Source: Aquabacterium sp. | GTDB taxonomy: Bacteria > Pseudomonadota > Gammaproteobacteria > Burkholderiales > Burkholderiaceae_C | Assembly: GCF_044226965.1 (NCBI RefSeq) | Contig: NZ_JBGAGA010000021.1 | Span: 21,044-85,043, forward strand | Direction of reading: 5' to 3' | DNA: 64,000 bases | In this document: positions 1-64,000 of the stretch, piece by piece | How positions within the stretch are numbered: the stretch's first letter is position 1 | Layout of the letters: every line of letters begins with the position of its first letter | Translations under genes and position numbers: made by a program | The notes under the pieces: generated by a model | Seen by the model: the letters and a program-made list of their open reading frames with translations, nothing else | Told to the model about the DNA's origin: nothing | Database searches by the model: none

Positions 1-354
1 CGGCGGCTGCGACGGCAGACCGGCATCGGCCGCCGCATCGGCTGCGGTGCCGAGTGCCGCGCCCGGCGCGGCCTGGGCCCCGGCGCCGGCAACGGCCGAG
101 GCCACCGCGGAGGCCACGGCCGCGGTGCGCGCCGGCGTGGCGGCGGCGGCCGAGGCCACGGGTTCGATCATGCCGGCATCGATCAGCTGCTGCAGGTCGG
201 CCGGCGTGCTGCCGTTGACGAGCCGCACCCACTCTTCGCCAGGCTTCTGGCCATCGAGGATCAGCAACAGGTTGCGCGCCGGGCGTGACAGGGTCTGCGC
301 CCTGTCGCGGATGGCCTGTCGACCGGTTTCGGTTTTGACGTAGCGCGTGGTCAT
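1..354 (-). CDS. hypothetical protein, 5' part only (gene runs off the window start)
   Basis: ATG at 354 (minus strand) opens a frame with no stop down to base 1. It reads MTTRYVKTETGRQAIRDRAQTLSRPARNLLLILDGQKPGEEWVRLVNGSTPADLQQLIDAGMIEP, then an Ala-rich linker. Third codon positions are G/C-rich. It is absent from the ORF track because no stop lies in the window. No family recognised and no clear SD. Confidence 0.5.
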   Translation of the reverse strand, partial: MTTRYVKTETGRQAIRDRAQTLSRPARNLLLILDGQKPGEEWVRLVNGSTPADLQQLIDAGMIEPVASAAAATPARTAAVASAVASAVAGAGAQAAPGAALGTAADAAADAGLPSQPP

Positions 355-390
355 GCTGCTGGGGCCGTGCGACGGACGCGGGGCGCTGGG

Positions 391-2067
<1,677 letters not shown>

Positions 2068-2195
2068 CAATCGCTCCGTTCCTGGGGGCGGATTCTGACC
2101 GAGGGCTGACAGCGGGACGATCAGGGCATTCGATAGCCGGCGACCTCCGCGGCGCGCAGGGCGATTCCTACAATCGCGACGAACCTCCGCCGCCG

Positions 2196-5066
2196 ATGAC
2201 CGACGCCCTCGACACCGCTGGCCGCAGCACACCCGCCCCGGCACGCGCACGCTGGCAGCTGCGCCTGCTGGGCGACGTGGCCTTGCGCGAGGCCGCGCAA
2301 GCACCGGTGCGCCTGCCCAGCCGTGCCGCCGCGGCCTTGCTGGCACGCCTGGGCCTGGCCCCGCAGCGGGCCCACGCACGCGAGGAACTGATCGAGCTGC
2401 TGTGGCCAGGGGTCGCCCTCGATGTCGGCCGCAACCGGCTGCGGCAGGTCTTGTCGACGCTCAAGAGCCTGCTCGAGCACCCCGGCCAGGCCGGCGCGCC
2501 AGTGCTGCAGGCCGACCGCCAGGCGCTGCGGCTCACGCCCGATGCGCTGCACTGCGACGTGCCGGCCTTCGAGGCCGCGCTGCGCCAGGGTCGCTGGGCC
2601 GAGGCGCGTGCGCTGTACCGTGGCGAGCTGATGCCGGGCTTCTTCGACGAATGGATCGTCGACGAGCGCACGCGGCTGGCCGCGCTGGCCGATCGCCTCG
2701 ACGAGCGGCTCGCGGCGGGCCCGGGCCTGGTGGCCGCGCTGCCATCCACCACGCCCTCCACCACGCCGACCCCACCGCTGCCCGAACCCCTGCCGACGTC
2801 GCCGCAGGCCGCCGCGGAAGCCCCCGGCAGCCGCCACCTGCCGCGCTACCTGACGCCCCTGCACGGCGCCGACGAGGTCGGGGCCCGCCTGCGCGCGGAG
2901 CTGCTGCAGCACCGCCTGGTCACCGTGCTCGGCCCCGGCGGCCACGGCAAGACCCGGCTGGCGGTGGAAGTGGCGCGCACGCTGGCCGAGGGCGGGGCCT
3001 GGCCCGCGCCGGCGCAGGCCGAGGGCTTCGACTACGTCGCCTTCGTGCCGCTGGTGGGCTGCACCAGCCGCGAGGCGATGCTCGATGCGATGCTGCTGGC
3101 GCTGCAGCAGGAGGGCCGCTCCGGTGAGCCGTTAGAGCGCCTGGCCACGCTGCTCACGGGCCGCCGTGCGCTGCTGCTGCTGGACAACGCCGAGCAGCTG
3201 GCCGACAGCGCCGCCCCGGTGGTGGCCGCGCTGCTCGAACGCCACGCCGGGCTGCGCCTGCTGGTGACCTCGCGCCGCGTGCTGGGCGTCGATGGCGAAC
3301 GCGAGTTCGTGCTGCCGCCACTGCCGCTGCCCGGCCCCGACAGCAGCGAGGCCGAGGCGGCGCTGAACCCGGCGGTGGCGCTGTTCGTCGACCGCGCCCG
3401 GGCCGCGCGGGCCGACTTCCACCTCAGCAGCCGCAACCGCGAGGCCGTGATCGCGCTGGTGCGCCGGCTCGAAGGCATGCCGCTGGCCATCGAGCTCGCG
3501 GCCAGCCGCGTGCGCAGCCTGCCGCCGGCGCAGCTGCTGGCACAGATCGAGGCCGCCGGCAGCGGCCCGCAGCTGGACGCGCTGATGCTGCTGTCGCGCA
3601 GCGGCCCGCGCGGCGGCAGCGACCCGCGCCATGCCTCGATGCTGTCGGTGGTGCAGTGGAGCTGGCAGCTGCTGTCGCCCGCGGCGCAGGCGCTGCTCGG
3701 GCGGCTGTCGGTGTTCGCCGGCGGCTTCACGCTCGACGCAGCCGAAGCCGTGTGCCGCGACGCCGGCGACGCGCCGGTGGCCCTGGCGCTGGACGAGCTG
3801 GTCGCGCAATCGATGCTGCGCAGCGTGGCGGGACCGGACAGCGCACAGGCCCGCTACGAGCCCTTCGAGCTGATCCGCCTGTTCGCCGCGGCGATGCTGC
3901 CGGCAGCCGACGCCGCCCCGCGCCGCGCGCGCCACCGGGACTGGGTCATCGCGTGGGCCCGCAACCTGGCCCTCGATGCCCCGCTGGCCGCGCTGCGCGA
4001 CGAACTCGCCAACCTCGGCGCCGCACTGGCCAGCGCACGCGCCGACGGCGCGGCCGACGATGCCGCCGCGCTGGCCGGGGCGCTCACGGGCCCGCTGGTC
4101 GACCTGGCGCTGCCACCAGGCGCCCTGCGCGCCCTGGCCGAGAGCGCGGCGCTGATGAGCCAGGCCGAGGCGCGCGCGGTGACGCGGGCCTACCTGGCGC
4201 GCGCGCTGTTCCGCGGCGGCGATCCGCAGCGCGCCGCGGTGCAGGCCGACCAGGCCTGGGCCGAGCTGCCGCCGGCCGGCCTGCCGCGCGCGCAGGTGCT
4301 GGCGCGGCTGGCCCACGTGCGCTGGCGGCTGCAGCGCGACGCCGCGGCCGACGACTGGCTGGTCGAGGCGCTGGCGCTGGCCGAAGCCGCGCTGGCGGCA
4401 GCCAGCAGCCCGGCGCAGCGCGCGGCCACGCAGTCGCTGCAGGCCAGCATCCTGGCCACGCGCGGCGCCATTGCCCGCACGCGCGACGCGGCAGCCGCCA
4501 TCGCGCTGCAGCGCCGCTCGCTGGCCCTGTGGACGGCCGCCGGCGACGTGCACGGCATGAACACCGGCCGCGTCAATCTGGCGATAGCACTGGCGGCCAG
4601 CACGGTCGGCTGCGACGAGGCGCTGGCGCTGCTGGACGAGGCCATCGCCAGCACCCGCGGCCACGGCGACTGGCAGCAGGCCGGCCAGGCGCTCAACGCC
4701 CGCGGCGAAGCGCTGTGCCGGCTGCGCCGCTGGCCCGAGGCCGCGCAGGCCTACCGCGACTGCATCCGCATCGCCTACGCGCTGCCCGACCCCCTGCTGC
4801 TGACCTACGGCCTGTGGAACCTGCCGCGCGCGCTGGCCCACCTGCGCCAGCCCGAGGCGGCGACGCGGCTGATGGCCTTCGCCGAGACCCAGGCGCTGCT
4901 GTACTGGGGCCGGCTCGGCCGCGGCGACCGCCACGACCTGCGCCGGCTGCAGCGCCTGTGCCAACATCCAAAAGACGCGGCACTGGTCGCGCAGGCCCGG
5001 CGTGAGGGCGCGACGCTGAAGCTCGGCGAGGCGGTGCGGCTGGCGCTGGACGATCGCGCCGGCTGA
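2196..5066 (+). CDS. SARP/AfsR-like regulator: OmpR-type winged-helix + BTAD + NB-ARC P-loop NTPase + TPR-like C-terminus (STAND architecture)
   Basis: The N-terminus RWQLRLLGDVALRE...LLARLGL...REELIELLWPG...NRLRQVLSTLKSLL is SARP DNA-binding-like. It is followed by a BTAD-like stretch, CDVPAFEAALRQGRWAEARALYRGELMPGFFDEWIVDERTRL. Walker A is LGPGGHGKTRLA and Walker B-like is RRALLLLDNAEQL. The C-terminal half is long and Ala/Leu-rich with helical repeats. Confidence 0.85.
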   Translation: MTDALDTAGRSTPAPARARWQLRLLGDVALREAAQAPVRLPSRAAAALLARLGLAPQRAHAREELIELLWPGVALDVGRNRLRQVLSTLKSLLEHPGQAGAPVLQADRQALRLTPDALHCDVPAFEAALRQGRWAEARALYRGELMPGFFDEWIVDERTRLAALADRLDERLAAGPGLVAALPSTTPSTTPTPPLPEPLPTSPQAAAEAPGSRHLPRYLTPLHGADEVGARLRAELLQHRLVTVLGPGGHGKTRLAVEVARTLAEGGAWPAPAQAEGFDYVAFVPLVGCTSREAMLDAMLLALQQEGRSGEPLERLATLLTGRRALLLLDNAEQLADSAAPVVAALLERHAGLRLLVTSRRVLGVDGEREFVLPPLPLPGPDSSEAEAALNPAVALFVDRARAARADFHLSSRNREAVIALVRRLEGMPLAIELAASRVRSLPPAQLLAQIEAAGSGPQLDALMLLSRSGPRGGSDPRHASMLSVVQWSWQLLSPAAQALLGRLSVFAGGFTLDAAEAVCRDAGDAPVALALDELVAQSMLRSVAGPDSAQARYEPFELIRLFAAAMLPAADAAPRRARHRDWVIAWARNLALDAPLAALRDELANLGAALASARADGAADDAAALAGALTGPLVDLALPPGALRALAESAALMSQAEARAVTRAYLARALFRGGDPQRAAVQADQAWAELPPAGLPRAQVLARLAHVRWRLQRDAAADDWLVEALALAEAALAAASSPAQRAATQSLQASILATRGAIARTRDAAAAIALQRRSLALWTAAGDVHGMNTGRVNLAIALAASTVGCDEALALLDEAIASTRGHGDWQQAGQALNARGEALCRLRRWPEAAQAYRDCIRIAYALPDPLLLTYGLWNLPRALAHLRQPEAATRLMAFAETQALLYWGRLGRGDRHDLRRLQRLCQHPKDAALVAQARREGATLKLGEAVRLALDDRAG

Positions 5067-5104
5067 CGCGCCCCCTCGATCGGGGGGGTTCCGGCGCCGC
5101 AGCG

Positions 5105-5132
5105 CTAACGCGCACCTAACGGTCGTCTAACG
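5105..5132 (+). promoter_or_regulatory. three direct CTAACG repeats at exact 11-bp phasing (candidate SARP-type operator)
   Basis: CTAACG occurs at 5105-5110, 5116-5121 and 5127-5132 (CTAACGcgcacCTAACGgtcgtCTAACG). This is 39 bp after the regulator stop and 65 bp before the ATG at 5197. A weak -10-like GACAGT lies at 5142-5147. Confidence 0.4.
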
Positions 5133-5196
5133 GCCGCTGGCGACAGTGCAGCCATCGACACAGCGATGCCGTCGTTGGACAGCAGAAAGGCCCGCC

Positions 5197-5682
5197 ATGC
5201 ACACCACCGCCCTCCACGCCCCGGAGTTCCAGGACACCGCCGCCGGCGTCACCCGGCCGATGCCGGCGCCCGGGCTCGACGACGACGACGAGGCCACCAG
5301 CAGCTGGACTCGCGAGCAGTCGTTCAGCACCCAGCTGAGCTTCGCGCTGCAGCGGCCGGAAGGCGCCGGGCGCGCAGCCGCGCCGCTGCCCGCGCCGGCC
5401 GGCCTCGGCCAGGCCGAGCGCATCGCCGGCACCTACACCGTCAGCTACAACGCCGCCAGCGGGCTGCTGGCGCTGTCAGGCATCCTGAACGTCGACGGCA
5501 GCACCTACTTCATCGACGACCAGCTGATGATCGACCAGGCCTCCAGCTACGACAGCTTCGTGCAGGGCGACCGGCTGGTAGCCTGGTCGGTCTCCGGCCT
5601 GCCCGAGCAGGGCCCGGGGCTCAAGCTGCTGGCCGGGCTGGCGGTGATGGCCCACCTGGGGCTGAAGCCGCAGCGGGGCTGA
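5197..5682 (+). CDS. hypothetical protein (161 aa)
   Basis: ATG at 5197 is preceded by AGAAAGG at 5184-5190. The translation is MHTTALHAPEFQDTAAGV...TYTVSYNAASGLLALSGILNVDGSTYFIDDQLMIDQASSYDSFVQGDRLVAWSV. Third positions are G/C-rich. No family recognised. Confidence 0.5.
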   Translation: MHTTALHAPEFQDTAAGVTRPMPAPGLDDDDEATSSWTREQSFSTQLSFALQRPEGAGRAAAPLPAPAGLGQAERIAGTYTVSYNAASGLLALSGILNVDGSTYFIDDQLMIDQASSYDSFVQGDRLVAWSVSGLPEQGPGLKLLAGLAVMAHLGLKPQRG

Positions 5683-5813
5683 AACGTCCGGCAGAGCGCT
5701 CGAGCGTGCAACGCCTTCACCACATCGGCAGCGATATGGCCAACGAGGCGCTCGGTCCTAGGCGGGTTGGGCGCAACCGCGGCACCAATGATCAGGAACG
5801 GAGCATTGCCAGA

Positions 5814-8057
5814 TCAGGCGCCCAGGTAGGGTAGGCCGGTGTCGTGCAGACCAGCCAATCCGATGTTGTTGGCATTCAGATCCAACAGTGCGGCCATCTG
5901 GGCCAGCGACACGGCATCGTAGGCTCCTCGTAGGAGTTCACCGGTCCAATAGCTCTGCTCGGAAGCATCTGCCGACCGGCCAAGCACATTGCGATAGAGC
6001 AGATTCACCTCGGCCGCTGGTGCGTATCCCGGACCCAATGCCGACTCCAGCGCCATCTGCATCAGCCGGTCGCTTGACATGCCTGCATCCAGCAGGTCCA
6101 GCCCAATGCCGACATAGCTCTTGTTGGCGACGGCCTCCTTGCCAAAGACCGCGCCAAGATAGCGCGCCACGGTACCGGCAGAACCATCGATGTCGTACGC
6201 GATCGATACGTCGCTGAACTTCACTCGCTCGATCTGTTCCAGATAGTCACTGCCATCGCGAACGGAAGCGACCGTGGCAGCACGCGCACTCACTTGATAC
6301 TCCGAACGTGGGCCGGTGTACACCACGGTGTCGATGTCGGCCCCGCCCACGAGCCTGTCGGTACCGCCCCCTCCTTGCAACCGGTCACGCCCACCCAGAC
6401 CATCGATTACCTCGCCGGCACTCGTGCCGATGAGCACGTCGGGTCCATCGGTGCCTCGGATCCACTCAGGGCCGTTCAATACCCGAATCGTCCACGATTG
6501 AGAGTCGCTGCCGCCGTGACCATCGCTCACCGCGACGATCACCTCGTAGTCGTTGTCCTTGTTCGCATCGCCCGGCGCTTCAAAGTCCGGCGCCCGTGCG
6601 AACGAAAGGCGACCAGTGGCCGCATCGACACGAAACAGAGCTCGATCCGCCCCGCCCGTGATCGAGAACGAAAGCGGGTCGCCGTCATTGTCTTTGGCGA
6701 CCAAGGTGGTGACGTCCAGCGCGTCCTCGGTGATGGCCGTCGAAGGATTCTCCTGCCCGGCGAAACTCGTGATGAACGGCGGTGTGTTGGCGCCGGCTCC
6801 GGCACCGAAGCGCGTATCAAGACTGCCATCGGCATTCAGTCGAACCAAGGCGAAGTCAGTGAAGGATCCCAACTCTGCGGCGCATCCAGCCAGGAGGATC
6901 TTTCCGTTGTCGAGGACAGTGATCGCGGAAATCGAGTCGGTGGAGCCCTGAAAATCGATTGTCAGCTTGCCATCGCCCGAAAAGGTGGTGTCCAGCGAAC
7001 CATTGGGCAGGTAGCGGGCGATTGCCATGTTTTCGCTCTTGGCATCCCTGCTCACACCGCCCACCACAATCTTGCCGTCGGATTGAATCGCGACGCAAGT
7101 TGCCTGATCCAAGCCCCCACCGAAATCCGTGGTCAGTTTGCCGTCCCCCGAGAAACTCGCATCAGGGCTGCCATCGCGATTGAAACGACAGACGGCGAAA
7201 TCACTGCCGGCATTGGCCGGGCCACCAGACCCCACGACAAGGATCTTCCCGTCGGGCTGAATCGCGACGGAATAGCCAGTACCTGTGGAGTAGTCACCCC
7301 CAAAGGCAATTAAGGCCAAGCCATCGTCGGAAAAGCTGCTGTCTGGCGTGCCATCCGCATTGAGTCTCGCAACCAGGAGGTCTCGACGGTTCGACAAATC
7401 CACCCCACCGACGACGACGATCTTGCCGTCTGGTAGCAGCGTCACGTCGTTGGCAAAGGCGTAGTTCGACCCTGCGGCGTCAATCCGTTGACGACCACCA
7501 GAGCCAAAGCTTGTATCGAATCGAAAGTCCGGTCCCACTCGACTGACTTCGATCTGAGACTGTCCGGTCGGATGGACGTCTCCGACAATGACAAGTCCCC
7601 CGTCGGGGCTGGCAACCACTGCTTCGACTTGTGTATCGCTCTTTCCATCGTCCAACGAAGCCATGCCATCAGCAGATAAGGCTGGATTCAGAACGCCGCT
7701 GGCGGTGTACTGAGCTGCCACCAGGTACGTTCGCCCATTCTGGTTGGGCAGGCCCACGTGGTACTCCGAACCCGTTACGAGAAATCCGCCGTCGCTCAGC
7801 AGGTGGACACTTTCGCCCATGGAGGACGAACCGCCGAAGTTTGTGGTCAGGGCGCCGTCTCCGGAGAAGCTCGTGTCCGGCAAACCGTCGGCGGTGTAGC
7901 AAGCGACAGCCGCCACATTGTTTTTGGACACATAGGCAGTTCCGACTGCAACGATGCGGCCATCGCTTAAGGTCAATATCTCTGAAATCCCTCCGCTGGC
8001 CCCGTCAACGGCGGTGAGGACCATGCCGGGGAAGAACTTCGTCGTGGAGTCAGTCAT
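5814..8057 (-). CDS. large repeat protein: ~7-8 delta-60-type beta-propeller repeats + cadherin-like domain + RTX Ca-binding repeats + DUF4214-like C-terminus
   Basis: Repeated units such as DTSFSGDGKLTTDFGG...AIQSDGKIVVGG and RLNADGSLDTRFG resemble the delta-60 repeat. A cadherin-like stretch follows: DNDGDPLSFSITGGADRALFRVDAATGRLSF...DYEVIVAVSDGHGGSD. Then GTDGPDVLIGTSAGEVIDGLGGRDRLQGGGGTDRLVGGADID is RTX-like, and LLYRNVLGRSADASEQSYWTGEL is DUF4214-like. No N-terminal signal peptide and no obvious SD. Confidence 0.85.
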   Translation of the reverse strand: MTDSTTKFFPGMVLTAVDGASGGISEILTLSDGRIVAVGTAYVSKNNVAAVACYTADGLPDTSFSGDGALTTNFGGSSSMGESVHLLSDGGFLVTGSEYHVGLPNQNGRTYLVAAQYTASGVLNPALSADGMASLDDGKSDTQVEAVVASPDGGLVIVGDVHPTGQSQIEVSRVGPDFRFDTSFGSGGRQRIDAAGSNYAFANDVTLLPDGKIVVVGGVDLSNRRDLLVARLNADGTPDSSFSDDGLALIAFGGDYSTGTGYSVAIQPDGKILVVGSGGPANAGSDFAVCRFNRDGSPDASFSGDGKLTTDFGGGLDQATCVAIQSDGKIVVGGVSRDAKSENMAIARYLPNGSLDTTFSGDGKLTIDFQGSTDSISAITVLDNGKILLAGCAAELGSFTDFALVRLNADGSLDTRFGAGAGANTPPFITSFAGQENPSTAITEDALDVTTLVAKDNDGDPLSFSITGGADRALFRVDAATGRLSFARAPDFEAPGDANKDNDYEVIVAVSDGHGGSDSQSWTIRVLNGPEWIRGTDGPDVLIGTSAGEVIDGLGGRDRLQGGGGTDRLVGGADIDTVVYTGPRSEYQVSARAATVASVRDGSDYLEQIERVKFSDVSIAYDIDGSAGTVARYLGAVFGKEAVANKSYVGIGLDLLDAGMSSDRLMQMALESALGPGYAPAAEVNLLYRNVLGRSADASEQSYWTGELLRGAYDAVSLAQMAALLDLNANNIGLAGLHDTGLPYLGA

Positions 8058-8420
8058 GGAGGCGTTGTCGTCTGCATGGGACGACGCACGGAAGCGAAAG
8101 AGCGCGGGATCCTAGCAACGGCGCCGACATCGCCATCGCGGATACGGCACAGCCATCGCAAAATTGCCAATGCGCCCCCCCATTGCGGGGGTTTCGCCCC
8201 GCCGACCTGCCGACCAAGGTGTGCCGACTCGCCAACGCCGGGGCTGATTCAGGGCCAGACAGCCAGCCGAGTAGCCCTTGCTGCCGTGCACGAAGTGCCA
8301 CGAGAACACCGGCAAGGCCGCGACGCCCTGTACGTGATCGAGCGCCGCGCAAGGCTCGCCGGAGGTCGACCTCACGGTGCCGCCTGATGCGGCAAACGCT
8401 GACGAGAACGACTTGGCCGC

Positions 8421-9836
8421 TCAGCCCCGCAACGCCGCCAGCACCTCGTCGAGCATCTTCTTCGCGTCGCCGAACAGCATGCGGTTGTTGTCCTTGTAGA
8501 ACAACGGGTTGTCCACCCCCGCGTAGCCGGAGGCCATGCTGCGCTTCATCACGATCGAGGTCTTGGCCTTCCACACCTCGAGCACCGGCATGCCGGCAAT
8601 CGGACTGCCGGGGTCGTCCTGCGCGGCCGGGTTCACGATGTCGTTGGCGCCGATGACCATCGAGACGTCCGTGTCCGGGAAGTCCTCGTTGATCTCGTCC
8701 ATCTCCATCACGATGTCGTAGGGCACCTTGGCCTCGGCCAGCAGCACGTTCATGTGGCCGGGCATGCGGCCGGCCACCGGGTGGATGCCGAAGCGCACGT
8801 TGACGCCCTTCTCGCGCAGCAGCTTGGTGATCTCGAACACCGTGTGCTGGGCCTGCGCCACCGCCATGCCGTAGCCGGGCACGATGATCACGTTCTTGGC
8901 TTCGCGCAGCATCTCGGCGGTTTCCACCGCGCTGACCGGCGTCACCTCGCCCTGCGGCTCGGCCGCGGCACCGCCGCCCGCGGCCGGAGCCGGTGCACCG
9001 CCGCCGAAGCCGCCGGCGATCACGCTGATGAAGTTGCGGTTCATCGCGCGGCACATGATGTAGGAGAGGATCGCGCCCGACGAACCGACGAGCGCGCCGA
9101 CGACGATCAGCAGGTCGTTGCTCAGCATGAAGCCGGTGGCCGCGGCGGCCCAGCCGGAGTAGCTGTTGAGCATCGACACCACCACCGGCATGTCGGCGCC
9201 GCCGATGGCCATCACCATGTGCACGCCGAACAGCAGCGCGATCACGGTCATCACGATCAGCGGGGTCATGCCGTCCTGCATGTCGTGCGCGTTGAGGAAC
9301 GCGCGGCCGAACCAGATCACGACCAGCAGCCCCGTCAGGTTGAGCCAGTGGCGCGCCGGCAGCAGCAGCGGCTTGCCGCCGATGCGGCCCGAGAGCTTGC
9401 CGAACGCGATGATCGAGCCCGAGAAGGTGACCGCGCCGATCAGGATGCCGACGTAGATCTCGACCTCGTGGATGGCCTTCTCGGCGCCGCTGAACTGCAC
9501 CGAGGTGTCGACGTAGCTGGCAAAGCCCACCAGGCAGGCCGCCAGGCCCACCAGGCTGTGCATCAGCGCGACGAGCTCGGGCATCTGCGTCATCTGCACC
9601 TTCTTCGCCGCGATGACGCCGACGGCGCCGCCGACGGCCAGCGCGCCGATGATCCACGGGATGCCCGCCGGCGTGACGCGCGGCCCCAGCACGGTGGCCA
9701 GCACCGCGATGGTCATGCCGATCATGCCGAACAGGTTGCCGCGGCGCGCGGTCTCGGGGTTCGAGAGTCCGCCCAGGCTGAGGATGAAGAGGATGGTCGC
9801 GCCGATGTAGGCGACGGTGGCCAGGCTTGCGGTCAT
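8421..9836 (-). CDS. pntB: NAD(P) transhydrogenase subunit beta
   Basis: [34 protein letters not shown]..., a multi-TM N-terminal half and a C-terminal dIII with [11 protein letters not shown]...NVLLAEA. It lies 22 nt downstream of pntA. Confidence 0.95.
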
Positions 9837-9858
9837 GTCCGTGTCCTTGTTGTTGTTC

Positions 9859-11445
9859 TCACTTGCGGAACATCGCCAGCATGCGCCGGGTGACCGCGAA
9901 GCCGCCGAACATGTTGACCGCCGTCAGCACCAGCGCGACGACGGCCAGCCCGAGGATCAGGCTGTTGGGCCGGTTGGCCGCGCCCGAGGCATCCAGTGGC
10001 GGCGCCACCTGCACCAGCGCGCCGATCGCGATGATCGAGGAGATCGCGTTGGTCACGCTCATCAGCGGCGTGTGCAGCGAAGGCGTGACGTTCCACACCA
10101 CCATGTAGCCGACGAAGCAGGCCAGCACGAACACCGTGAAGTGCGACAGGAAGGTGGCCGGCGCGTACAGGCCCACCAGCAGGAACAGCACCGCGCCAAT
10201 GCCGAACACCGTGGCCAGCGACTGCGCCGACATCGGCTCGCCGGCGCCATGGCCGTGGCCCTTGGGCGCCGGGGCGGCCACCGCCTTGGGCTTGGGCGGC
10301 GCGGCCGGCAGCTTGGGCGGCGGCGCGGGCCAGGTGACCGCGCCGTCCTTGATGACGGTGAGGCCGCGGATCGCGTCGTCGTCGAAGTTGACGTTGACCG
10401 TGCCGTCCTTGGTCTTGCACAGCTCCTCGGTCACGCGCAGCAGGTTGGTCGAGTACAGCGTCGACGACTGCTTGGCCAGCCGGCTCACCAGGTCGGTGTA
10501 GCCGATGATGGTGACGCCGTGGCGCACCACCGCCTCGCCGGGCACGGTGAGTTCGCAGTTGCCGCCCTGCTCGCCGGCCATGTCGACGATCACGCTGCCG
10601 GGCTTCATGCTCTGCACCATCTCGGCGGTGATCAGCTTGGGCGCGGGCTTGCCCGGGATCAGCGCGGTGGTGATGATGATGTCGGCGTCCTTGGCCTGCT
10701 GCGCGTACATGGCGCGCTGCGCGGCCTGGAAGCCTTCGCTCATCACCTTGGCGTAGCCGCCGCCGCCCGAGCCTTCTTCCTCGTAGTCGACCTTGACGAA
10801 CTCGCCGCCGAGCGACACCACCTGGTCGGCCACCTCGGCGCGGGTGTCGTTGGCGCGCACGATGGCGCCCAGGTTGGCCGCGGTGCCGATGGCCGCGAGG
10901 CCGGCCACGCCGGCGCCCGCGATGAACACCTTGGCCGGCGGGATCTTGCCGGCGGCGGTGATCTGGCCGTTGAAGAAGCGGCCGAAGGCATTGGCTGCCT
11001 CGATGACCGCGCGGTAGCCGCTGATGCCGGCCATCGAGGTCAGCGCGTCCATCTTCTGCGCACGCGACAGCTGGCGCGGCAGCGCGTCGATGGCCAGCAC
11101 GGTGGCCTTCTTCGCAGCCAGCTGCTGCATCAGCTCGGGGTTCTGCGCCGGCCAGATGAAGCTCAGCAGCATGCCGCCTTCGCGCATCAGCGCCACTTCG
11201 TCGGCGCTGGGCGCCCGCACCTTGAAGACGATGTCCGCGGCGGCCCACAGCGCTGCGGCATTCGGCAGCACCTCGGCGCCGGCGGCGCGGTAGCTCTCGT
11301 CATCGAAGTTCGCGGCATCGCCGGCACCGCTTTCGACGGCGACCGAGAAGCCCAGCTTGATCAGCTTCTGCACCACGTCGGGCACGGTGGCGACGCGTTT
11401 TTCGCCCGCGGCCGTTTCCCTCGGAACGCCGATACGCAATGCCAT
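9859..11445 (-). CDS. pntA: NAD(P) transhydrogenase subunit alpha (fused dI + membrane part)
   Basis: Track ORF 9859..11544 trimmed to ATG at 11445 ([19 protein letters not shown]...). It has an alanine-dehydrogenase-like dI with [13 protein letters not shown], a Pro/Ala linker and then a 4-TM segment. Confidence 0.95.
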
Positions 11446-11550
11446 GACTGCAACTCCTCTTGTGATTCGTGCCGGCCCCGCGCGCGGAGGGCCGATTCCT
11501 TGCAGAAAGCTTACCCGAGTTCCCCGGTGATCCACCGATAACATCGGCGA

Positions 11551-12045
11551 ATGACCCCCGAACGTTGGAAACCTGCAGTCACTGTCGCCGCGGTGATCAG
11601 CGACGGCCCGCGCTACCTGCTAGTGCAGGAGCACACGCCCGAGGGCCTGCGCCTCAACAACCCGGCCGGCCACCTGGAGCCCGGCGAATCGCCCTTCGAC
11701 GCGGTGATCCGCGAGGCGCTCGAGGAAACCGCGCGCCGCTTCGTGCCCGAGGCGCTGCTGGGCCTGTACCTCACCCGCTTCCAGCGCCCGGCCACCGGCG
11801 AGGACGTGACCTACCTGCGCATCGCCTACCGCGGCACGGTGGACGCGCCGCTGCCCGGGCGCGCGCTGGACGAGGGCATCGTCGGCACGCTGTGGCTCAG
11901 CGTCGACGAGATCCGCGCGCGGCAGGCCGAGCACCGCAGCCCGCTGGTGATGCGCTGCATAGACGACCATGCCGCCGGCCAGCGCTACCCGCTGGAGCTG
12001 ATCCAGGCGGATGCCGCGCTGCAGCACCCCTGGACACTGGCCTGA
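11551..12045 (+). CDS. NUDIX hydrolase
   Basis: The Nudix box is readable: [22 protein letters not shown]. The 164-aa size is typical. Confidence 0.9.
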
Positions 12046-12057
12046 GCCCGCCCCGGC

Positions 12058-13029
12058 TCACTCGGGTTCGATCTTCGCGTCCTTCACCACCTTGCCCCAG
12101 CGCGGGGCTTCGGCCTTGATCAGCGCGGCGAACTGCTCGGGCGTGCCGCCGGCGATCTCGTTGCCCTGGGCCTGCATCGACGCGCGCAGTTCGGGATCCA
12201 GCAGCGCCTTGTTGCCGGCCGCATTGAGGATCTTCACCACCTCGGCCGGCAGGCCCTTCGGCCCGATGATGCCCTGCCAGTTCAGCACCTCGACGGCGGG
12301 GAAGCCGGCCTCGGCCATCGTCGGCACGTCGGGCAGCAGCGGCGAGCGGGTCTTGCTGGTGATGGCCAGCGCGCGCATGCGGCCGCCCTTGATCGACGGC
12401 ATCGCCGCATACATCTGCTCGAACATCATGTCCACCTGCCCGCCCATCAGGTCGGTGGCCGCCGCGCCGCCGCTCTTGTACGGGGCGTGGATCAGGTCGA
12501 TGCCGGCCGTGCTCTCGAGCAGCGCGCCGCTCAGGTGGTGCGTGCCGCCGATGCCGCCCGAGGCATAGCTCAGGCTGCCGGGCTTGGCCTTGGCCGCGGC
12601 CACGATCTCCTTCACCGACTTGAACGGCGAGTCGACCTTCACCGTCAGCACCAGCGGGCCGCGCTCGACCAGCATGATCGGCACCAGGTCGTTCAGGGGG
12701 TCGAACGGCAGCTTCTTGAACAGCGCGTGGTTCACCGCCAGCGGCGCGAAATTGCCCATGCCGATGGTGTAGCCGTCGGGCTTGGCCTTGGCGATCGCGT
12801 CGGTGCCGATGTTGCCGCCGCCGCCGGCCTTGTTCTCGACGATCACGTTCTGGCCCAGGCTCACCTGCATCAGCCGCGCCAGCTGGCGCGAGCGGTTGTC
12901 GGCGCCGCCGCCCGCGGCATACGGGCAGATCCAGGTGATCAGCTTGCTGGGGTACTTGTCCTGCGCCAGGGCAAGCTGCGGCAGCAGGCCGGCGCCCGCG
13001 GCGGCCGACAACAGGGAACGACGCTTCAT
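12058..13029 (-). CDS. Bug-family (tripartite tricarboxylate transporter) periplasmic substrate-binding protein
   Basis: Track ORF trimmed to ATG at 13029. It reads [48 protein letters not shown]..., the typical Bug N-terminus and size (323 aa). Confidence 0.9.
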
Positions 13030-13105
13030 GGCTGGAATCCCGGAGTTTTTCCGGGCCTTATTAGAAGCGGGTTCGGGCAACCGCCGCGTCGGGATAATCG
13101 CCACC

Positions 13106-14227
13106 ATGTCCCGAACGCCTGCGCAACGTGTCGTCGTCGGCCTGTCCGGCGGTGTCGACTCGGCCGTCACCGCCTGGCTGCTCAAGCAGCAGGGGCACGA
13201 GGTCGTCGGCATCTTCATGAAGAACTGGGAAGACGACGACGACAGCGAATACTGCTCGTCGAACATCGACTTCGTCGACGCCGCCGCGGTGGCCGACGTG
13301 ATCGGCATCCCGATCGAGCATGTGAACTTCGCGGCCGAGTACAAGGACCGCGTGTTCGCCGAGTTCCTGCGCGAATACCAGGCCGGCCGCACGCCCAACC
13401 CGGACGTGCTGTGCAATGCCGAGATCAAGTTCAAGGCCTTCCTCGACCACGCGATGCGGCTGGGCGCCGAGTGCATCGCCACCGGCCACTACGCCCGCGT
13501 GCGCTGGCACGAGGGGCTGCGCCAGCACCAGCTGCTCAAGGGCCTGGACCCGGCCAAGGACCAGAGCTACTTCCTGCACCGGCTGACGCAGGCGCAGCTG
13601 GCGAAGACGCTGTTCCCTGTGGGCGAGCTGAAGAAGACCGAGGTGCGCCGCATCGCCGCCGAGGCCGGGCTGCCGAACGCGAAGAAGAAGGACTCCACCG
13701 GCATCTGCTTCATCGGCGAGCGGCCGTTCCGCGAGTTCCTCAACCGCTACCTGAGCCATGCGCCGGGCCCGATCGAGGACGAGCGCGGCCGCGTGCTGGG
13801 TCGGCACGTGGGCCTGAGCTTCTACACGCTGGGCCAGCGCCAGGGGCTGGGCATCGGCGGCGTGAAAGACAAGGGCGCGCCGCGCGGCGGCGGTGAACAC
13901 GCGCCGTGGTTCGTCGCCCGCAAGGACCTGGCGCGCAATGCGCTGCTCGTGGTGCAGGGGCATGATCATCCGTGGCTGCAATCGGCTACGCTCACGGCCG
14001 ACACGACCAGCTGGGTCGCCGGCCATGCGCCGGCGCCGGGTGCCTATGCCGCCAAGACGCGCTACCGCCAGGCCGATGCCGCCTGCCGCTACGAAGATGC
14101 CCCCGGCGCCGCCGGCTTCGTGCTGCGCTTCGACGAGCCGCAGTGGGCCGTCACGCCCGGGCAGTCGGCCGTGGTCTACGACGGCGAGGTCTGCCTGGGC
14201 GGCGGCCTCATTGCCGGCGCGGCCTGA
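13106..14227 (+). CDS. mnmA: tRNA 2-thiouridine(34) synthase
   Basis: Track ORF 12782..14227 trimmed to ATG at 13106. It has the PP-loop [13 protein letters not shown] and then [18 protein letters not shown]...NPDVLCN.... Confidence 0.95.
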
Positions 14228-15107
14228 GCGGCCCGCGCGACGCCGGGCGGCGGCGCTGCTGCTGGCCACCGCGCTGGGCGGCTGCGCCGTCTGGATGGAG
14301 GACGAACCGCCAGCGAACCCGCTGCCGCAGATGCTGCTGGGCCTGACGGCCGGCGGCGACCTGGTGCGCTTTGCCGCGCATCAACCGCAGCAGCTGCTCG
14401 AGCGCAAGCCGGTGATCGGCCTGCAGCCCGGCGAGCAGTTGCTGGGCCTGGACTACCGCGTCTCGCGCGGCGTGCTGTACACCTTCTCGTCGCGCGGCCA
14501 GCTCTACACGCTCGATCCGGCCAGCGGCCAGCTCGCGGCCGTGGGCGGACCGGTCGCGCTGCCGCTGGTTGGCCAGCAGTTCGGCGTGGATGTGAATCCG
14601 GTGGCCGACCGTGTCCGTATCGTCAGCGACCGAGGGCAGAACCTGCGGCTGCATCCCGACAGCGGCGAGATGATCGACGGCGACCCCCTGCGCGCAGGCG
14701 CACAACCCGACCCCGACCTGCAGTTCGCGCCCGGCGACGCGAACGCCGGCCGCACGCCGCGCGTGGTGGCCGCGGCCTACACCTACAACAGGCGCGACGA
14801 CAAGCTCACCACCAACTACGCGATCGACGCCGGCCTGGGCGCGCTGCTCACGCAGGGCACGGCCGAAGGGGTGCAGCCGGCGGTGTCGCCCAACAGCGGA
14901 CGGCTGTACACCGTCGGCGCCCTGGGCACCGGACCGCTGCAGGACGCCTCGTTCGACATCGCCGACACCGACAACACCGCGCTGGCCGCGCTGCGCAGCG
15001 CCGGCCGCACGCGGCTGTACCGCATCGACCTGGCCAGCGGCCAGGCCATCCTGCTCGGCACCATCGGCGGCGGCCAGCCGCTGCAGGGGCTGGCGATCAT
15101 TCCCTGA
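14211..15107 (+). CDS. DUF4394-like lipoprotein
   Basis: [11 protein letters not shown]...[33 protein letters not shown]...[30 protein letters not shown] matches my memory of DUF4394. A lipobox, [10 protein letters not shown], sits upstream of the first ATG (14294). I therefore propose a TTG start at 14211, overlapping the mnmA end. The start is uncertain. Confidence 0.7.
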
Positions 15108-15118
15108 GCCTCGACGCC

Positions 15119-15760
15119 GTGACCATGGCCATCTCTTTCGTGCGTTATCCATCTTGGCCGCGGCAGGCTGCCGCGCTGCTGCTCGCCACCGCGGCGCTGC
15201 CGCCGCTGGCGGTCGCCGCGCCGCTGGAGGTCACGGTGACCGACGGCGCCGGCAAGCCGCTGGCCAATGCGGTGGTGTATGCCGAATCGCCACAGGCCCG
15301 CGCGGCGGTCAAGCCGGCCACCGGCATCGAGATCGCCCAGCAGGGCAAGCAGTTCGTGCCGCAGGTCAGCATCGTGCCGGTGGGCAGCGCGGTGAATTTT
15401 CCTAACCGCGATACGGTGCGTCACCACGTCTACTCGTTCTCGCCGGTCAAGCCCTTCGAGATCAAGCTCTACGTCGGCACGCCGGCCAGCCCGGTGGTGT
15501 TCGACAAGCCCGGCATCGCCGTGCTCGGCTGCAACATCCACGACAACATGGTGGCCTGGGTGGTGGTGGTCGACACGCCCTACTACGGCCAGACCGGCGC
15601 CGATGGCAAGCTGACGCTGCCGAACCTGCCGCCCGGCAGCTATGCGCTGCACACCTGGCATGCCAGCCTGCCCACCGGCAGCCCGCCGCTGGAACAGCCG
15701 CTGACCGTGGGCGCCACGCCGGTGCAGGCCAGCGTGCGGCTGGCCGCGGCCAGGCCCTGA
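15119..15760 (+). CDS. periplasmic cupredoxin/carboxypeptidase-regulatory-like protein (often annotated 'methylamine utilization protein')
   Basis: The signal peptide is ...[19 protein letters not shown]. It continues LEVTVTDGAGKPLANAVVY...VGSAVNFPNRDTVRHHVYSFS...CNIHDNMVAWVVVVDTP...GKLTLPNLPPGSY. It starts 11 nt after the preceding gene and ends 31 nt before the next. Confidence 0.75.
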   Translation: MTMAISFVRYPSWPRQAAALLLATAALPPLAVAAPLEVTVTDGAGKPLANAVVYAESPQARAAVKPATGIEIAQQGKQFVPQVSIVPVGSAVNFPNRDTVRHHVYSFSPVKPFEIKLYVGTPASPVVFDKPGIAVLGCNIHDNMVAWVVVVDTPYYGQTGADGKLTLPNLPPGSYALHTWHASLPTGSPPLEQPLTVGATPVQASVRLAAARP

Positions 15761-15791
15761 AGCCGGCTCGCCGCGCACGGACACCCCGGCC

Positions 15792-18140
15792 ATGCCGAGC
15801 AAGACCCCCTGGTGGCGCTTCGACGCCTGGCGGCTGTCCAGCCGCATGGCGCTGCTGTCGCTGCTGCTGCTGCTGCTGGTGCAGGCCGCCGGCTTCGCGG
15901 TCATCGGCACCAGCATCCAGCGCAATGCGCGCGCGCAGCTGGCCGAGCAGCTGGCGGTGGGCGAGCGCATCTGGGGCCGGCTGCTCGACCAGCGCGCGGC
16001 CAAGCTGACGCAGGGCGCCACCGTGCTGGCCGCCGACTACGCCTTCCGCGAGGCGGTGGGCACGCACGACAACCCGACCATCGTCTCGGCGCTGGACAAC
16101 CACGGCGCGCGCATCGACGCCGCGGTGGCCGCCTTCCTCGACACCCAGCAGCGGCTGGTGGCCACCGCGGACGGCAGCGACGTGGCGCTGCAGCCGGTGC
16201 TGGCCCTGCTGGCGCCGCGCCTGGCCCAGCGCGGCAGTGCGGTGGCGGCGGTGGGGCAGCGGCCGTTCCAGTTCGTGATGGTCCCGATGAAGGCGCCGCT
16301 GCTGGTGGGCTACGTGCTGATGGGCTTTGCGCTCGACGCCTCGCTGGCCGAGGACATGCACGCGGTGAGCGGCCTGGACGCCACGCTGGTGCTGCAGCCC
16401 GCGGGTGCCGAGCCCCGCGTGCTGCTGAGCAGCCTGAAGTCGCCGCAGGCGCTGGCCCAGGTGCCCGCCGACGGCGAGCTGCTGATCGACGGCGCGCCGC
16501 ACCTGGTGCGCAGCATCCCGCTCAGCGGCGACGGGCCGCAGCCCATCGTCGCGCGGCTGTCGGGCTCGCTGGCACGCGCGGTCGCGCCCTACCGCAGCCT
16601 GCAGCTGGTGCTGGGCGGGTTGACGCTGCTGGGGCTGCTGCTGTTCGGCCTGGGCAGCATCTGGACGGCGCGCCGCGTGACGCAGCCGCTGCGCTCGCTG
16701 GCACGCGCCAGCGAACGCCTGGGCCGCGGCGACTACGACGCGCCGCTGGAACACACGCAGCGCCGCGACGAGATCGGCGAGCTGGCCAAGGCCTTCGACC
16801 ACATGCGCGTGAACATCGCCGCCCAGCAGGGCGAGATCCGCCTGCTGGCCTACTGGGACCGCCTCACCGGACTGCCGAACCGGGTGCAGTTCCGCGATTC
16901 GGTGCGCGCCGCGATCGGCCGCGCGAACTCCGCGCGCGACCACCTGGCGGTGCTGATGCTGGACCTGGACCGCTTCAAGAACGTCAACGACGCGCTGGGG
17001 TACGCCAGCGGCGACAGCCTGCTCAAGGGCGTGGCCGCGCGGCTGCAGCAGGCGCTGCGGCCGGGCGACCTGCTGGCCCGCCTGGGCGGCGACGAATTCG
17101 CGCTGCTGATGATGGGCGCCGATGCGCGCGCCGCCGCGGCCTGGGCCGAGCAGCTGATGCTGGCCTTCGAGAAGCCGCTGACGCTGGACGACCAGGCGGT
17201 GGACCTGTCGGCCGGCATCGGCATTGCGTGCTGGCCCGAACATGCCAACGATGCCGATGCGCTGCTCAGCCGCGCCGAGGTGGCGATGTACGCGGCCAAG
17301 GCGCACACCGGCGGCGCGCGCGTGTACGACCCGGCGATCGACACCGCCAGCGCGCAGACGCTGTCGCTGCTGAGCGAGCTGCGCCACGCGCTCGAGCATG
17401 GCGAGCTGCGGCTGTACCTGCAGCCCAAGATCGCGCTGGCCAGCGGCCGCGCCAGCGGCGCCGAGGCGCTGGTGCGCTGGCAGCATCCGCAGCGCGGCCT
17501 GGTGCCGCCGATGCAGTTCATTCCCTTCGCCGAGCAGACCGGCTTCATCCGCCGCATCACGCTGTGGATCTTCGAGGAAACGGCGCGCCACCAGGTGTCG
17601 CTGCGGCTGCTGGGCGTCGAGCGCATCTCGGTCAACCTGTCGACGCGCGACCTGCTGGACCACGAGCTGCCCGACAAGCTCGACGAGCTGCTGGCGCGGC
17701 ACGACGCCCAGGCCGCCGGCTTCTGCCTCGAGATCACCGAGAGCGCGATCATGGACGACCCGCAGCGCGCCGAGGCCACCTTGAACCGCCTGGCCGAGCG
17801 CGGATTCAAGCTCTCGATCGACGACTACGGCACCGGCTACTCGTCACTGGCCTACCTGCAGCGCCTGCCGGTCGACGAGCTGAAGATCGACAAGGCCTTC
17901 GTGATGGCGATGCCGGGCGACGCCGGCGCCGCGACCATCGTGCGCTCGACCATCGACCTGGCGCACAACCTCGGCCTCACCGTGGTGGCCGAGGGGGTGG
18001 AGAACAGCGGCATCCTCGAGCAGCTGCGCCACCTGCACTGCGACGACGCGCAGGGCTATCACATGAGCAAGCCGCTGCCGGTGGGCGAGTTCACCGCGTG
18101 GATGGCGCAGTGGCCGACGAACCGGCCCGCAGGGCCGTAG
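15792..18140 (+). CDS. membrane sensor GGDEF-EAL protein (diguanylate cyclase/phosphodiesterase) with periplasmic domain and HAMP
   Basis: It has TM1 and a ~260-aa periplasmic region, then TM2 and a HAMP-like stretch (RRVTQPLRSLARASERLGRGDYD). The GGDEF motif is RLGGDEFALL with an upstream RPGD I-site. The EAL domain reads EALVRWQHP...DDYGTGYSSL. Confidence 0.9.
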   Translation: MPSKTPWWRFDAWRLSSRMALLSLLLLLLVQAAGFAVIGTSIQRNARAQLAEQLAVGERIWGRLLDQRAAKLTQGATVLAADYAFREAVGTHDNPTIVSALDNHGARIDAAVAAFLDTQQRLVATADGSDVALQPVLALLAPRLAQRGSAVAAVGQRPFQFVMVPMKAPLLVGYVLMGFALDASLAEDMHAVSGLDATLVLQPAGAEPRVLLSSLKSPQALAQVPADGELLIDGAPHLVRSIPLSGDGPQPIVARLSGSLARAVAPYRSLQLVLGGLTLLGLLLFGLGSIWTARRVTQPLRSLARASERLGRGDYDAPLEHTQRRDEIGELAKAFDHMRVNIAAQQGEIRLLAYWDRLTGLPNRVQFRDSVRAAIGRANSARDHLAVLMLDLDRFKNVNDALGYASGDSLLKGVAARLQQALRPGDLLARLGGDEFALLMMGADARAAAAWAEQLMLAFEKPLTLDDQAVDLSAGIGIACWPEHANDADALLSRAEVAMYAAKAHTGGARVYDPAIDTASAQTLSLLSELRHALEHGELRLYLQPKIALASGRASGAEALVRWQHPQRGLVPPMQFIPFAEQTGFIRRITLWIFEETARHQVSLRLLGVERISVNLSTRDLLDHELPDKLDELLARHDAQAAGFCLEITESAIMDDPQRAEATLNRLAERGFKLSIDDYGTGYSSLAYLQRLPVDELKIDKAFVMAMPGDAGAATIVRSTIDLAHNLGLTVVAEGVENSGILEQLRHLHCDDAQGYHMSKPLPVGEFTAWMAQWPTNRPAGP

Positions 18141-18147
18141 GGGCCCG

Positions 18148-19155
18148 TCAGTCCACCTTCGCGCCCGAGGCCTTCACCACCTTGGCCCATTTCGCGGTCT
18201 CGGCCGCGATCAGCTTCGCGAATTCGGCCGGCGTGTTGCCGCTGGGGATGGCGCCTTGCGACTGCAGCCGCTCCTTCAGCGCCGCGGTGCCCAGCGCCTT
18301 GGCGGTTTCCTGCTGCACGCGCTGGACGATGTCGTTGGGCGTGCCGGCGGGCGCCAGCAGGCCGAACCAGGAACTGGCCTCGTAGCCCTTCAGCGCCTTC
18401 CCGCCGGCTTCCTCCACCGTCGGCAGCTCCGGCAATGCGGCCGAGCGGGTGGCGCTGGTGACAGCCAGTGGCTTGAGCTTGCCGCTCTTGATGTGCGGCA
18501 TGGCCGAGGGCAGGTTGTCGAACATCAGGTCCATGCTGCCGCCCATCAGGTCGATCAGCGCCGGACCCGAGCCGCGGTAGGGCACGTGGACCATGAAGGT
18601 GCCGGTCATGGTCTTGAACAGTTCGCCGGCCAGGTGGATGGAGGTGCCGTTGCCCGAGCTGGCCATGTTGAACTTGCCCGGGTTGGCCCGCGCCGCCTTG
18701 GCCAGGTCCTCGACCGTGTTCAGGTTGTACTTCTGCGCGAAGGCCGGGTTCACCACCAGCACGTTGGGCACACCCGCCACCAGCGTGACCGGCGCGAAGT
18801 CCTTGACGTGGTCGTAGGGCATCTTCGGGTACAGCGCCGGATTGATCGCGTGCGTGCCCACCGTGCCCATCAGCAGCGTGTAGCCATCCGGCGCCGACTT
18901 GGCGACCTCGGCCGCACCGGTGTTGCCGCCGCCACCGGGCTTGTTGTCGACGACGAAGGGCTGGCCGAAGGCCTTCTGCAGCTCGGGCGCCAGCGCCCGC
19001 GCCAGGATGTCGGTGGTGCCGCCGGCCGCGAAGGGCACGACGATGCGCACCGGCTTCGTCGGCCACGCCGATTGCGCCTGCGCCAGCAGCGGGCTGGCCA
19101 GGCCCAGCGCCAGCAGGCGGACAAGGTGGCGGCGTGTCTTGCTCGAGTCGTTCAT
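18148..19155 (-). CDS. Bug-family periplasmic substrate-binding protein
   Basis: Track ORF 18148..19908 trimmed to ATG at 19155, which is preceded by GGAGA. It reads [53 protein letters not shown].... The start lies 14 nt after the stop of the upstream GGDEF gene. Confidence 0.9.
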
Positions 19156-19169
19156 GGTGTCTCCGTGTG

Positions 19170-21290
19170 TCATGGTCCGGGGTCGATGCGCAGCACCACG
19201 CGGCCTTCGCGCCAGGCGCGCTCGAAATCGCTTTCCAGTGCGCGCAGGCCGGCGGCGTCTGCGGCGTCGGCGCGCACGATGCCCACCGCGCGGTTGCGGC
19301 CCTGGCTCTTGGCAGTGTAGAGCGCCATGTCCACCAGGTTCAGCGCCTGCTCGGGGCTCAGGGCCACGCGGTGCGGCGGCAGCGGGAACACCGCATGGCC
19401 GATCGAGACGGCCACGCGCAGCGGCGTGCCGCCGGGCAGCGCCACCGGCGTGCCGGCCACCACCTGCAGCAGGCGCTGCGCCAGCACCTCGGCATCGTCG
19501 CGCTGCAGGCCGGGCGCGAACACCAGGAACTCCTCGCCGCCCCAGCGCGCCACGGTGTCCCGGCCGCGCACCGCGCCGGCGATGCGGCGCGCCACCTCCA
19601 CCAGCACCGCGTCGCCGGCGGCATGGCCGTGGTCGTCGTTGATGTGCTTGAAATGGTCGATGTCGATCATCAGCAGCGCGCCGACGAATCCCCCGGCCAG
19701 CGCGCCTTCGTCCGGCGCGGCCACCGCGCCCTGCAGCACCGACTGGAAGTGGCGCCGGTTGGCCAGCCCGGTCAGTGCGTCGCGCTCGCTCTGCACGCGC
19801 AGCCGCGCGCGGCTGCGTTCGAGGCGGCGGTTGGTCTGGCGCACGCGGCGCAGCAGCAGCAGCATCAGGCTGGTCGCCAGCAGCAGCACGCCGGCGCCCA
19901 GCGCCCACAGCTTGCGCTGCAGGCCCTGGTTGGCGAGCTCGGCGCTCTTGAGCGCGTTGTCACGCTCCAATTGGACGATATGACGCTGCTGCGCCTCGCG
20001 GTCATAACGCGTGCGCAGCTCGGCCAGCGCGGCGTCGCGGTTGGCCAGCATCAGCTCCTGCGAGAGCTTGCGTTCGCGGTGGTGGATTTCCAGCGCCGCC
20101 TTCAGTTCGCCGGCAGCGGCCAGTGCGTCGCCGTATTCGCGCAGCGTGGTGACCTGCATGCCGGTGATGCCTTCGGCGCCCCAGGCGGTCTGCAGCGCCT
20201 CGAAGTCCTGGCGCGCCTCGGCCTGGCGGCCCAGCGCCACGCGGGCCAGCACCGCGTTGCTCTGCAGGATGCGCTCCAGCCGCGTCAGCTTCAGCGGCTG
20301 GGCGATCGCCAGGCCCTGCTGCGCCATGCGCAGGGCCTCGGCGGCGTGGCCGACGCGCACCGCACGGTCGCTCAGGTTCAGCAGCGCCTGCGCTTCCAGC
20401 CGCGGCGCATGCGCCTGGCGCGCCAGCGCCAGCGCGCGCTGCAGCGCCACCTGCGCGGCGTCGGGGTCGCCCCGGTCGCTGGCCAGCGTGGCTTCGGTGA
20501 AGAGCAGCCGCGCGTCGAGCCACACGTCCTCGTGCCGCTCGGCCAGCAGGTGCGCGCGCGCCAGGTGCCGCTGCGCCCGCACCTCGTCGCGCTCGGCATT
20601 GGCCACCAGCGCCAGCTCGGTCTCGGTCCAGGCCTGGCGCCAGCTGTCGCCGGCCGCGGTGCTGAGGGCCAGCGCGGCCTGGCACTGGCTGCGCGCCGCG
20701 GCGGTGGCGTGCTGGCGCCGCGCCTGGTTGGCCAGCAGCTGCAGCAGGCGCCAGCGGCGCCGGTATTCGCAGGGGCCGGGAGCCGCCGGCAGGCCCGCGG
20801 CGCCGGAGGCGCCTGAGGCGGCCACGGCGGCCGCATCGGACGCCGCGCCCGCCGGCAGCGGCTGCGCCTTGCACCAGGCCTCGTAGCCGGCCAGCGCACG
20901 CTGCGCGGTGGCGGGAATGCCGGCGCCGTCCTCGCGCTCGCCGCGCAGCGCGGTCAGGTAGGCCTCGTCGGCCTCGGCCAGGCCGGCGTCCACCGCGCGG
21001 GAAGCCCGCACCGCCTGCGTCAGCGTGCCGGCGGACCACGCGGCATCGCCGCCGCGGGCACCGATCTCGGCGCGCGCCATGGCCCACAGGCGCTGATCGG
21101 CCGCGCTGGGGCCGGGCGGCAGCGCGTCGAGCTGCTTCATCACCTGGTCGAGGTGGTCTTCGCCTTCGCGCACCAGCACGTCGTAGACCGCGTCGGGGCC
21201 GCCGGCCGGCGCGGGCTCGGTCGGCGGCGCCGCGCCGGCCGTGGCGGCCAGCACCAGCAGCAGGGCCACCCGCAGCGCGGCTCCCTTCAC
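19170..21290 (-). CDS. diguanylate cyclase with signal peptide, periplasmic TPR-like region, one TM and a GGDEF domain (paralog A)
   Basis: GTG start at 21290 ([20 protein letters not shown]). It has a long helical-repeat region, a TM ([20 protein letters not shown]) and [10 protein letters not shown] with an RGRD I-site 5 residues upstream. Confidence 0.85.
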
Positions 21291-23398
21291 GGCAGGGCCT
21301 CCGGGGTGCTGAGGGCCGGCTCGACCGCCGGCCCGCGCAGCGGCGTGAGCTTGACGCGGCCGGCGCTCCAGGCCGCTTCCAGGCCGCGGCTGATCTGCAC
21401 CAGCTCGGTCTCGTCCTGCGCATGCACCAGCCGCACGCCATAGGCCAGGTTGCGGCCATGCGCCTTGGCCAGGTACAGCGCGGTGTCCACCAGGTCCAGC
21501 GCCTGCTCCCAGCCCACGGCCAGGCGTGTCGGCTCGATCGGGAAGGCGGCATAGCCGATCGAGGCGGTGACCGGCACCACGCCCTCGGGCAGCGGCACCG
21601 GCGCACCGCCGATCGCGGTGAGCAGGCGCTGCGCCAGCGCCTGCAGCTGGTCCTGCGTCAGTTCCTGGGCGACGACGAGGAATTCCTCGCCACCCCAGCG
21701 CACGACGATGTCCTCGTCGCGCAGGGTCGCGCGCAGCCGGCGCGCCACTTCCACCAGCACCGCGTCACCGGCGGCATGGCCGTGGCGGTCGTTGATGAGC
21801 TTGAAGTGGTCCAGGTCGATCAGCAGCAGCGCGCCCTCGAAGGCCCCACCGGTCTCGCCGTTGGCGGCGCGGTTCATCACCCGCTGCAGGTAGCGGCGGT
21901 TGGCCAGCTGCGTCAGCGGGTCGCGTTCGCTCTGCGTGCGCAGCAGCTGGTTGCCGGCGGACAACTCACGGCCGGCCTGGCGCAGCCGCAGCAGCAGCAG
22001 CCCCACCAGCACCAGCAGCAGTGCGCCGACGGCCAGCGCCGCCAGCCACACGCGCTGCTGCAGCTCGCTGGTCAGCAGCTGCGCCTGCTTGAGCTGGTTG
22101 TCGATCTGCAGCAGCGCGAGCTCGCGCTGGCGCCGCTCGCTGTCGAAGCCTTCCTGCAGCTCGAGCACGGCCTGCTGCTGGTCGCGCCGGTAGACCTCGT
22201 CGCTGAGCTTGCGCTGCTGCTGGTAGACCTGCACCGCCTCCTTCAGGTAGCCGGCGCGCTCGAGGTAGCCGGCCAGTTCCTCCTGGATCGTGACCAGGTT
22301 GGTCAGCGCGCCGTTGCGCTCGTCGATCGCCATCGACTGGCGCACGTAGTCCAGCCCCTCGTCGCGCTGGTGCAGCGAGATCAGCGCGAGGCCGATGTTG
22401 GCCAGCGCCACCGATTCGGCGGTGGGGTCGGCGATCTCGCGCGTCAGCGGCAGCGCTTCGCGCGAGAGCTTCAGCGCGGTGGCGAATTCGCCGGTGCGCA
22501 GGTAGTAGTCGGCCAGGTTGGCCAGCGCCAGCACTTCCTCGCCGCGCGCGCCAGCGCGCCGCGTCAGCTCGATCACCTGGGTCATCGTGCGCAGCACGCC
22601 GGTGGTGTCGCCGGAGTCGGTCTGGATGAACGTGCGCGTGGTCAGCGCACGCGCTTCGCCGACCAGGTCGCCCTCGGCATGGGCCATCGCGATGGCCTCG
22701 TCGTTCAGGGCCTTGGCCTGGGTCAGCTGCTTGGCGGTGTACAGGGCATCGGCCAGCGCGTCGCGCGCCTCGGCGCGGCGCCAGCCCGGACCGTACTGGT
22801 CGGCCAGCTTGATCTGCTGCTGGCGCAGGCGGACCGCGTCGTCGAGCGCGCCGGTGAGCTCCTTGGCCCGCGCCAGCGTGCGGATCAGGCGCATGCGCAG
22901 TGCCGGCGGGGCATCGGCCGGCAGCTGGGCCATGGCATCGGTGGCCAGCCGTTCGACGCGCCGCGCCGGGCCGCGCCGGGCCGCCTGTTCGGCGCGCACC
23001 AGGCCCGCGGCCGCCTGGGCCAGCGGCTGCAAGGGCCCCAGCGCGTCCAGCTCGCGCAGCGTCAGGTCCACCGCCTCGGCATCGTCCAGCTGCGCCTGCA
23101 AGGTGCCGCGCAGTGCCAGCACCAGCACCCGCGTCGGATCGCGCGCGGGCAGCCCGGCCAGCAACTCGCCCAGCTGCGCCAGCGCGGCCTTGGGCTTGGC
23201 GCGGGACAGGAACTCGAGTGCCGCAACGCGTTCGGCCGGGCTGGCGGCGCTGGCCGCCGGGCTGGCCGGGGCCGCGGCGGCGGCGAGGCTGTTCGCGGCC
23301 CAGGCCGGCGCCAGGCCCGCCAGCGGCAGGGCCAGGCTCAGCAATGCGGCCAGCCGACGAGCGCCGGCCGCGACCCGACGGGCCGCAGCGGAACTCAT
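21287..23398 (-). CDS. diguanylate cyclase with signal peptide, periplasmic TPR-like region, one TM and a GGDEF domain (paralog B)
   Basis: Track ORF 21287..24517 trimmed to ATG at 23398 (MSSAARRVAAGARRLAALLSLALPLAGLAPAWA). It has the same architecture as paralog A, with [10 protein letters not shown] and an RDED I-site. Its stop overlaps the GTG of paralog A (GTGA). Confidence 0.85.
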   Translation of the reverse strand: MSSAAARRVAAGARRLAALLSLALPLAGLAPAWAANSLAAAAAPASPAASAASPAERVAALEFLSRAKPKAALAQLGELLAGLPARDPTRVLVLALRGTLQAQLDDAEAVDLTLRELDALGPLQPLAQAAAGLVRAEQAARRGPARRVERLATDAMAQLPADAPPALRMRLIRTLARAKELTGALDDAVRLRQQQIKLADQYGPGWRRAEARDALADALYTAKQLTQAKALNDEAIAMAHAEGDLVGEARALTTRTFIQTDSGDTTGVLRTMTQVIELTRRAGARGEEVLALANLADYYLRTGEFATALKLSREALPLTREIADPTAESVALANIGLALISLHQRDEGLDYVRQSMAIDERNGALTNLVTIQEELAGYLERAGYLKEAVQVYQQQRKLSDEVYRRDQQQAVLELQEGFDSERRQRELALLQIDNQLKQAQLLTSELQQRVWLAALAVGALLLVLVGLLLLRLRQAGRELSAGNQLLRTQSERDPLTQLANRRYLQRVMNRAANGETGGAFEGALLLIDLDHFKLINDRHGHAAGDAVLVEVARRLRATLRDEDIVVRWGGEEFLVVAQELTQDQLQALAQRLLTAIGGAPVPLPEGVVPVTASIGYAAFPIEPTRLAVGWEQALDLVDTALYLAKAHGRNLAYGVRLVHAQDETELVQISRGLEAAWSAGRVKLTPLRGPAVEPALSTPEALP

Positions 23399-23517
23399 CG
23401 GCAGCACCGTGGCGGGCCGGACAGCATGGGGCCCAGTGTACGAAGCCGCCCTGCCGTCGAGACGTCGAGTTACGGGGTTTCGCCCCTGGTATTTGCGCGT
23501 AGGCTGCGCCGGGCGCC

Positions 23518-24435
23518 TCAGCGGCCGCTGACAAAGCGGGCCAGCTGCCGCAGCGTCGGCTCGTCGCCCAGGATGCGGCGATGGCCCAGCCCGCTGCTGG
23601 TGCCGAACTGCGCCGCCGGCACCGCGGCGGCCAGGCGCTCGGCGCCGGCCAGGGGGGCGATGCGGTCGTCGCGGTCGTGCAGCAGCAGCGTCGGCAGCCT
23701 CAGCCGCGGGCCCAGCCAGGCCGGCTCGAACTCGCGCAGCGGCACGCCTTCGCGCAGCTCGATGCGCGCCTGCATGCGCTGCGCCAGCGCCTCGCCGGGG
23801 CCGAGCACGGCCGAGAACCAGCGCAGGAACTGCCGCGGCGGCGGCGAGGTGGCCACCAGCGCCAGGCGCCCGGCCGGCAGCCCGCGGGCCACCGCATGCG
23901 CGCTGGCCAGCGCGCCGAGCGAATGCGCCACCACCGCATGCCAGGGCCCGAGCGTCGCGCTCACCGCGAACAGCGCGCGCACCCATTGCGGCAGGCTGCT
24001 GCGCTGGCCGTCGCTGCGACCATGCGCCGGCAGGTCCAGCAGCACCGGGTCGTAGCCTTCGGCCAGCAGCAGGTCGCCCAACGCACGCCACTGCTGCGCG
24101 TCGCCCGCCCAGCCATGCACCAGCAGCACCTTCGGCGCGCCCGGCGCGGCGTCGCTGCGTTGCCAGGTGACCAGCTCGCCCTGCTCGAAGCGGCGGCGCT
24201 GCGCCTGCCAGGGCGCGGGTACAGGTTTCGCACGGGCGTGCCGCTTCGAGGGCAGCGGGGTGAAGAACAGGCGCAGCGCGAGCCGGGTGGCCAAGGCCGG
24301 CGTCCAGCGCTCGGCCGCCCGCAGGGTGGCGGCGAGCAGGCGCGCGGCGGGCGAGGCGTAGAACGCGGCGGCCGGGTTCGGGCTTGCTGCCGTGCGGGGC
24401 ACGGCGCTCAGGGCCGTGGGCGCGCCACCGCTCAT
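23518..24435 (-). CDS. alpha/beta-fold hydrolase
   Basis: LLVHGWAGDAQQWRALGDLL...LDLPAHGRSDG...VVAHSLGALAS gives a nucleophile elbow of the form HSxG. The protein is 305 aa. Confidence 0.85.
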   Translation of the reverse strand: MSGGAPTALSAVPRTAASPNPAAAFYASPAARLLAATLRAAERWTPALATRLALRLFFTPLPSKRHARAKPVPAPWQAQRRRFEQGELVTWQRSDAAPGAPKVLLVHGWAGDAQQWRALGDLLLAEGYDPVLLDLPAHGRSDGQRSSLPQWVRALFAVSATLGPWHAVVAHSLGALASAHAVARGLPAGRLALVATSPPPRQFLRWFSAVLGPGEALAQRMQARIELREGVPLREFEPAWLGPRLRLPTLLLHDRDDRIAPLAGAERLAAAVPAAQFGTSSGLGHRRILGDEPTLRQLARFVSGR

Positions 24436-24572
24436 GGCCGGCCCCCGGTGTCACCGTCGACCAGGCCGAAGTCGGTGTTGCGCTGCGGCAGCAGCGACCA
24501 CAGGCGCCAGGCGGCACGCAGCGCGCGCCCGAGCAGTACCAGCAGCAACAAGCTCAGAAGGATCAGGCTCAT
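24432..24572 (-). CDS. candidate 46-aa hydrophobic micro-protein, translationally coupled to the hydrolase
   Basis: Hand translation gives MSLILLSLLLLVLLGRALRAAWRLWSLLPQRNTDFGLVDGDTGGRP. A GGAGAA-type SD lies 3 nt upstream of the ATG at 24572. Its TGA overlaps the hydrolase ATG (ATGA at 24432-24435). It is too short for the ORF track. Confidence 0.4.
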   Translation of the reverse strand: MSLILLSLLLLVLLGRALRAAWRLWSLLPQRNTDFGLVDGDTGGRP

Positions 24573-24611
24573 GGAGTTCTCCAGCAGGAGCGGATGGCTA
24601 ACGCCCCAAAC

Positions 24612-24629
24612 TTCGCACGATCGTGCGAA
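24612..24629. promoter_or_regulatory. perfect 18-bp palindrome TTCGCACGATCGTGCGAA (candidate TetR operator O2)
   Basis: It is self-complementary when read by hand. It lies between the tetR stop (24670) and the micro-ORF/hydrolase unit, and a near-copy lies upstream of tetR. Confidence 0.5.
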
Positions 24630-24669
24630 ATATGGGCGGCAGCAAGGTCACGTCGGGCGTTCATGGCGC

Positions 24670-25308
24670 TCAGCGTGGGCGGGAAGGGGAGGTGGCCGGC
24701 GGCGCCGATGGCACCGAAGCCTGCAGCAGGCGCTGCCAGGCGGTCCAGGCCCGGTCGGCGGCGCGCGGGTCCTGCAGGAAGCGGGCGTCGCGCATCAGGC
24801 CGGTGAACAGCGCGTCCATCTCGTAGACCAGCTGCTCGGCGTCGAGGTCGGCGCGCAGGTGGCCGGCATCGATGGCCTGGATCACCGTGCGCTTGAGCGC
24901 GGCACGCCAGCGCAGCACGCCGTCGAGCAGGCGGTCGCGCACCGGGCCGGGCCGGTCGTCGTATTCGAAGGCGCCGGCGCAGTAGAGGCAGCCGATGCGC
25001 AGTTCCACGTCGCGCGCCCGGGCCAGCCACAGCCGCATGATGGCGTTCAGCCGCGGCAAGCCGCGCGGCTCGCGCATCGCCGGCATGAACACGTCCTGCA
25101 GGAAGCGCCGGTCGTACTCGTCGACCACCGCGCACTGCAGCGCCTCGCGCGAGCCGACGCGCGAGAACACGCCACTCTTGGACAGCCCCAGGCGCTTGGC
25201 CACCTCGCCGATCGTCAGGCTCTCCAGCCCGTCGGTCGCCGCCATCTGCACGGCGGTGTCGACGATGGCCGCGAGGGTCAGGCCGCTGCGCTCGGTTCGG
25301 GTTTCCAT
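24670..25308 (-). CDS. TetR-family transcriptional regulator
   Basis: N-terminal HTH: LAAIVDTAVQMAATDGLESLTIGEVAKRLGLSKSGVFSRVGSREALQ. The protein is 212 aa. Confidence 0.9.
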   Translation of the reverse strand: METRTERSGLTLAAIVDTAVQMAATDGLESLTIGEVAKRLGLSKSGVFSRVGSREALQCAVVDEYDRRFLQDVFMPAMREPRGLPRLNAIMRLWLARARDVELRIGCLYCAGAFEYDDRPGPVRDRLLDGVLRWRAALKRTVIQAIDAGHLRADLDAEQLVYEMDALFTGLMRDARFLQDPRAADRAWTAWQRLLQASVPSAPPATSPSRPR

Positions 25309-25318
25309 GGCCGGAAGA

Positions 25319-25336
25319 TTAGCACGGTCGTGCGAA
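25319..25336. promoter_or_regulatory. imperfect copy of the 18-bp palindrome (TTAGCACGGTCGTGCGAA; candidate TetR operator O1)
   Basis: It shares 16 of 18 positions with the palindrome at 24612-24629. It begins 11 bp upstream of the tetR start codon, in the region divergent from the hybrid kinase gene. Confidence 0.45.
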
Positions 25337-25413
25337 AACCATGTCCGAGCCAGGGTCGGCCGGGATTTGCCGGAGTGGCGGCAGGCCCGCGGCCGCCGCT
25401 AAGATCGTTGCCG

Positions 25414-28305
25414 ATGCCTGATCCCCTGCCGCCGGTACCGGCTGGCCCGCCCGCCGCGCGACGCGAGCTGGACGCGCTGGCGGTGCGCGTGCTGGTCGGC
25501 GTCAGTGCGGCGCTGGGCGTCCTGCTGCTGGGCACCGGTCTGCTGCAAGGCGGACCGCGCGCCGGCCTGCCGTTCGCGGCCGAGCGCATGGTCTTCGGCG
25601 GGGTGCTGCTGCTGGCCGCCGGCGGTGGCTGGCTGCTGCAGCGGCGCGGCCACGCGCGCGGCGCGAGCCTGGGCCTGCTGGCGCTGTGGATCGTCGCCAT
25701 GCACGGCTACGCGGCCGCGTCGGGGCTGGGCCTGCATTCGCTGGCGCTGGGCGGTGCGCCGATGTTCATCGCACTGGCCGGCATGCTGCTGGCGCCCTCG
25801 GCCGCGGCGGCCCTGGCCGTGCTGAACTTCCTGCTGGCGCTGGCGCTGTACGCGGCCGAGCTGCAAGGCCGGCTGGGCGGCGCGGCCCTGCTGGCCACCT
25901 CGACGCCGCTGCCCTACCGCGTCGCGGTGCACGGCCTGCTGAGCCTGGGCGGCCTGCTCACGGCCTTGCTGATGGCACGGCTGATCGGCCGCGGCCTGGG
26001 CCGCGCGCTCGAACAGGAGCACCGCCTGGCGCAGCTGCTGGCGCTGGGCGCCGACTGGACCTGGGCGCTCGACCTGCAGGGCCATGTGACCGCGCTGTCG
26101 GCCTCGTTCGCGCAGCGCACCGGCCGCACGGTGGCCGAGTACCTGCAACTCGGCCGGCCGGGCGGGCCGGTGATCCTGGAGGACGGCGACTGGCCGCAGG
26201 TGCGCGCCGCGCTGCGCACACGCCAGCCCTTCCGCGAGATGCTGATCCACTACCGCTCGGTCGACGGCACGCCGCTGACCGTGCGCGCCAGCGGCGACGT
26301 GGTGCTCGACGAGCAGGGCCGCGCCACCGGCTGGTGGGGCGTCAGCCGCAACGTCAGCGCCCAGGTGCAGGCCGAGGCCGAGCTGCAGCGCTCGAAGGCC
26401 CTGCTCGAGCGCCTGTTCCGCGAGTCGCCCGACGCGATCACCGTGGCCAGCACGCGCGACGGGCGCATCCTGCTGCTGAACGACAGCTTTGCCCGCATCA
26501 CCGGGTTCACCGAGGCCGAAGCGCTGGGCAAGACCGCGCTGGGGCTGGGCCTGTGGCGCGACAAGGAGACGCCGCGCGCGCTGCGCGCCGCGCTGGTCGC
26601 GCACAAGCATGTGCACAACCTGCGCTCGCCGGTGTGGACGCATGACGGGCGGCGCCGCGACATGCTGCTGAACGTCGGCAGCTTCGACTGGGACGGCGAG
26701 CCAGTGGCGGTGATCACCGCGCGCGACATCACCGAGACCGAGCGCGAACGCGCGCAGACCGAGGCCATCCTGGACAACGCCTCGGTCGGCATCGCGCTGG
26801 TGCGCGAGCGCCGCTTCGAACGCGTGAACCCGCAGTTCGAGCGCATGTTCGGCCTGGCCCCGGGCAGCCTGCACGACGCACCGATCAGCCAGGTGTTCGC
26901 CGACACGGCCGGCTACGAAACCTTTATCGGCCAGGTCGACCAGGCCCTGGGCAGCGGGCAGACGCTGGACATCGAGCGCCATGTCACCCGGCCGGACGGC
27001 AGCCGCATCGTCGCGCGCATGCGGGCCCGGGCGGTCGACGCGGCGCAGCCGCGCGAGGCCGGCACCATCTGGGTGGCCGAGGACATCACCGAGCGGCGCG
27101 AAGCGGAGAAGGCGCTGGCCGAGGCGCGCAATGCCGCCGAGGCCGCGAACCAGGCCAAGAGCGCCTTCCTGGCCAGCATGAGCCACGAGATCCGCACGCC
27201 GCTGAACGGCGTGCTGGGCCTGGCGCGGCTGCTGCAGGACCCGGCGCTGGACGAGGCGCGGCGCCGCGAGTACCTGGGCCACCTGGTCGAATCGGCCGAA
27301 GGCCTGGCCGGGCTGGTGTCCGACGTGCTGGACCTGAGCAAGATCGAAGCCGGCCGCCTGCAGCTGGAGCGGCTGCCCTTCGACCTGATCGCGCTGGTCG
27401 AAGGCAGCTTCCGCAGTTTCGCGACCCTGGGCCGCGAGCGCGGCCTGGCGATGCGCTGCGAGCTCGAACCCGGCCTGCCGCGCCAGGTGCTGGGCGACCC
27501 GGTGCGGCTGCGGCAGATCCTGTCGAACTACCTCAGCAACGCGCTGAAGTTCACGCCGGCTGGGCAGATCACTTTGCGCGTTATCAAGGCCGACGCCACG
27601 CACCTGCGCGTGGACGTGATCGACAGCGGCATCGGCATTGCGCCCGAGGCGCGCGAACGCCTGTTCCAGCCCTTCGAGCAGGCCGACGGCTCGACCACGC
27701 GGCGCTTCGGCGGCACCGGGCTGGGCCTGTCGATCTGCCGCCAGCTGGCGCAGCTGATGGGCGGCGAGGTCGGCGTGGACAGCACGCCGGGCCAGGGCAG
27801 CCGCTTCTGGCTGCGGCTGCCGCTGCAGGCCGTCGAACCCGCGCCGCAGCTGCTGCTGCCCGCGCCGGTGCCGGCCAAGGCGCTGGACGGCACGAAGGTG
27901 CTGGTGGTCGAGGACAACCCGGTCAACATGCTGATCATCACCGCGCTGCTGCGCGCGCTGGGGGCCGAGCCGGTGGAGGCACAGGACGGCGCCGAGGCGC
28001 TGCTGATCGCGCGCGACATGAATGCCGAGCTCGCCGCGGTGCTGATGGACCTGCACATGCCGGTGCTCGACGGCCTGGGCGCCGCGCGCGCGCTGGCCGC
28101 CGACGCGCGCACCCGGCACCTGCCGGTGATCGCGCTGTCGGCCGCGGTGCTGGAAAGCGAACGCGAGCAGGCGCTGGCCGCCGGCATGGTCGACTTCGTC
28201 GCCAAGCCGGTGCACGAGGCGGAGCTCAAGCGCGCGCTGGTGCGGCTGATCGCGGCGCCGGCCGCACCGGCTGGCCGCCAGGCACCCGCACCGGATGGCC
28301 GTTAG
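25414..28305 (+). CDS. hybrid sensor histidine kinase/response regulator (multi-TM N-terminus, PAS repeats, HisKA, HATPase, REC)
   Basis: Track ORF 23581..28305 trimmed to ATG at 25414 (MPDPLPPVPAG...). H-box SHEIRTPLNGVLG, N-box NYLSNALKFT, G-boxes DSGIGI and GGTGLGLSI. The receiver reads VLVVEDNPVNM...DLHMPVLDG. Confidence 0.9.
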   Translation: MPDPLPPVPAGPPAARRELDALAVRVLVGVSAALGVLLLGTGLLQGGPRAGLPFAAERMVFGGVLLLAAGGGWLLQRRGHARGASLGLLALWIVAMHGYAAASGLGLHSLALGGAPMFIALAGMLLAPSAAAALAVLNFLLALALYAAELQGRLGGAALLATSTPLPYRVAVHGLLSLGGLLTALLMARLIGRGLGRALEQEHRLAQLLALGADWTWALDLQGHVTALSASFAQRTGRTVAEYLQLGRPGGPVILEDGDWPQVRAALRTRQPFREMLIHYRSVDGTPLTVRASGDVVLDEQGRATGWWGVSRNVSAQVQAEAELQRSKALLERLFRESPDAITVASTRDGRILLLNDSFARITGFTEAEALGKTALGLGLWRDKETPRALRAALVAHKHVHNLRSPVWTHDGRRRDMLLNVGSFDWDGEPVAVITARDITETERERAQTEAILDNASVGIALVRERRFERVNPQFERMFGLAPGSLHDAPISQVFADTAGYETFIGQVDQALGSGQTLDIERHVTRPDGSRIVARMRARAVDAAQPREAGTIWVAEDITERREAEKALAEARNAAEAANQAKSAFLASMSHEIRTPLNGVLGLARLLQDPALDEARRREYLGHLVESAEGLAGLVSDVLDLSKIEAGRLQLERLPFDLIALVEGSFRSFATLGRERGLAMRCELEPGLPRQVLGDPVRLRQILSNYLSNALKFTPAGQITLRVIKADATHLRVDVIDSGIGIAPEARERLFQPFEQADGSTTRRFGGTGLGLSICRQLAQLMGGEVGVDSTPGQGSRFWLRLPLQAVEPAPQLLLPAPVPAKALDGTKVLVVEDNPVNMLIITALLRALGAEPVEAQDGAEALLIARDMNAELAAVLMDLHMPVLDGLGAARALAADARTRHLPVIALSAAVLESEREQALAAGMVDFVAKPVHEAELKRALVRLIAAPAAPAGRQAPAPDGR

Positions 28306-29990
28306 GCCGTCGCCCCCTGCCAGCCCCGCGGCACCGCGCTCATCAGCCGGCGCGTGTAGTCCTGCTTCGGATGCGCCAGGATCTCGGCGGCGCTGGCCTG
28401 CTCGACCACCTCGCCGTCCTTCATCACCATCACCTCGTCGGAGATGAAGCGCACCACCGCCAGGTCGTGGCTGATGAACACGTAGCTCAGGCCCAGCTCG
28501 TCCTGCAGGTCGCGCAGCAGGTTCAGCACCTGCGCCTGCACCGAGACGTCGAGCGCGCTCACCGCTTCGTCCAGCACCAGCACCTCGGGGTCCAGCGTCA
28601 GGCACCGGGCGATCGCCACGCGCTGGCGCTGGCCACCGGAGAACTCGTGCGGGTACTTGCCGAAGGCGCTGGCGTCCAGCCCCACCTTGGCCAGCAGCGC
28701 CTGCGCACGCGCCTCGCGCTCGTGGACGCTGGCGCCGATGCCGTGGATGGTCATCGGCTCGACCAGGGTCTGCCCGATCGTGAAGCGCGGGTTCAGGCTG
28801 GCATAGGGGTTCTGGAACACGATCTGGATGCGCCGGCGCATCAGCTGGCGTTCCGCGTCGCTCAAGGTCAGCAGGTTGCGGCCGTCGAAGATCACCTCGC
28901 CGCCGGTGGGTTCGTGCAGGCGCAGCAGCGTCAGCCCCATCGTCGTCTTGCCCGAGCCCGACTCGCCGACCACGCCCAGCGTGTGGCCGCGCTTCAACTC
29001 GAAGTTGACGTCGCGCACCGCGCGGAATTCGCGCTTGCCGAACAGCCCCTCCTTCAGGAAGAAGCTCTTGGCCAGGCTCTTGACCCGCAGCACCACCGGC
29101 GCGTTCGGGTCCTTGGGCTTGGCCACCGCGGCCGCGGTCGGGGCGCTGCCGTTGGTCTGCGCGATGTGGTCGTCGATCACCGTCAGCCGCGCCGGCGTTT
29201 CGGTCAGGCTCGGGCGGCAGGCCAGCAGCGCCTTGGTGTAGGCGTCCTGCGGCGCGCTGAAGATCTGGGCCACCGGGCCCTGCTCGCGCACCACGCCGTG
29301 GCGCATCACCACCACCTGGTCGGCAATCTCGCCGACCACGCCGAGGTCGTGGCTGATGAACAGCACGCTCATGCGGTGCTTGTCCTTCATCTTCGCGATC
29401 AGCTCGAGGATCTGGCGCTGGATCGTCACGTCCAGCGCGGTGGTGGGCTCGTCGGCGATCAGCAGCTTGGGTTCGCAGGCCAGCGCCATCGCGATCATCA
29501 CGCGCTGCTGCTGGCCGCCGGACATCTCGTGCGGGTAGGCCTTCAGCCGCCGCTTCGGCTCGGGAATGCCCACTTCGGCCAGCAGCGCCTCGGCCCGCTC
29601 GATGGCCTGGCGCCCGCTCATGCCCAGGTGCTTGACCAGCGGCTCGGCCAGCTGCTGGCCGACGGTGAACACCGGGTTCAGCGAGCTCATCGGGTCCTGG
29701 AACACGCAGGCGATCTCGCGCCCGCGCAGCGCCTGCAGCTCGGGCAGCGAGGCATGCAGCAGGTCCTTGCCGTGGTACAGGATGCGGCCCTCGCGTTGCG
29801 CGTTGTCGGGCAGCAGGTTCAGCACGCTCATCGCGGTGACGCTCTTGCCCGAGCCCGATTCGCCGACCAGCGCCACGGTGCTGTTCTCGGGAATGTCGAA
29901 GCTCACGCCCTTGACGGCCTGCGCCAGCGTGGTGGCGCCGCGCTGGCCCATGCGGAAGGCGACCTTGAGGTCCTGGATACTGAGCAGCAT
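28302..29990 (-). CDS. peptide-type ABC transporter ATP-binding protein, fused double ATPase (YejF/GsiA-like)
   Basis: Track ORF trimmed to ATG at 29990 (MLLSIQDLKVAF...). It has two Walker A motifs (GESGSGKSV, GESGSGKTT) and two signatures (MSGGQQQR, FSGGQRQR). It is 562 aa. Confidence 0.9.
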   Translation of the reverse strand: MLLSIQDLKVAFRMGQRGATTLAQAVKGVSFDIPENSTVALVGESGSGKSVTAMSVLNLLPDNAQREGRILYHGKDLLHASLPELQALRGREIACVFQDPMSSLNPVFTVGQQLAEPLVKHLGMSGRQAIERAEALLAEVGIPEPKRRLKAYPHEMSGGQQQRVMIAMALACEPKLLIADEPTTALDVTIQRQILELIAKMKDKHRMSVLFISHDLGVVGEIADQVVVMRHGVVREQGPVAQIFSAPQDAYTKALLACRPSLTETPARLTVIDDHIAQTNGSAPTAAAVAKPKDPNAPVVLRVKSLAKSFFLKEGLFGKREFRAVRDVNFELKRGHTLGVVGESGSGKTTMGLTLLRLHEPTGGEVIFDGRNLLTLSDAERQLMRRRIQIVFQNPYASLNPRFTIGQTLVEPMTIHGIGASVHEREARAQALLAKVGLDASAFGKYPHEFSGGQRQRVAIARCLTLDPEVLVLDEAVSALDVSVQAQVLNLLRDLQDELGLSYVFISHDLAVVRFISDEVMVMKDGEVVEQASAAEILAHPKQDYTRRLMSAVPRGWQGATA

Positions 29991-29994
29991 GGTC

Positions 29995-31071
29995 TTACTC
30001 GGCTCCGCGCAGTTTGGGGTCCAGCGCGTCACGCCAGCCGTCGGCCATCAACGAGAACGCGGTGACGAACACCGCCATGAACACGGTGGCCGCGGCCAGC
30101 TGCCACCAGTAGCCGAGGATCAGCTCGGCCTGCGATTCGGCCAGCATCGTGCCCCAGCTGACCTGGTCGATCGGCACGCCCAGGCCCAGGTAGGACAGGA
30201 TCACCTCGCTCTTGATGAAGCCGACCACCAGCAGGCTCATGCGCACCAGGATCACGTGGCTGACGTTGGGCAGGATGTGGCGGAACATGCGCGAGCCCGA
30301 CGAGGCACCGATGGCCTCGGCGGCGCGCACGTACTCGCGCGTGGAATGCTTGATGAACTCGGCCCGCACCTGGCGGTACACCGTGGTCCAGCCGACCAGG
30401 CTGAGGATGATCACGATGGTCCAGATGCCGCGCGGGATGATCGCGTCGGCGCGGTTCAGCACCGCGGCCAGCGTGAAGATCAGCAGGATGTCGGGGATGG
30501 ACGTGAAGACGGTGTAGAGCCACTCGAGGAAGTCGCCGATCCTGCCGCCGAAGAAGCCGGCCAGCGCCCCCAGCAGGGTGCCGAACACCGCGGCCAGCAC
30601 GGCCGCCAGCAGGCCCACCGCCACCGACACCTGCGTGCCCTTGATGGCCTTGGACAGCACGTCGCGGCCCAGCCGGTCGCCGCCGAAGGGCAGCGTCTCG
30701 GCCTTCACCGTGTCGGTGGTCTTCAGCTTGGCGGCACGCTCGGCCCATTCCTTGTAGCGCGGCGCCAGCGGGTCGATCGAGCTCAGGTCGACGTTCGGGC
30801 CCTTGGGCGTGGCGATGGCGCCGGTGGCCTCGGGCGGCTTGGGGCCGATGAAGTGCGGCGGCGCATTGGCCACGCCCACTTCGCGGCCCCAGTCCTTGGC
30901 CACCAAGCCCAGGCCCGAGGCCAGGATCAGCAGCAGGAACGCGAACACGATGCACATCGACGTCAGCGCGACGCGGTCGCCCTTGAAGCGGCGCCACGCG
31001 GCATGCCACACGCCTTCGGAATGCACGATGGTGGCGGGCGCCGCCACCGGCGAATTCAGCACCGCGCTCAT
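29995..31071 (-). CDS. peptide-type ABC transporter permease (DppC/YejE-like, long N-terminal periplasmic loop)
   Basis: Track ORF trimmed to ATG at 31071 (MSAVLNSPVAAPATIVHSEGVWHAAWRRFKGDRVAL...). Its ATG overlaps the stop of the upstream permease (ATGA). It contains the EAA-like region REYVRAAEAIGAS. Confidence 0.9.
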   Translation of the reverse strand: MSAVLNSPVAAPATIVHSEGVWHAAWRRFKGDRVALTSMCIVFAFLLLILASGLGLVAKDWGREVGVANAPPHFIGPKPPEATGAIATPKGPNVDLSSIDPLAPRYKEWAERAAKLKTTDTVKAETLPFGGDRLGRDVLSKAIKGTQVSVAVGLLAAVLAAVFGTLLGALAGFFGGRIGDFLEWLYTVFTSIPDILLIFTLAAVLNRADAIIPRGIWTIVIILSLVGWTTVYRQVRAEFIKHSTREYVRAAEAIGASSGSRMFRHILPNVSHVILVRMSLLVVGFIKSEVILSYLGLGVPIDQVSWGTMLAESQAELILGYWWQLAAATVFMAVFVTAFSLMADGWRDALDPKLRGAE

Positions 31072-32006
31072 TTGAGAACCACCCGGGGATCGACGACCTT
31101 GTAGAGGATGTCGGTGCCGAGGTTGATGAACATCGTCAGCACCGCCAGGTACACCGTGGTGGCCTGGATCACCGGATAGTCGCTGCGGTTCACCGCCAGC
31201 AGCACCTCGCGGCCGAGGCCGGGGATCGAGAAGAACACCTCGATCAGGAACGAGCCGACGAAGATGCCCGGCAGCGCCAGGCCGACGTTGGTGAGGATCG
31301 GGATCATCGCGTTGCGCAGCACGTGCTTGAACAGCACCGTGCCTTCCTGCAGGCCCTTGGCGCGCGCGGTGCGCACGTAGTCGTGGCCGAGTTCGTCGAG
31401 GAAGAAGCTGCGGTACAGCCGCGTCTGCGGCGACACGCCCACCAGCACCGCCAGCAGCACCGGCAGCGGCGTGTAGGTGGTGAGGTTGGTCCAGGTCGAA
31501 TCGCTCCAGCCCTGCACCGGGAACCAGCCGAGCTGGAAGCCGAACACATACTGGCCGACGATGATGTAGACCAGGAAGCTGATCGACAGCGCGACGGTGG
31601 TGACGATCATCAGCAAACGGTCGGTCAGCGAGCCGCGCACGTAGGCCACGCCCAGCGCGATCGGGATCGCCAGCAGCGTGTCCAGCAGCAGGATCGGGAT
31701 CATCACCGTCAGCGTGGCCGGCAGCCGGGTGGCGAACAGGTGGCTCACCGCCTCGTTGGTGGCCCAGCTCTTGCCCCAGTCGAAGGTGGCGATCTGCTTC
31801 AGGAAGATGCCCAGCTGCACGTACCAGGGCTCGTTCAGGCCCAGCTGCTGGCGGATGGCATTGACCTGGTCGGCCGTGGCGTTGAGGCCACCGAGGATTT
31901 CGGCCGGGTCGCCGCCGAAGAAATGGAAGAGCACGAACACCAGCAGCACCACGCCGATCAGCGTCGGAATCATTTGCCACAGGCGTCGTATCAGGTAGGC
32001 CACCAT
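31068..32006 (-). CDS. peptide-type ABC transporter permease (DppB/OppB-like)
   Basis: Track ORF trimmed to ATG at 32006 (MVAYLIRRLWQMIPTLIGVVLLVFVLFHFFGGDP...). It contains DYVRTARAKGL. Confidence 0.9.
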   Translation of the reverse strand: MVAYLIRRLWQMIPTLIGVVLLVFVLFHFFGGDPAEILGGLNATADQVNAIRQQLGLNEPWYVQLGIFLKQIATFDWGKSWATNEAVSHLFATRLPATLTVMIPILLLDTLLAIPIALGVAYVRGSLTDRLLMIVTTVALSISFLVYIIVGQYVFGFQLGWFPVQGWSDSTWTNLTTYTPLPVLLAVLVGVSPQTRLYRSFFLDELGHDYVRTARAKGLQEGTVLFKHVLRNAMIPILTNVGLALPGIFVGSFLIEVFFSIPGLGREVLLAVNRSDYPVIQATTVYLAVLTMFINLGTDILYKVVDPRVVLK

Positions 32007-32233
32007 GACGCGCGGAACTCCATGCACGGGCCGCCGACGCTCGTGGCGCGGCCGCCCCAATTTCGGGATGCGCGAGTGTAGGACCCCCACACTGGCGCGC
32101 TCCCCTATCGCAAACCCCGTGCCGGGGGTACTCCGGCAGCAGGGGAAGCGGCCCTTAGACTCGGCACTTCGCCAACTGCTGTTCCTGGCGCACCCGGCCA
32201 CCACCCCGAGCCGGCGCTGCCCAAAAAGCCCTG

Positions 32234-34078
32234 ATGAGCCGACCCCTGCTCCTGGCGCTGACCACGAGTCTGCTGCTGTGCCTGCCGCTGCGCCTGCAGC
32301 CGGCGCTGGCCAATGCGCCGGCCTCCCCCCCCGCGGCCAGCGGCGTGAAGACACTGCGCTACGCCTTCCGCGTGGCCGAGACCTCGTTCGACCCGATCCA
32401 GGTCACCGACCTGTATTCGCGCACCGTGGTCGGCAACATCTTCGAGGCGCCGCTCGAATTCGCGCTGATGGCGCGACCCTTCCAGGTGCGGCCCAACACC
32501 GCGGCGGCGATGCCCGAGGTGTCGGCCGATTTCAAGACCATCACGCTCCGGCTCAAGCCCGGCATCCACTTCGCCGACGACCCCGCGTTCAAGGGCCGCA
32601 AGCGCGAGCTGACCGCGGCCGACTACGTCTACAGCATCAAGCGCCACTACGACCCGCGCTGGAAGAGCGGCAACCTCTACGTGATGGAGAACGCGCGCAT
32701 CCTCGGCCTGTCCGAGCTGCGGCAGAAGCTGCTGCGCGAGAACAAGCCTTTCGACTACGACACCGAGGTCGAAGGCCTGAAGGCGCTGGACCGCTACACG
32801 CTGCAGTTCCGCTTCGCCGAACCGCAGCCGCGCTTCCTGTACCTGCTGGGCGACAGCGCGCTGTTCCCGGCCATGGCGCGCGAGGTGTGCGAGGCCTATG
32901 GCGACAAGATCGGCGCCCACCCGGTGGGCACCGGGCCGTACCGGCTGGCGCAATGGGTGCGCTCGTCGAAGATCGTGCTCGACCGCAACCCCGGCTACCG
33001 CGAGGTGCTGTACGACGAGCAGCCGCCGCCGGACGATGCGCGGCTGCAGGCGATCGCGCAGCGCTATCAAGGCCGGCGCCTGCCGCTGAACGACCGCGTC
33101 GAGGTCTCGATCATCGAGGAGAACCAGCCGCGCTGGCTGGCCTTCCTGAACGCCGAGCACGACCTGCTCGAAGAGGTGCCGGTCGATTTCGCGCCGCAGG
33201 TGCTGCCGAACAACCAGCTCGCGCCGCACCTGGCCAGGCGCGGCATCGGCATGGAGCGCTACCTGCGCGCCGACATCTCGGCCTCGTACTTCGCGATGGA
33301 GCATCCGGTGGTCGGCGGCTACACGCCCGAGCGCGTGGCGCTGCGCCGCGCCATCGCGCTGGCGGTGGACGTGGACCGCGAGATCCGCCTGGTGCGGCGC
33401 GGCCAGGCGATTCCGGCGCAATCGACCGTCGGCCCCAACACCTGGGGCTACGACCCGGCGTTCAAGAGCGAGATGAGCGAGTTCGACCGCGCCAAGGCAC
33501 GCGCGCTGCTGGACATGCACGGCTACGTCGACCGCAATGGCGACGGCTGGCGCGAGCAGCCCGACGGCACGCCGCTGGTGCTGGAATACGCCTCGCAGCC
33601 CGACCAGGAACGCAAGCAGCTGGCCGAGCACTGGAAGGCCAACATGGACGCCATCGGCATCCGCATCGTCTTCAAGCTGGCCAAGTGGCCCGAGCAGCTG
33701 AAGGCCTCGCGCGCGGGCAAGCTGATGATGTGGGGCGTGGGCTGGTCGGCCACCGTGCCCGATGCCGATGCCTTCCTCGAACTCGGCTACGGCCCGAACA
33801 AGGGCCAGGCCAACCATGCGCGCTTCGACCTCCCGTCCTATAACGCGTTACATGATCGTCAACGTGCGCTGCCCGACGGCCCCGAGCGCGCCGCGCTGAT
33901 CGAGCAGCAGAAGAAGCTGATGGTGGCCTACATGCCCTACAAGGCGCATGTGCACCGCGTGTTCACCGACCTGACCCAGCCCTGGGTGCAGGGCTACCAC
34001 CGCAACGTGTTCGCGCGCAACAGCTGGAAGTACGTGGACATCGACCTGGCCGAGCTGCAGCGGCGGAGCGCCCAATGA
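32234..34078 (+). CDS. ABC transporter substrate-binding protein, family 5, ~600-aa class (paralog 1, clade A)
   Basis: Sec-type signal MSRPLLLALTTSLLLCLPLRLQPALA, then KTLRYAFRVAETSFDPIQVTDLYSRTV...RELTAADYVYSIKRHYDPRW...KPFDYDTEVEGLKALDRYTL. Confidence 0.9.
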   Translation: MSRPLLLALTTSLLLCLPLRLQPALANAPASPPAASGVKTLRYAFRVAETSFDPIQVTDLYSRTVVGNIFEAPLEFALMARPFQVRPNTAAAMPEVSADFKTITLRLKPGIHFADDPAFKGRKRELTAADYVYSIKRHYDPRWKSGNLYVMENARILGLSELRQKLLRENKPFDYDTEVEGLKALDRYTLQFRFAEPQPRFLYLLGDSALFPAMAREVCEAYGDKIGAHPVGTGPYRLAQWVRSSKIVLDRNPGYREVLYDEQPPPDDARLQAIAQRYQGRRLPLNDRVEVSIIEENQPRWLAFLNAEHDLLEEVPVDFAPQVLPNNQLAPHLARRGIGMERYLRADISASYFAMEHPVVGGYTPERVALRRAIALAVDVDREIRLVRRGQAIPAQSTVGPNTWGYDPAFKSEMSEFDRAKARALLDMHGYVDRNGDGWREQPDGTPLVLEYASQPDQERKQLAEHWKANMDAIGIRIVFKLAKWPEQLKASRAGKLMMWGVGWSATVPDADAFLELGYGPNKGQANHARFDLPSYNALHDRQRALPDGPERAALIEQQKKLMVAYMPYKAHVHRVFTDLTQPWVQGYHRNVFARNSWKYVDIDLAELQRRSAQ

Positions 34079-35904
34079 AGCGGCGCGCCGTCTCCGGCCT
34101 GGCCGCGGCGATGCTGGCCGCGCCGCTGCTGCCCGTGCGCGCGGCCGAGGCCGGGCGCAGGAAGGTGCTGAACATCGCGTTCGCGGCGGCGGAGACCAGC
34201 CTCGACCCGGTCAAGATCAACGACAACTACTCGCGCACCGTCACGCCGCACATCTTCGAGGGCCTGTACCGCTTCGACCACCTGGCCCGGCCGGTGAAGA
34301 TCCGCCCGCTGCTGGCCGAGGGCATGCCCGAGGTCTCGGCCGACTTCCGGGTCTGGACCGTCCGGCTGCGGCGCGGCGTGTACTTTGCCGACGATCCCGC
34401 CTTCCAGGGCCGGCGCCGCGAGCTGGTGGCGCAGGACTTCGTCTACGCGTTCAAGCGCGCCTTCGACCCCGCCAACAAGAGCCCCTTCGTCGGCGGCATG
34501 ATCGCGCAGGGCTTCGTCGGCCTGAACGCGCTGCGCGACGAGGCGATCCGCGAGAAGAAACCGTTCGACTACGAGCGCCCGGTCGAAGGCCTGCAGGCGC
34601 TGGACCGCCACACCCTGCGCTTCGTCGTCGAGCAGCCGCGCCCGCGCCTGCTGGACATCCTGGCCTGGTCCGACCAGCTCGGCGCGGTGGCGCGCGAGGT
34701 GGTCGAGTTCTACGGCGACCAGATCGACGCGCACCCGGTGGGCACCGGCCCGTTCCGGCTGAAGCAGTGGCGCCGGTCCTCGCTGATCGTGCTGGAGCGC
34801 AACCCGCAGTTCCGCGAGGAGTTCTACGACGAGCAGCCCGCGCCCGACGACGCCGAGGGCCAGGCCATCCTGGCGAAGCTCAAGGGCAGGCGCCTGCCGA
34901 TGGTCGACGAGGTGCGCATCTCGATCATCGACGAGAGCCAGCCGCGCTGGCTGGCCTTCCTGAACGGCGACAACGACCTGATCGCCTCGCGCGCGAACGC
35001 GGTGCCGACCGACTACTTCGCCACCGCGATGCCCAACGGCAAACTGGCGCCGAACCTGGCCAAGCGCGGCATCCAGGCCTGGCGCATCGTCAACCCCGAC
35101 ACCGGGCTGACGCTGTTCAACATGGACAACCCGATGGTCGGCGGCTACACGCCCGAGAAGGTGGCGCTGCGCCGCGCGATTTCGCTGGCCTACGACAACG
35201 CGCGCGAGATCCGCCTGCTGCGCCGCGGCGGCGCGATCCCCGCGCAATCGCCGATCGTGCCGCACACCAGCGGCTACGACCCGGCCTTCAAGAGCGAGAT
35301 GAGCGACTACGACCCGGCCCGCGCCAAGGCGCTGCTGGACCTGTACGGCTATGTCGACCGCGACGGCGATGGCTGGCGCGAGCAGCCCGACGGCTCGCCG
35401 CTGCTGCTGGAAATGGCCACCCAGCCCGAGCAGCGCAACCGCGACTTCGATGCGCTGTGGAAGAAGTGCCTCGATGCGGTGGGCATCCGCATCCGCTTCG
35501 TCACCGGCCAGTGGCCGGAGAACCTGAAGGCCGCGCGCGCCGGCAGGCTGATGATGTGGACCCTGGGCTCCTCGGCCGACACCGCCGACGGCCAGGGCAG
35601 CCTGGCACGGCTGTACGGCCCCGAGATCGGCAGCCAGAACATGGCGCGCTTCAAGCTGCCGGCCTTCGACGCCCTGTACGACCGCATGAAGGCCCTGCCT
35701 GACGGCCCCGAGCGCGACGCGCTGTACCTGGAGGCCAAGCGCCTTGCGGTGGCCTACATGCCGTGGAAATTCCACGTCCACCGCATCGAGGTGGACCTGG
35801 CCCATCCCTGGGTCATCGGCTACCGCCGCACCGTGTTCTGGAACCAGTGGTGGCACCTGATCGACATCGACACCGCGCAGCAACCTGCGCCACGACACGC
35901 ATGA
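34075..35904 (+). CDS. ABC transporter substrate-binding protein, family 5 (paralog 2, clade B)
   Basis: Its ATG overlaps the stop of paralog 1 (ATGA at 34075). It reads KVLNIAFAAAETSLDPVKINDNYSRTV...RELVAQDFVYAFKRAFDPANKS...VVEFYGDQIDAHPVGTGPFRLKQWRR. Confidence 0.9.
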   Translation: MKRRAVSGLAAAMLAAPLLPVRAAEAGRRKVLNIAFAAAETSLDPVKINDNYSRTVTPHIFEGLYRFDHLARPVKIRPLLAEGMPEVSADFRVWTVRLRRGVYFADDPAFQGRRRELVAQDFVYAFKRAFDPANKSPFVGGMIAQGFVGLNALRDEAIREKKPFDYERPVEGLQALDRHTLRFVVEQPRPRLLDILAWSDQLGAVAREVVEFYGDQIDAHPVGTGPFRLKQWRRSSLIVLERNPQFREEFYDEQPAPDDAEGQAILAKLKGRRLPMVDEVRISIIDESQPRWLAFLNGDNDLIASRANAVPTDYFATAMPNGKLAPNLAKRGIQAWRIVNPDTGLTLFNMDNPMVGGYTPEKVALRRAISLAYDNAREIRLLRRGGAIPAQSPIVPHTSGYDPAFKSEMSDYDPARAKALLDLYGYVDRDGDGWREQPDGSPLLLEMATQPEQRNRDFDALWKKCLDAVGIRIRFVTGQWPENLKAARAGRLMMWTLGSSADTADGQGSLARLYGPEIGSQNMARFKLPAFDALYDRMKALPDGPERDALYLEAKRLAVAYMPWKFHVHRIEVDLAHPWVIGYRRTVFWNQWWHLIDIDTAQQPAPRHA

Positions 35905-37709
35905 ACGCCCTGCTCCGACTGCTCCTCCTGTGCATCGCCGCCGCCCTGCCGCTGGCGGCCACGGCCGACGAACCGAAGAAGGTGCTGCGCGTGGCCTTCA
36001 GTTCGGCCGAGACCGGGTTCGATCCGGTCAAGCTCAACGACCTGTACTCGCGCGCCATCACCGCGCACATCTTCGAGGCGCTGTACCAGTACGACCCGCT
36101 GGCGCGGCCGACGAAGATCCGGCCGCTGCTGGCCGACGGCATGCCCGTGTCCTCGCCCGACTTCAAGGTCTGGACGATCAAGGTCAGGCGCGGCATCTAC
36201 TTCGCCGACGACCCCGCCTTCAAGGGCAGGAAGCGCGAGGTGACGGCGCAGGACTTCGTCTACGTCTTCAAGCGCGTGTTCGACCCGGCCAACAAGAGCG
36301 CCGGCCTGGGCGAGCTGGACTCGGTGGGCTTCGTCGGCCTGATGGCGCAGTACCAGGAGGCGGTGAAGACCCGCAAGCCCTTCGACTACGACCGCGAGGT
36401 CGAAGGCATCAAGGCGCTGGACCGCTACACGCTGCGCATCACGCTGGAAGCACCGCGGCCACGTCTGCTGGAAGTCCTGGCGCAGTCGGACCTGTACGGC
36501 GCCATGGCGCGCGAGGTGGTCGAGTTCTACGGCGACCAGATCGACGCGCACCCGGTGGGCACCGGCCCGTTCCGGCTGAAGCAGTGGCGCCGCTCGTCGC
36601 TGATCGTGCTGGAGCGCAACCCCGACTACCGCGAGGAGCACTACACGGCCGAGCCCGCGGCCGACGATGCCGAAGGCCAGGCCATCCTGGCCCGGCTCAA
36701 GGGCAAGCGCATGCCCTTGATCGACGAGGTGCAGGTCTCGATCATCAACGAAAGCCAGCCGCGCTGGCTGGCCTTCCTGAACGGCCAGATCGACGCGCTG
36801 GCGACCCAGACCGGCGCGGTGCCCATCGAGTTCGTCAACATCGCGATGCCCGGCGGCCACCTCGCCCCCAACCTGGCCCGGCGCGGCATCCAGGGCTGGC
36901 AGGTGGTGAACCCGGACGCCGGCGTCTCGTTCTTCAACATGGAGAACCCGGTCGTCGGCGGCTACACGCCCGAGAAGGTGGCGCTGCGCCGCGCCATCTC
37001 GCTGGCCTACGACGTGCAGCGCGAGATCCGCGTCGTGCGCCGCGGCATCGGCGTGCCGGCGCAGTCGATGCTGGTGCCGCACACCAGCGGCTACGACCCG
37101 GCGTTCAAGAGCGAGATGGGCGACTACGACCCGGCGCGCGCCAAGGCGCTGCTGGACCTGTACGGCTACGTCGACCGCGACGGCGACGGCTGGCGCGAGC
37201 AGCCCGACGGCTCGCCGCTGGTGCTGGAGATGACCACGCAGCCGGAACAGCGCAACCGCGACTTCGACCTGGTGTGGAAGAAGTGCATGGACGCGATCGG
37301 CATCCGCATCCGCTTCATCACCGGCCAGTGGCCGGAGAACCTGAAGTCGGCCCGCGCCGGCAAGCTGATGATGTGGCAGCTCGGCGGCTCGGCCGACAAG
37401 CCCGACGGCCAGGGCTCGCTGGCGCGCTACTACGGGCCCGAAGCCGGTGCGCAGAACCTGGCGCGCTTCAAGCTCGAGGCCTTCGACAAGCTGTACGACC
37501 AGCTGCAGGCGCTGCCCGACGGGCCCGAGCGCGACAAGCTGTTCCTCGAAGCCAAGCGCCTGACCACCGCCTACATGCCCTGGAAGGCGCATGTGCACCG
37601 GGTCGAGATCGACCTGGTGCAGCCCTGGGTCGTCGGCTACCGGCGCCCGCTGTTCTGGACCGAATGGTTCCAGTACGTCGACATCGACCCGAGCAAGCGG
37701 CCAAACTGA
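35901..37709 (+). CDS. ABC transporter substrate-binding protein, family 5 (paralog 3, clade B)
   Basis: Track ORF 35763..37709 trimmed to ATG at 35901, which overlaps the stop of paralog 2 (ATGA). The signal peptide is MNALLRLLLLCIAAALPLAATA. Motifs are as in paralog 2. Confidence 0.9.
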   Translation: MNALLRLLLLCIAAALPLAATADEPKKVLRVAFSSAETGFDPVKLNDLYSRAITAHIFEALYQYDPLARPTKIRPLLADGMPVSSPDFKVWTIKVRRGIYFADDPAFKGRKREVTAQDFVYVFKRVFDPANKSAGLGELDSVGFVGLMAQYQEAVKTRKPFDYDREVEGIKALDRYTLRITLEAPRPRLLEVLAQSDLYGAMAREVVEFYGDQIDAHPVGTGPFRLKQWRRSSLIVLERNPDYREEHYTAEPAADDAEGQAILARLKGKRMPLIDEVQVSIINESQPRWLAFLNGQIDALATQTGAVPIEFVNIAMPGGHLAPNLARRGIQGWQVVNPDAGVSFFNMENPVVGGYTPEKVALRRAISLAYDVQREIRVVRRGIGVPAQSMLVPHTSGYDPAFKSEMGDYDPARAKALLDLYGYVDRDGDGWREQPDGSPLVLEMTTQPEQRNRDFDLVWKKCMDAIGIRIRFITGQWPENLKSARAGKLMMWQLGGSADKPDGQGSLARYYGPEAGAQNLARFKLEAFDKLYDQLQALPDGPERDKLFLEAKRLTTAYMPWKAHVHRVEIDLVQPWVVGYRRPLFWTEWFQYVDIDPSKRPN

Positions 37710-37722
37710 GCGTCCACCCACA

Positions 37723-39549
37723 ATGCCCTCCCTGCCCCTCACCCGCCGCCGCGTTGGCCAGTTCGCCGGCGCCTGGGCGCTGGCCGCGCCGCTGACGGGC
37801 GTGCGCGCCGAAGGCGGCCGCAAGGTGCTGCGCTTCGCGTTCAGTTCGGCCGAATCCAGCTTCGACCCCATCAAGGTCAACGACCTGTACTCGCGCACGA
37901 TCACGCCGCACATCTTCGAGGGCCTGTACCACTACGACCACCTGGCGCGGCCGGCGAAGATCAAGCCGCAGCTGGCCGAGGGCATGCCCGAGGTCTCGGC
38001 CGACTTCCGGGTGTGGACGGTCCGGCTCAAGCGCGGCGTCTTCTTCGCCGACGACCCCGCGTTCAAGGGCCAGAAGCGCGAGCTGGTGGCGCAGGACTTC
38101 GTCTACAGCTTCAAGCGCGTGTTCGACCCCGCGAACAAGAGCCCGATCGTCGGGGGCATGATCACCGTCGGCCTCACCGGCCTGAACGCGCTGCGCGAGG
38201 AAGCCATCGCCAGGAAGATCCCGTTCGACTACGGGCGCGAGGTGGAGGGCATCCGCGCGCTGGACCGCTACACGCTGCGCATCACGCTGGACCAGCCGCG
38301 CCCGCGCCTGCTGGAAACGCTGGCCCAGCCCGACCTGCTGGGCGCGGTGGCGCGCGAGGTGGTCGAGTTCTACGGCGACAAGATCGACGCGCACCCGGTG
38401 GGCACCGGCCCGTTCCGGCTCAAGCAGTGGCGCCGCGGCTCGCTGATCGTGCTGGAGCGCAGCCCCGACTACCGCGAGGTGCTGTACGACGCCGAGCCGG
38501 CGACCGACGATGCCGAGGGCCAGGCGCTGCTGGCGCGCTTCAAGGGCCGCCGTCTGCCGCTGATCGACGAGGTGCAGGTCTCGATCATCCTGGAGAACCA
38601 GCCGCGCTGGCTGTCCTTCCTGAACGGCCAGATCGACATGCTGGCCACGCTGGCGAACGCGGTGCCCAGCGAGTACATCAACCAGGCCATGCCCAACGGC
38701 AAGCTGGCGCCGAACCTGGCCAGGCGCGGCATCGTCGGCCGGCGCCAGGTCAATTCCGACAACGCGCTGACCATGTTCAACATGGAAGACCCGGTCGTCG
38801 GCGGCTACACGCCCGAGAAGGTGGCGCTGCGCCGCGCGATGTCGCTGGGCTACGACGTGCAGCGCGAGATCCTGGTCTACTGGCGCGGCGCGGCCATTCC
38901 CGCGCAGTCGCCGATCGTGCCGCACACCAGCGGTTACGACCCGGCCTTCAAGAGCGAGATGAGCGACTACGACCCGGCCCGCGCCAAGGCGCTGCTGGAC
39001 CTGTACGGCTATGTCGACCGCGATGGCGACGGCTGGCGCGAGCGCCCCGACGGCTCGCCGCTGCTGATCGAGATGACCACCCAGCCCGAGCAGCGCTTCC
39101 GCACCTTTGACGAGTTATGGAAGAAGGCGCTCGACGCGCTGGGCATCCGCGTCAAGTTCATCATCGGCCAGTGGCCGGAGAACCTGAAGGCCGCGCGTGC
39201 CGGCAAGCTGATGATGTGGCAGCTGTCCTCGTCGGCCGCGGGGCTGGATGGGCAGAGCGCGCTGGCACGCCTGTACGGCCCCGAAGCCGGCAGCCAGAAC
39301 ATGCCGCGCTTCAAGCTGGCTGCCTTCGACCGCCTGTACGAGCGCATGCAGGCGCTGCCCGACGGCCCCGAGCGCGACGCGCTGTTCCTCGAGGCCAAGC
39401 GCATCGCCGCCACCTACCTGCCGTGGAAGAACCGCATCCACCGCATCGATGCCGACCTGATGTGGCCCTGGGTCGTCGGCTACCGCCGGCCGCTGTTCTG
39501 GCAGGACTGGTGGCAGTACATCGACATCGACGACACGAAGAGGGCATGA
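37723..39549 (+). CDS. ABC transporter substrate-binding protein, family 5 (paralog 4, clade B)
   Basis: Track ORF 37591..39549 trimmed to ATG at 37723, 13 nt after the stop of paralog 3. It begins MPSLPLTRRRVGQFAGAWALAAPLTGVRA, a twin-Arg-like signal. Motifs are as in paralogs 2 and 3. Confidence 0.9.
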   Translation: MPSLPLTRRRVGQFAGAWALAAPLTGVRAEGGRKVLRFAFSSAESSFDPIKVNDLYSRTITPHIFEGLYHYDHLARPAKIKPQLAEGMPEVSADFRVWTVRLKRGVFFADDPAFKGQKRELVAQDFVYSFKRVFDPANKSPIVGGMITVGLTGLNALREEAIARKIPFDYGREVEGIRALDRYTLRITLDQPRPRLLETLAQPDLLGAVAREVVEFYGDKIDAHPVGTGPFRLKQWRRGSLIVLERSPDYREVLYDAEPATDDAEGQALLARFKGRRLPLIDEVQVSIILENQPRWLSFLNGQIDMLATLANAVPSEYINQAMPNGKLAPNLARRGIVGRRQVNSDNALTMFNMEDPVVGGYTPEKVALRRAMSLGYDVQREILVYWRGAAIPAQSPIVPHTSGYDPAFKSEMSDYDPARAKALLDLYGYVDRDGDGWRERPDGSPLLIEMTTQPEQRFRTFDELWKKALDALGIRVKFIIGQWPENLKAARAGKLMMWQLSSSAAGLDGQSALARLYGPEAGSQNMPRFKLAAFDRLYERMQALPDGPERDALFLEAKRIAATYLPWKNRIHRIDADLMWPWVVGYRRPLFWQDWWQYIDIDDTKRA

Positions 39550-39617
39550 GCCCGCCCGGCCGCCCGAAGGGCGAATTCCCTCCTGGAGGGACGGCGCGCA
39601 GCGCCAAGGGTGCACCA

Positions 39618-41414
39618 ATGAGCCATCGCGGGCTGCGGCGACGCGACTGGCTGGCCGGCAGCCTGGGCCTGGCCGCGGCCACCGGTGCCGCCGCCAGCCG
39701 CGAGGGTCCCAAGACGCTGCGCCTGGCGCTGCCCGCCACCGAGACGCAGCTCGACCCCGCGCAAAGCGAGAGCAGCTACTACACCTACCAGGTCATCGCC
39801 AGCATCTTCGAATCGCCGCTGGGCTACGACTACCTGGCGCGCCCGCCACGGCTGGTGCCGCTGACGGCCGAGGCGCTGCCCGAGATCCCGGCCGACTACC
39901 GCCAGATCACGCTGCGCATCCGGCCCGGCATCTTCTTCGCCGACGACCCGGCGTTCCAGGGCCGCCCGCGCGAGCTGACCGCGGCCGACTACGTCTACAG
40001 CCTCAAGCGCTTCTACGACCCGCGCTGGAATTCGGCCGACCTGTACATCTTCGAAGGCGCGAAGCTGCTGGGCCTGAGCGAGCTGCGCCAGCAGGCGCTG
40101 AAGAGCGGCAAGCCCTTCGACTACGACACCGAGGTCGAAGGCCTGAAGGCGCTGGACCGCTACACGCTGCGCATCCGCCTGGCCGACCCCGACCCCCGCT
40201 TCGTCTACCAGCTGGCGCTGCCCTACCTGAGCGGCGCGGTGGCGCGCGAAGTCGCCGAGCGCTACGGCCCCGACATCGGCACGCATCCAGTGGGTACCGG
40301 CGCCTACCGGCTCGCCAGCTGGCGCCGCGGCTCGCTGATCGTGCTGGAGCGCTCGCCCGGCTTCCGCGGCGAGGTCTACAGCGGCCAGCCGGCCGAGACG
40401 CCGCTGGCCCAGTCGATAGCGCATGAATTGAGCGGCCAGCGCCTGCCGCTGATCGACCGCATCGAGTTCAGCATCATCGAGGAGCCGCAGCCGTACTGGC
40501 TGTCCTTCGTCAACGGCCGGCTGGACATGATCGAGGCGCGCGGCAGCTACGGCCAGCTGGCGGTGCCCAACGGCCATCTCGCGCCCTTCCTGCGCAAGCA
40601 GGGCGTGCAGCTGGCGCTCGAACCGCAGGCCGACATGCAGATGACCTACTTCAACTGCGAGGACCCGGTCGTCGGCGGCAACACGCCCGAGAAGGTGGCG
40701 CTGCGCCGGGCCATCGCGCTGGCGCACGACGGCGCGCTGTGGCGGCGCATCGTGCGCGGCGGGCTGGCGGTGCCGGCGCAGTCGCCGATCGCGCCCTACA
40801 CCTACGGCTACGAGCCCGACTACCGCAGCGAGATGAGCGAATACGACCCGGCCAAGGCGCGCGCGCTGCTGGACCTGTACGGCTATGTCGACCGCGACGG
40901 CGACGGCTGGCGCGAGGCGCCCGACGGCCGGCCGCTGACCTTGCGCATCGCCTCGCTGGCCGACCAGCTGGGCCGCGACGGCAACGAGGTCTGGTACCGC
41001 AGCCTGCGCGCCGTCGGCCTGCGCGTGGTGTTCGAGCCCGCCGGCTGGGGCGAGCTGCTGCGCCGCTCGCGCGCCGGCAGCCTGATGATGTGGGGCTACG
41101 CCTGGAGCGCCGCCACGCCCGACGGCGCCTTCTTCCTCGGCATTGCCTACGGGCCGAACGCCAGCGAATCGAACGACGCGCGCTTCCGGCTGCCGGCCTT
41201 CGACAAGCTGTACGAACGCCAGCGCGTGCTGCCCGACGGCCCCGAGCGCGCCGCGCTGATGCGCGAGGCCAAGAATCTGATGGTGGCCTACATGCCGTAC
41301 AAAGTGCACGGCCATCGCATCCAGGCCGACCTGCTGCAGCCCTGGCTGCGCCACTACTGGCGGCATCCGTTCATGCGCGACATCTGGCGGTATCTGGACC
41401 TGGCGTCGCACTGA
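39618..41414 (+). CDS. ABC transporter substrate-binding protein, family 5 (paralog 5, clade A)
   Basis: Track ORF 39117..41414 trimmed to ATG at 39618 (MSHRGLRRRDWLAGSLGLAAATGAAAS, Tat-like). An alternative in-frame ATG at 39546 overlaps the stop of paralog 4 (ATGA). It shares RELTAADYVYSLKRFYDPRW and KPFDYDTEVEGLKALDRYTL with paralog 1. Confidence 0.85.
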   Translation: MSHRGLRRRDWLAGSLGLAAATGAAASREGPKTLRLALPATETQLDPAQSESSYYTYQVIASIFESPLGYDYLARPPRLVPLTAEALPEIPADYRQITLRIRPGIFFADDPAFQGRPRELTAADYVYSLKRFYDPRWNSADLYIFEGAKLLGLSELRQQALKSGKPFDYDTEVEGLKALDRYTLRIRLADPDPRFVYQLALPYLSGAVAREVAERYGPDIGTHPVGTGAYRLASWRRGSLIVLERSPGFRGEVYSGQPAETPLAQSIAHELSGQRLPLIDRIEFSIIEEPQPYWLSFVNGRLDMIEARGSYGQLAVPNGHLAPFLRKQGVQLALEPQADMQMTYFNCEDPVVGGNTPEKVALRRAIALAHDGALWRRIVRGGLAVPAQSPIAPYTYGYEPDYRSEMSEYDPAKARALLDLYGYVDRDGDGWREAPDGRPLTLRIASLADQLGRDGNEVWYRSLRAVGLRVVFEPAGWGELLRRSRAGSLMMWGYAWSAATPDGAFFLGIAYGPNASESNDARFRLPAFDKLYERQRVLPDGPERAALMREAKNLMVAYMPYKVHGHRIQADLLQPWLRHYWRHPFMRDIWRYLDLASH

Positions 41415-41445
41415 GGTTTTTCGGGCTGCGGCACACTCGCTCGCC

Positions 41446-42354
41446 ATGCATTCGCCACCCCTGCTGCTGCTGCCGCCCGACCCTTCGCTGATCCCGGCCT
41501 ACCGCGCCGCGCTGCTGGCGGCCGACCCGTCGCTGGACGTGACCGGCTACAGCCGCGAGCTGGATGACGCGCAGCTCGCGCGCATCGAGGTCGTGCTCGG
41601 CTGGCGCCTGCCGCCGGGGCTGGCGCCGCGCCTGCCGCGGCTGCGCTGGGTGTGCTCGATCGCCGCCGGCGTCGAGAAGCTCCTGGTGCCCGAGCTGCCG
41701 CCGCAGGTGCCGGTGTCGCGCATCGTCGACCCCGACCAGGCGCTGGGCATGGCGCAGCATGTGGCGCTGATGGTGCTGCGCCATGCCCGCGCGCTGCCGC
41801 TGTACGAGCAGCAGCAGCAGGTGCGCAGCTGGGCGCGCCACCCGAAGGCCGCGGCGCGGCACCGCGTCGCGATCCTCGGCTTCGGCGAGGTCGGCCGCGC
41901 CATCGCCGAGCCGCTGCGCGCGCTGGGCTTCGCGGTCGAGGGCTGGCGGCGCGACAGCGGCCCGCTGCACGCGCTGCTGGCGCGCAGCGACATCGTCGTC
42001 AACACGCTGCCGCTGACGCCGGCCACGCAGGGCCTGCTCGACGCCGGCTGCTGGGCCGCGATGCCGCGCGGCGGCTACTTCATCAACGTGGCGCGCGGCG
42101 GCCATGTCGACGAGGCCGCGCTGATCGCCGCGGTGCAGTCGGGCCAGCTGGCCGGCGCCGCGCTCGACGTGCAGCAGACCGAGCCGCTGCCGCCGGACGA
42201 CCCGCTGTGGGCCGTGCCCGGCATCCTGATCACGCCGCACATCGCCGCGCAATCCTCGCTGGAGACCGTGGCCGCGCAGTTCGTCGCCGGGCTGCGCTGC
42301 CTGCAGCGCGGCGAGCCGCTGCCCCATCCGGTGGACCGCACGCGCGGCTACTGA
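41446..42354 (+). CDS. D-isomer-specific 2-hydroxyacid dehydrogenase family (GhrA-like)
   Basis: NAD-binding motif VAILGFGEVGRAIA, then YFINVARGGHVDEAAL, then ITPHIAA. It starts 31 nt after paralog 5. Confidence 0.85.
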   Translation: MHSPPLLLLPPDPSLIPAYRAALLAADPSLDVTGYSRELDDAQLARIEVVLGWRLPPGLAPRLPRLRWVCSIAAGVEKLLVPELPPQVPVSRIVDPDQALGMAQHVALMVLRHARALPLYEQQQQVRSWARHPKAAARHRVAILGFGEVGRAIAEPLRALGFAVEGWRRDSGPLHALLARSDIVVNTLPLTPATQGLLDAGCWAAMPRGGYFINVARGGHVDEAALIAAVQSGQLAGAALDVQQTEPLPPDDPLWAVPGILITPHIAAQSSLETVAAQFVAGLRCLQRGEPLPHPVDRTRGY

Positions 42355-42382
42355 CCCCTTCACGCCACCAGGACCATCGCCC

Positions 42383-43582
42383 ATGCCCCGCATTCCCGGC
42401 CGCCGCCTGCTGCATTCCCCCGGTCCGACGCCGGTGCCCGACGAGGTGCTGCACGCGATGCTGCGCCAGCCCACCGACCTGGGCGACCCCGCCGTCGCGC
42501 AGCTGATCGACGACTGCGAGCGCGGCCTGCAGCGCCTGCTGCAGACGACGACGGCCGACGTCTTCCTCTACGCCGCCAACGGCCACGGCGGCTGGGAGGC
42601 GGTGATCGCCAACCTGGTGGGCCCCGGCACCGTGGTGCTGATCCCGGGCACCGGGCATTTCTCCGACAGCTGGGCCGAGCAGGTGCGCGCGTTCGGCGGC
42701 GAGGCCTTGCGCACGCCCTGGCGCGAGGGGTTGCCGATCGACCCGGCCGAGGTCGAGGCGCTGCTGCGGGCCGACCGCGCGCAGCGCATCAGCGCCGTCT
42801 TCACGGTACACACCGACACCGCCAGCAGCGTGACCAGCGACGTGCCGGCCATCGCCCGCGCCATCCAGGCCGCCGGCCATCCGGCGCTGCATGTGGTGGA
42901 CGTGGTGGCCTCGCTCGGCGCGGCGCCGTTCGCGATGGACGCGCTGGGCATCGACGTGGTGATGGGCGCTTCGCAGAAAGGCCTGATGGGCCAGCCCGGC
43001 CTGGCCTTCGTCGCGGCGAACGAACGCGCGCTGGCCGCGGCGCAGCGCAACCCGGCGCCGCGCTTCTACTGGGACTGGGCGCGCCGCCGCGGCGCGATGC
43101 CCTACCAGAAGTTCTGCGGCACCGCGCCGCTGGCGCACCTGGCGGGCTTGCGCGCGGCCATCGGCCTGATCGAGGCCGAGGGGCTGGACGCGGTGTGGGC
43201 ACGGCACCAGCGCCTGGCCGGCGCGGTGCAGGCCGCCGTCTCGGCCTGGGGCCAGGGCTTCGCGCTGTTCGCGCGTGAAGCTGCTGCGCGCTCGGTCTCG
43301 GTCACCGCCATCCAGACGCCGCCGGGCGTCGACCCCGAGGCCATCCGACGCGTCGCGCGCGAGCAGTTCCAGGTGGCGGTGGCCGGCGGCCTGGGGCCGC
43401 TGGCCGGCCGGGTGTTCCGCATCGGCCACCTGGGCGACCAGAACGAGGCGCAGATCCTCGGCTGCCTGGCCGGCGTGGAGGCGGCGATGCTGCAGCTGGG
43501 CCTGGCCTTCACCAGTGGCCTGCCGGCCGCGCAACAGGCACTGGTGGACGCAGTGCGTGCCGTGAACGCAACGCCGGCTTGA
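42383..43582 (+). CDS. class-V pyridoxal-phosphate aminotransferase (serine/alanine--glyoxylate aminotransferase-like)
   Basis: RLLHSPGPTPVPDEVLHAM... with a PLP-lysine context ASQKGLMGQPGLAFV. It starts 28 nt after the dehydrogenase gene. Confidence 0.85.
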   Translation: MPRIPGRRLLHSPGPTPVPDEVLHAMLRQPTDLGDPAVAQLIDDCERGLQRLLQTTTADVFLYAANGHGGWEAVIANLVGPGTVVLIPGTGHFSDSWAEQVRAFGGEALRTPWREGLPIDPAEVEALLRADRAQRISAVFTVHTDTASSVTSDVPAIARAIQAAGHPALHVVDVVASLGAAPFAMDALGIDVVMGASQKGLMGQPGLAFVAANERALAAAQRNPAPRFYWDWARRRGAMPYQKFCGTAPLAHLAGLRAAIGLIEAEGLDAVWARHQRLAGAVQAAVSAWGQGFALFAREAAARSVSVTAIQTPPGVDPEAIRRVAREQFQVAVAGGLGPLAGRVFRIGHLGDQNEAQILGCLAGVEAAMLQLGLAFTSGLPAAQQALVDAVRAVNATPA

Positions 43583-43599
43583 CAGGCGTCAAGCCGGCG
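43572..43599 (+). terminator. perfect 12-bp stem / 4-nt loop hairpin overlapping the aminotransferase stop codon
   Basis: CGCCGGCTTGAC-aggc-GTCAAGCCGGCG, read by hand. No U-tract follows, so it could be a rho-independent terminator or an RNA-stability element. Confidence 0.4.
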
Positions 43600-43681
43600 C
43601 ACGCTGCGGAAGACGCGGCGGCGCGCGGCGTGCGATCCGCCCACCCGCGGTGCGGCGGCGCGGGCTAGCCTCGATGTCGAG

Positions 43682-45598
43682 ATGGACACAAGCACCGCCG
43701 ACACCGAACCGATGGGCCTGGACCCGGTACCACGCCCCGCACAAGCCGCACAAGGCGCACTGCCGGCCTCGCTGCAGGAACTGCAGCAGGCGCTGAGCCG
43801 GCCCGAAGGCCCGCGGGCCCGCCACCTGGGCGAGGCGCTGATCGAGCGCGGCATCATCGATCCCGCCATCCTGCAGGCGGCCTTGGCCCGCCAGCGCCAG
43901 CTCACGCCGCACCGGCTGCTGGGTCAGCTGCTGGTCGACGGCGGCACGATCACGCCGCTGCAGCTCAACGGCGCGCTGGCCTCGTGGATGGGCGTGCCGC
44001 TGGTCGACCCGCGCCGCCTGGTGCCCGAGCCCGAGGCGCTGGCCCGCCTGCCGCGCGCACTGGCCGAGCGCGAACAGGTGCTGGCGCTGATGCAGCACGA
44101 GGACGCCCTCGTCGTTGCCATGAGCGACCCCTGGGACCAGGCGCTGCTGGAGCAGCTGCGCTTCGCGGCCGAGCAGCGCGTGCTGCCGGTGATGGCGCTG
44201 CCGGGTACCCTGCCCGCTGCGCTGTCCGCGGCCTACCGCGTGCCGGCCGGCGGGCATGACGGCGGCGATCCAACGGCCAGCGAGGTGGCGCTGCTGGCCC
44301 GTGCGCTGTCCGAAGAGGGCCAGGCCGATGTCGACATCGACCCGGCGGTGCTGAACCAGTCCGACAACCCGCTGGTGCGGCTGGTCAACGCGATGATCGC
44401 CGACGCGGTGCGGCTGCGCGCCAGCGACATCCACATCGAAAGCGGCGAAGGCCAGCCGGTGCGGGTGCGCCTGCGCATCGACGGCGAACTCGCGCCCTAC
44501 CTCGAGCTGCCACAGCGCCTGCGCTTCGCGCTGGTGGCGCGGTTGAAGATCATGGCCGACCTCGACATCGCCGAGCGCCGCAAGCCGCAGGACGGCAAGA
44601 TCGCGTTCGCCCGTTTCGGCGGCGCGCGGGTCGAGCTGCGCATGGTCACCGTGCCCACCTTGCACGGGCTCGAAGACGTGGTGCTGCGCATCCTCTCGGG
44701 CCTGAAGCCGATGCCGATCGAATCCATCGGCCTCTCGGCGCCGGTGCTCGCCGGCCTGCGCAGCGCGATGGACAAGCCCTACGGCCTGGTCCTGATCTGC
44801 GGCCCCACCGGCTGCGGCAAGACCACCACGCTGCACTCGGTGCTGCGCGAACTCAACACCGCCAAGCGCAAGATCTGGACCGCCGAAGATCCGGTGGAAA
44901 TCACCCAGGCCGGCCTGCGCCAGGTGCAGGTGAACCCGCGCATCGGCTGGACCTTCGCGGCGGCGATGCGCACCTTCCTGCGCGCCGATCCGGACGTGAT
45001 CATGATCGGCGAGATGCGCGATGCGGAGACGGCCCGCATCGCGGTGGAGGCCTCGCTCACCGGTCACCTGGTGCTGTCCACGCTGCACACCAACTCGGCG
45101 CCCGAGAGCATCACGCGGCTGCTGGAGATCGGACTGGACCCGTTCATGTTCTCCGATTCGCTGTTGGCCATCCTGGCGCAGCGCCTGGTGCGGCGGCTGT
45201 GCACCCGCTGCCGCGAGGCGCGGCCGCTGGACGATGGCGCGTTGCGTGCCCTGGCACAGCAGTACGCCGAGAGCAGCGGCGGGCGCGGCGCCACGATGGA
45301 CGCGCTGATCGAGCGCTGGCGCCGCCAGCATGGCGACGCACAGGGCCGGCTGCTGATGCACCACCGCCGCGGCTGCGAGGCCTGCGACCACACCGGCTAC
45401 CGCGGCCGGCTGGGCCTGCACGAGCTGATGGTGGCCAGCGACAGCACGCGCCACCTGGTGCGCCACCGCGCCGCGGCCGACGCGCTGCAGGCCGCCGCGC
45501 TCGATGCCGGCATGATCACGCTGCGGCAGGACGGCATCGAGAAGGTGCTGGCCGGCCTGACCGACATGGCCGAGGTGCTGACCGCGTCGAACGCCTAG
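43682..45598 (+). CDS. GspE/PilB/MshE-family secretion ATPase (orphan)
   Basis: Walker A is GPTGCGKTT. The Asp box/Walker B region reads DPDVIMIGEMRD and the His box GHLVLSTLHTN. The tetracysteine motif is CTRC...CEAC. A T2SSE_N-like region reads ALMQHEDALVVAMSDPWD, and there is an N-terminal MshEN-like double motif. Confidence 0.9.
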   Translation: MDTSTADTEPMGLDPVPRPAQAAQGALPASLQELQQALSRPEGPRARHLGEALIERGIIDPAILQAALARQRQLTPHRLLGQLLVDGGTITPLQLNGALASWMGVPLVDPRRLVPEPEALARLPRALAEREQVLALMQHEDALVVAMSDPWDQALLEQLRFAAEQRVLPVMALPGTLPAALSAAYRVPAGGHDGGDPTASEVALLARALSEEGQADVDIDPAVLNQSDNPLVRLVNAMIADAVRLRASDIHIESGEGQPVRVRLRIDGELAPYLELPQRLRFALVARLKIMADLDIAERRKPQDGKIAFARFGGARVELRMVTVPTLHGLEDVVLRILSGLKPMPIESIGLSAPVLAGLRSAMDKPYGLVLICGPTGCGKTTTLHSVLRELNTAKRKIWTAEDPVEITQAGLRQVQVNPRIGWTFAAAMRTFLRADPDVIMIGEMRDAETARIAVEASLTGHLVLSTLHTNSAPESITRLLEIGLDPFMFSDSLLAILAQRLVRRLCTRCREARPLDDGALRALAQQYAESSGGRGATMDALIERWRRQHGDAQGRLLMHHRRGCEACDHTGYRGRLGLHELMVASDSTRHLVRHRAAADALQAAALDAGMITLRQDGIEKVLAGLTDMAEVLTASNA

Positions 45599-45611
45599 GA
45601 GTGCTCGGCGC

Positions 45612-46535
45612 CTAACGCTCCAACAGCGCGGCCACGCCGTCGCCCACGTGCTGCATGAAGGCCCGCACGCGGGCCGTCTGGCGCAGGTCGGGGTGCGTCA
45701 GCATCCACACCGGCACCGAGAGTTCGGGGATCACGTCCGACACCGCCACCAGCTCCGGCAGCAGCGGCTCCATGAAGGTCGGCAGGATGCCCACGCCCAG
45801 GCCGGTGCGCAGCACCGCGGCCACGGCGTTGAAGATGTCCACGCGCAGCCGCACCTGGGCCTGCGCCAGCTGCTCGCGCATCCACTGGTCGTACACGCGC
45901 GACTGCGCGTCGCGCTCGAAGGTGACCCAGGGCGCCTCGCGGATCAGCGTGGCCAGCGGCTCCAGCGCCTGCGGCAGGCCCGCGGCGCCGCGCCGGGCGT
46001 ACACGCGGCAATGCGTCATGCCCAGCGGCCGGCCCACCAGGTGCTCGGCCACCTGCGAGGTCAGGCGCACCGCGACATCGGCCTCGCGGCCGGTCCAGGT
46101 GGCCGATTCGTCGGCGCGGCGGCGCGTCAGGTCGACCAGGAAGGCGTTCTCGACCACCTCGACCTCGATGCCGGGAAAGGCGCGCGCGAAATCGGCCAGC
46201 GGCTGCGGCAGCAGGTGCGTCATCACGACGAAGGCGGTGGTCACGCGCAGGGGCCCGGTGAGCTCGCGGTCGCGGCCGAGCACGCGGCGCTCGATCTCGT
46301 CGGCCTGGTCGGCCATGCGGCGCGCCTGCTCCAGCACCAGCGCGCCGGCTTCGGTGGGGCTGTAGCCGGTGCGCTGGCGCTCGAACAAGCGCGCACCCAG
46401 GCGCTGCTCCAGCGTGTCCAGCCGGCGCAGCACGGTGGTGTGGTTCACGCCCAGCTGGCGCGCGGCCGCCACCAGGCTGCCGGCGGTGCCGATGGCCAGG
46501 GCGTAGCGCAGGTCGCTCCAGTTCAACTCGTCCAT
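45612..46535 (-). CDS. LysR-family transcriptional regulator
   Basis: Track ORF 45612..46853 trimmed to ATG at 46535. It reads MDELNWSDLRYALAIGTAGSLVAAARQLGVNHTTVLRRLDTLEQRLGARLFER. Confidence 0.9.
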   Translation of the reverse strand: MDELNWSDLRYALAIGTAGSLVAAARQLGVNHTTVLRRLDTLEQRLGARLFERQRTGYSPTEAGALVLEQARRMADQADEIERRVLGRDRELTGPLRVTTAFVVMTHLLPQPLADFARAFPGIEVEVVENAFLVDLTRRRADESATWTGREADVAVRLTSQVAEHLVGRPLGMTHCRVYARRGAAGLPQALEPLATLIREAPWVTFERDAQSRVYDQWMREQLAQAQVRLRVDIFNAVAAVLRTGLGVGILPTFMEPLLPELVAVSDVIPELSVPVWMLTHPDLRQTARVRAFMQHVGDGVAALLER

Positions 46536-46655
46536 GGTCCGAGTATCCCGAAGGGGACTGCAGAAACGCAAGCTCGGACTGCAGATCATCGCGTTGCCTG
46601 CAGAAAACGCAGCCCCTACGATGGCCACCGGTCCGCCCGATTCTGGAGAACCCTG

Positions 46656-46871
46656 ATGGACATGCGCCTGCCCGCCGGTCTGCAAGCCGCCGACGCCTCC
46701 CAGGCCGCACTTGCCGACGCCCCGCCGCCGCTGCGCCTGCTGCAGCGCTGGCAGCCGGCCGCCGCGCTGCCGCCGCTGGAGCGGCGCACCGTGGCGGCCT
46801 TGCGCGCCGCGCCGCGCCACGACCTGCCGCGCTGGCGGCTGAAGCTGCAGCAACTGTTCGGCGCCGCCTGA
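46656..46871 (+). CDS. candidate small hypothetical protein (71 aa)
   Basis: ATG at 46656 is preceded by GGAGAA at 46645-46650. The translation is MDMRLPAGLQAADASQAALADAPPPLRLLQRWQPAAALPPLERRTVAALRAAPRHDLPRWRLKLQQLFGAA. The composition is Ala/Pro-rich and no family is recognised, so it could be non-coding. Confidence 0.3.
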   Translation: MDMRLPAGLQAADASQAALADAPPPLRLLQRWQPAAALPPLERRTVAALRAAPRHDLPRWRLKLQQLFGAA

Positions 46872-46931
46872 GAATCAGGCCCTCGCCGCGCCGCGGCGGA
46901 ATAACGCGGCCCGCTGCCGCGTAGGCTCCGG

Positions 46932-47468
46932 GTGGACGCTCCCGATTCGTTTCGTCAGCAGCTGCTGGCCGCCATCCCGCGCTTGCGGCGCTATGCCCGC
47001 TCGCTGGTGTTCGAGCCCGCGCCGGCCGACGACCTGGTGCAGGCCACGCTGGAGCGTGCGCTGTCGCACTGGCACCAGTTCGACCAGCGGCGCGACATGG
47101 TGCTGTGGCTGCTGTCGATCGCCCACAACGCCTTCCTCGACAGCCGCCGGCGCGACGCGCGGCTGCAGGTGCTGGACCCGCAGCAGATGCAGCTGCACCA
47201 GGACCTGCACGGCGCCGACCCCGGCGTGGATGTCGGCCTGCGGCTGGACCTGGCAGCCGCGCTGGCGCGGCTGTCGCCCGAACAGCGCGAGACGCTGCTG
47301 CTGGTCAGCGTCGAGCAGCTGAGCTATGCCGAGTGCGCCGAAGCGCTGGGCATCCCGATCGGCACCGTGATGTCGCGCGTCTCGCGCGCCCGGGCCGTGC
47401 TGCGCGAATGGCTGGAAGGCCGCGGCCGGACCGACCCCAAAGTGCGCCCGCTGCGACGGGTGGTATGA
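46932..47468 (+). CDS. ECF-type RNA polymerase sigma factor
   Basis: GTG start. Region 2 reads DDLVQATLERALSHWHQF...WLLSIAHNAFLD. Region 4 reads LSYAECAEALGIPIGTVMSRVSRARAVL. Confidence 0.9.
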   Translation: MDAPDSFRQQLLAAIPRLRRYARSLVFEPAPADDLVQATLERALSHWHQFDQRRDMVLWLLSIAHNAFLDSRRRDARLQVLDPQQMQLHQDLHGADPGVDVGLRLDLAAALARLSPEQRETLLLVSVEQLSYAECAEALGIPIGTVMSRVSRARAVLREWLEGRGRTDPKVRPLRRVV

Positions 47469-48328
47469 CGATGGACAGCTTCGTGCAACAACCCGATGAC
47501 ACCACGCTGTCGGCCTGGCTCGACGGCGAACTCGATGACGAGACCCGCGCCACGGTCGAGGCCTGGCTGCGCGAGCACCCGGACGACGCGGCCCGCGTGC
47601 GCCTGTGGGCCGCCGACCGGGAGGCGCTGCGCGCGCGCTTCGACCCGGTGCTGGCCGAGCCCGTGCCGGAGGCGCTGCAACGCACGGTGCGCGAAGGCGG
47701 CCGCAGCGGCGGGCAGGGCCCCGGCGCCTGGCGCGGCTGGCGGCTGGCGGCCGCGGCCGCCGGCCTGATGGTGGGCGGCGGCCTGCTCGGCGGCGCGCTG
47801 GTGTGGCAGCTCCAGCCCGCGCGCGAGCTGGCGGCCGCCCGCAGCAGCTGGACCCAGCGCGCCGCGGTGGCCCACGCGGTCTACGCCCCCGAGCTGCGCC
47901 ACCCGGTGGAAGTGAACGTGGCCGAAGGCCAGCCCGCGGAACAGCATGCGCAGGAAGAACACCTGGCGCGCTGGCTCACCAAGCGGCTGGACATGCCGGT
48001 GCGCCTTTTCGACCTGCGCGCGCAGGGCTTCACGCTGGTGGGCGGCCGGCTGCTGCCCGATGCGCAGGGCCCGAGCGCGCAGCTGATGTACCAGAACGCC
48101 GGCGGCCAGCGCGTCACCGTCTACCTGCGCCGGCCCGAGCCGGGCACCAACACCTCGTTCCGCTACCAGCGCGAGGGTGAACTCGGCATGTTCTACTGGG
48201 CCGAGGAAGGCTACGGCTGCGCACTGGTGGGCAAGCTGCCGCGCGAACGCCTGCTGGCGCTGGCCGAGGCCGCCTACCAACAGGTGGAACAGGACCTGCC
48301 CGGCCTGAAGCCGCGGCCGTCGTCTTAG
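47465..48328 (+). CDS. anti-sigma factor (single TM)
   Basis: Track ORF trimmed to ATG at 47465, which overlaps the sigma stop (ATGA). It reads LSAWLDGELDDETRATVEAWLREHPDDAARV, has a TM (WRLAAAAAGLMVGGGLLGGALVW) and a periplasmic C-terminus. Confidence 0.8.
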   Translation: MTMDSFVQQPDDTTLSAWLDGELDDETRATVEAWLREHPDDAARVRLWAADREALRARFDPVLAEPVPEALQRTVREGGRSGGQGPGAWRGWRLAAAAAGLMVGGGLLGGALVWQLQPARELAAARSSWTQRAAVAHAVYAPELRHPVEVNVAEGQPAEQHAQEEHLARWLTKRLDMPVRLFDLRAQGFTLVGGRLLPDAQGPSAQLMYQNAGGQRVTVYLRRPEPGTNTSFRYQREGELGMFYWAEEGYGCALVGKLPRERLLALAEAAYQQVEQDLPGLKPRPSS

Positions 48329-48363
48329 CCGCGGGCCCGGGCCGCGGGCCCGGGACGCGGAGG

Positions 48364-49617
48364 TCAGGCCTGCGGGTTCTCGACCAGCAGCGCAATGCCC
48401 TGGCCGCCGCCGATGCAGGCCGAGGCCACGCCCCAGCGCGCGCCGATCTGCTGGAGCTGCCGCGCCACCGTGATCGTCAGCCGCACGCCGGTGGCCGCCA
48501 GCGGATGGCCCAGCGCAATGGCGCCGCCGTGCACATTCAGCTTGTCCAGGTCCAGGTCCAGCTCGCGCGCCACCGCCAGGGTCTGCGCGCCCTGCGCTTC
48601 GTTGACCTCGAAGCGGGCGATGTCGGTGAGGCGATGGCCGCTCTTTTCAAGCAATAGACGGATGGCCGGCGCGGGGCCGATGCCCATCACCTCCGGCCTG
48701 ACGCCGACCACCGCCGCCGCGGCGATGCGCGCGAGCGGCGCGCGACCCGCGGCGCGCTGCCAGTCGCGCGCCACCGCACCGCTGGCCACCAGCGCCGCGG
48801 CCGCCGCATCGGTCAGCGCCGAGCTGTTGCCGGCTGTCTGCACGCCGCCGTCGAACACCGTGCGCAGCCGCGCCAGCGCCTCGGGCGTGGTCGGCCGGGG
48901 GTGGCTGTCCTGCTCCACCACCGTGGCCTTGCCGGCCAGGCGCAGCCGGCGCGGGCGGTAGCCGGGCAGCTCGAAGCGCTCGTCGCTCACCGGCACGATC
49001 TCGCCGGCCAGCCAGCCCGAGGCCTGCGCCGCCAACGCGCGGCTGAACGATTGCGCGGCGAAGGCGTCGACCGCCTCGCGCGTGATGCCGTATTCGGTGG
49101 CAAGGTTCTCGGCGGTCTGGATCATCGAGATCGCCGCGGCCGGGTCGGTCAGCGATTCCCACATGAAGTCCTTGAAGCCGACCGGCGCGCCGAGCCGGAA
49201 GCCGCCGCGGTGGTCGAAGGCCGCGATCGGGTTGCGCGTCATCGACTCGGTGCCGACCACCAGCGCCAGCGAGGCCGCGCCGGCGCCGATCTGTTCGCCG
49301 GCCTGGCGGAACAGCTCGAAGCCGGTGCCGCAGATGCGCTGGCACATCAGCGCCGGCACCTCCAGCGGCACGCCGGCATACAGGCCGATGTGGCGCGGCA
49401 GGTAGAACTGGTCGAAGCCGCCCGGCGCCATGTTGCCGGTCAGCACGCTGTCGACCTGCGCAGCGTCGACGCCGGCGCGCGCCAGCACCGCGCGCGCGGC
49501 CTTGATGCCCAGGTCGATCGGGTTCGCCTCGGCGAACGCGCCCTGGTGGTCGACCATCGGCGTGCGCAGGCCGTCGAGCAGGAACACGTCATCGAAGGAT
49601 TGGTAGAGGCCGCGCAT
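48364..49617 (-). CDS. acetyl-CoA C-acyltransferase (thiolase)
   Basis: DDVFLLDGLRTPM..., QRICGTG, NVHGGAIALGHPLAATG, CIGGGQGIALLVE. The protein is 417 aa. Confidence 0.9.
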   Translation of the reverse strand: MRGLYQSFDDVFLLDGLRTPMVDHQGAFAEANPIDLGIKAARAVLARAGVDAAQVDSVLTGNMAPGGFDQFYLPRHIGLYAGVPLEVPALMCQRICGTGFELFRQAGEQIGAGAASLALVVGTESMTRNPIAAFDHRGGFRLGAPVGFKDFMWESLTDPAAAISMIQTAENLATEYGITREAVDAFAAQSFSRALAAQASGWLAGEIVPVSDERFELPGYRPRRLRLAGKATVVEQDSHPRPTTPEALARLRTVFDGGVQTAGNSSALTDAAAAALVASGAVARDWQRAAGRAPLARIAAAAVVGVRPEVMGIGPAPAIRLLLEKSGHRLTDIARFEVNEAQGAQTLAVARELDLDLDKLNVHGGAIALGHPLAATGVRLTITVARQLQQIGARWGVASACIGGGQGIALLVENPQA

Positions 49618-49652
49618 GAGGGTCGCTGCTTTCGAACGTTAGGAATGAGTGA

Positions 49653-51446
49653 TCAGGCCGCCCGCACCACGCCGGCGCCGCCAGCGTACAGCGCCTCGAC
49701 CTGCGCGGCGCGGCGCTTGAGCACCGCGCCCTGGTTCAGGTAGCCCTTGTCGGTGATCTCGCCGCCGTCGGCACTGGGCGGCTCGGCGAGCACCAGCGCG
49801 CGCACCGGCACCTGCGAGGAGCCGCCGCCCTCGGCCTTCAGCGCCTTCAGCGCCGCGCCGATGCGCTCGGCCAGCTGAGCCGGGGGCAGCGCCGCGCCCT
49901 CGGCCGTCGGGAACACCAGCACGCCGACCTCGTCGCGGTCGTGGCCGGTGATCACCACGTCCTGCGCCAGCGGCGCCAGCGCCGACACCACCCGCACCCG
50001 CAGCGTGCCCACGCTGACCCAGGTGCCGGTGGTGAGCTTGAAGTCCTCGGCCACGCGGCCGTCGAACACCACGCCGCGCTCGGGGTGCGCCTCGTCGGCG
50101 AACTTGCCGGCGTCGCCGATGCAGTAGTAGCCCTCCTCGTCGAAGGCCTTGGCGGTGAGCTGCGGCGCATCCCGATAGCCCGGGAACACGCTGACGCCGC
50201 GCACCCGCATCTCCAGCTTGCCGCCGTTGGGCACCAGCTTCAGCTCCACGCCGGGCAGCGGCAGGCCGATGACGCCGGCCCGCTCGAGCTGCCAGTGCGC
50301 GCTGGTGACCGCGGGCGCCGTCTCGGTCGAGCCCCAGGAGGTGGTGAGCCAGATCTCCTCGCCCCGCACGCGCTTCGCCAGCGCCTGCAGCCGTTCCCAG
50401 CTGGCCTGCGGCAGCGCCGCACCGGCATAGAACACCACGCGCAGGCGCTCGAAGAAGCGTTGCGCCGCGGCCGCGTCTTTTTCGAGGTAGGGCAGCAGCA
50501 GGTCCAGCCCGCGCGGCACGTTGAAGTAGATCGTCGGCTGCACCTCCAGCAGGTTGGCCAGCGACTTCTCGACCAGGCCCGGCGCGGGCCGGCCCTCGTC
50601 GATGACCAGCGTGCCGCCGTTGCGCAGCACCAGGTTCAGGTTGTGGTTGCCGCCGAAGGTGTGGCTCCACGGCAGCCAGTCGACGATGACCGGCTTCTCG
50701 TGCTCGAGGAAGCGCCAGGCCTGCGCGATCATCTGCTGGTTCGCGCACAGCATGCGGTGGGTGTTGATCACCACCTTCGGGTGCCCGGTGGAGCCCGAGG
50801 TCAGCAGGTACTTGGCATGGGTGTCGGGCGTGACCTCGGCAAAGGCCTGCATCACCGCCGGGCCTTCGGCGGTGCGGGTCAGCGACTCGAAGGCCAGCGC
50901 GCCGGGGAAGCTTTCGGCACCGCGGCTGAACACCATCACCGCGTCCAGCCCGGCATGGGCCAGCGCCGGACCGTACACCTCTGTATTGTCGGCATAGACC
51001 AGCGCCGGGCCCAGCGTGTTCAGGATGCCGTGGATCTTGGTGTAGTCCTTCGTCAGCCGGCAGTAGGCGCTGGACACGGTGCACACCGCGCGGCCGATGT
51101 GCATGGCCGCCAGCATCAACAGCAGGTGGTCCAGCCCGTTGTCCGACAGCACCACCACCGGCGCCTGGGGCTTGAGCTTCAGACCCAGCAGGCTCTGCGC
51201 GATGCGGCCCACCGTTTCACGCGCCTGGCGCCAGTTCAGGCGCCGCCATTCACCGTCGGGCCGGCGCTCGGCAAAGGCCGGCGCCTCGGGCGTCTCGGCG
51301 GCCCAGCGCTCCAGCCATTCACCCACGCAGCGGGCATAGGGCTTCAGCGGTTCGGGCGAGCGCAGCACCACGCTGCCGTCGTCGAAGGGCACGCGCACCA
51401 CGCGCGGCGGCGCCAGCAGCCGGGGATCGTCGAAGAAGGTGCCCAT
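49653..51446 (-). CDS. AMP-dependent acyl-CoA synthetase (feruloyl-CoA-synthase-like class)
   Basis: LLTSGSTGHPKVVINTHRML, WGSTETAP, IGDAG...GRVAEDFKLTTGTWV. It is 597 aa and lies 35 nt upstream of the thiolase gene. Confidence 0.85.
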   Translation of the reverse strand: MGTFFDDPRLLAPPRVVRVPFDDGSVVLRSPEPLKPYARCVGEWLERWAAETPEAPAFAERRPDGEWRRLNWRQARETVGRIAQSLLGLKLKPQAPVVVLSDNGLDHLLLMLAAMHIGRAVCTVSSAYCRLTKDYTKIHGILNTLGPALVYADNTEVYGPALAHAGLDAVMVFSRGAESFPGALAFESLTRTAEGPAVMQAFAEVTPDTHAKYLLTSGSTGHPKVVINTHRMLCANQQMIAQAWRFLEHEKPVIVDWLPWSHTFGGNHNLNLVLRNGGTLVIDEGRPAPGLVEKSLANLLEVQPTIYFNVPRGLDLLLPYLEKDAAAAQRFFERLRVVFYAGAALPQASWERLQALAKRVRGEEIWLTTSWGSTETAPAVTSAHWQLERAGVIGLPLPGVELKLVPNGGKLEMRVRGVSVFPGYRDAPQLTAKAFDEEGYYCIGDAGKFADEAHPERGVVFDGRVAEDFKLTTGTWVSVGTLRVRVVSALAPLAQDVVITGHDRDEVGVLVFPTAEGAALPPAQLAERIGAALKALKAEGGGSSQVPVRALVLAEPPSADGGEITDKGYLNQGAVLKRRAAQVEALYAGGAGVVRAA

Positions 51447-51538
51447 GGCTCAAAACATACAGTTGTGTATTGACTGGATGGTAGTGTTCCGCTCACTGAT
51501 GGGCATCAGGGTTTCCTCGCGTTTCCGTACAGCAGTGC

Positions 51539-52189
51539 ATGGCATCATCCTGCCTTCCCGAGACCACCGGCCCCCGCGTGAACGCCCCGACCGCCACCCC
51601 CCGCCGCCGCGACAGCAGCGCCCGCGCCCAGCTCACGCCCGAGGCCTGGATCCAGGCCGCCACCGAGGTGCTGGTGGACCAGGGCATCGACCATGTGCGG
51701 GTGGACGTGCTGGCCGGCGAGCTGGGCGTCACCCGCGGCAGCTTCTACTGGCATTTCCGCGACCGCGAGGAGCTGCTGCGCGCGGTGCTGCAGGCCTGGC
51801 GCGAGCAGGCCACCGAGGCGCTGACCCAGCGCCTGGAGCGCGCCCATGCCGACGCGCGCGAGCAGCTGCGCGACGTGATCTCGCTGCCCTTCCGCGGCCG
51901 CTCGGCCACGCGCGCGGCACGCATCGAGCTGGCCATCCGCGCCTGGGCCCGGCGCGACGAGATGGCGCGCCACGCGGTCGACGAGGCGGATGCCTCGCGC
52001 ATCGGCTACATCGCGCAGGTGTTCTCCGCGCTTGGCTGCCCGATTGCCGAGGCCCGCTCGCGCGCCTTCCTGCTCTACACCTACGTCGTCGGCGAATCGT
52101 TGATGCCGCGTCAAGGCAGCGCGGCCCAGCGCGCCGAGCGCGCACGCTTCGTCGAGCGCCTGCTGTCGCCGCCGGCGGCCGCGGGTTAG
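51539..52189 (+). CDS. TetR-family transcriptional regulator
   Basis: HTH: WIQAATEVLVDQGIDHVRVDVLAGELGVTRGSFYWHFRDREELL. It is divergent from the acyl-CoA synthetase gene. The exact start is uncertain. Confidence 0.85.
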   Translation: MASSCLPETTGPRVNAPTATPRRRDSSARAQLTPEAWIQAATEVLVDQGIDHVRVDVLAGELGVTRGSFYWHFRDREELLRAVLQAWREQATEALTQRLERAHADAREQLRDVISLPFRGRSATRAARIELAIRAWARRDEMARHAVDEADASRIGYIAQVFSALGCPIAEARSRAFLLYTYVVGESLMPRQGSAAQRAERARFVERLLSPPAAAG

Positions 52190-52295
52190 CGCCCGATTGC
52201 CCCCGCTTTTCGGGCGTGACCGGGGCCCGGCCGCGGGCGCAGAATGACCTGCAAGGCGCTCCCGCCATGGGGGCCGCCGCGCAAGGAGATGGCAG

Positions 52296-52688
52296 ATGGG
52301 CGGCAGCAGTTCACCCTGGATCCCGGGCGTCAGCCCCGATCGGCGGCAAGGCGGTGACCGGCGCGTGCCGGTGTCCATCCTGTGCCAGGAAGCGCTGGCC
52401 GAGATCGTCGTCGAAACCCGCGGCGAAGACTCCTACGCCGGCCGTGCCCTGCACGAACTGCGCGCGCGCCGCGCCGCCGGCGAAGGCGGCAACGGCGAGC
52501 AGGAGCTGATCGTCTACTCGCTGCGCGGGCGCTGGATCGTCGGCACCGTGGCGCAGGTCCGCGCCGAGCTGGAGGCCGCGGCCAGCGCCGCCTGCCGCCG
52601 CGGCAAGCCGGTGGGCGAGAGCCTGCCGAGTCTGCTGGCGCAGGAGCTCGGCGCCGAGCTGCCGCCGCCCAGCCAGACGCCGCAGTAG
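52296..52688 (+). CDS. hypothetical protein (130 aa)
   Basis: ATG at 52296 lies 7 nt after a perfect AAGGAG (52283-52288). The translation has mixed composition (ILCQEALAEIVVETRGEDSYAGRALHEL...ELIVYSLRGRWIVGTVAQVRAELE). No family recognised. Confidence 0.45.
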   Translation: MGGSSSPWIPGVSPDRRQGGDRRVPVSILCQEALAEIVVETRGEDSYAGRALHELRARRAAGEGGNGEQELIVYSLRGRWIVGTVAQVRAELEAAASAACRRGKPVGESLPSLLAQELGAELPPPSQTPQ

Positions 52689-52749
52689 CACCGGCACGGC
52701 GCGCTCAGGTCGCCGCCATGGCGCCCTGAGGGCCAAGCTCAAGGCCCGC

Positions 52750-53106
52750 TCAAGGCCCGCTGGCAGCGCGTGCGCGGAGCTTTTCTTCCAGCGCGGCGCG
52801 GAAGGCGGCGTTGCCATTCGGCTCGCCCACCTCGTAGCGGCGCTGTGCCGGCGCTGCGGCCGGCGTGGGCGGGGGGGCGCGCGGTGGCAGCGCGCCCGCC
52901 GCGCTGGCGGCAGGCGGCAGCGCCGCCGGCAACATCGCCACGGGCATGCTGGCCGGCGGCGCCGGCACGGGGGCCGGCGGCTCCGGGCGCGGGGCCGCGA
53001 TCACCTTCACCGGCTCGTGCGGGCGCTCGGTGCAGGCCGCCAGTGAGGCCAGCGCGGCCAGCGCCGCCAGCGCCACCAAGCCCGGCAGCCGCCGCAGTGC
53101 GATCAC
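52750..53106 (-). CDS. Pro/Ala-rich lipoprotein (118 aa)
   Basis: GTG at 53106 overlaps the stop of the upstream gene (GTGA). It begins VIALRRLPGLVALAALAALASLAAC, which carries a lipobox, then Pro/Ala-rich spacers, and ends YEVGEPNGNAAFRAALEEKL. Confidence 0.5.
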   Translation of the reverse strand: MIALRRLPGLVALAALAALASLAACTERPHEPVKVIAAPRPEPPAPVPAPPASMPVAMLPAALPPAASAAGALPPRAPPPTPAAAPAQRRYEVGEPNGNAAFRAALEEKLRARAASGP

Positions 53107-53525
53107 AGCAGCTGCACCGACCCGCTGCCGCGCACGACCCAGTTGGCGTCGTACACCGTGCAGCCGCCGACATAGCCGCTGATGCGCGGGCAGGACACGG
53201 TGTAGCCGGCCAGTTGCAGCGTCAGGTTGAGGGTGCCGTCGTTGGCGGTGAACACGCTGCCGGTGACGCCGTAGACGCCGGGGTGGCAGTTCAGCGCGCC
53301 GTACACCACCAGGGCGTCGCTGCGCACCAGGTCGCCGGTGGCGTCGAGGACCAGCTGGTCGCAGCTCGTCAGGCCGTCGGCGTTGAAGGCGGTGAGCCAG
53401 ACCAGGCCGCTGTAGGTGGTCGGCGTGCCGATGGCATTGGCCGCCTGGGCCCACGGGGCCGCCAGCAACGCGGCGGCGGCCACACCGGCCCAGGCCAGGC
53501 TCCAGGCTTGTTTCAGCTTCTTCAT
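53103..53525 (-). CDS. secreted hypothetical protein with four Cys (140 aa)
   Basis: Track ORF trimmed to ATG at 53525. It begins MKKLKQAWSLAWAGVAAAALLAAPWAQA (Sec signal). The mature part is Gly/Thr/Val-rich with C...C...C...C. No family recognised. Confidence 0.6.
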   Translation of the reverse strand: MKKLKQAWSLAWAGVAAAALLAAPWAQAANAIGTPTTYSGLVWLTAFNADGLTSCDQLVLDATGDLVRSDALVVYGALNCHPGVYGVTGSVFTANDGTLNLTLQLAGYTVSCPRISGYVGGCTVYDANWVVRGSGSVQLL

Positions 53526-53602
53526 GCGTGCTCTCCATGGCGCGGCCCGCGGCGCGGGCCCCAGCAGCCTAACGCCGCGACCCGGCCCGGCGTTGGCAGG
53601 CC

Positions 53603-53619
53603 AAACGAAACAAGGCGCA
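53603..53619 (+). promoter_or_regulatory. Ada-box-like A-rich element (AAACGAAACAAGGCGCA)
   Basis: This A-rich patch ending in GGCGCA sits in an otherwise G/C-rich divergent intergenic region, about 130 bp upstream of the first gene of the alkB-ada operon. It resembles the E. coli AAANNAAAGCGCA box in 9 of 13 positions by hand alignment. Confidence 0.25.
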
Positions 53620-53746
53620 GCGGCGCGCGGCCGGCCCGGAATTCGAGCGCAAGGATGGGAGTGCCGGCGGCACCCGGCCTGCCTAGACTGCCGCCATGCC
53701 GTTCCCGTTGCCATCCGCCTTGCCATCCCCCCGTTGGACGCCCATC

Positions 53747-54448
53747 ATGACCGTTAGCGCCGCCCACCCGGACTGGGCGGCCGTCGAGCAGTCGCTGGAC
53801 CGCCACGGCCACGCGGTGCTGCCCCGCCTGCTGGACCCGGCGCAGTGCGGTCAGCTGGCCGCGCTGTACGCACGCGACAGCGGCTTCCGTTCGACCGTGG
53901 TGATGGCCCGCCACGGCTTCGGCCGCGGCGAGTACAAGTACTTTGCCTACCCGCTGCCGCCACTGCTGGAGGATCTGCGCCATGCGCTGTACCCGCGGCT
54001 GGTGCCCCTGGCCAACCGCTGGCAGCAGGCGCTGGGCCTGGCCGGACGGTTTCCGGACACCCTGGCCGCCTTTCTGGCGCGCTGCCACCAGGCCGGGCAG
54101 GTCCGCCCGACGCCGCTGATCCTGGCCTACGGCCCCGGCGACCACAACTGCCTGCACCAGGACCTGTACGGCGAGCATGTGTTCCCGCTGCAGGTGGCGC
54201 TGCTGCTGTCGCGGCCCGGCGCGGATTTCTCCGGCGGCGAGTTCGTGATGACGCAGACCGACGCCGACGAACAGCGCGCCGAGGTCATCGCGTTGCAGCA
54301 GGGCGACGCGCTGGTGTTCGCCGTCCACCAGCGCCCGGTGCCGGGCCGGCGCGGCGGCCTGCGCCGGGCCGCGATGCGCCATGGCGTGAGCCGCGTGCAC
54401 AGCGGCCGGCGCCACACGATCGGGCTGATCTTCCATGACGCGCGCTGA
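53747..54448 (+). CDS. 2OG-Fe(II) oxygenase superfamily protein (paralog 1)
   Basis: MTVSAAHPDWAAVEQSLDRHGHAVLPRLL...CLHQDLYGEHVFPLQ (HxD)...MRHGVSRVHSGRRHTIGLIFHDA. An alternative ATG lies at 53696. The 3' end overlaps the alkB start by 14 nt. Confidence 0.8.
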   Translation: MTVSAAHPDWAAVEQSLDRHGHAVLPRLLDPAQCGQLAALYARDSGFRSTVVMARHGFGRGEYKYFAYPLPPLLEDLRHALYPRLVPLANRWQQALGLAGRFPDTLAAFLARCHQAGQVRPTPLILAYGPGDHNCLHQDLYGEHVFPLQVALLLSRPGADFSGGEFVMTQTDADEQRAEVIALQQGDALVFAVHQRPVPGRRGGLRRAAMRHGVSRVHSGRRHTIGLIFHDAR

Positions 54449-55112
54449 GGACCTGCACACGCGCGGCCTGTTCGAGGCCGAAGGCGCCCCGCCGGGCACC
54501 ATCGAGCCGCTCGGCCCGTGCGCCGGCGTGCTGCGCGGCTTCGCGCTGGCCGAGGTCGACGCGCTGCTGGCCGGCATCGCCGCCATCGAGCAGGCCGCGC
54601 CGTGGCGCCACATGCAGGTGCCCGGCGGCCACACGATGTCGGTGGCGATGACCAACTGCGGCACCTGGGGCTGGACCAGCGACGCGCAGGGCTACCGCTA
54701 CACCCGCGAAGACCCGCTCGGCGGCGCGCCTTGGCCGGCGCTGCCCGCGACCTTCCTGCGCCTGGCCCGGGCCGCGGCGCAGGCGGCCGGCTTCGCGGGC
54801 TTCGCGCCCGATGCCTGCCTGATCAACCGCTACCGGCCCGGCACGCGGCTGGGCCTGCACCAGGACCGCGACGAGCGCGACCTGGCCGCGCCGATCGTCT
54901 CGGTCTCGCTGGGCATGCCGGCCACCTTCCTGTTCGGCGGGCTCAAGCGCCGCGATCCCGTGCAGCGCGTGGCGCTGCGGCATGGCGATGTCGTGGTCTG
55001 GGGCGGCGAGGATCGCCTGCGTCATCACGGCGTGCTGCCGCTGGCGGACGTGCCGCATCCGGCGCTCGGCAGCCAGCGCCTGAACCTGAGCTTTCGCAGG
55101 GCCGGTCCATGA
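54435..55112 (+). CDS. alkB: alpha-ketoglutarate-dependent DNA/RNA dioxygenase AlkB
   Basis: MSVAMTNCGTWGWTSD..., INRYRPGTRLGLHQDRDE (HxD), VVWGGEDRLRHHGV. The protein is 225 aa. Confidence 0.9.
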   Translation: MTRAEDLHTRGLFEAEGAPPGTIEPLGPCAGVLRGFALAEVDALLAGIAAIEQAAPWRHMQVPGGHTMSVAMTNCGTWGWTSDAQGYRYTREDPLGGAPWPALPATFLRLARAAAQAAGFAGFAPDACLINRYRPGTRLGLHQDRDERDLAAPIVSVSLGMPATFLFGGLKRRDPVQRVALRHGDVVVWGGEDRLRHHGVLPLADVPHPALGSQRLNLSFRRAGP

Positions 55113-56200
55113 GCAGCCCCTCGTCCCGTCGACCCGCCGCCTACGCCAGCGACGAGCAGCGCTGGGCCGCCGTGCAGGCACGCGACGCGCGGGCCGACGG
55201 CCACTTCGTCTATGGCGTGCGCACCACCGGCGTGTACTGCCGCCCGAGCGCCGGCGCGCGCCTGCCGCGGCGCGAGAACGTCGAGTTCTTCGACGACGCG
55301 CTTGCCGCCCAGGCCGCCGGCTACCGCCCGAGCCAGCGCGCGGCCGGCGACCGCACCGCGCTGGCGGCGCAGCGCGCGGCGCTGGTGGCCCGCGCCTGCC
55401 GCCTGATCGAGCAGGCCGAAGCCCCGCCCGCGCTGGACACGCTGGCCGCGCAGCTGGGCTGCAGCCCGTTCCACTTTCACCGGGTGTTCAAGGCCGAGAC
55501 CGGCCTGACGCCCAAGGCCTATGCCAGCGCGTTCCGCGCCCGCAAGCTGCGGGCGCAGCTGCGGTCGCCGAAGGCCGCCCGGAAAGGAAGCACCGTGACC
55601 GATGCGCTGTACGACGCCGGCTTCAATACCAGCAGCCGTTTCTACGCCGCCGCCGACCAGCTGCTGGGCATGCCGGCGCGCGCCTACCGCGCCGGCGGCC
55701 CGGACATGCGCATCCGCTTCGCGGTGGGCGAGTGCACGCTGGGCGCGATCCTGGTCGCGCAAAGCCAGCGCGGGCTGTGCGCCATCCTGCTGGGCGACGA
55801 CCCGGGGCGGCTGGTCGAAGACCTGCAGGACCAGTTCCCGAAGGCGGAGCTGATCGGCGGCGACGCCGGCTTCGAGCAGCTGGTGGCGCTGGTGGTCGGC
55901 TTCGTCGAGGCACCGGCGCTGGGCCTGAACCTGCCGCTGGACGTGCAGGGCACCGCGTTCCAGGAACGCGTGTGGCAGGCGCTGCGCGAGATCCCGCCCG
56001 GCGCCACGGTCAGCTATGCGCAGGTGGCGGCGCGCATCGGCCAACCGCGGGCCGTGCGCGCGGTGGCCCAGGCCTGCGGCGCGAACCGGCTGGCGGTGGC
56101 CATTCCCTGCCACCGCGTGGTGCGGCGCAGCGGCGAGCTCTCGGGCTACCGCTGGGGCGTCGAGCGCAAGCGCGCGCTGCTCGAGCGCGAGGCCGGCTGA
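55109..56200 (+). CDS. ada: Ada-type bifunctional regulator/O6-methylguanine-DNA methyltransferase (N-terminal Zn site degenerate)
   Basis: Track ORF 54518..56200 trimmed to ATG at 55109, which overlaps the alkB stop (ATGA). N-Ada-like stretch FVYGVRTTGVYCRPS, AraC-type HTH SPFHFHRVFKAETGLTPKAY, and C-terminal active site IPCHRVV. Confidence 0.9.
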   Translation: MSSPSSRRPAAYASDEQRWAAVQARDARADGHFVYGVRTTGVYCRPSAGARLPRRENVEFFDDALAAQAAGYRPSQRAAGDRTALAAQRAALVARACRLIEQAEAPPALDTLAAQLGCSPFHFHRVFKAETGLTPKAYASAFRARKLRAQLRSPKAARKGSTVTDALYDAGFNTSSRFYAAADQLLGMPARAYRAGGPDMRIRFAVGECTLGAILVAQSQRGLCAILLGDDPGRLVEDLQDQFPKAELIGGDAGFEQLVALVVGFVEAPALGLNLPLDVQGTAFQERVWQALREIPPGATVSYAQVAARIGQPRAVRAVAQACGANRLAVAIPCHRVVRRSGELSGYRWGVERKRALLEREAG

Positions 56201-56760
56201 TGCCCGACGTCGCCGAACAGGTCGCCGCGCTCGACTGGGCGGCCGTCACGCGGCAGCTGGACGACGAAGGCCACGCGCTGCTGCCCGGCCTGCTGCAGGA
56301 CGCAGCCGCGCTGCCGGCGCTGCGCGATGCGCTGTACCCGCGGCTGCTGCCGATCGCCCACCGCTGGCAGGCGCTGCTCGGCGAGCCGCCCACGCCCTGG
56401 CCCGCGGCCTGCCCGCACCCTGCGCAGCCGATGACGAGCTGCCTGCGCGCCGGCGACTACCAGCCGCTGCACCAGCATGCCGGCGACCCGCAGGCCTTCC
56501 CGCTGCAGCTGCTGGCGCTGCTGAGCGAGCCCGGCCGCGACTTCGACGGCGGCGAATGCGTGCTGACCGAGCAGCGCCCGCGCCTGCAGTCGCGGCCGAT
56601 CGTGCTGCCGCTGCGGCGTGGCGATATCGCGCTGATCGCGCTGGCGCAGCGCCCGCAGCGCGGCGCCGCCGGCCATTACCGCGTGAACCTGAAGCACGCC
56701 ATCAGCCGCGTGCACCGCGGCGAGCGCCTGGGGCTCGAGCTGCTGTTCCACGCCGGCTGA
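56200..56760 (+). CDS. 2OG-Fe(II) oxygenase-like protein (paralog 2, shorter, HxD replaced by HQH)
   Basis: Track ORF 55732..56760 trimmed to ATG at 56200 (TGATG overlap with the ada stop). It aligns with paralog 1 (LDWAAVTRQLDDEGHALLPGLL...ALYPRLLPIAHRWQ...FPLQLLALLSEPGRDFDGGE...KHAISRVHRGERLGLELLFHAG) but lacks about 40 internal residues. Confidence 0.65.
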   Translation: MPDVAEQVAALDWAAVTRQLDDEGHALLPGLLQDAAALPALRDALYPRLLPIAHRWQALLGEPPTPWPAACPHPAQPMTSCLRAGDYQPLHQHAGDPQAFPLQLLALLSEPGRDFDGGECVLTEQRPRLQSRPIVLPLRRGDIALIALAQRPQRGAAGHYRVNLKHAISRVHRGERLGLELLFHAG

Positions 56761-56857
56761 GCGAACCGCCCGCGTGCACGCCCGGCCGGGGGCGCGCTCG
56801 GTGCGCCCTGTAGCATCGCCGCCTGGTCCTCGCCCCGCTTCCCGGTTCCCGCCCCCC

Positions 56858-58431
56858 ATGTCCCTGTCCGCCCGCGCCGCGCCGCTGTACCGTTCGCTTG
56901 TTCGTCGTCGGCGTGCTGGGCTTCGCCTCCGGCCTGCCGCTGGCGCTGACCGGCCAGGCGCTGCAGGCCTGGCTCAGCGTCTCGGGGCTCGACGTGGCGA
57001 CGATCGGCTTCCTCAGCCTGGTGGGCCTGCCCTACACCTTCAAGTTCCTGTGGGCGCCGCTGATGGACCGCTTCGAGCTGCTGCCCGCCCTGGGCCGGCG
57101 CCGCGGCTGGCTGGTGGCCACGCAGCTGGCGCTGGCCGGCACGCTGCTGGCGCTGGCGGCCACGCCGCCGCAGCATTCGCTGCAGCTGTTCGCGCTGCTG
57201 GCGCTGCTGACGGCCTTCGTCTCGGCCTCGCAGGACGTGGTGATCGACGCCTACGGCACCGACCTGCTGCCGCAGGCCGAGCGCGGCCTGGGCTCTTCGC
57301 TGAAGGTGCTGGGCTACCGGCTGGCGATGATCCTCTCCGGCGGCATTGAGCTGATCTGGACCGATGCGGTCACCGGCAGCGGCTGGACCTGGCCGCAGGT
57401 GTACCGGCTGATGGCGGGCATCATGGCCGGCACGGCGCTGTTCTCGGCGCTGGCGCTGCCGCGGCTGAAGACCGCCGCCGCCCCGCAGAGCGTGGCCCGG
57501 CACGACCTGGTCGGCTTCGCCGCGGTGCTGGCCGCTGCATTCGCAGGTTATCTCTTCACGCTCCAGCTGGCCACGCCGCTGGCCGGCTGGCTGCTGCGGC
57601 CGCTGCTGGCCGGCAGCGGGCTGGCCGCGGCGCTGCAGGCCCGCTGGATCGACCTGCTGGCGCTGGTCTTCGGCATCGCGTTCACCTTGCCGCTGGCCGG
57701 CTGGGCCGCGCGGCGCGCGCGCTTCGAAACGCTGCTGGGCGGCCTGGGCAGCTACTTCGCGCAGCCGGGCGCGGCGGCCTTCCTGCTGTTCATCGTGCTG
57801 TACATGCTGGGCGACGCCTTCGCCGGCGCGCTGATGACGCCCTTCCTGCTGCAGGCCATGGCCTTCAGCTCGGCCGAGGTGGGCGTGGTCAACAAGGTGA
57901 TCGGGCTGTGGCTCACCATCGGCGGTGCACTGGTGGGCGGCGCGCTGATGCTGCGGCTGGGGCTGTGGCGCGCGCTGATGCTGTTCGGCGTGCTGCAGGC
58001 GGCGTCGAACCTGGGCTTCTGGTGGCTGGCCGCCTTCGGCAAGGGCAGCCTGCCCGGGCTGGTGATCCCGGCCTTCGACTGGGGCCTGGTCGCGCTGAAG
58101 CAGGCCGCGCCGGTGGACGGCGGGCTGCTGATGGTGGTGGCCTTCGAGAACCTCTCCGGCGGCATGGGCACCGCCGCCTTCGTCGCCTTCCTGATGGCGC
58201 TGACGCAGCAGCGCTTCACCGCCACGCAGTACGCGCTGCTCAGCGCCTTCGCGTCGGTGGGCCGCGTGGGTGGGGCCGATGGCCGGCGTGCTGGCCGAAT
58301 CCATCGGCTGGCCCAGCTTCTTCATCGTCTCCACCGTGCTGGCGCTGCCGGCGCTGGCGATGCTGGCGCGGCTGAAGGCCAACGTGCAGCGGCTGGAGGT
58401 GGTGCCCGGCAGCGGCGCCGAGGACGACTGA
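56858..58431 (+). pseudogene. ampG: AmpG-family muropeptide MFS permease carrying frame disruptions
   Basis: The main frame (track ORF 56898..58472, TTG start) reads LGFASGLPLALTGQALQAWL...PYTFKFLWAPLMDR...TQYALLSAFASVGRV. After about 58268 it runs into Arg/Gly junk. The +1 frame continues WVGPMAGVLAESIGWPSFFIVSTVLALPALAMLARLK... to a TGA at 58429-58431. Upstream, ATG 56858 (MSLSARAAPLYRS) is in the -1 frame relative to the body. Confidence 0.7.
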
Positions 58432-58538
58432 GGGCGACGGAGGGCGACCAAGGGCACTGCAGCGGAACTTGACGCCGCAGGCAGAATCCTGCAAGCACAG
58501 ACCACTGCGCCCCGCCTTGAACCCACCTGCGCCGAGAG

Positions 58539-59239
58539 ATGACGACGCGACGCCCGCCGGCGCCGCCTGGGCGGCGCGCTGATCGGCAGCGGCCTGCTGG
58601 CCGCGCTGGGCAGCCCCGGCGCACTGCGCGGTGCAGCGGAATGCAAGCGCTGGCGCAAAGTGGTGTCGGCCGAGCAGATCGAGCAGAGCGCCTTCCAGCA
58701 GTACACCCAGATGGTCAGCCAGGCCGGCGGCCAGCGCGCGCTGCTCCCGGCCGAGCATCCGCAGGTCAGGCGGCTGCGCTACATCGCCGCGCCATCACCG
58801 ACGGCTGCAACGACAGTGGCGCTGGAAGTCCCTGTTCGCGCCCGAATGCCTCCACCCGCGCCGACTGGCCATTCAGCAAGCTGCGACGATGCGAGGTGGC
58901 GATGATGATCGCCGCGCTGGAGCATGCGCGCCGCCCGCTGCACGCCCGGCGTCGCTGCTGGGCGGCGCCGCACGGTGCTGATATGCTGCGCTTCTCGCGC
59001 GACGACGAATCCGAAGCCGACGCCCTGGGGCTGGTGCTGGCGGCCAAGGCCGGCTACAACCCGCGCGCCGGCGTCACGCTGTGGAAGAAGATGCTGGCCG
59101 CCAACAAGGGCGCGCCGCCGCAGTGGCTGTCCACCCACCTTCGACGCCGACATGAGCCCGCCTGCCGCGGGTGGAACCGCTGTACGACCGCGCGGCCAAG
59201 CCGCCGCAGCGCTTCGGACCGCCGCCTGCCGCCTCCTGA
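58539..59239 (+). pseudogene. fragmented M48-family Zn-metallopeptidase gene
   Basis: Pieces are spread over three frames. They include a signal-like GGALIGSGLLAALGSPGAL, then KVVSAEQIEQSAFQQYTQMVSQAGGQRALLPAEHPQVRRLRYIA and FSRDDESEADALGLVLAAKAGYNPRAGVTLWKKMLAANKGAPPQWLSTH (the distal ExEAD Zn-ligand motif). The tail is VEPLYDRAAKPPQRF, ending at a TGA at 59237-59239. Where HExxH is expected the text reads EVAMMIAALEHAR. Confidence 0.6.
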
Positions 59240-59352
59240 ACATCTTGCCCGCTGGGCGGGTCACGGCGGGATGCCCTGCAGCACCAGGTCGCAATGGCCA
59301 CCAGACCATCCGGCGCAGCGAGCAGACCGGCGGGTTGTACACGTTCCAGCTA

Positions 59353-60100
59353 TCAGAGGTAGGTCACGCAGAAGGCGTCGGTGTAGCAGAGCAGTCGGCC
59401 ATCGGCCGTCATGGCCACGGTCACTGCGTAGTGCCCGTGACGGCGCGGCTCAAGGTCGCGGCGTCGAACTGGGCGCACGCATCGTTGAACACCCGCGTGC
59501 CCTCGGGATTGCAGGTCAGCGCCGCGTCGTAGCGGCTGCGCCGTTTACATCGAGGGTCCGCGCAGCGATGGACGTTGGCGCCCGATCCGCGATCGCCCGC
59601 CATCAGCTGCCGGCCGTCGGGGCTGGCCGCCAGCACCCCGGAGACGCCGGTCTTGCCAAGGTACTGGCCGCTCGGCGTGAAGGCATGGCCGTTGTCCAGC
59701 AACACCAGCTCCACCCCGTTGGGCCTGAGGACCAGCAGATGGTGCAGCGAGCCGCAGCTGGCCAGGTGGCCTGGGCCTTCATCGTCGCCAGGTCATAGAC
59801 CCGCATGCCGGGCGGCAAGCCATCCGGCGTGAGACGACCATCTCGTAATAGTCCCGCACCGGGCATCCTTGGTGCCGGTGTGCGCGTCGTACACGGCGAT
59901 CTCGACCTGGGAACACGACGATGGTGGCGAATGATCATGCTGCGCCACGAGGTCGGCCATCCCCCCGCGCTGCTGGAGCTCGGATCCATGCTCACCGACC
60001 TTGGCGCTGACCGAGGCTGCTGGTGCAGCCGCCGCCGGGCCGCCGGGAGCAGCGCGCCCCTTCGACACCGGTGCGCGCTGGGGTCACTCTTCAACCAACC
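59353..60100 (-). pseudogene. unidentified decayed ORF readable only across several frames
   Basis: Consecutive protein-like fragments lie on the minus strand in different frames. They are VEIAVYDAHTGTKDA (~59906), LPPGMRVYDLATMKAQ (~59818), LVLLDNGHAFTPSGQYLGKTGVSGVLAASPDGRQLMAGDRGSGANV (~59708) and TADGRLLCYTDAFCVTYL-stop (59353). The 5' boundary is a guess and the family is not recognised. Confidence 0.35.
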
Positions 60101-60241
60101 GGCATCGCCATCCGCCGTCAAGCCCCTGGTTGTCGTCTGGCGCTGCTGGGCCTGGGCAACACCGGCAAACAGGCGGCGGCGCGGGGGTCTAAACACCATC
60201 GCATCGGCAGCGTCACCACGCGTTGACCTGGGCATTCACAC

Positions 60242-60435
60242 CTGCGCTTCGCGCGACGATGCGCACACCCGTTTCGTCGAGCGCCGGCCCGGAAGCCGAC
60301 GGCAAACCTGTCCTGGGCCTGGTGCGGTGGCTGGCCAAGGCCGGCTACAAACCTGGCGCGCCGGCGTCGCCGCTGTGGAAGGTCGATGTGCTGGCCGCCA
60401 ACAAGGGCGCGCTGCCGCAGTGGTTGTCCACCCAT
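60242..60435 (+). repeat. diverged second copy of the 3' part of the M48 peptidase gene (partner 58986-59138)
   Basis: Both copies start CTGCGCTTC and end TCCACCCA(C/T). They share blocks such as GGCCAAGGCCGGCTACAA and TGCTGGCCGCCAACAAGGGCGCGC. Copy B carries several insertions and translates to ...EADGKPVLGLVRWLAKAGYKPGAPASPLWKVDVLAANKGALPQWLSTH. Confidence 0.55.
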
Positions 60436-61607
60436 TCCTCGATGCTGTGGCCGTTGACCGCGCTGAACTCCGGCGGCTGCGTGCTGACCCAGAAGGTCGA
60501 CGGCGGCTGCACGTCGATGGACAGCGGCACCTGCACGCGCTGGCCATCGGCCGACGTCAGCTCGACGATGCTGTCGTACCGGCCTTGCGCCAGTGTGGCG
60601 GTCAGGTAGCTGACCGTGATGTTGGCCGTGCCCTGGCCGCTGGCGGTATTCACGCGCAGCCAGGGCGCGTTGGCGCTTGCCGACCACGCCAGGTCGTTGC
60701 CGTTGCCGGGACCACTGCCGGTGGCGGTGACGACGATCGCATTGTCCGGCGGCGCGCTGCCCTGGTAGACGACCTGCGGCTCCCAGCGTGCCGCCCGCGC
60801 CTCGAGCAGGGTCTGCACGACATGGAAGTCGTAGGGCATGCGCAGCGGCGAGCCGGCGTATTCGTCGGCACAGGCCGCGTCGTGGCACAGCTGGACCAGC
60901 AGCGTGCCCTGGTAGCGGCCGGGCGCCAGACTGGCCGCCGGCTGAACTTCGGCCCGGAACTGGCCATTGCCCAGGGACCGCAACGAGATGCCACTGCTCA
61001 GCACATGCTGGCTGTCGACGACATACACGAACAGCGTGTCGCCGGTGAATGCGGCGAGGTCCGTCGCCGTGGCCACGACCGGGAACACCGGCGCGCTGCC
61101 GCGCAGGTAGGTCCCCGACAGGCTCGACGGCACCAGGCTCAAGGCTGGCGGGACGCAGTCGGCCGGCAGCACGTCGCAATGAAAATCCTCGAGGGTCCCG
61201 ACGCGCAGGATCTGCTGCTGCGTGAAGCCGCCGAGCGCGTACACCGAATCGCCTGCCACGGCCAGGTAGTTGCCGCTACCGGCGTAATAGCGGTAGGTGT
61301 AGCGGTCCCAGGTCTTCATCGGGGCCGACGGCGGGAACAGCGCAGGATAGGTGCGCTCGGCCCAGTCGAACAGGGCTGCTGCCGTCAGGGCCTGCACGTT
61401 CCGACGCGGCACATTCAACGCCCGCCGCTGCGTCGGGCCGGTGCCGGTTGACGGCAGCTGGCCCGGGCGCGACAGCTGCTCGGCGTCACGCCACACGGCC
61501 GGGTCACCCGCCGGCTCGCCGCTGCAAGCCGCGAGCAGCAGCGGAAACCAGAGCAGGGCCACCCGGGCCAGGCTGTGGTGCAGCCTGGCGGCGATCCAAC
61601 GTGTCAT
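60345..61607 (-). CDS. lipoprotein with Ig/BACON-like repeats; the 3' end runs antisense through the M48 fragment
   Basis: ATG at 61607 is preceded by GGGAGAGG. The lipobox is LLWFPLLLAAC. Ig-like segments include APWLRVNTASGQGTANITVSYLTATLAQGRYDSIVELTSADGQRVQVPLSIDV. The last ~30 codons are the reverse complement of the repeat at 60242-60435. Confidence 0.7.
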   Translation of the reverse strand: MTRWIAARLHHSLARVALLWFPLLLAACSGEPAGDPAVWRDAEQLSRPGQLPSTGTGPTQRRALNVPRRNVQALTAAALFDWAERTYPALFPPSAPMKTWDRYTYRYYAGSGNYLAVAGDSVYALGGFTQQQILRVGTLEDFHCDVLPADCVPPALSLVPSSLSGTYLRGSAPVFPVVATATDLAAFTGDTLFVYVVDSQHVLSSGISLRSLGNGQFRAEVQPAASLAPGRYQGTLLVQLCHDAACADEYAGSPLRMPYDFHVVQTLLEARAARWEPQVVYQGSAPPDNAIVVTATGSGPGNGNDLAWSASANAPWLRVNTASGQGTANITVSYLTATLAQGRYDSIVELTSADGQRVQVPLSIDVQPPSTFWVSTQPPEFSAVNGHSIEEWVDNHCGSAPLLAASTSTFHSGDAGAPGL

Positions 61608-61656
61608 TGATCCTCTCCCTCGTTGTCGCGGCGTCGTGGCGCCGCTTACCTGCAGT

Positions 61657-62304
61657 TCACCAGCGCGCCGGCAGCGGCTTGCGCAGGCGGATCAGCCCGT
61701 CGACCAGGTCGATGAACTGGCCGTTCTCCAGGTCCTTGAGCTGCCGGCTGACCATCTCGCGCGAAGCGCCGATGCGGTTGGCGATGTCCTTGTGCGTCAG
61801 CCGCTCGGGCACGATGCGCTGGCCTTCCGGCGCCTCGACGGCCAGGCGGTCGAGCAGCAGCTTGAGCCGGCCGTAGACGTCGTTGAGCGCCAGCTGCCGC
61901 GCGCCCAGGGTGGCCTGGCGGGCGCGGCGGATCACCTTGGCCAGCAGCTCGAAGGCGAACTGCGGGTGCTCGGCGATGAAGTTTTCCAGCGTGCGCCGCG
62001 TCACCACCGCGCAGGTGCTGGCCTCCATCGTGATGACACTGGCCGAGCGCGGGCCGCCGTCCAGGCTCATCTCGCCCAGGTACTCGCCGCGGCCGTAGAC
62101 GCCGTAGGTGATCTCGCGGTCGCGCTCGCCGGCGCTGAAGGCGCGCAGCCGGCCGCTCAGGATGATGAACAGCGTGTCGCCCAGGTCACCCTCCTGGATC
62201 AGCAGCGTGCCTTTGCGGTAGCGGCGGATCTGGCCGCGCGACACCAGCTCGCGCAGGGTGTCGGGCCAGTCGGCCAGGTCGGGGTTCGGATCGGTGGCGG
62301 TCAT
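61657..62304 (-). CDS. Crp/Fnr-family transcriptional regulator
   Basis: The cNMP-binding domain reads LLIQEGDLGDTLFIILSGRLRAF...YLGEMSLDGGPRSASV. The C-terminal HTH reads LTHKDIANRIGASREMVSRQLKDL. Confidence 0.9.
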   Translation of the reverse strand: MTATDPNPDLADWPDTLRELVSRGQIRRYRKGTLLIQEGDLGDTLFIILSGRLRAFSAGERDREITYGVYGRGEYLGEMSLDGGPRSASVITMEASTCAVVTRRTLENFIAEHPQFAFELLAKVIRRARQATLGARQLALNDVYGRLKLLLDRLAVEAPEGQRIVPERLTHKDIANRIGASREMVSRQLKDLENGQFIDLVDGLIRLRKPLPARW

Positions 62305-62350
62305 CGGGCGGCGCCGGCCGCTCGATGGCCGGGACCGCCGATGCTAATGC

Positions 62351-63154
62351 CTACATCGGCGCCAGGCGCGGCGCCGGCCGCGCGCCCAGCGCCGCCGGGT
62401 TGGGCGTGAAGCTGGCCGCCGCGCCGGCCATGCCGCCGCCCAGGCCGTGCAGCGCGCTGACCAGCGGCGGCAGCATCGCCACCTGGCGCACCAGCGCGCG
62501 GATGCTGGCGCTGCCGGTCTTGGCGCGGATGCTGCCGATCTGCGTGCGGATGGTGGCCAGCCCCACGCCCTGGCGCTGCGCGATCTGCTGCGGCGTGAGG
62601 TCGGCGCACAGGCCCTTGACGACCGCCGTCTCGGCCATCGTCAGCGAATGCGCGCGGGCGAACCAGTCGACCGTCAGCTCCTCGCACATGCGGCGCTTGC
62701 CCAGCACCACCACCACGCCATGCTGCGCGTCGCCCGGCAGCGCGGGCAGCGGCACCACCGCCACGGTGACGCGCTGCTCGCCTTCGCCCAGCTTCAGCAG
62801 CCGGCGCAGGCCGCGCTGGCAGGCGCCGGCCAGCGCGTCGCGCAGCAGCACGGCGTCGTGCGGCTGGCGGCCGCGCAGCTCACCCCCGGCCAGCAGCAGC
62901 GGGTGGGTGTCGTCCAGGTCGCGCCGCGCCGCGCGGTTGGCATGCGTCACGCGGCTCTCGTCGCTGAGCAGCAGCATGCCGTAGTCGACCTCGTCGACCA
63001 TCTGCGCCATGCGGCGCATCTGCAAGGTGGCTGCGGCGTTGCGCCGCTCCGGGCCGCTGTAGTAGCCGCGCTCGCGCAGCAGCGGCAGCGCGCCGGCCGG
63101 ATCGAAACCGAGGCCGGGATGCGGGCGGGAGGATTCGAGCGGGGTGTACATCAT
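62351..63154 (-). CDS. LuxR-family (HTH_LuxR C-terminal) transcriptional regulator
   Basis: Track ORF trimmed to ATG at 63154, with GGAG about 7 nt upstream. The C-terminus reads LTMAETAVVKGLCADLTPQQIAQRQGVGLATIRTQIGSIRAKTG. Confidence 0.85.
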   Translation of the reverse strand: MMYTPLESSRPHPGLGFDPAGALPLLRERGYYSGPERRNAAATLQMRRMAQMVDEVDYGMLLLSDESRVTHANRAARRDLDDTHPLLLAGGELRGRQPHDAVLLRDALAGACQRGLRRLLKLGEGEQRVTVAVVPLPALPGDAQHGVVVVLGKRRMCEELTVDWFARAHSLTMAETAVVKGLCADLTPQQIAQRQGVGLATIRTQIGSIRAKTGSASIRALVRQVAMLPPLVSALHGLGGGMAGAAASFTPNPAALGARPAPRLAPM

Positions 63155-63293
63155 GCTTGCTCCGGTGGCCCGGCCCTGCACCACGATGCACAGGCCCGGG
63201 ATGCGGCAAGCATAGGCAGCCGGCATGCCGCGGCCGCGTGAATCCGGCGTCCGCCTTTTGTGCGTTATTCACCTGCCCCGCAGGCGCCGCGCG

Positions 63294-63932
63294 TCAGGTA
63301 CCGCCGACGTAGGGATTGCTGCGCCGCTCGCGGCCGAAGCTGCTTTCCGGGCCGTGGCCGGGAATGAAGACGGTGTCGTCGCCCATCGGCCACAGGCGCT
63401 GGGTGATGCTGTCGATCAAGGTCTGCTGGTCGCCGCCGGGGAAGTCGGTGCGGCCGACGCTGCCGGCGAACAGCACGTCGCCGACGAAGGCGCGCCGGGC
63501 CTCGGCGCTGTGGAACACCACGTGGCCCGGCGTGTGGCCCGGGCAATGGCGCACGGCCAGCGTGCTGCGGCCCACCTGCACCGTGTCGCCGTCGTGCAGC
63601 CAGCGCGTCGGCACGAAGGGCTCGGCCGGCGCGAAGCGGAACATCTGCGCCTGATGCGCCAGGCCGTCGATCCAGAACTGGTCGTCCGGATGCGGGCCGA
63701 TGATCGGCAGCCCCAGCTCGCGCGCCAGCGTGCCGGTGCCGCCGGCATGGTCGATGTGCGCATGCGTCAGCAGGATCTGCTTGAGCGTGACGCCCAGCCG
63801 ATTGGCTTCGGCCAGCAGCCGCGGCAGGTCGCCGCCGGGGTCGATGACGGCGCCTTCCATCGTCTCGTCGCACCAGACGATGGAGCAGTTCTGCTGGAAG
63901 GGGGTGACGGGGACAGTCGAGTAACGCAGCAT
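63294..63932 (-). CDS. MBL-fold metallo-hydrolase (glyoxalase II-like)
   Basis: LLTHAHIDHAGG gives the HxHxDH motif. It continues HCPGHTPGHVVF and GSVGRTDFPGGD. The protein is 212 aa. Confidence 0.9.
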   Translation of the reverse strand: MLRYSTVPVTPFQQNCSIVWCDETMEGAVIDPGGDLPRLLAEANRLGVTLKQILLTHAHIDHAGGTGTLARELGLPIIGPHPDDQFWIDGLAHQAQMFRFAPAEPFVPTRWLHDGDTVQVGRSTLAVRHCPGHTPGHVVFHSAEARRAFVGDVLFAGSVGRTDFPGGDQQTLIDSITQRLWPMGDDTVFIPGHGPESSFGRERRSNPYVGGT

Positions 63933-64000
63933 GGTAGGCGTGGTATTTCCAAACTCTGTGTCGGGAGATGGGGCGCTGTGCCGACGATCATCGCGAAGGC

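Follow-up and report, generated by a model that had tools for sequence, protein, structure and literature searches.

The window, a stretch of 64,000 nucleotides from Aquabacterium sp., contains an intact locus in which a transporter core on the minus strand (28302-32006) lies opposite five consecutive plus-strand genes for solute-binding proteins, SBP1 to SBP5 (32234-41414). Its features are as follows.

28302..29990, minus strand: fused double ATPase (562 aa); PF00005 in two stretches, E 5.5e-65, with a PF08352 oligo_HPY extension
29995..31071, minus strand: permC, an OppC/DppC-type permease (358 aa); PF00528 and PF12911 OppC_N
31068..32006, minus strand: permB, an OppB/DppB-type permease (312 aa); PF00528 and PF19300
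32007..32233, no strand: divergent intergenic region of 227 nt between permB and SBP1
32234..34078, plus strand: SBP1 (614 aa); SBP_bac_5 PF00496; group 1 lineage; Sec-like signal
34075..35904, plus strand: SBP2 (609 aa); PF00496; clade B; KRR twin-Arg, export route ambiguous
35901..37709, plus strand: SBP3 (602 aa); PF00496; clade B; Leu-rich Sec-like signal
37723..39549, plus strand: SBP4 (608 aa); PF00496; clade B; twin-Arg-like TRRRVGQF
39550..39617, no strand: SBP4-SBP5 spacer of 68 nt, with the palindrome TCCCTCCTGGAGGGA at 39577-39591
39618..41414, plus strand: SBP5 (598 aa from 39618; 622 aa from 39546); PF00496; group 5; twin-Arg LRRRDWLAG

An earlier note on this DNA had described a divergent core facing five tandem family-5 receptor genes, and the profile search bears this out, with PF00496 (SBP_bac_5) detected in all five proteins at E 1e-56 to 1e-67. 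The peptide motifs quoted in that note, including the RRRVGQF and RRRDWL strings, are likewise all present. Within the core, the ATG of permC overlaps the stop codon of permB (ATGA), permC is separated from the ATPase gene by 4 nt, and the PermC protein has a long periplasmic loop after TM1. Family 5 receptors, OppB- and OppC-type permeases and two ATPase domains with oligo_HPY, the features that define a PepT (TC 3.A.5) importer, are all found, as are the five paralogous receptors beside a single core that define a multi-receptor system. No second permease/ATPase set occurs within the 64-kb window.

Gene junctions and export signals

The receptor genes follow one another closely, as had been reported: SBP1/SBP2 and SBP2/SBP3 overlap by ATGA (34075 and 35901, respectively), and 13 nt (37710-37722) separate SBP3 from SBP4. 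A further ATGA proposed to couple SBP4 to SBP5 does exist at 39546, but SBP5 probably does not start there. The 72 nt that follow it are, by eye, A/T-rich at third codon positions, and the SBP5 orthologs have just 2-10 residues ahead of the RR motif. Both observations favor a start at ATG 39618 preceded by the 68-nt spacer.

The 227-nt divergent intergenic region is 96% identical in the nearest relative (L001) and presumably holds the promoters of both the core and the receptor genes. A sigma-70 consensus scan, which is uninformative in DNA of 70% GC, gave no match in 32007..32233, and its sole promoter-like match (31583-31610) falls within permB. The consensus scan for terminators, uninformative for the same reason, identified no terminator-like site at the receptor-gene junctions; its three weak matches lie inside permC, SBP2 and SBP4 and are below the shuffled expectation. 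Rfam gave no match to a regulatory RNA or riboswitch.

The export signals look mixed within the array, with Sec and Tat types side by side. The core hydrophobicity of the signals is 1.3-2.0 in the RR-bearing SBP2, SBP4 and SBP5 versus 2.4-2.8 in SBP1 and SBP3, and across 64 homologs an RR in the n-region accompanies a core of low hydrophobicity. The strict TatP pattern, RR.[FGAVML][LITMVF], fails in SBP2, SBP4 and SBP5 and passes in the orthologs L014_6, L003_2, L006_2, L006_3 and L007_2; the NCBIfam families, which include a Tat-signal model, gave no match at any SBP N-terminus. The first three receptors had been called Sec-like and the last two twin-Arg-like, an assignment that is uncertain for SBP2, given its KRR twin-Arg and weakly hydrophobic core.

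Descent of the receptor array

Identity over all five receptors ranges from 50 to 74%. SBP2, SBP3 and SBP4 are 71-74% identical to one another, in keeping with the earlier estimate of about three-quarters, whereas SBP1 is 55% identical to SBP5 and 54-56% identical to SBP2-4. In a neighbor-joining tree of 64 sequences, bootstrap values were 100 for clade B (SBP2/3/4), 99 for the B subclade of the window and 98 for group 5, while the split between SBP1, SBP5 and B is a trichotomy with a bootstrap of 23%. The proposed A-B-B-B-A arrangement of two clades therefore holds for B but not for A: the motifs common to SBP1 and SBP5 occur in outgroup proteins too, which identifies them as retained ancestral states, and the two receptors belong to separate old lineages in the sequence comparison. 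A mosaic or conversion origin of these motifs is ruled out by the same outgroup states. The similarity of SBP2, SBP3 and SBP4 is likewise not explained by gene conversion or by a chimeric SBP4, as sliding-window identity revealed neither conversion tracts nor a chimera.

Comparison with Rubrivivax, Aquabacterium, Piscinibacter and Methylibium genomes placed the array in a wider history. The layout of divergent core and array recurs in 13 related loci, the number of receptors ranges from 1 to 6 over 15 related loci with bounded arrays, and one lone homolog (L023) has no nearby core. SBP1, which matches a protein of Aquabacterium sp. at 100%, has group 1 orthologs in about 12 loci, and this group opens the array in most relatives; group 5 has four members, all four with RR. 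The nearest relative has six receptors, its additional gene 4' (L002_3) lying between the SBP4 and SBP5 orthologs at the position of the 39550..39617 spacer. On these sequence relationships, the derived B clade, which was recently duplicated in the window's lineage and has expanded independently in several others, sits between an old group 1 and an old group 5 receptor, and the array has a history of birth and death of tandem copies. The earlier note had considered one core with five receptors unusual for the class and had proposed counting SBPs per locus in relatives. Its view of the arrangement as unusual is not supported: that count of 1 to 6 makes multi-receptor arrays routine in the lineage, and cores with five receptors have been characterized experimentally in Pseudomonas aeruginosa and Borrelia.

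The same comparisons bear on whether the five genes are redundant copies that merely raise receptor abundance. Such dosage amplification would fit tandem, translationally coupled genes, and the variation in copy number among relatives suggests that copies are dispensable. We nonetheless consider it very improbable, as the copies are far from identical, each of the three old lineages is shared among genera, ortholog comparisons show purifying selection on every copy that has a complete ortholog, and the pocket motif varies by copy. The ortholog dN/dS is 0.20-0.31 for SBP1, SBP2, SBP4 and SBP5, which implies that these four are maintained; for SBP3 the comparison set contained no complete ortholog. 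Among the B paralogs dN/dS reaches 0.58-0.69 at similar dS, which points to accelerated amino-acid change in this clade after duplication, although the 92% GC3 compresses dS and so inflates the paralog values. Taken together, the identity range, the ortholog constraint and the differing pocket motif support receptor diversification over dosage, as the earlier note had proposed.

Binding pocket and ligand class

The AF2 model of SBP1 (pLDDT 88.5) has the cluster-C fold, and its best PDB matches are DppA, MppA, GbpA and OppA, with target-normalized TM values of 0.77-0.86; further structural matches include AgaA, NikA and a sialic-acid binder. By sequence there are no close solved structures, the best matches being partial at about E 1e-25, and no receptor reaches the NCBIfam equivalog cut-off for DppA, OppA, GsiB, NikA or SapA. 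The default ligands of the cluster-C fold are peptides or peptide-like compounds, and family 5 also holds binders of opines, glutathione, nickel chelates, heme, sialic acid and oligosaccharides.

In DppA and OppA an Asp residue binds the peptide N-terminus (PMC12136057, PMC12728205). At the position that aligns with DppA D436 (mature D408) and OppA D419, SBP1 to SBP5 carry T, D, D, A and A, respectively, in an alignment of ~20% identity that is indicative only. This pocket motif differs between copies; near-identical pockets had been named beforehand as a finding that would weaken the case for diversification. With the same caution on the alignment, the position is hypervariable across the receptor family, and the Asp of the Gly-Asp-Asn N-terminus motif is present in only two of the five SBPs, so the array departs here from the P. 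aeruginosa type. Three residues downstream lies a nearly invariant Asp that might substitute functionally. Since three of the five copies do not have the N-terminus-binding Asp, at least part of the ligand set probably lies outside ordinary free peptides.

A broader proposal is that the receptors bind non-peptide ligands, with the array widening uptake of another compound class. It would accommodate the unreached equivalog cut-offs, the missing Asp in SBP1, SBP4 and SBP5, its lack of conservation in the family, and the presence of GbpA, AgaA, NikA and the sialic-acid binder among the structural matches. A pair of genes for a glyoxylate-type dehydrogenase and an aminotransferase immediately downstream points the same way, but it is retained only in the closest relatives, and beyond ordinary chromosomal synteny no conserved catabolic neighbor that could hint at a ligand occurs across the related loci. 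As peptide binders also top both the structural and the sequence matches, we regard this proposal as possible but somewhat unlikely.

One core and five receptors

The most likely reading of the locus is a single Opp/Dpp-type (family-5, cluster-C) importer, composed of PermB, PermC and the fused ATPase and served by five different periplasmic receptors. Gene adjacency is the one observation from which we infer that all five receptors dock on this core. The divergent promoter region would allow receptor levels to be set independently of the core, and the stop and start codons, which overlap or nearly abut, would couple translation of SBP1 to SBP4. SBP1 and SBP3 would be exported by Sec and SBP4, SBP5 and perhaps SBP2 by Tat, after which each receptor would take its own ligand set and dock on a common PermB/PermC surface for ATP-driven uptake.

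The core itself was compared with two E. coli importers, GsiABCD and YejABEF, in which both ATPase domains also reside in a single polypeptide, although each has one receptor per system. The ATPase is 45% identical to E. coli YejF over its full length and scores 570 bits with the GsiA profile and 562 bits with that of YejF, each under its NCBIfam cut-off; the best NCBIfam matches of PermB (Opp2B, Opp4B, GsiC) are also all under cut-off. A YejABEF/Npp importer of microcin C and peptidyl-nucleosides, suggested by the 600-aa receptors and fused ATPase, was rejected, with SBP1 only 26% identical to E. coli YejA over 93 residues (E 1e-4) and the permeases far under the cut-offs (YejB 127 bits versus 445, YejE 108 bits versus 439). 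The GsiABCD glutathione importer was rejected on GsiA (570 bits versus a cut-off of 1077) and GsiB (49-76 bits versus 594). In E. coli, OppA and MppA have differing specificities and use a common OppBCDF translocator; unlike the Aquabacterium locus, this is a system of two receptors, one of them remotely encoded, without a tandem array.

In Borrelia burgdorferi three of the OppA genes lie in tandem adjoining the permease genes, and the OppA receptors are lipoproteins, with the genes for two carried on plasmids. These receptors are unrelated in sequence to those of Aquabacterium beyond the family level, and the Borrelia ATPases are unfused. OppA1-5 feed one Opp system and have structurally varied pockets (PMC5736914, PMC7822543). 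P. aeruginosa resembles the present locus in having one Opp/Dpp-type core with five family-5 paralogs, four of which are clustered beside the core. There, the receptors DppA1-A5 use one DppBCDF core, and their distinct ligand profiles widen the substrate scope (PMC4206461, PMC12728205). The differences are that receptor length is about 530 aa in P. aeruginosa, with Gly-Asp-Asn in every receptor, and about 600 aa in Aquabacterium, with the aligned Asp in two of five; that the P. aeruginosa ATPases are separate (DppD, DppF) rather than fused; and that the P. aeruginosa array is broken by porin, peptidase and regulator genes, whereas the five Aquabacterium genes run uninterrupted and are transcribed away from the core.

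Another proposal is that some copies, rather than being transport receptors for this core, act as sensors or co-receptors for signaling or chemotaxis, or serve a core encoded elsewhere. In P. aeruginosa, chemotaxis and biofilm signaling have been linked to DppA proteins, and DppA5 showed no detectable peptide binding (PMC12728205). The lone homolog without a nearby core and the large hybrid histidine kinase that abuts the core at this locus would be compatible with such roles. The kinase, however, is syntenic in none of the related loci and the five genes form one coupled array adjoining the core, so we consider these roles distinctly unlikely and favor the single importer with five receptors.

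More tentatively, and with considerable doubt, the locus may be one instance of a lineage-wide, fast-turnover receptor cassette of the Rubrivivax-Aquabacterium group, with an uncharacterized ~600-residue subfamily of family-5 receptors, a B clade amplified repeatedly and independently, the Asp dropped in many copies and a Sec/Tat split in one operon. If true, this would imply ligands other than ordinary free peptides and selection for receptor novelty rather than breadth.

Multi-receptor ABC importers offer a wider diet without duplicated membrane machinery. The locus is a local example of this known design, routine at 1 to 6 copies in its lineage, and leaves the understanding of the transporter class unchanged. 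It adds an environmental Burkholderiales case that is among the larger contiguous arrays, and its relatives show copy number moving through repeated tandem duplication and loss. The receptor subfamily comprises >8000 homologs at E <1e-20, the best 120 listed all being unnamed or generically named, and a literature search on the subfamily in Rubrivivax or Aquabacterium found nothing relevant. Because the subfamily is abundant and has no functional annotation, a ligand screen would annotate many environmental genes at once.

Organization of the importer core and receptor genes

The region consists of eight closely packed genes, three minus-strand genes for an Opp/Dpp-type ABC importer core and five plus-strand SBP_bac_5 genes (SBP1 to SBP5 in array order, 598-614 aa). 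The arrangement described in the earlier note, a core facing five receptor genes, is real.

Core genes and intergenic region
28302-29990, minus: ATPase, 562 aa, two ABC domains and an oligopeptide-type C-terminal extension
29995-31071, minus: PermC, 358 aa
31068-32006, minus: PermB, 312 aa
32007-32233: divergent intergenic region, 227 nt

The PermB stop and PermC ATG form an ATGA overlap, and 4 nt separate the PermC stop from the ATPase start. Over its full length, the fused ATPase shares 45% identity with YejF, itself a fused protein; comparison with E. coli YejA showed that the receptors are not YejA-like. Reading the translations, PermC has an unusually long periplasmic stretch between membrane helices 1 and 2 (~residues 55-130), and PermB carries GGLNAT with no Glu-Arg pair at the counterpart of the DppB scoop loop (PMC12136057).

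The junction sequences contain the ATGA overlaps at 34075 and 35901 and the 13-nt gap at 37710-37722 that had been reported from first reading, and the translations contain all of the peptide motifs and both twin-Arg strings quoted there. The possible ATGA junction at 39546 also exists; however, it is an unlikely start for SBP5. Between 39546 and 39617, 7 of 24 codons end in A or T (read from the junction sequence), compared with ~8% in genes here, and SBP5 orthologs have only 2-10 residues ahead of the RR motif. The ATG at 39618 fits better as the predicted start, which leaves a 68-nt spacer after SBP4. This spacer (39550-39617) holds a palindrome, TCCCTCCTGGAGGGA, at 39577-39591. A consensus scan, which says little in 70% GC DNA, showed no terminator-like site at the receptor-gene junctions or in the stretch from SBP5 to the genes that follow it, and no Rfam family matched.

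Lineages and turnover of the receptors

A neighbour-joining tree of 64 full-length homologs from related loci (100 bootstraps) resolved the array as three lineages, 1, B-B-B and 5, rather than the two clades of an A-B-B-B-A pattern as claimed earlier. Clade B (SBP2, 3 and 4) has bootstrap 100, group 5 (SBP5 and three orthologs) 98, and group 1 (SBP1 and ~11 orthologs) 64-81, while their branching order has a bootstrap of 23%. SBP1 is no closer to SBP5 (55% identity) than to SBP2-4 (54-56%), and SBP5 is 50-51% identical to SBP2-4. The motifs common to SBP1 and SBP5, DYVYSxKRxYDPRW and KPFDYDTEVEGL, also occur in the outgroup proteins L024_1 and L029_1, so they are ancestral states that these two copies have kept, and it is the B motifs that are derived. 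SBP2, 3 and 4 are 71-74% identical pairwise, in agreement with the three-quarters estimated by eye. Within clade B, the copies from the window and from its close relatives group together as a subclade of their own (bootstrap 99), and the tree places further, separate B expansions in L008, L014 and the L005-L007 group.

Scanning species-representative genomes with SBP3 gave 40 related loci (L001 onwards) in Rubrivivax, Aquabacterium, Piscinibacter, Rhizobacter, Ideonella, Methylibium and further Burkholderiales; the scan also reached the more distant Casimicrobiaceae. When the window's proteins were mapped onto related loci, the common layout was ATPase, PermC and PermB on one strand with the receptor array facing them on the other.

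Receptor genes per locus (loci with bounded arrays only)
1: L022, L024
2: L004, L017, L020, L021
3: L005, L007
4: L006, L025
5: window, L008
6: L014; L001 and L002 together, assuming that the contigs join inside the SBP3 ortholog

With 1 to 6 receptors in the same layout, multi-receptor arrays are ordinary in this lineage, and their turnover is tandem birth and death. L001 and L002 represent the nearest relative (88-98% protein identity), which has an additional receptor gene, copy 4', exactly at the position of the 68-nt spacer. The tree puts the 4' duplication before the split of the two species, so the window lineage probably lost this copy; the spacer, with the probably unused ATGA at 39546, may be what a deletion left behind or else a site for a regulator. 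In L026 (5570-12818, a long-read MAG), receptor genes look fragmented or frameshifted, which may reflect either real decay or errors in sequencing.

Selection, pocket residues and export signals

Nei-Gojobori dN/dS for SBP1, 2, 4 and 5 against the nearest relative was 0.20-0.31 (dS 0.19-0.29), and selection maintains each of these four copies, all of which have a complete ortholog. Pairwise values among SBP2, 3 and 4 were 0.58-0.69 (dS 0.28-0.37), reflecting faster amino-acid change after duplication, with dS compressed by 92% GC3. No conversion tracts were seen.

DppA D436 (mature D408) and OppA D419 are the Asp that binds the free amino group of the peptide (PMC12136057; PMC12728205). Aligned with E. 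coli DppA, OppA and GsiB at ~20% identity, SBP1 to SBP5 have T, D, D, A and A at this position, which indicates that the five pockets are not nearly the same; a free peptide N-terminus may go unrecognised by some copies. The position is hypervariable across the receptor family; three residues further on, an Asp is almost invariant. Together with the dN/dS values of orthologs and the 50-74% identity of the copies, the differing residue supports the receptor diversification proposed earlier.

In the set of 64 homologs, weak core hydrophobicity accompanies a twin-Arg in the n-region (best 12-residue Kyte-Doolittle mean ~1.0-2.0, against ~2.1-3.1 without it).

Predicted export signals (twin-Arg; core mean; class)
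SBP1: none; 2.39; Sec-like
SBP2: KRR; 2.01; ambiguous
SBP3: none; 2.80; Sec-like
SBP4: yes; 1.32; Tat-like
SBP5: yes; 1.34; Tat-like

The division into Sec-like SBP1-3 and twin-Arg-like SBP4-5 holds as a prediction except for SBP2, where it is uncertain. RR is present in all four group-5 proteins. Several orthologs match the strict TatP pattern and the window copies do not, and an NCBIfam scan of the N-termini, Tat-signal model included, matched no family. Mixed signals also occur in the arrays of L006 and L014, which makes the mix a trait of the receptor family.

The databases contain a protein identical to SBP1 (100%), from Aquabacterium sp. and named ABC transporter substrate-binding protein. 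Homologs below E = 1e-20 number more than 8000, and the best 120 listed all have generic names or none. None of the NCBIfam equivalog cut-offs for DppA, OppA, GsiB, NikA, SapA or the staphylopine receptor was reached, and a search of solved structures gave no close match. The AlphaFold2 model of SBP1 (pLDDT 88.5, pTM 0.85) matches standard cluster-C peptide-type receptors (target-normalised TM 0.77-0.86, ~20% identity), best H. pylori DppA, MppA, DppA, GbpA and OppA.

Surroundings and place among known systems

Neighbouring genes
23581-28305, plus: very large hybrid histidine kinase; PAS, HisKA, HATPase and receiver in the C-terminal part
41446-42354, plus: GhrA-like 2-hydroxyacid dehydrogenase
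42383-43582, plus: BhcA-like class-V aminotransferase (aspartate/serine-glyoxylate)

The dehydrogenase gene starts 32 nt past SBP5 and is followed by the aminotransferase; the pair may be co-transcribed with the array. It is retained only in the closest relatives, being present in L002; L003 has the dehydrogenase alone. Across loci there was no conserved catabolic partner pointing to a ligand, the neighbours elsewhere being ordinary chromosomal genes. In five related loci (L010 11772-13898, L014 17261-19318, L017, L020 and L021) the array is followed by a ~690-aa gene that by eye resembles an acetoacetyl-CoA or acyl-CoA synthetase. The kinase and ATPase genes converge, with their stops overlapping at 28302-28305, and the kinase was not syntenic at any related locus mapped. 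Its ~900 N-terminal residues have no Pfam domain, and it probably starts later than 23581 because a GGDEF gene fills the other strand up to 24517. This gene (21287-24517, minus) and its neighbour (19170-21290, minus) are TPR-plus-GGDEF diguanylate cyclase paralogs with a 4-nt stop/start overlap. A stand-alone T2SSE secretion/pilus-type ATPase (43682-45598, plus) has no adjoining secretion gene and carries an N-terminal MshEN domain, a c-di-GMP-binding module.

A single Opp/Dpp-type core with several receptors is an already established design. OppBCDF of E. coli is common to OppA and MppA. DppBCDF of P. aeruginosa works with DppA1-5, which differ in their ligand profiles and of which four are clustered (PMC4206461; PMC12728205), and the Opp system of Borrelia burgdorferi has five binding proteins (PMC5736914). 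Given these systems and the 1 to 6 receptors in relatives, the suggestion that five receptors on one core is unusual is not supported. Four features set the present locus apart: a contiguous array with predicted translational coupling, fusion of the two ATPase domains, receptors of a longer, uncharacterised subfamily without a conserved Gly-Asp-Asn motif, and a mixture of predicted export signals. The kind of system stays the same with all four. The main value of the locus is as a well-resolved case of tandem receptor turnover, and it offers a way into an abundant receptor subfamily without an assigned ligand.
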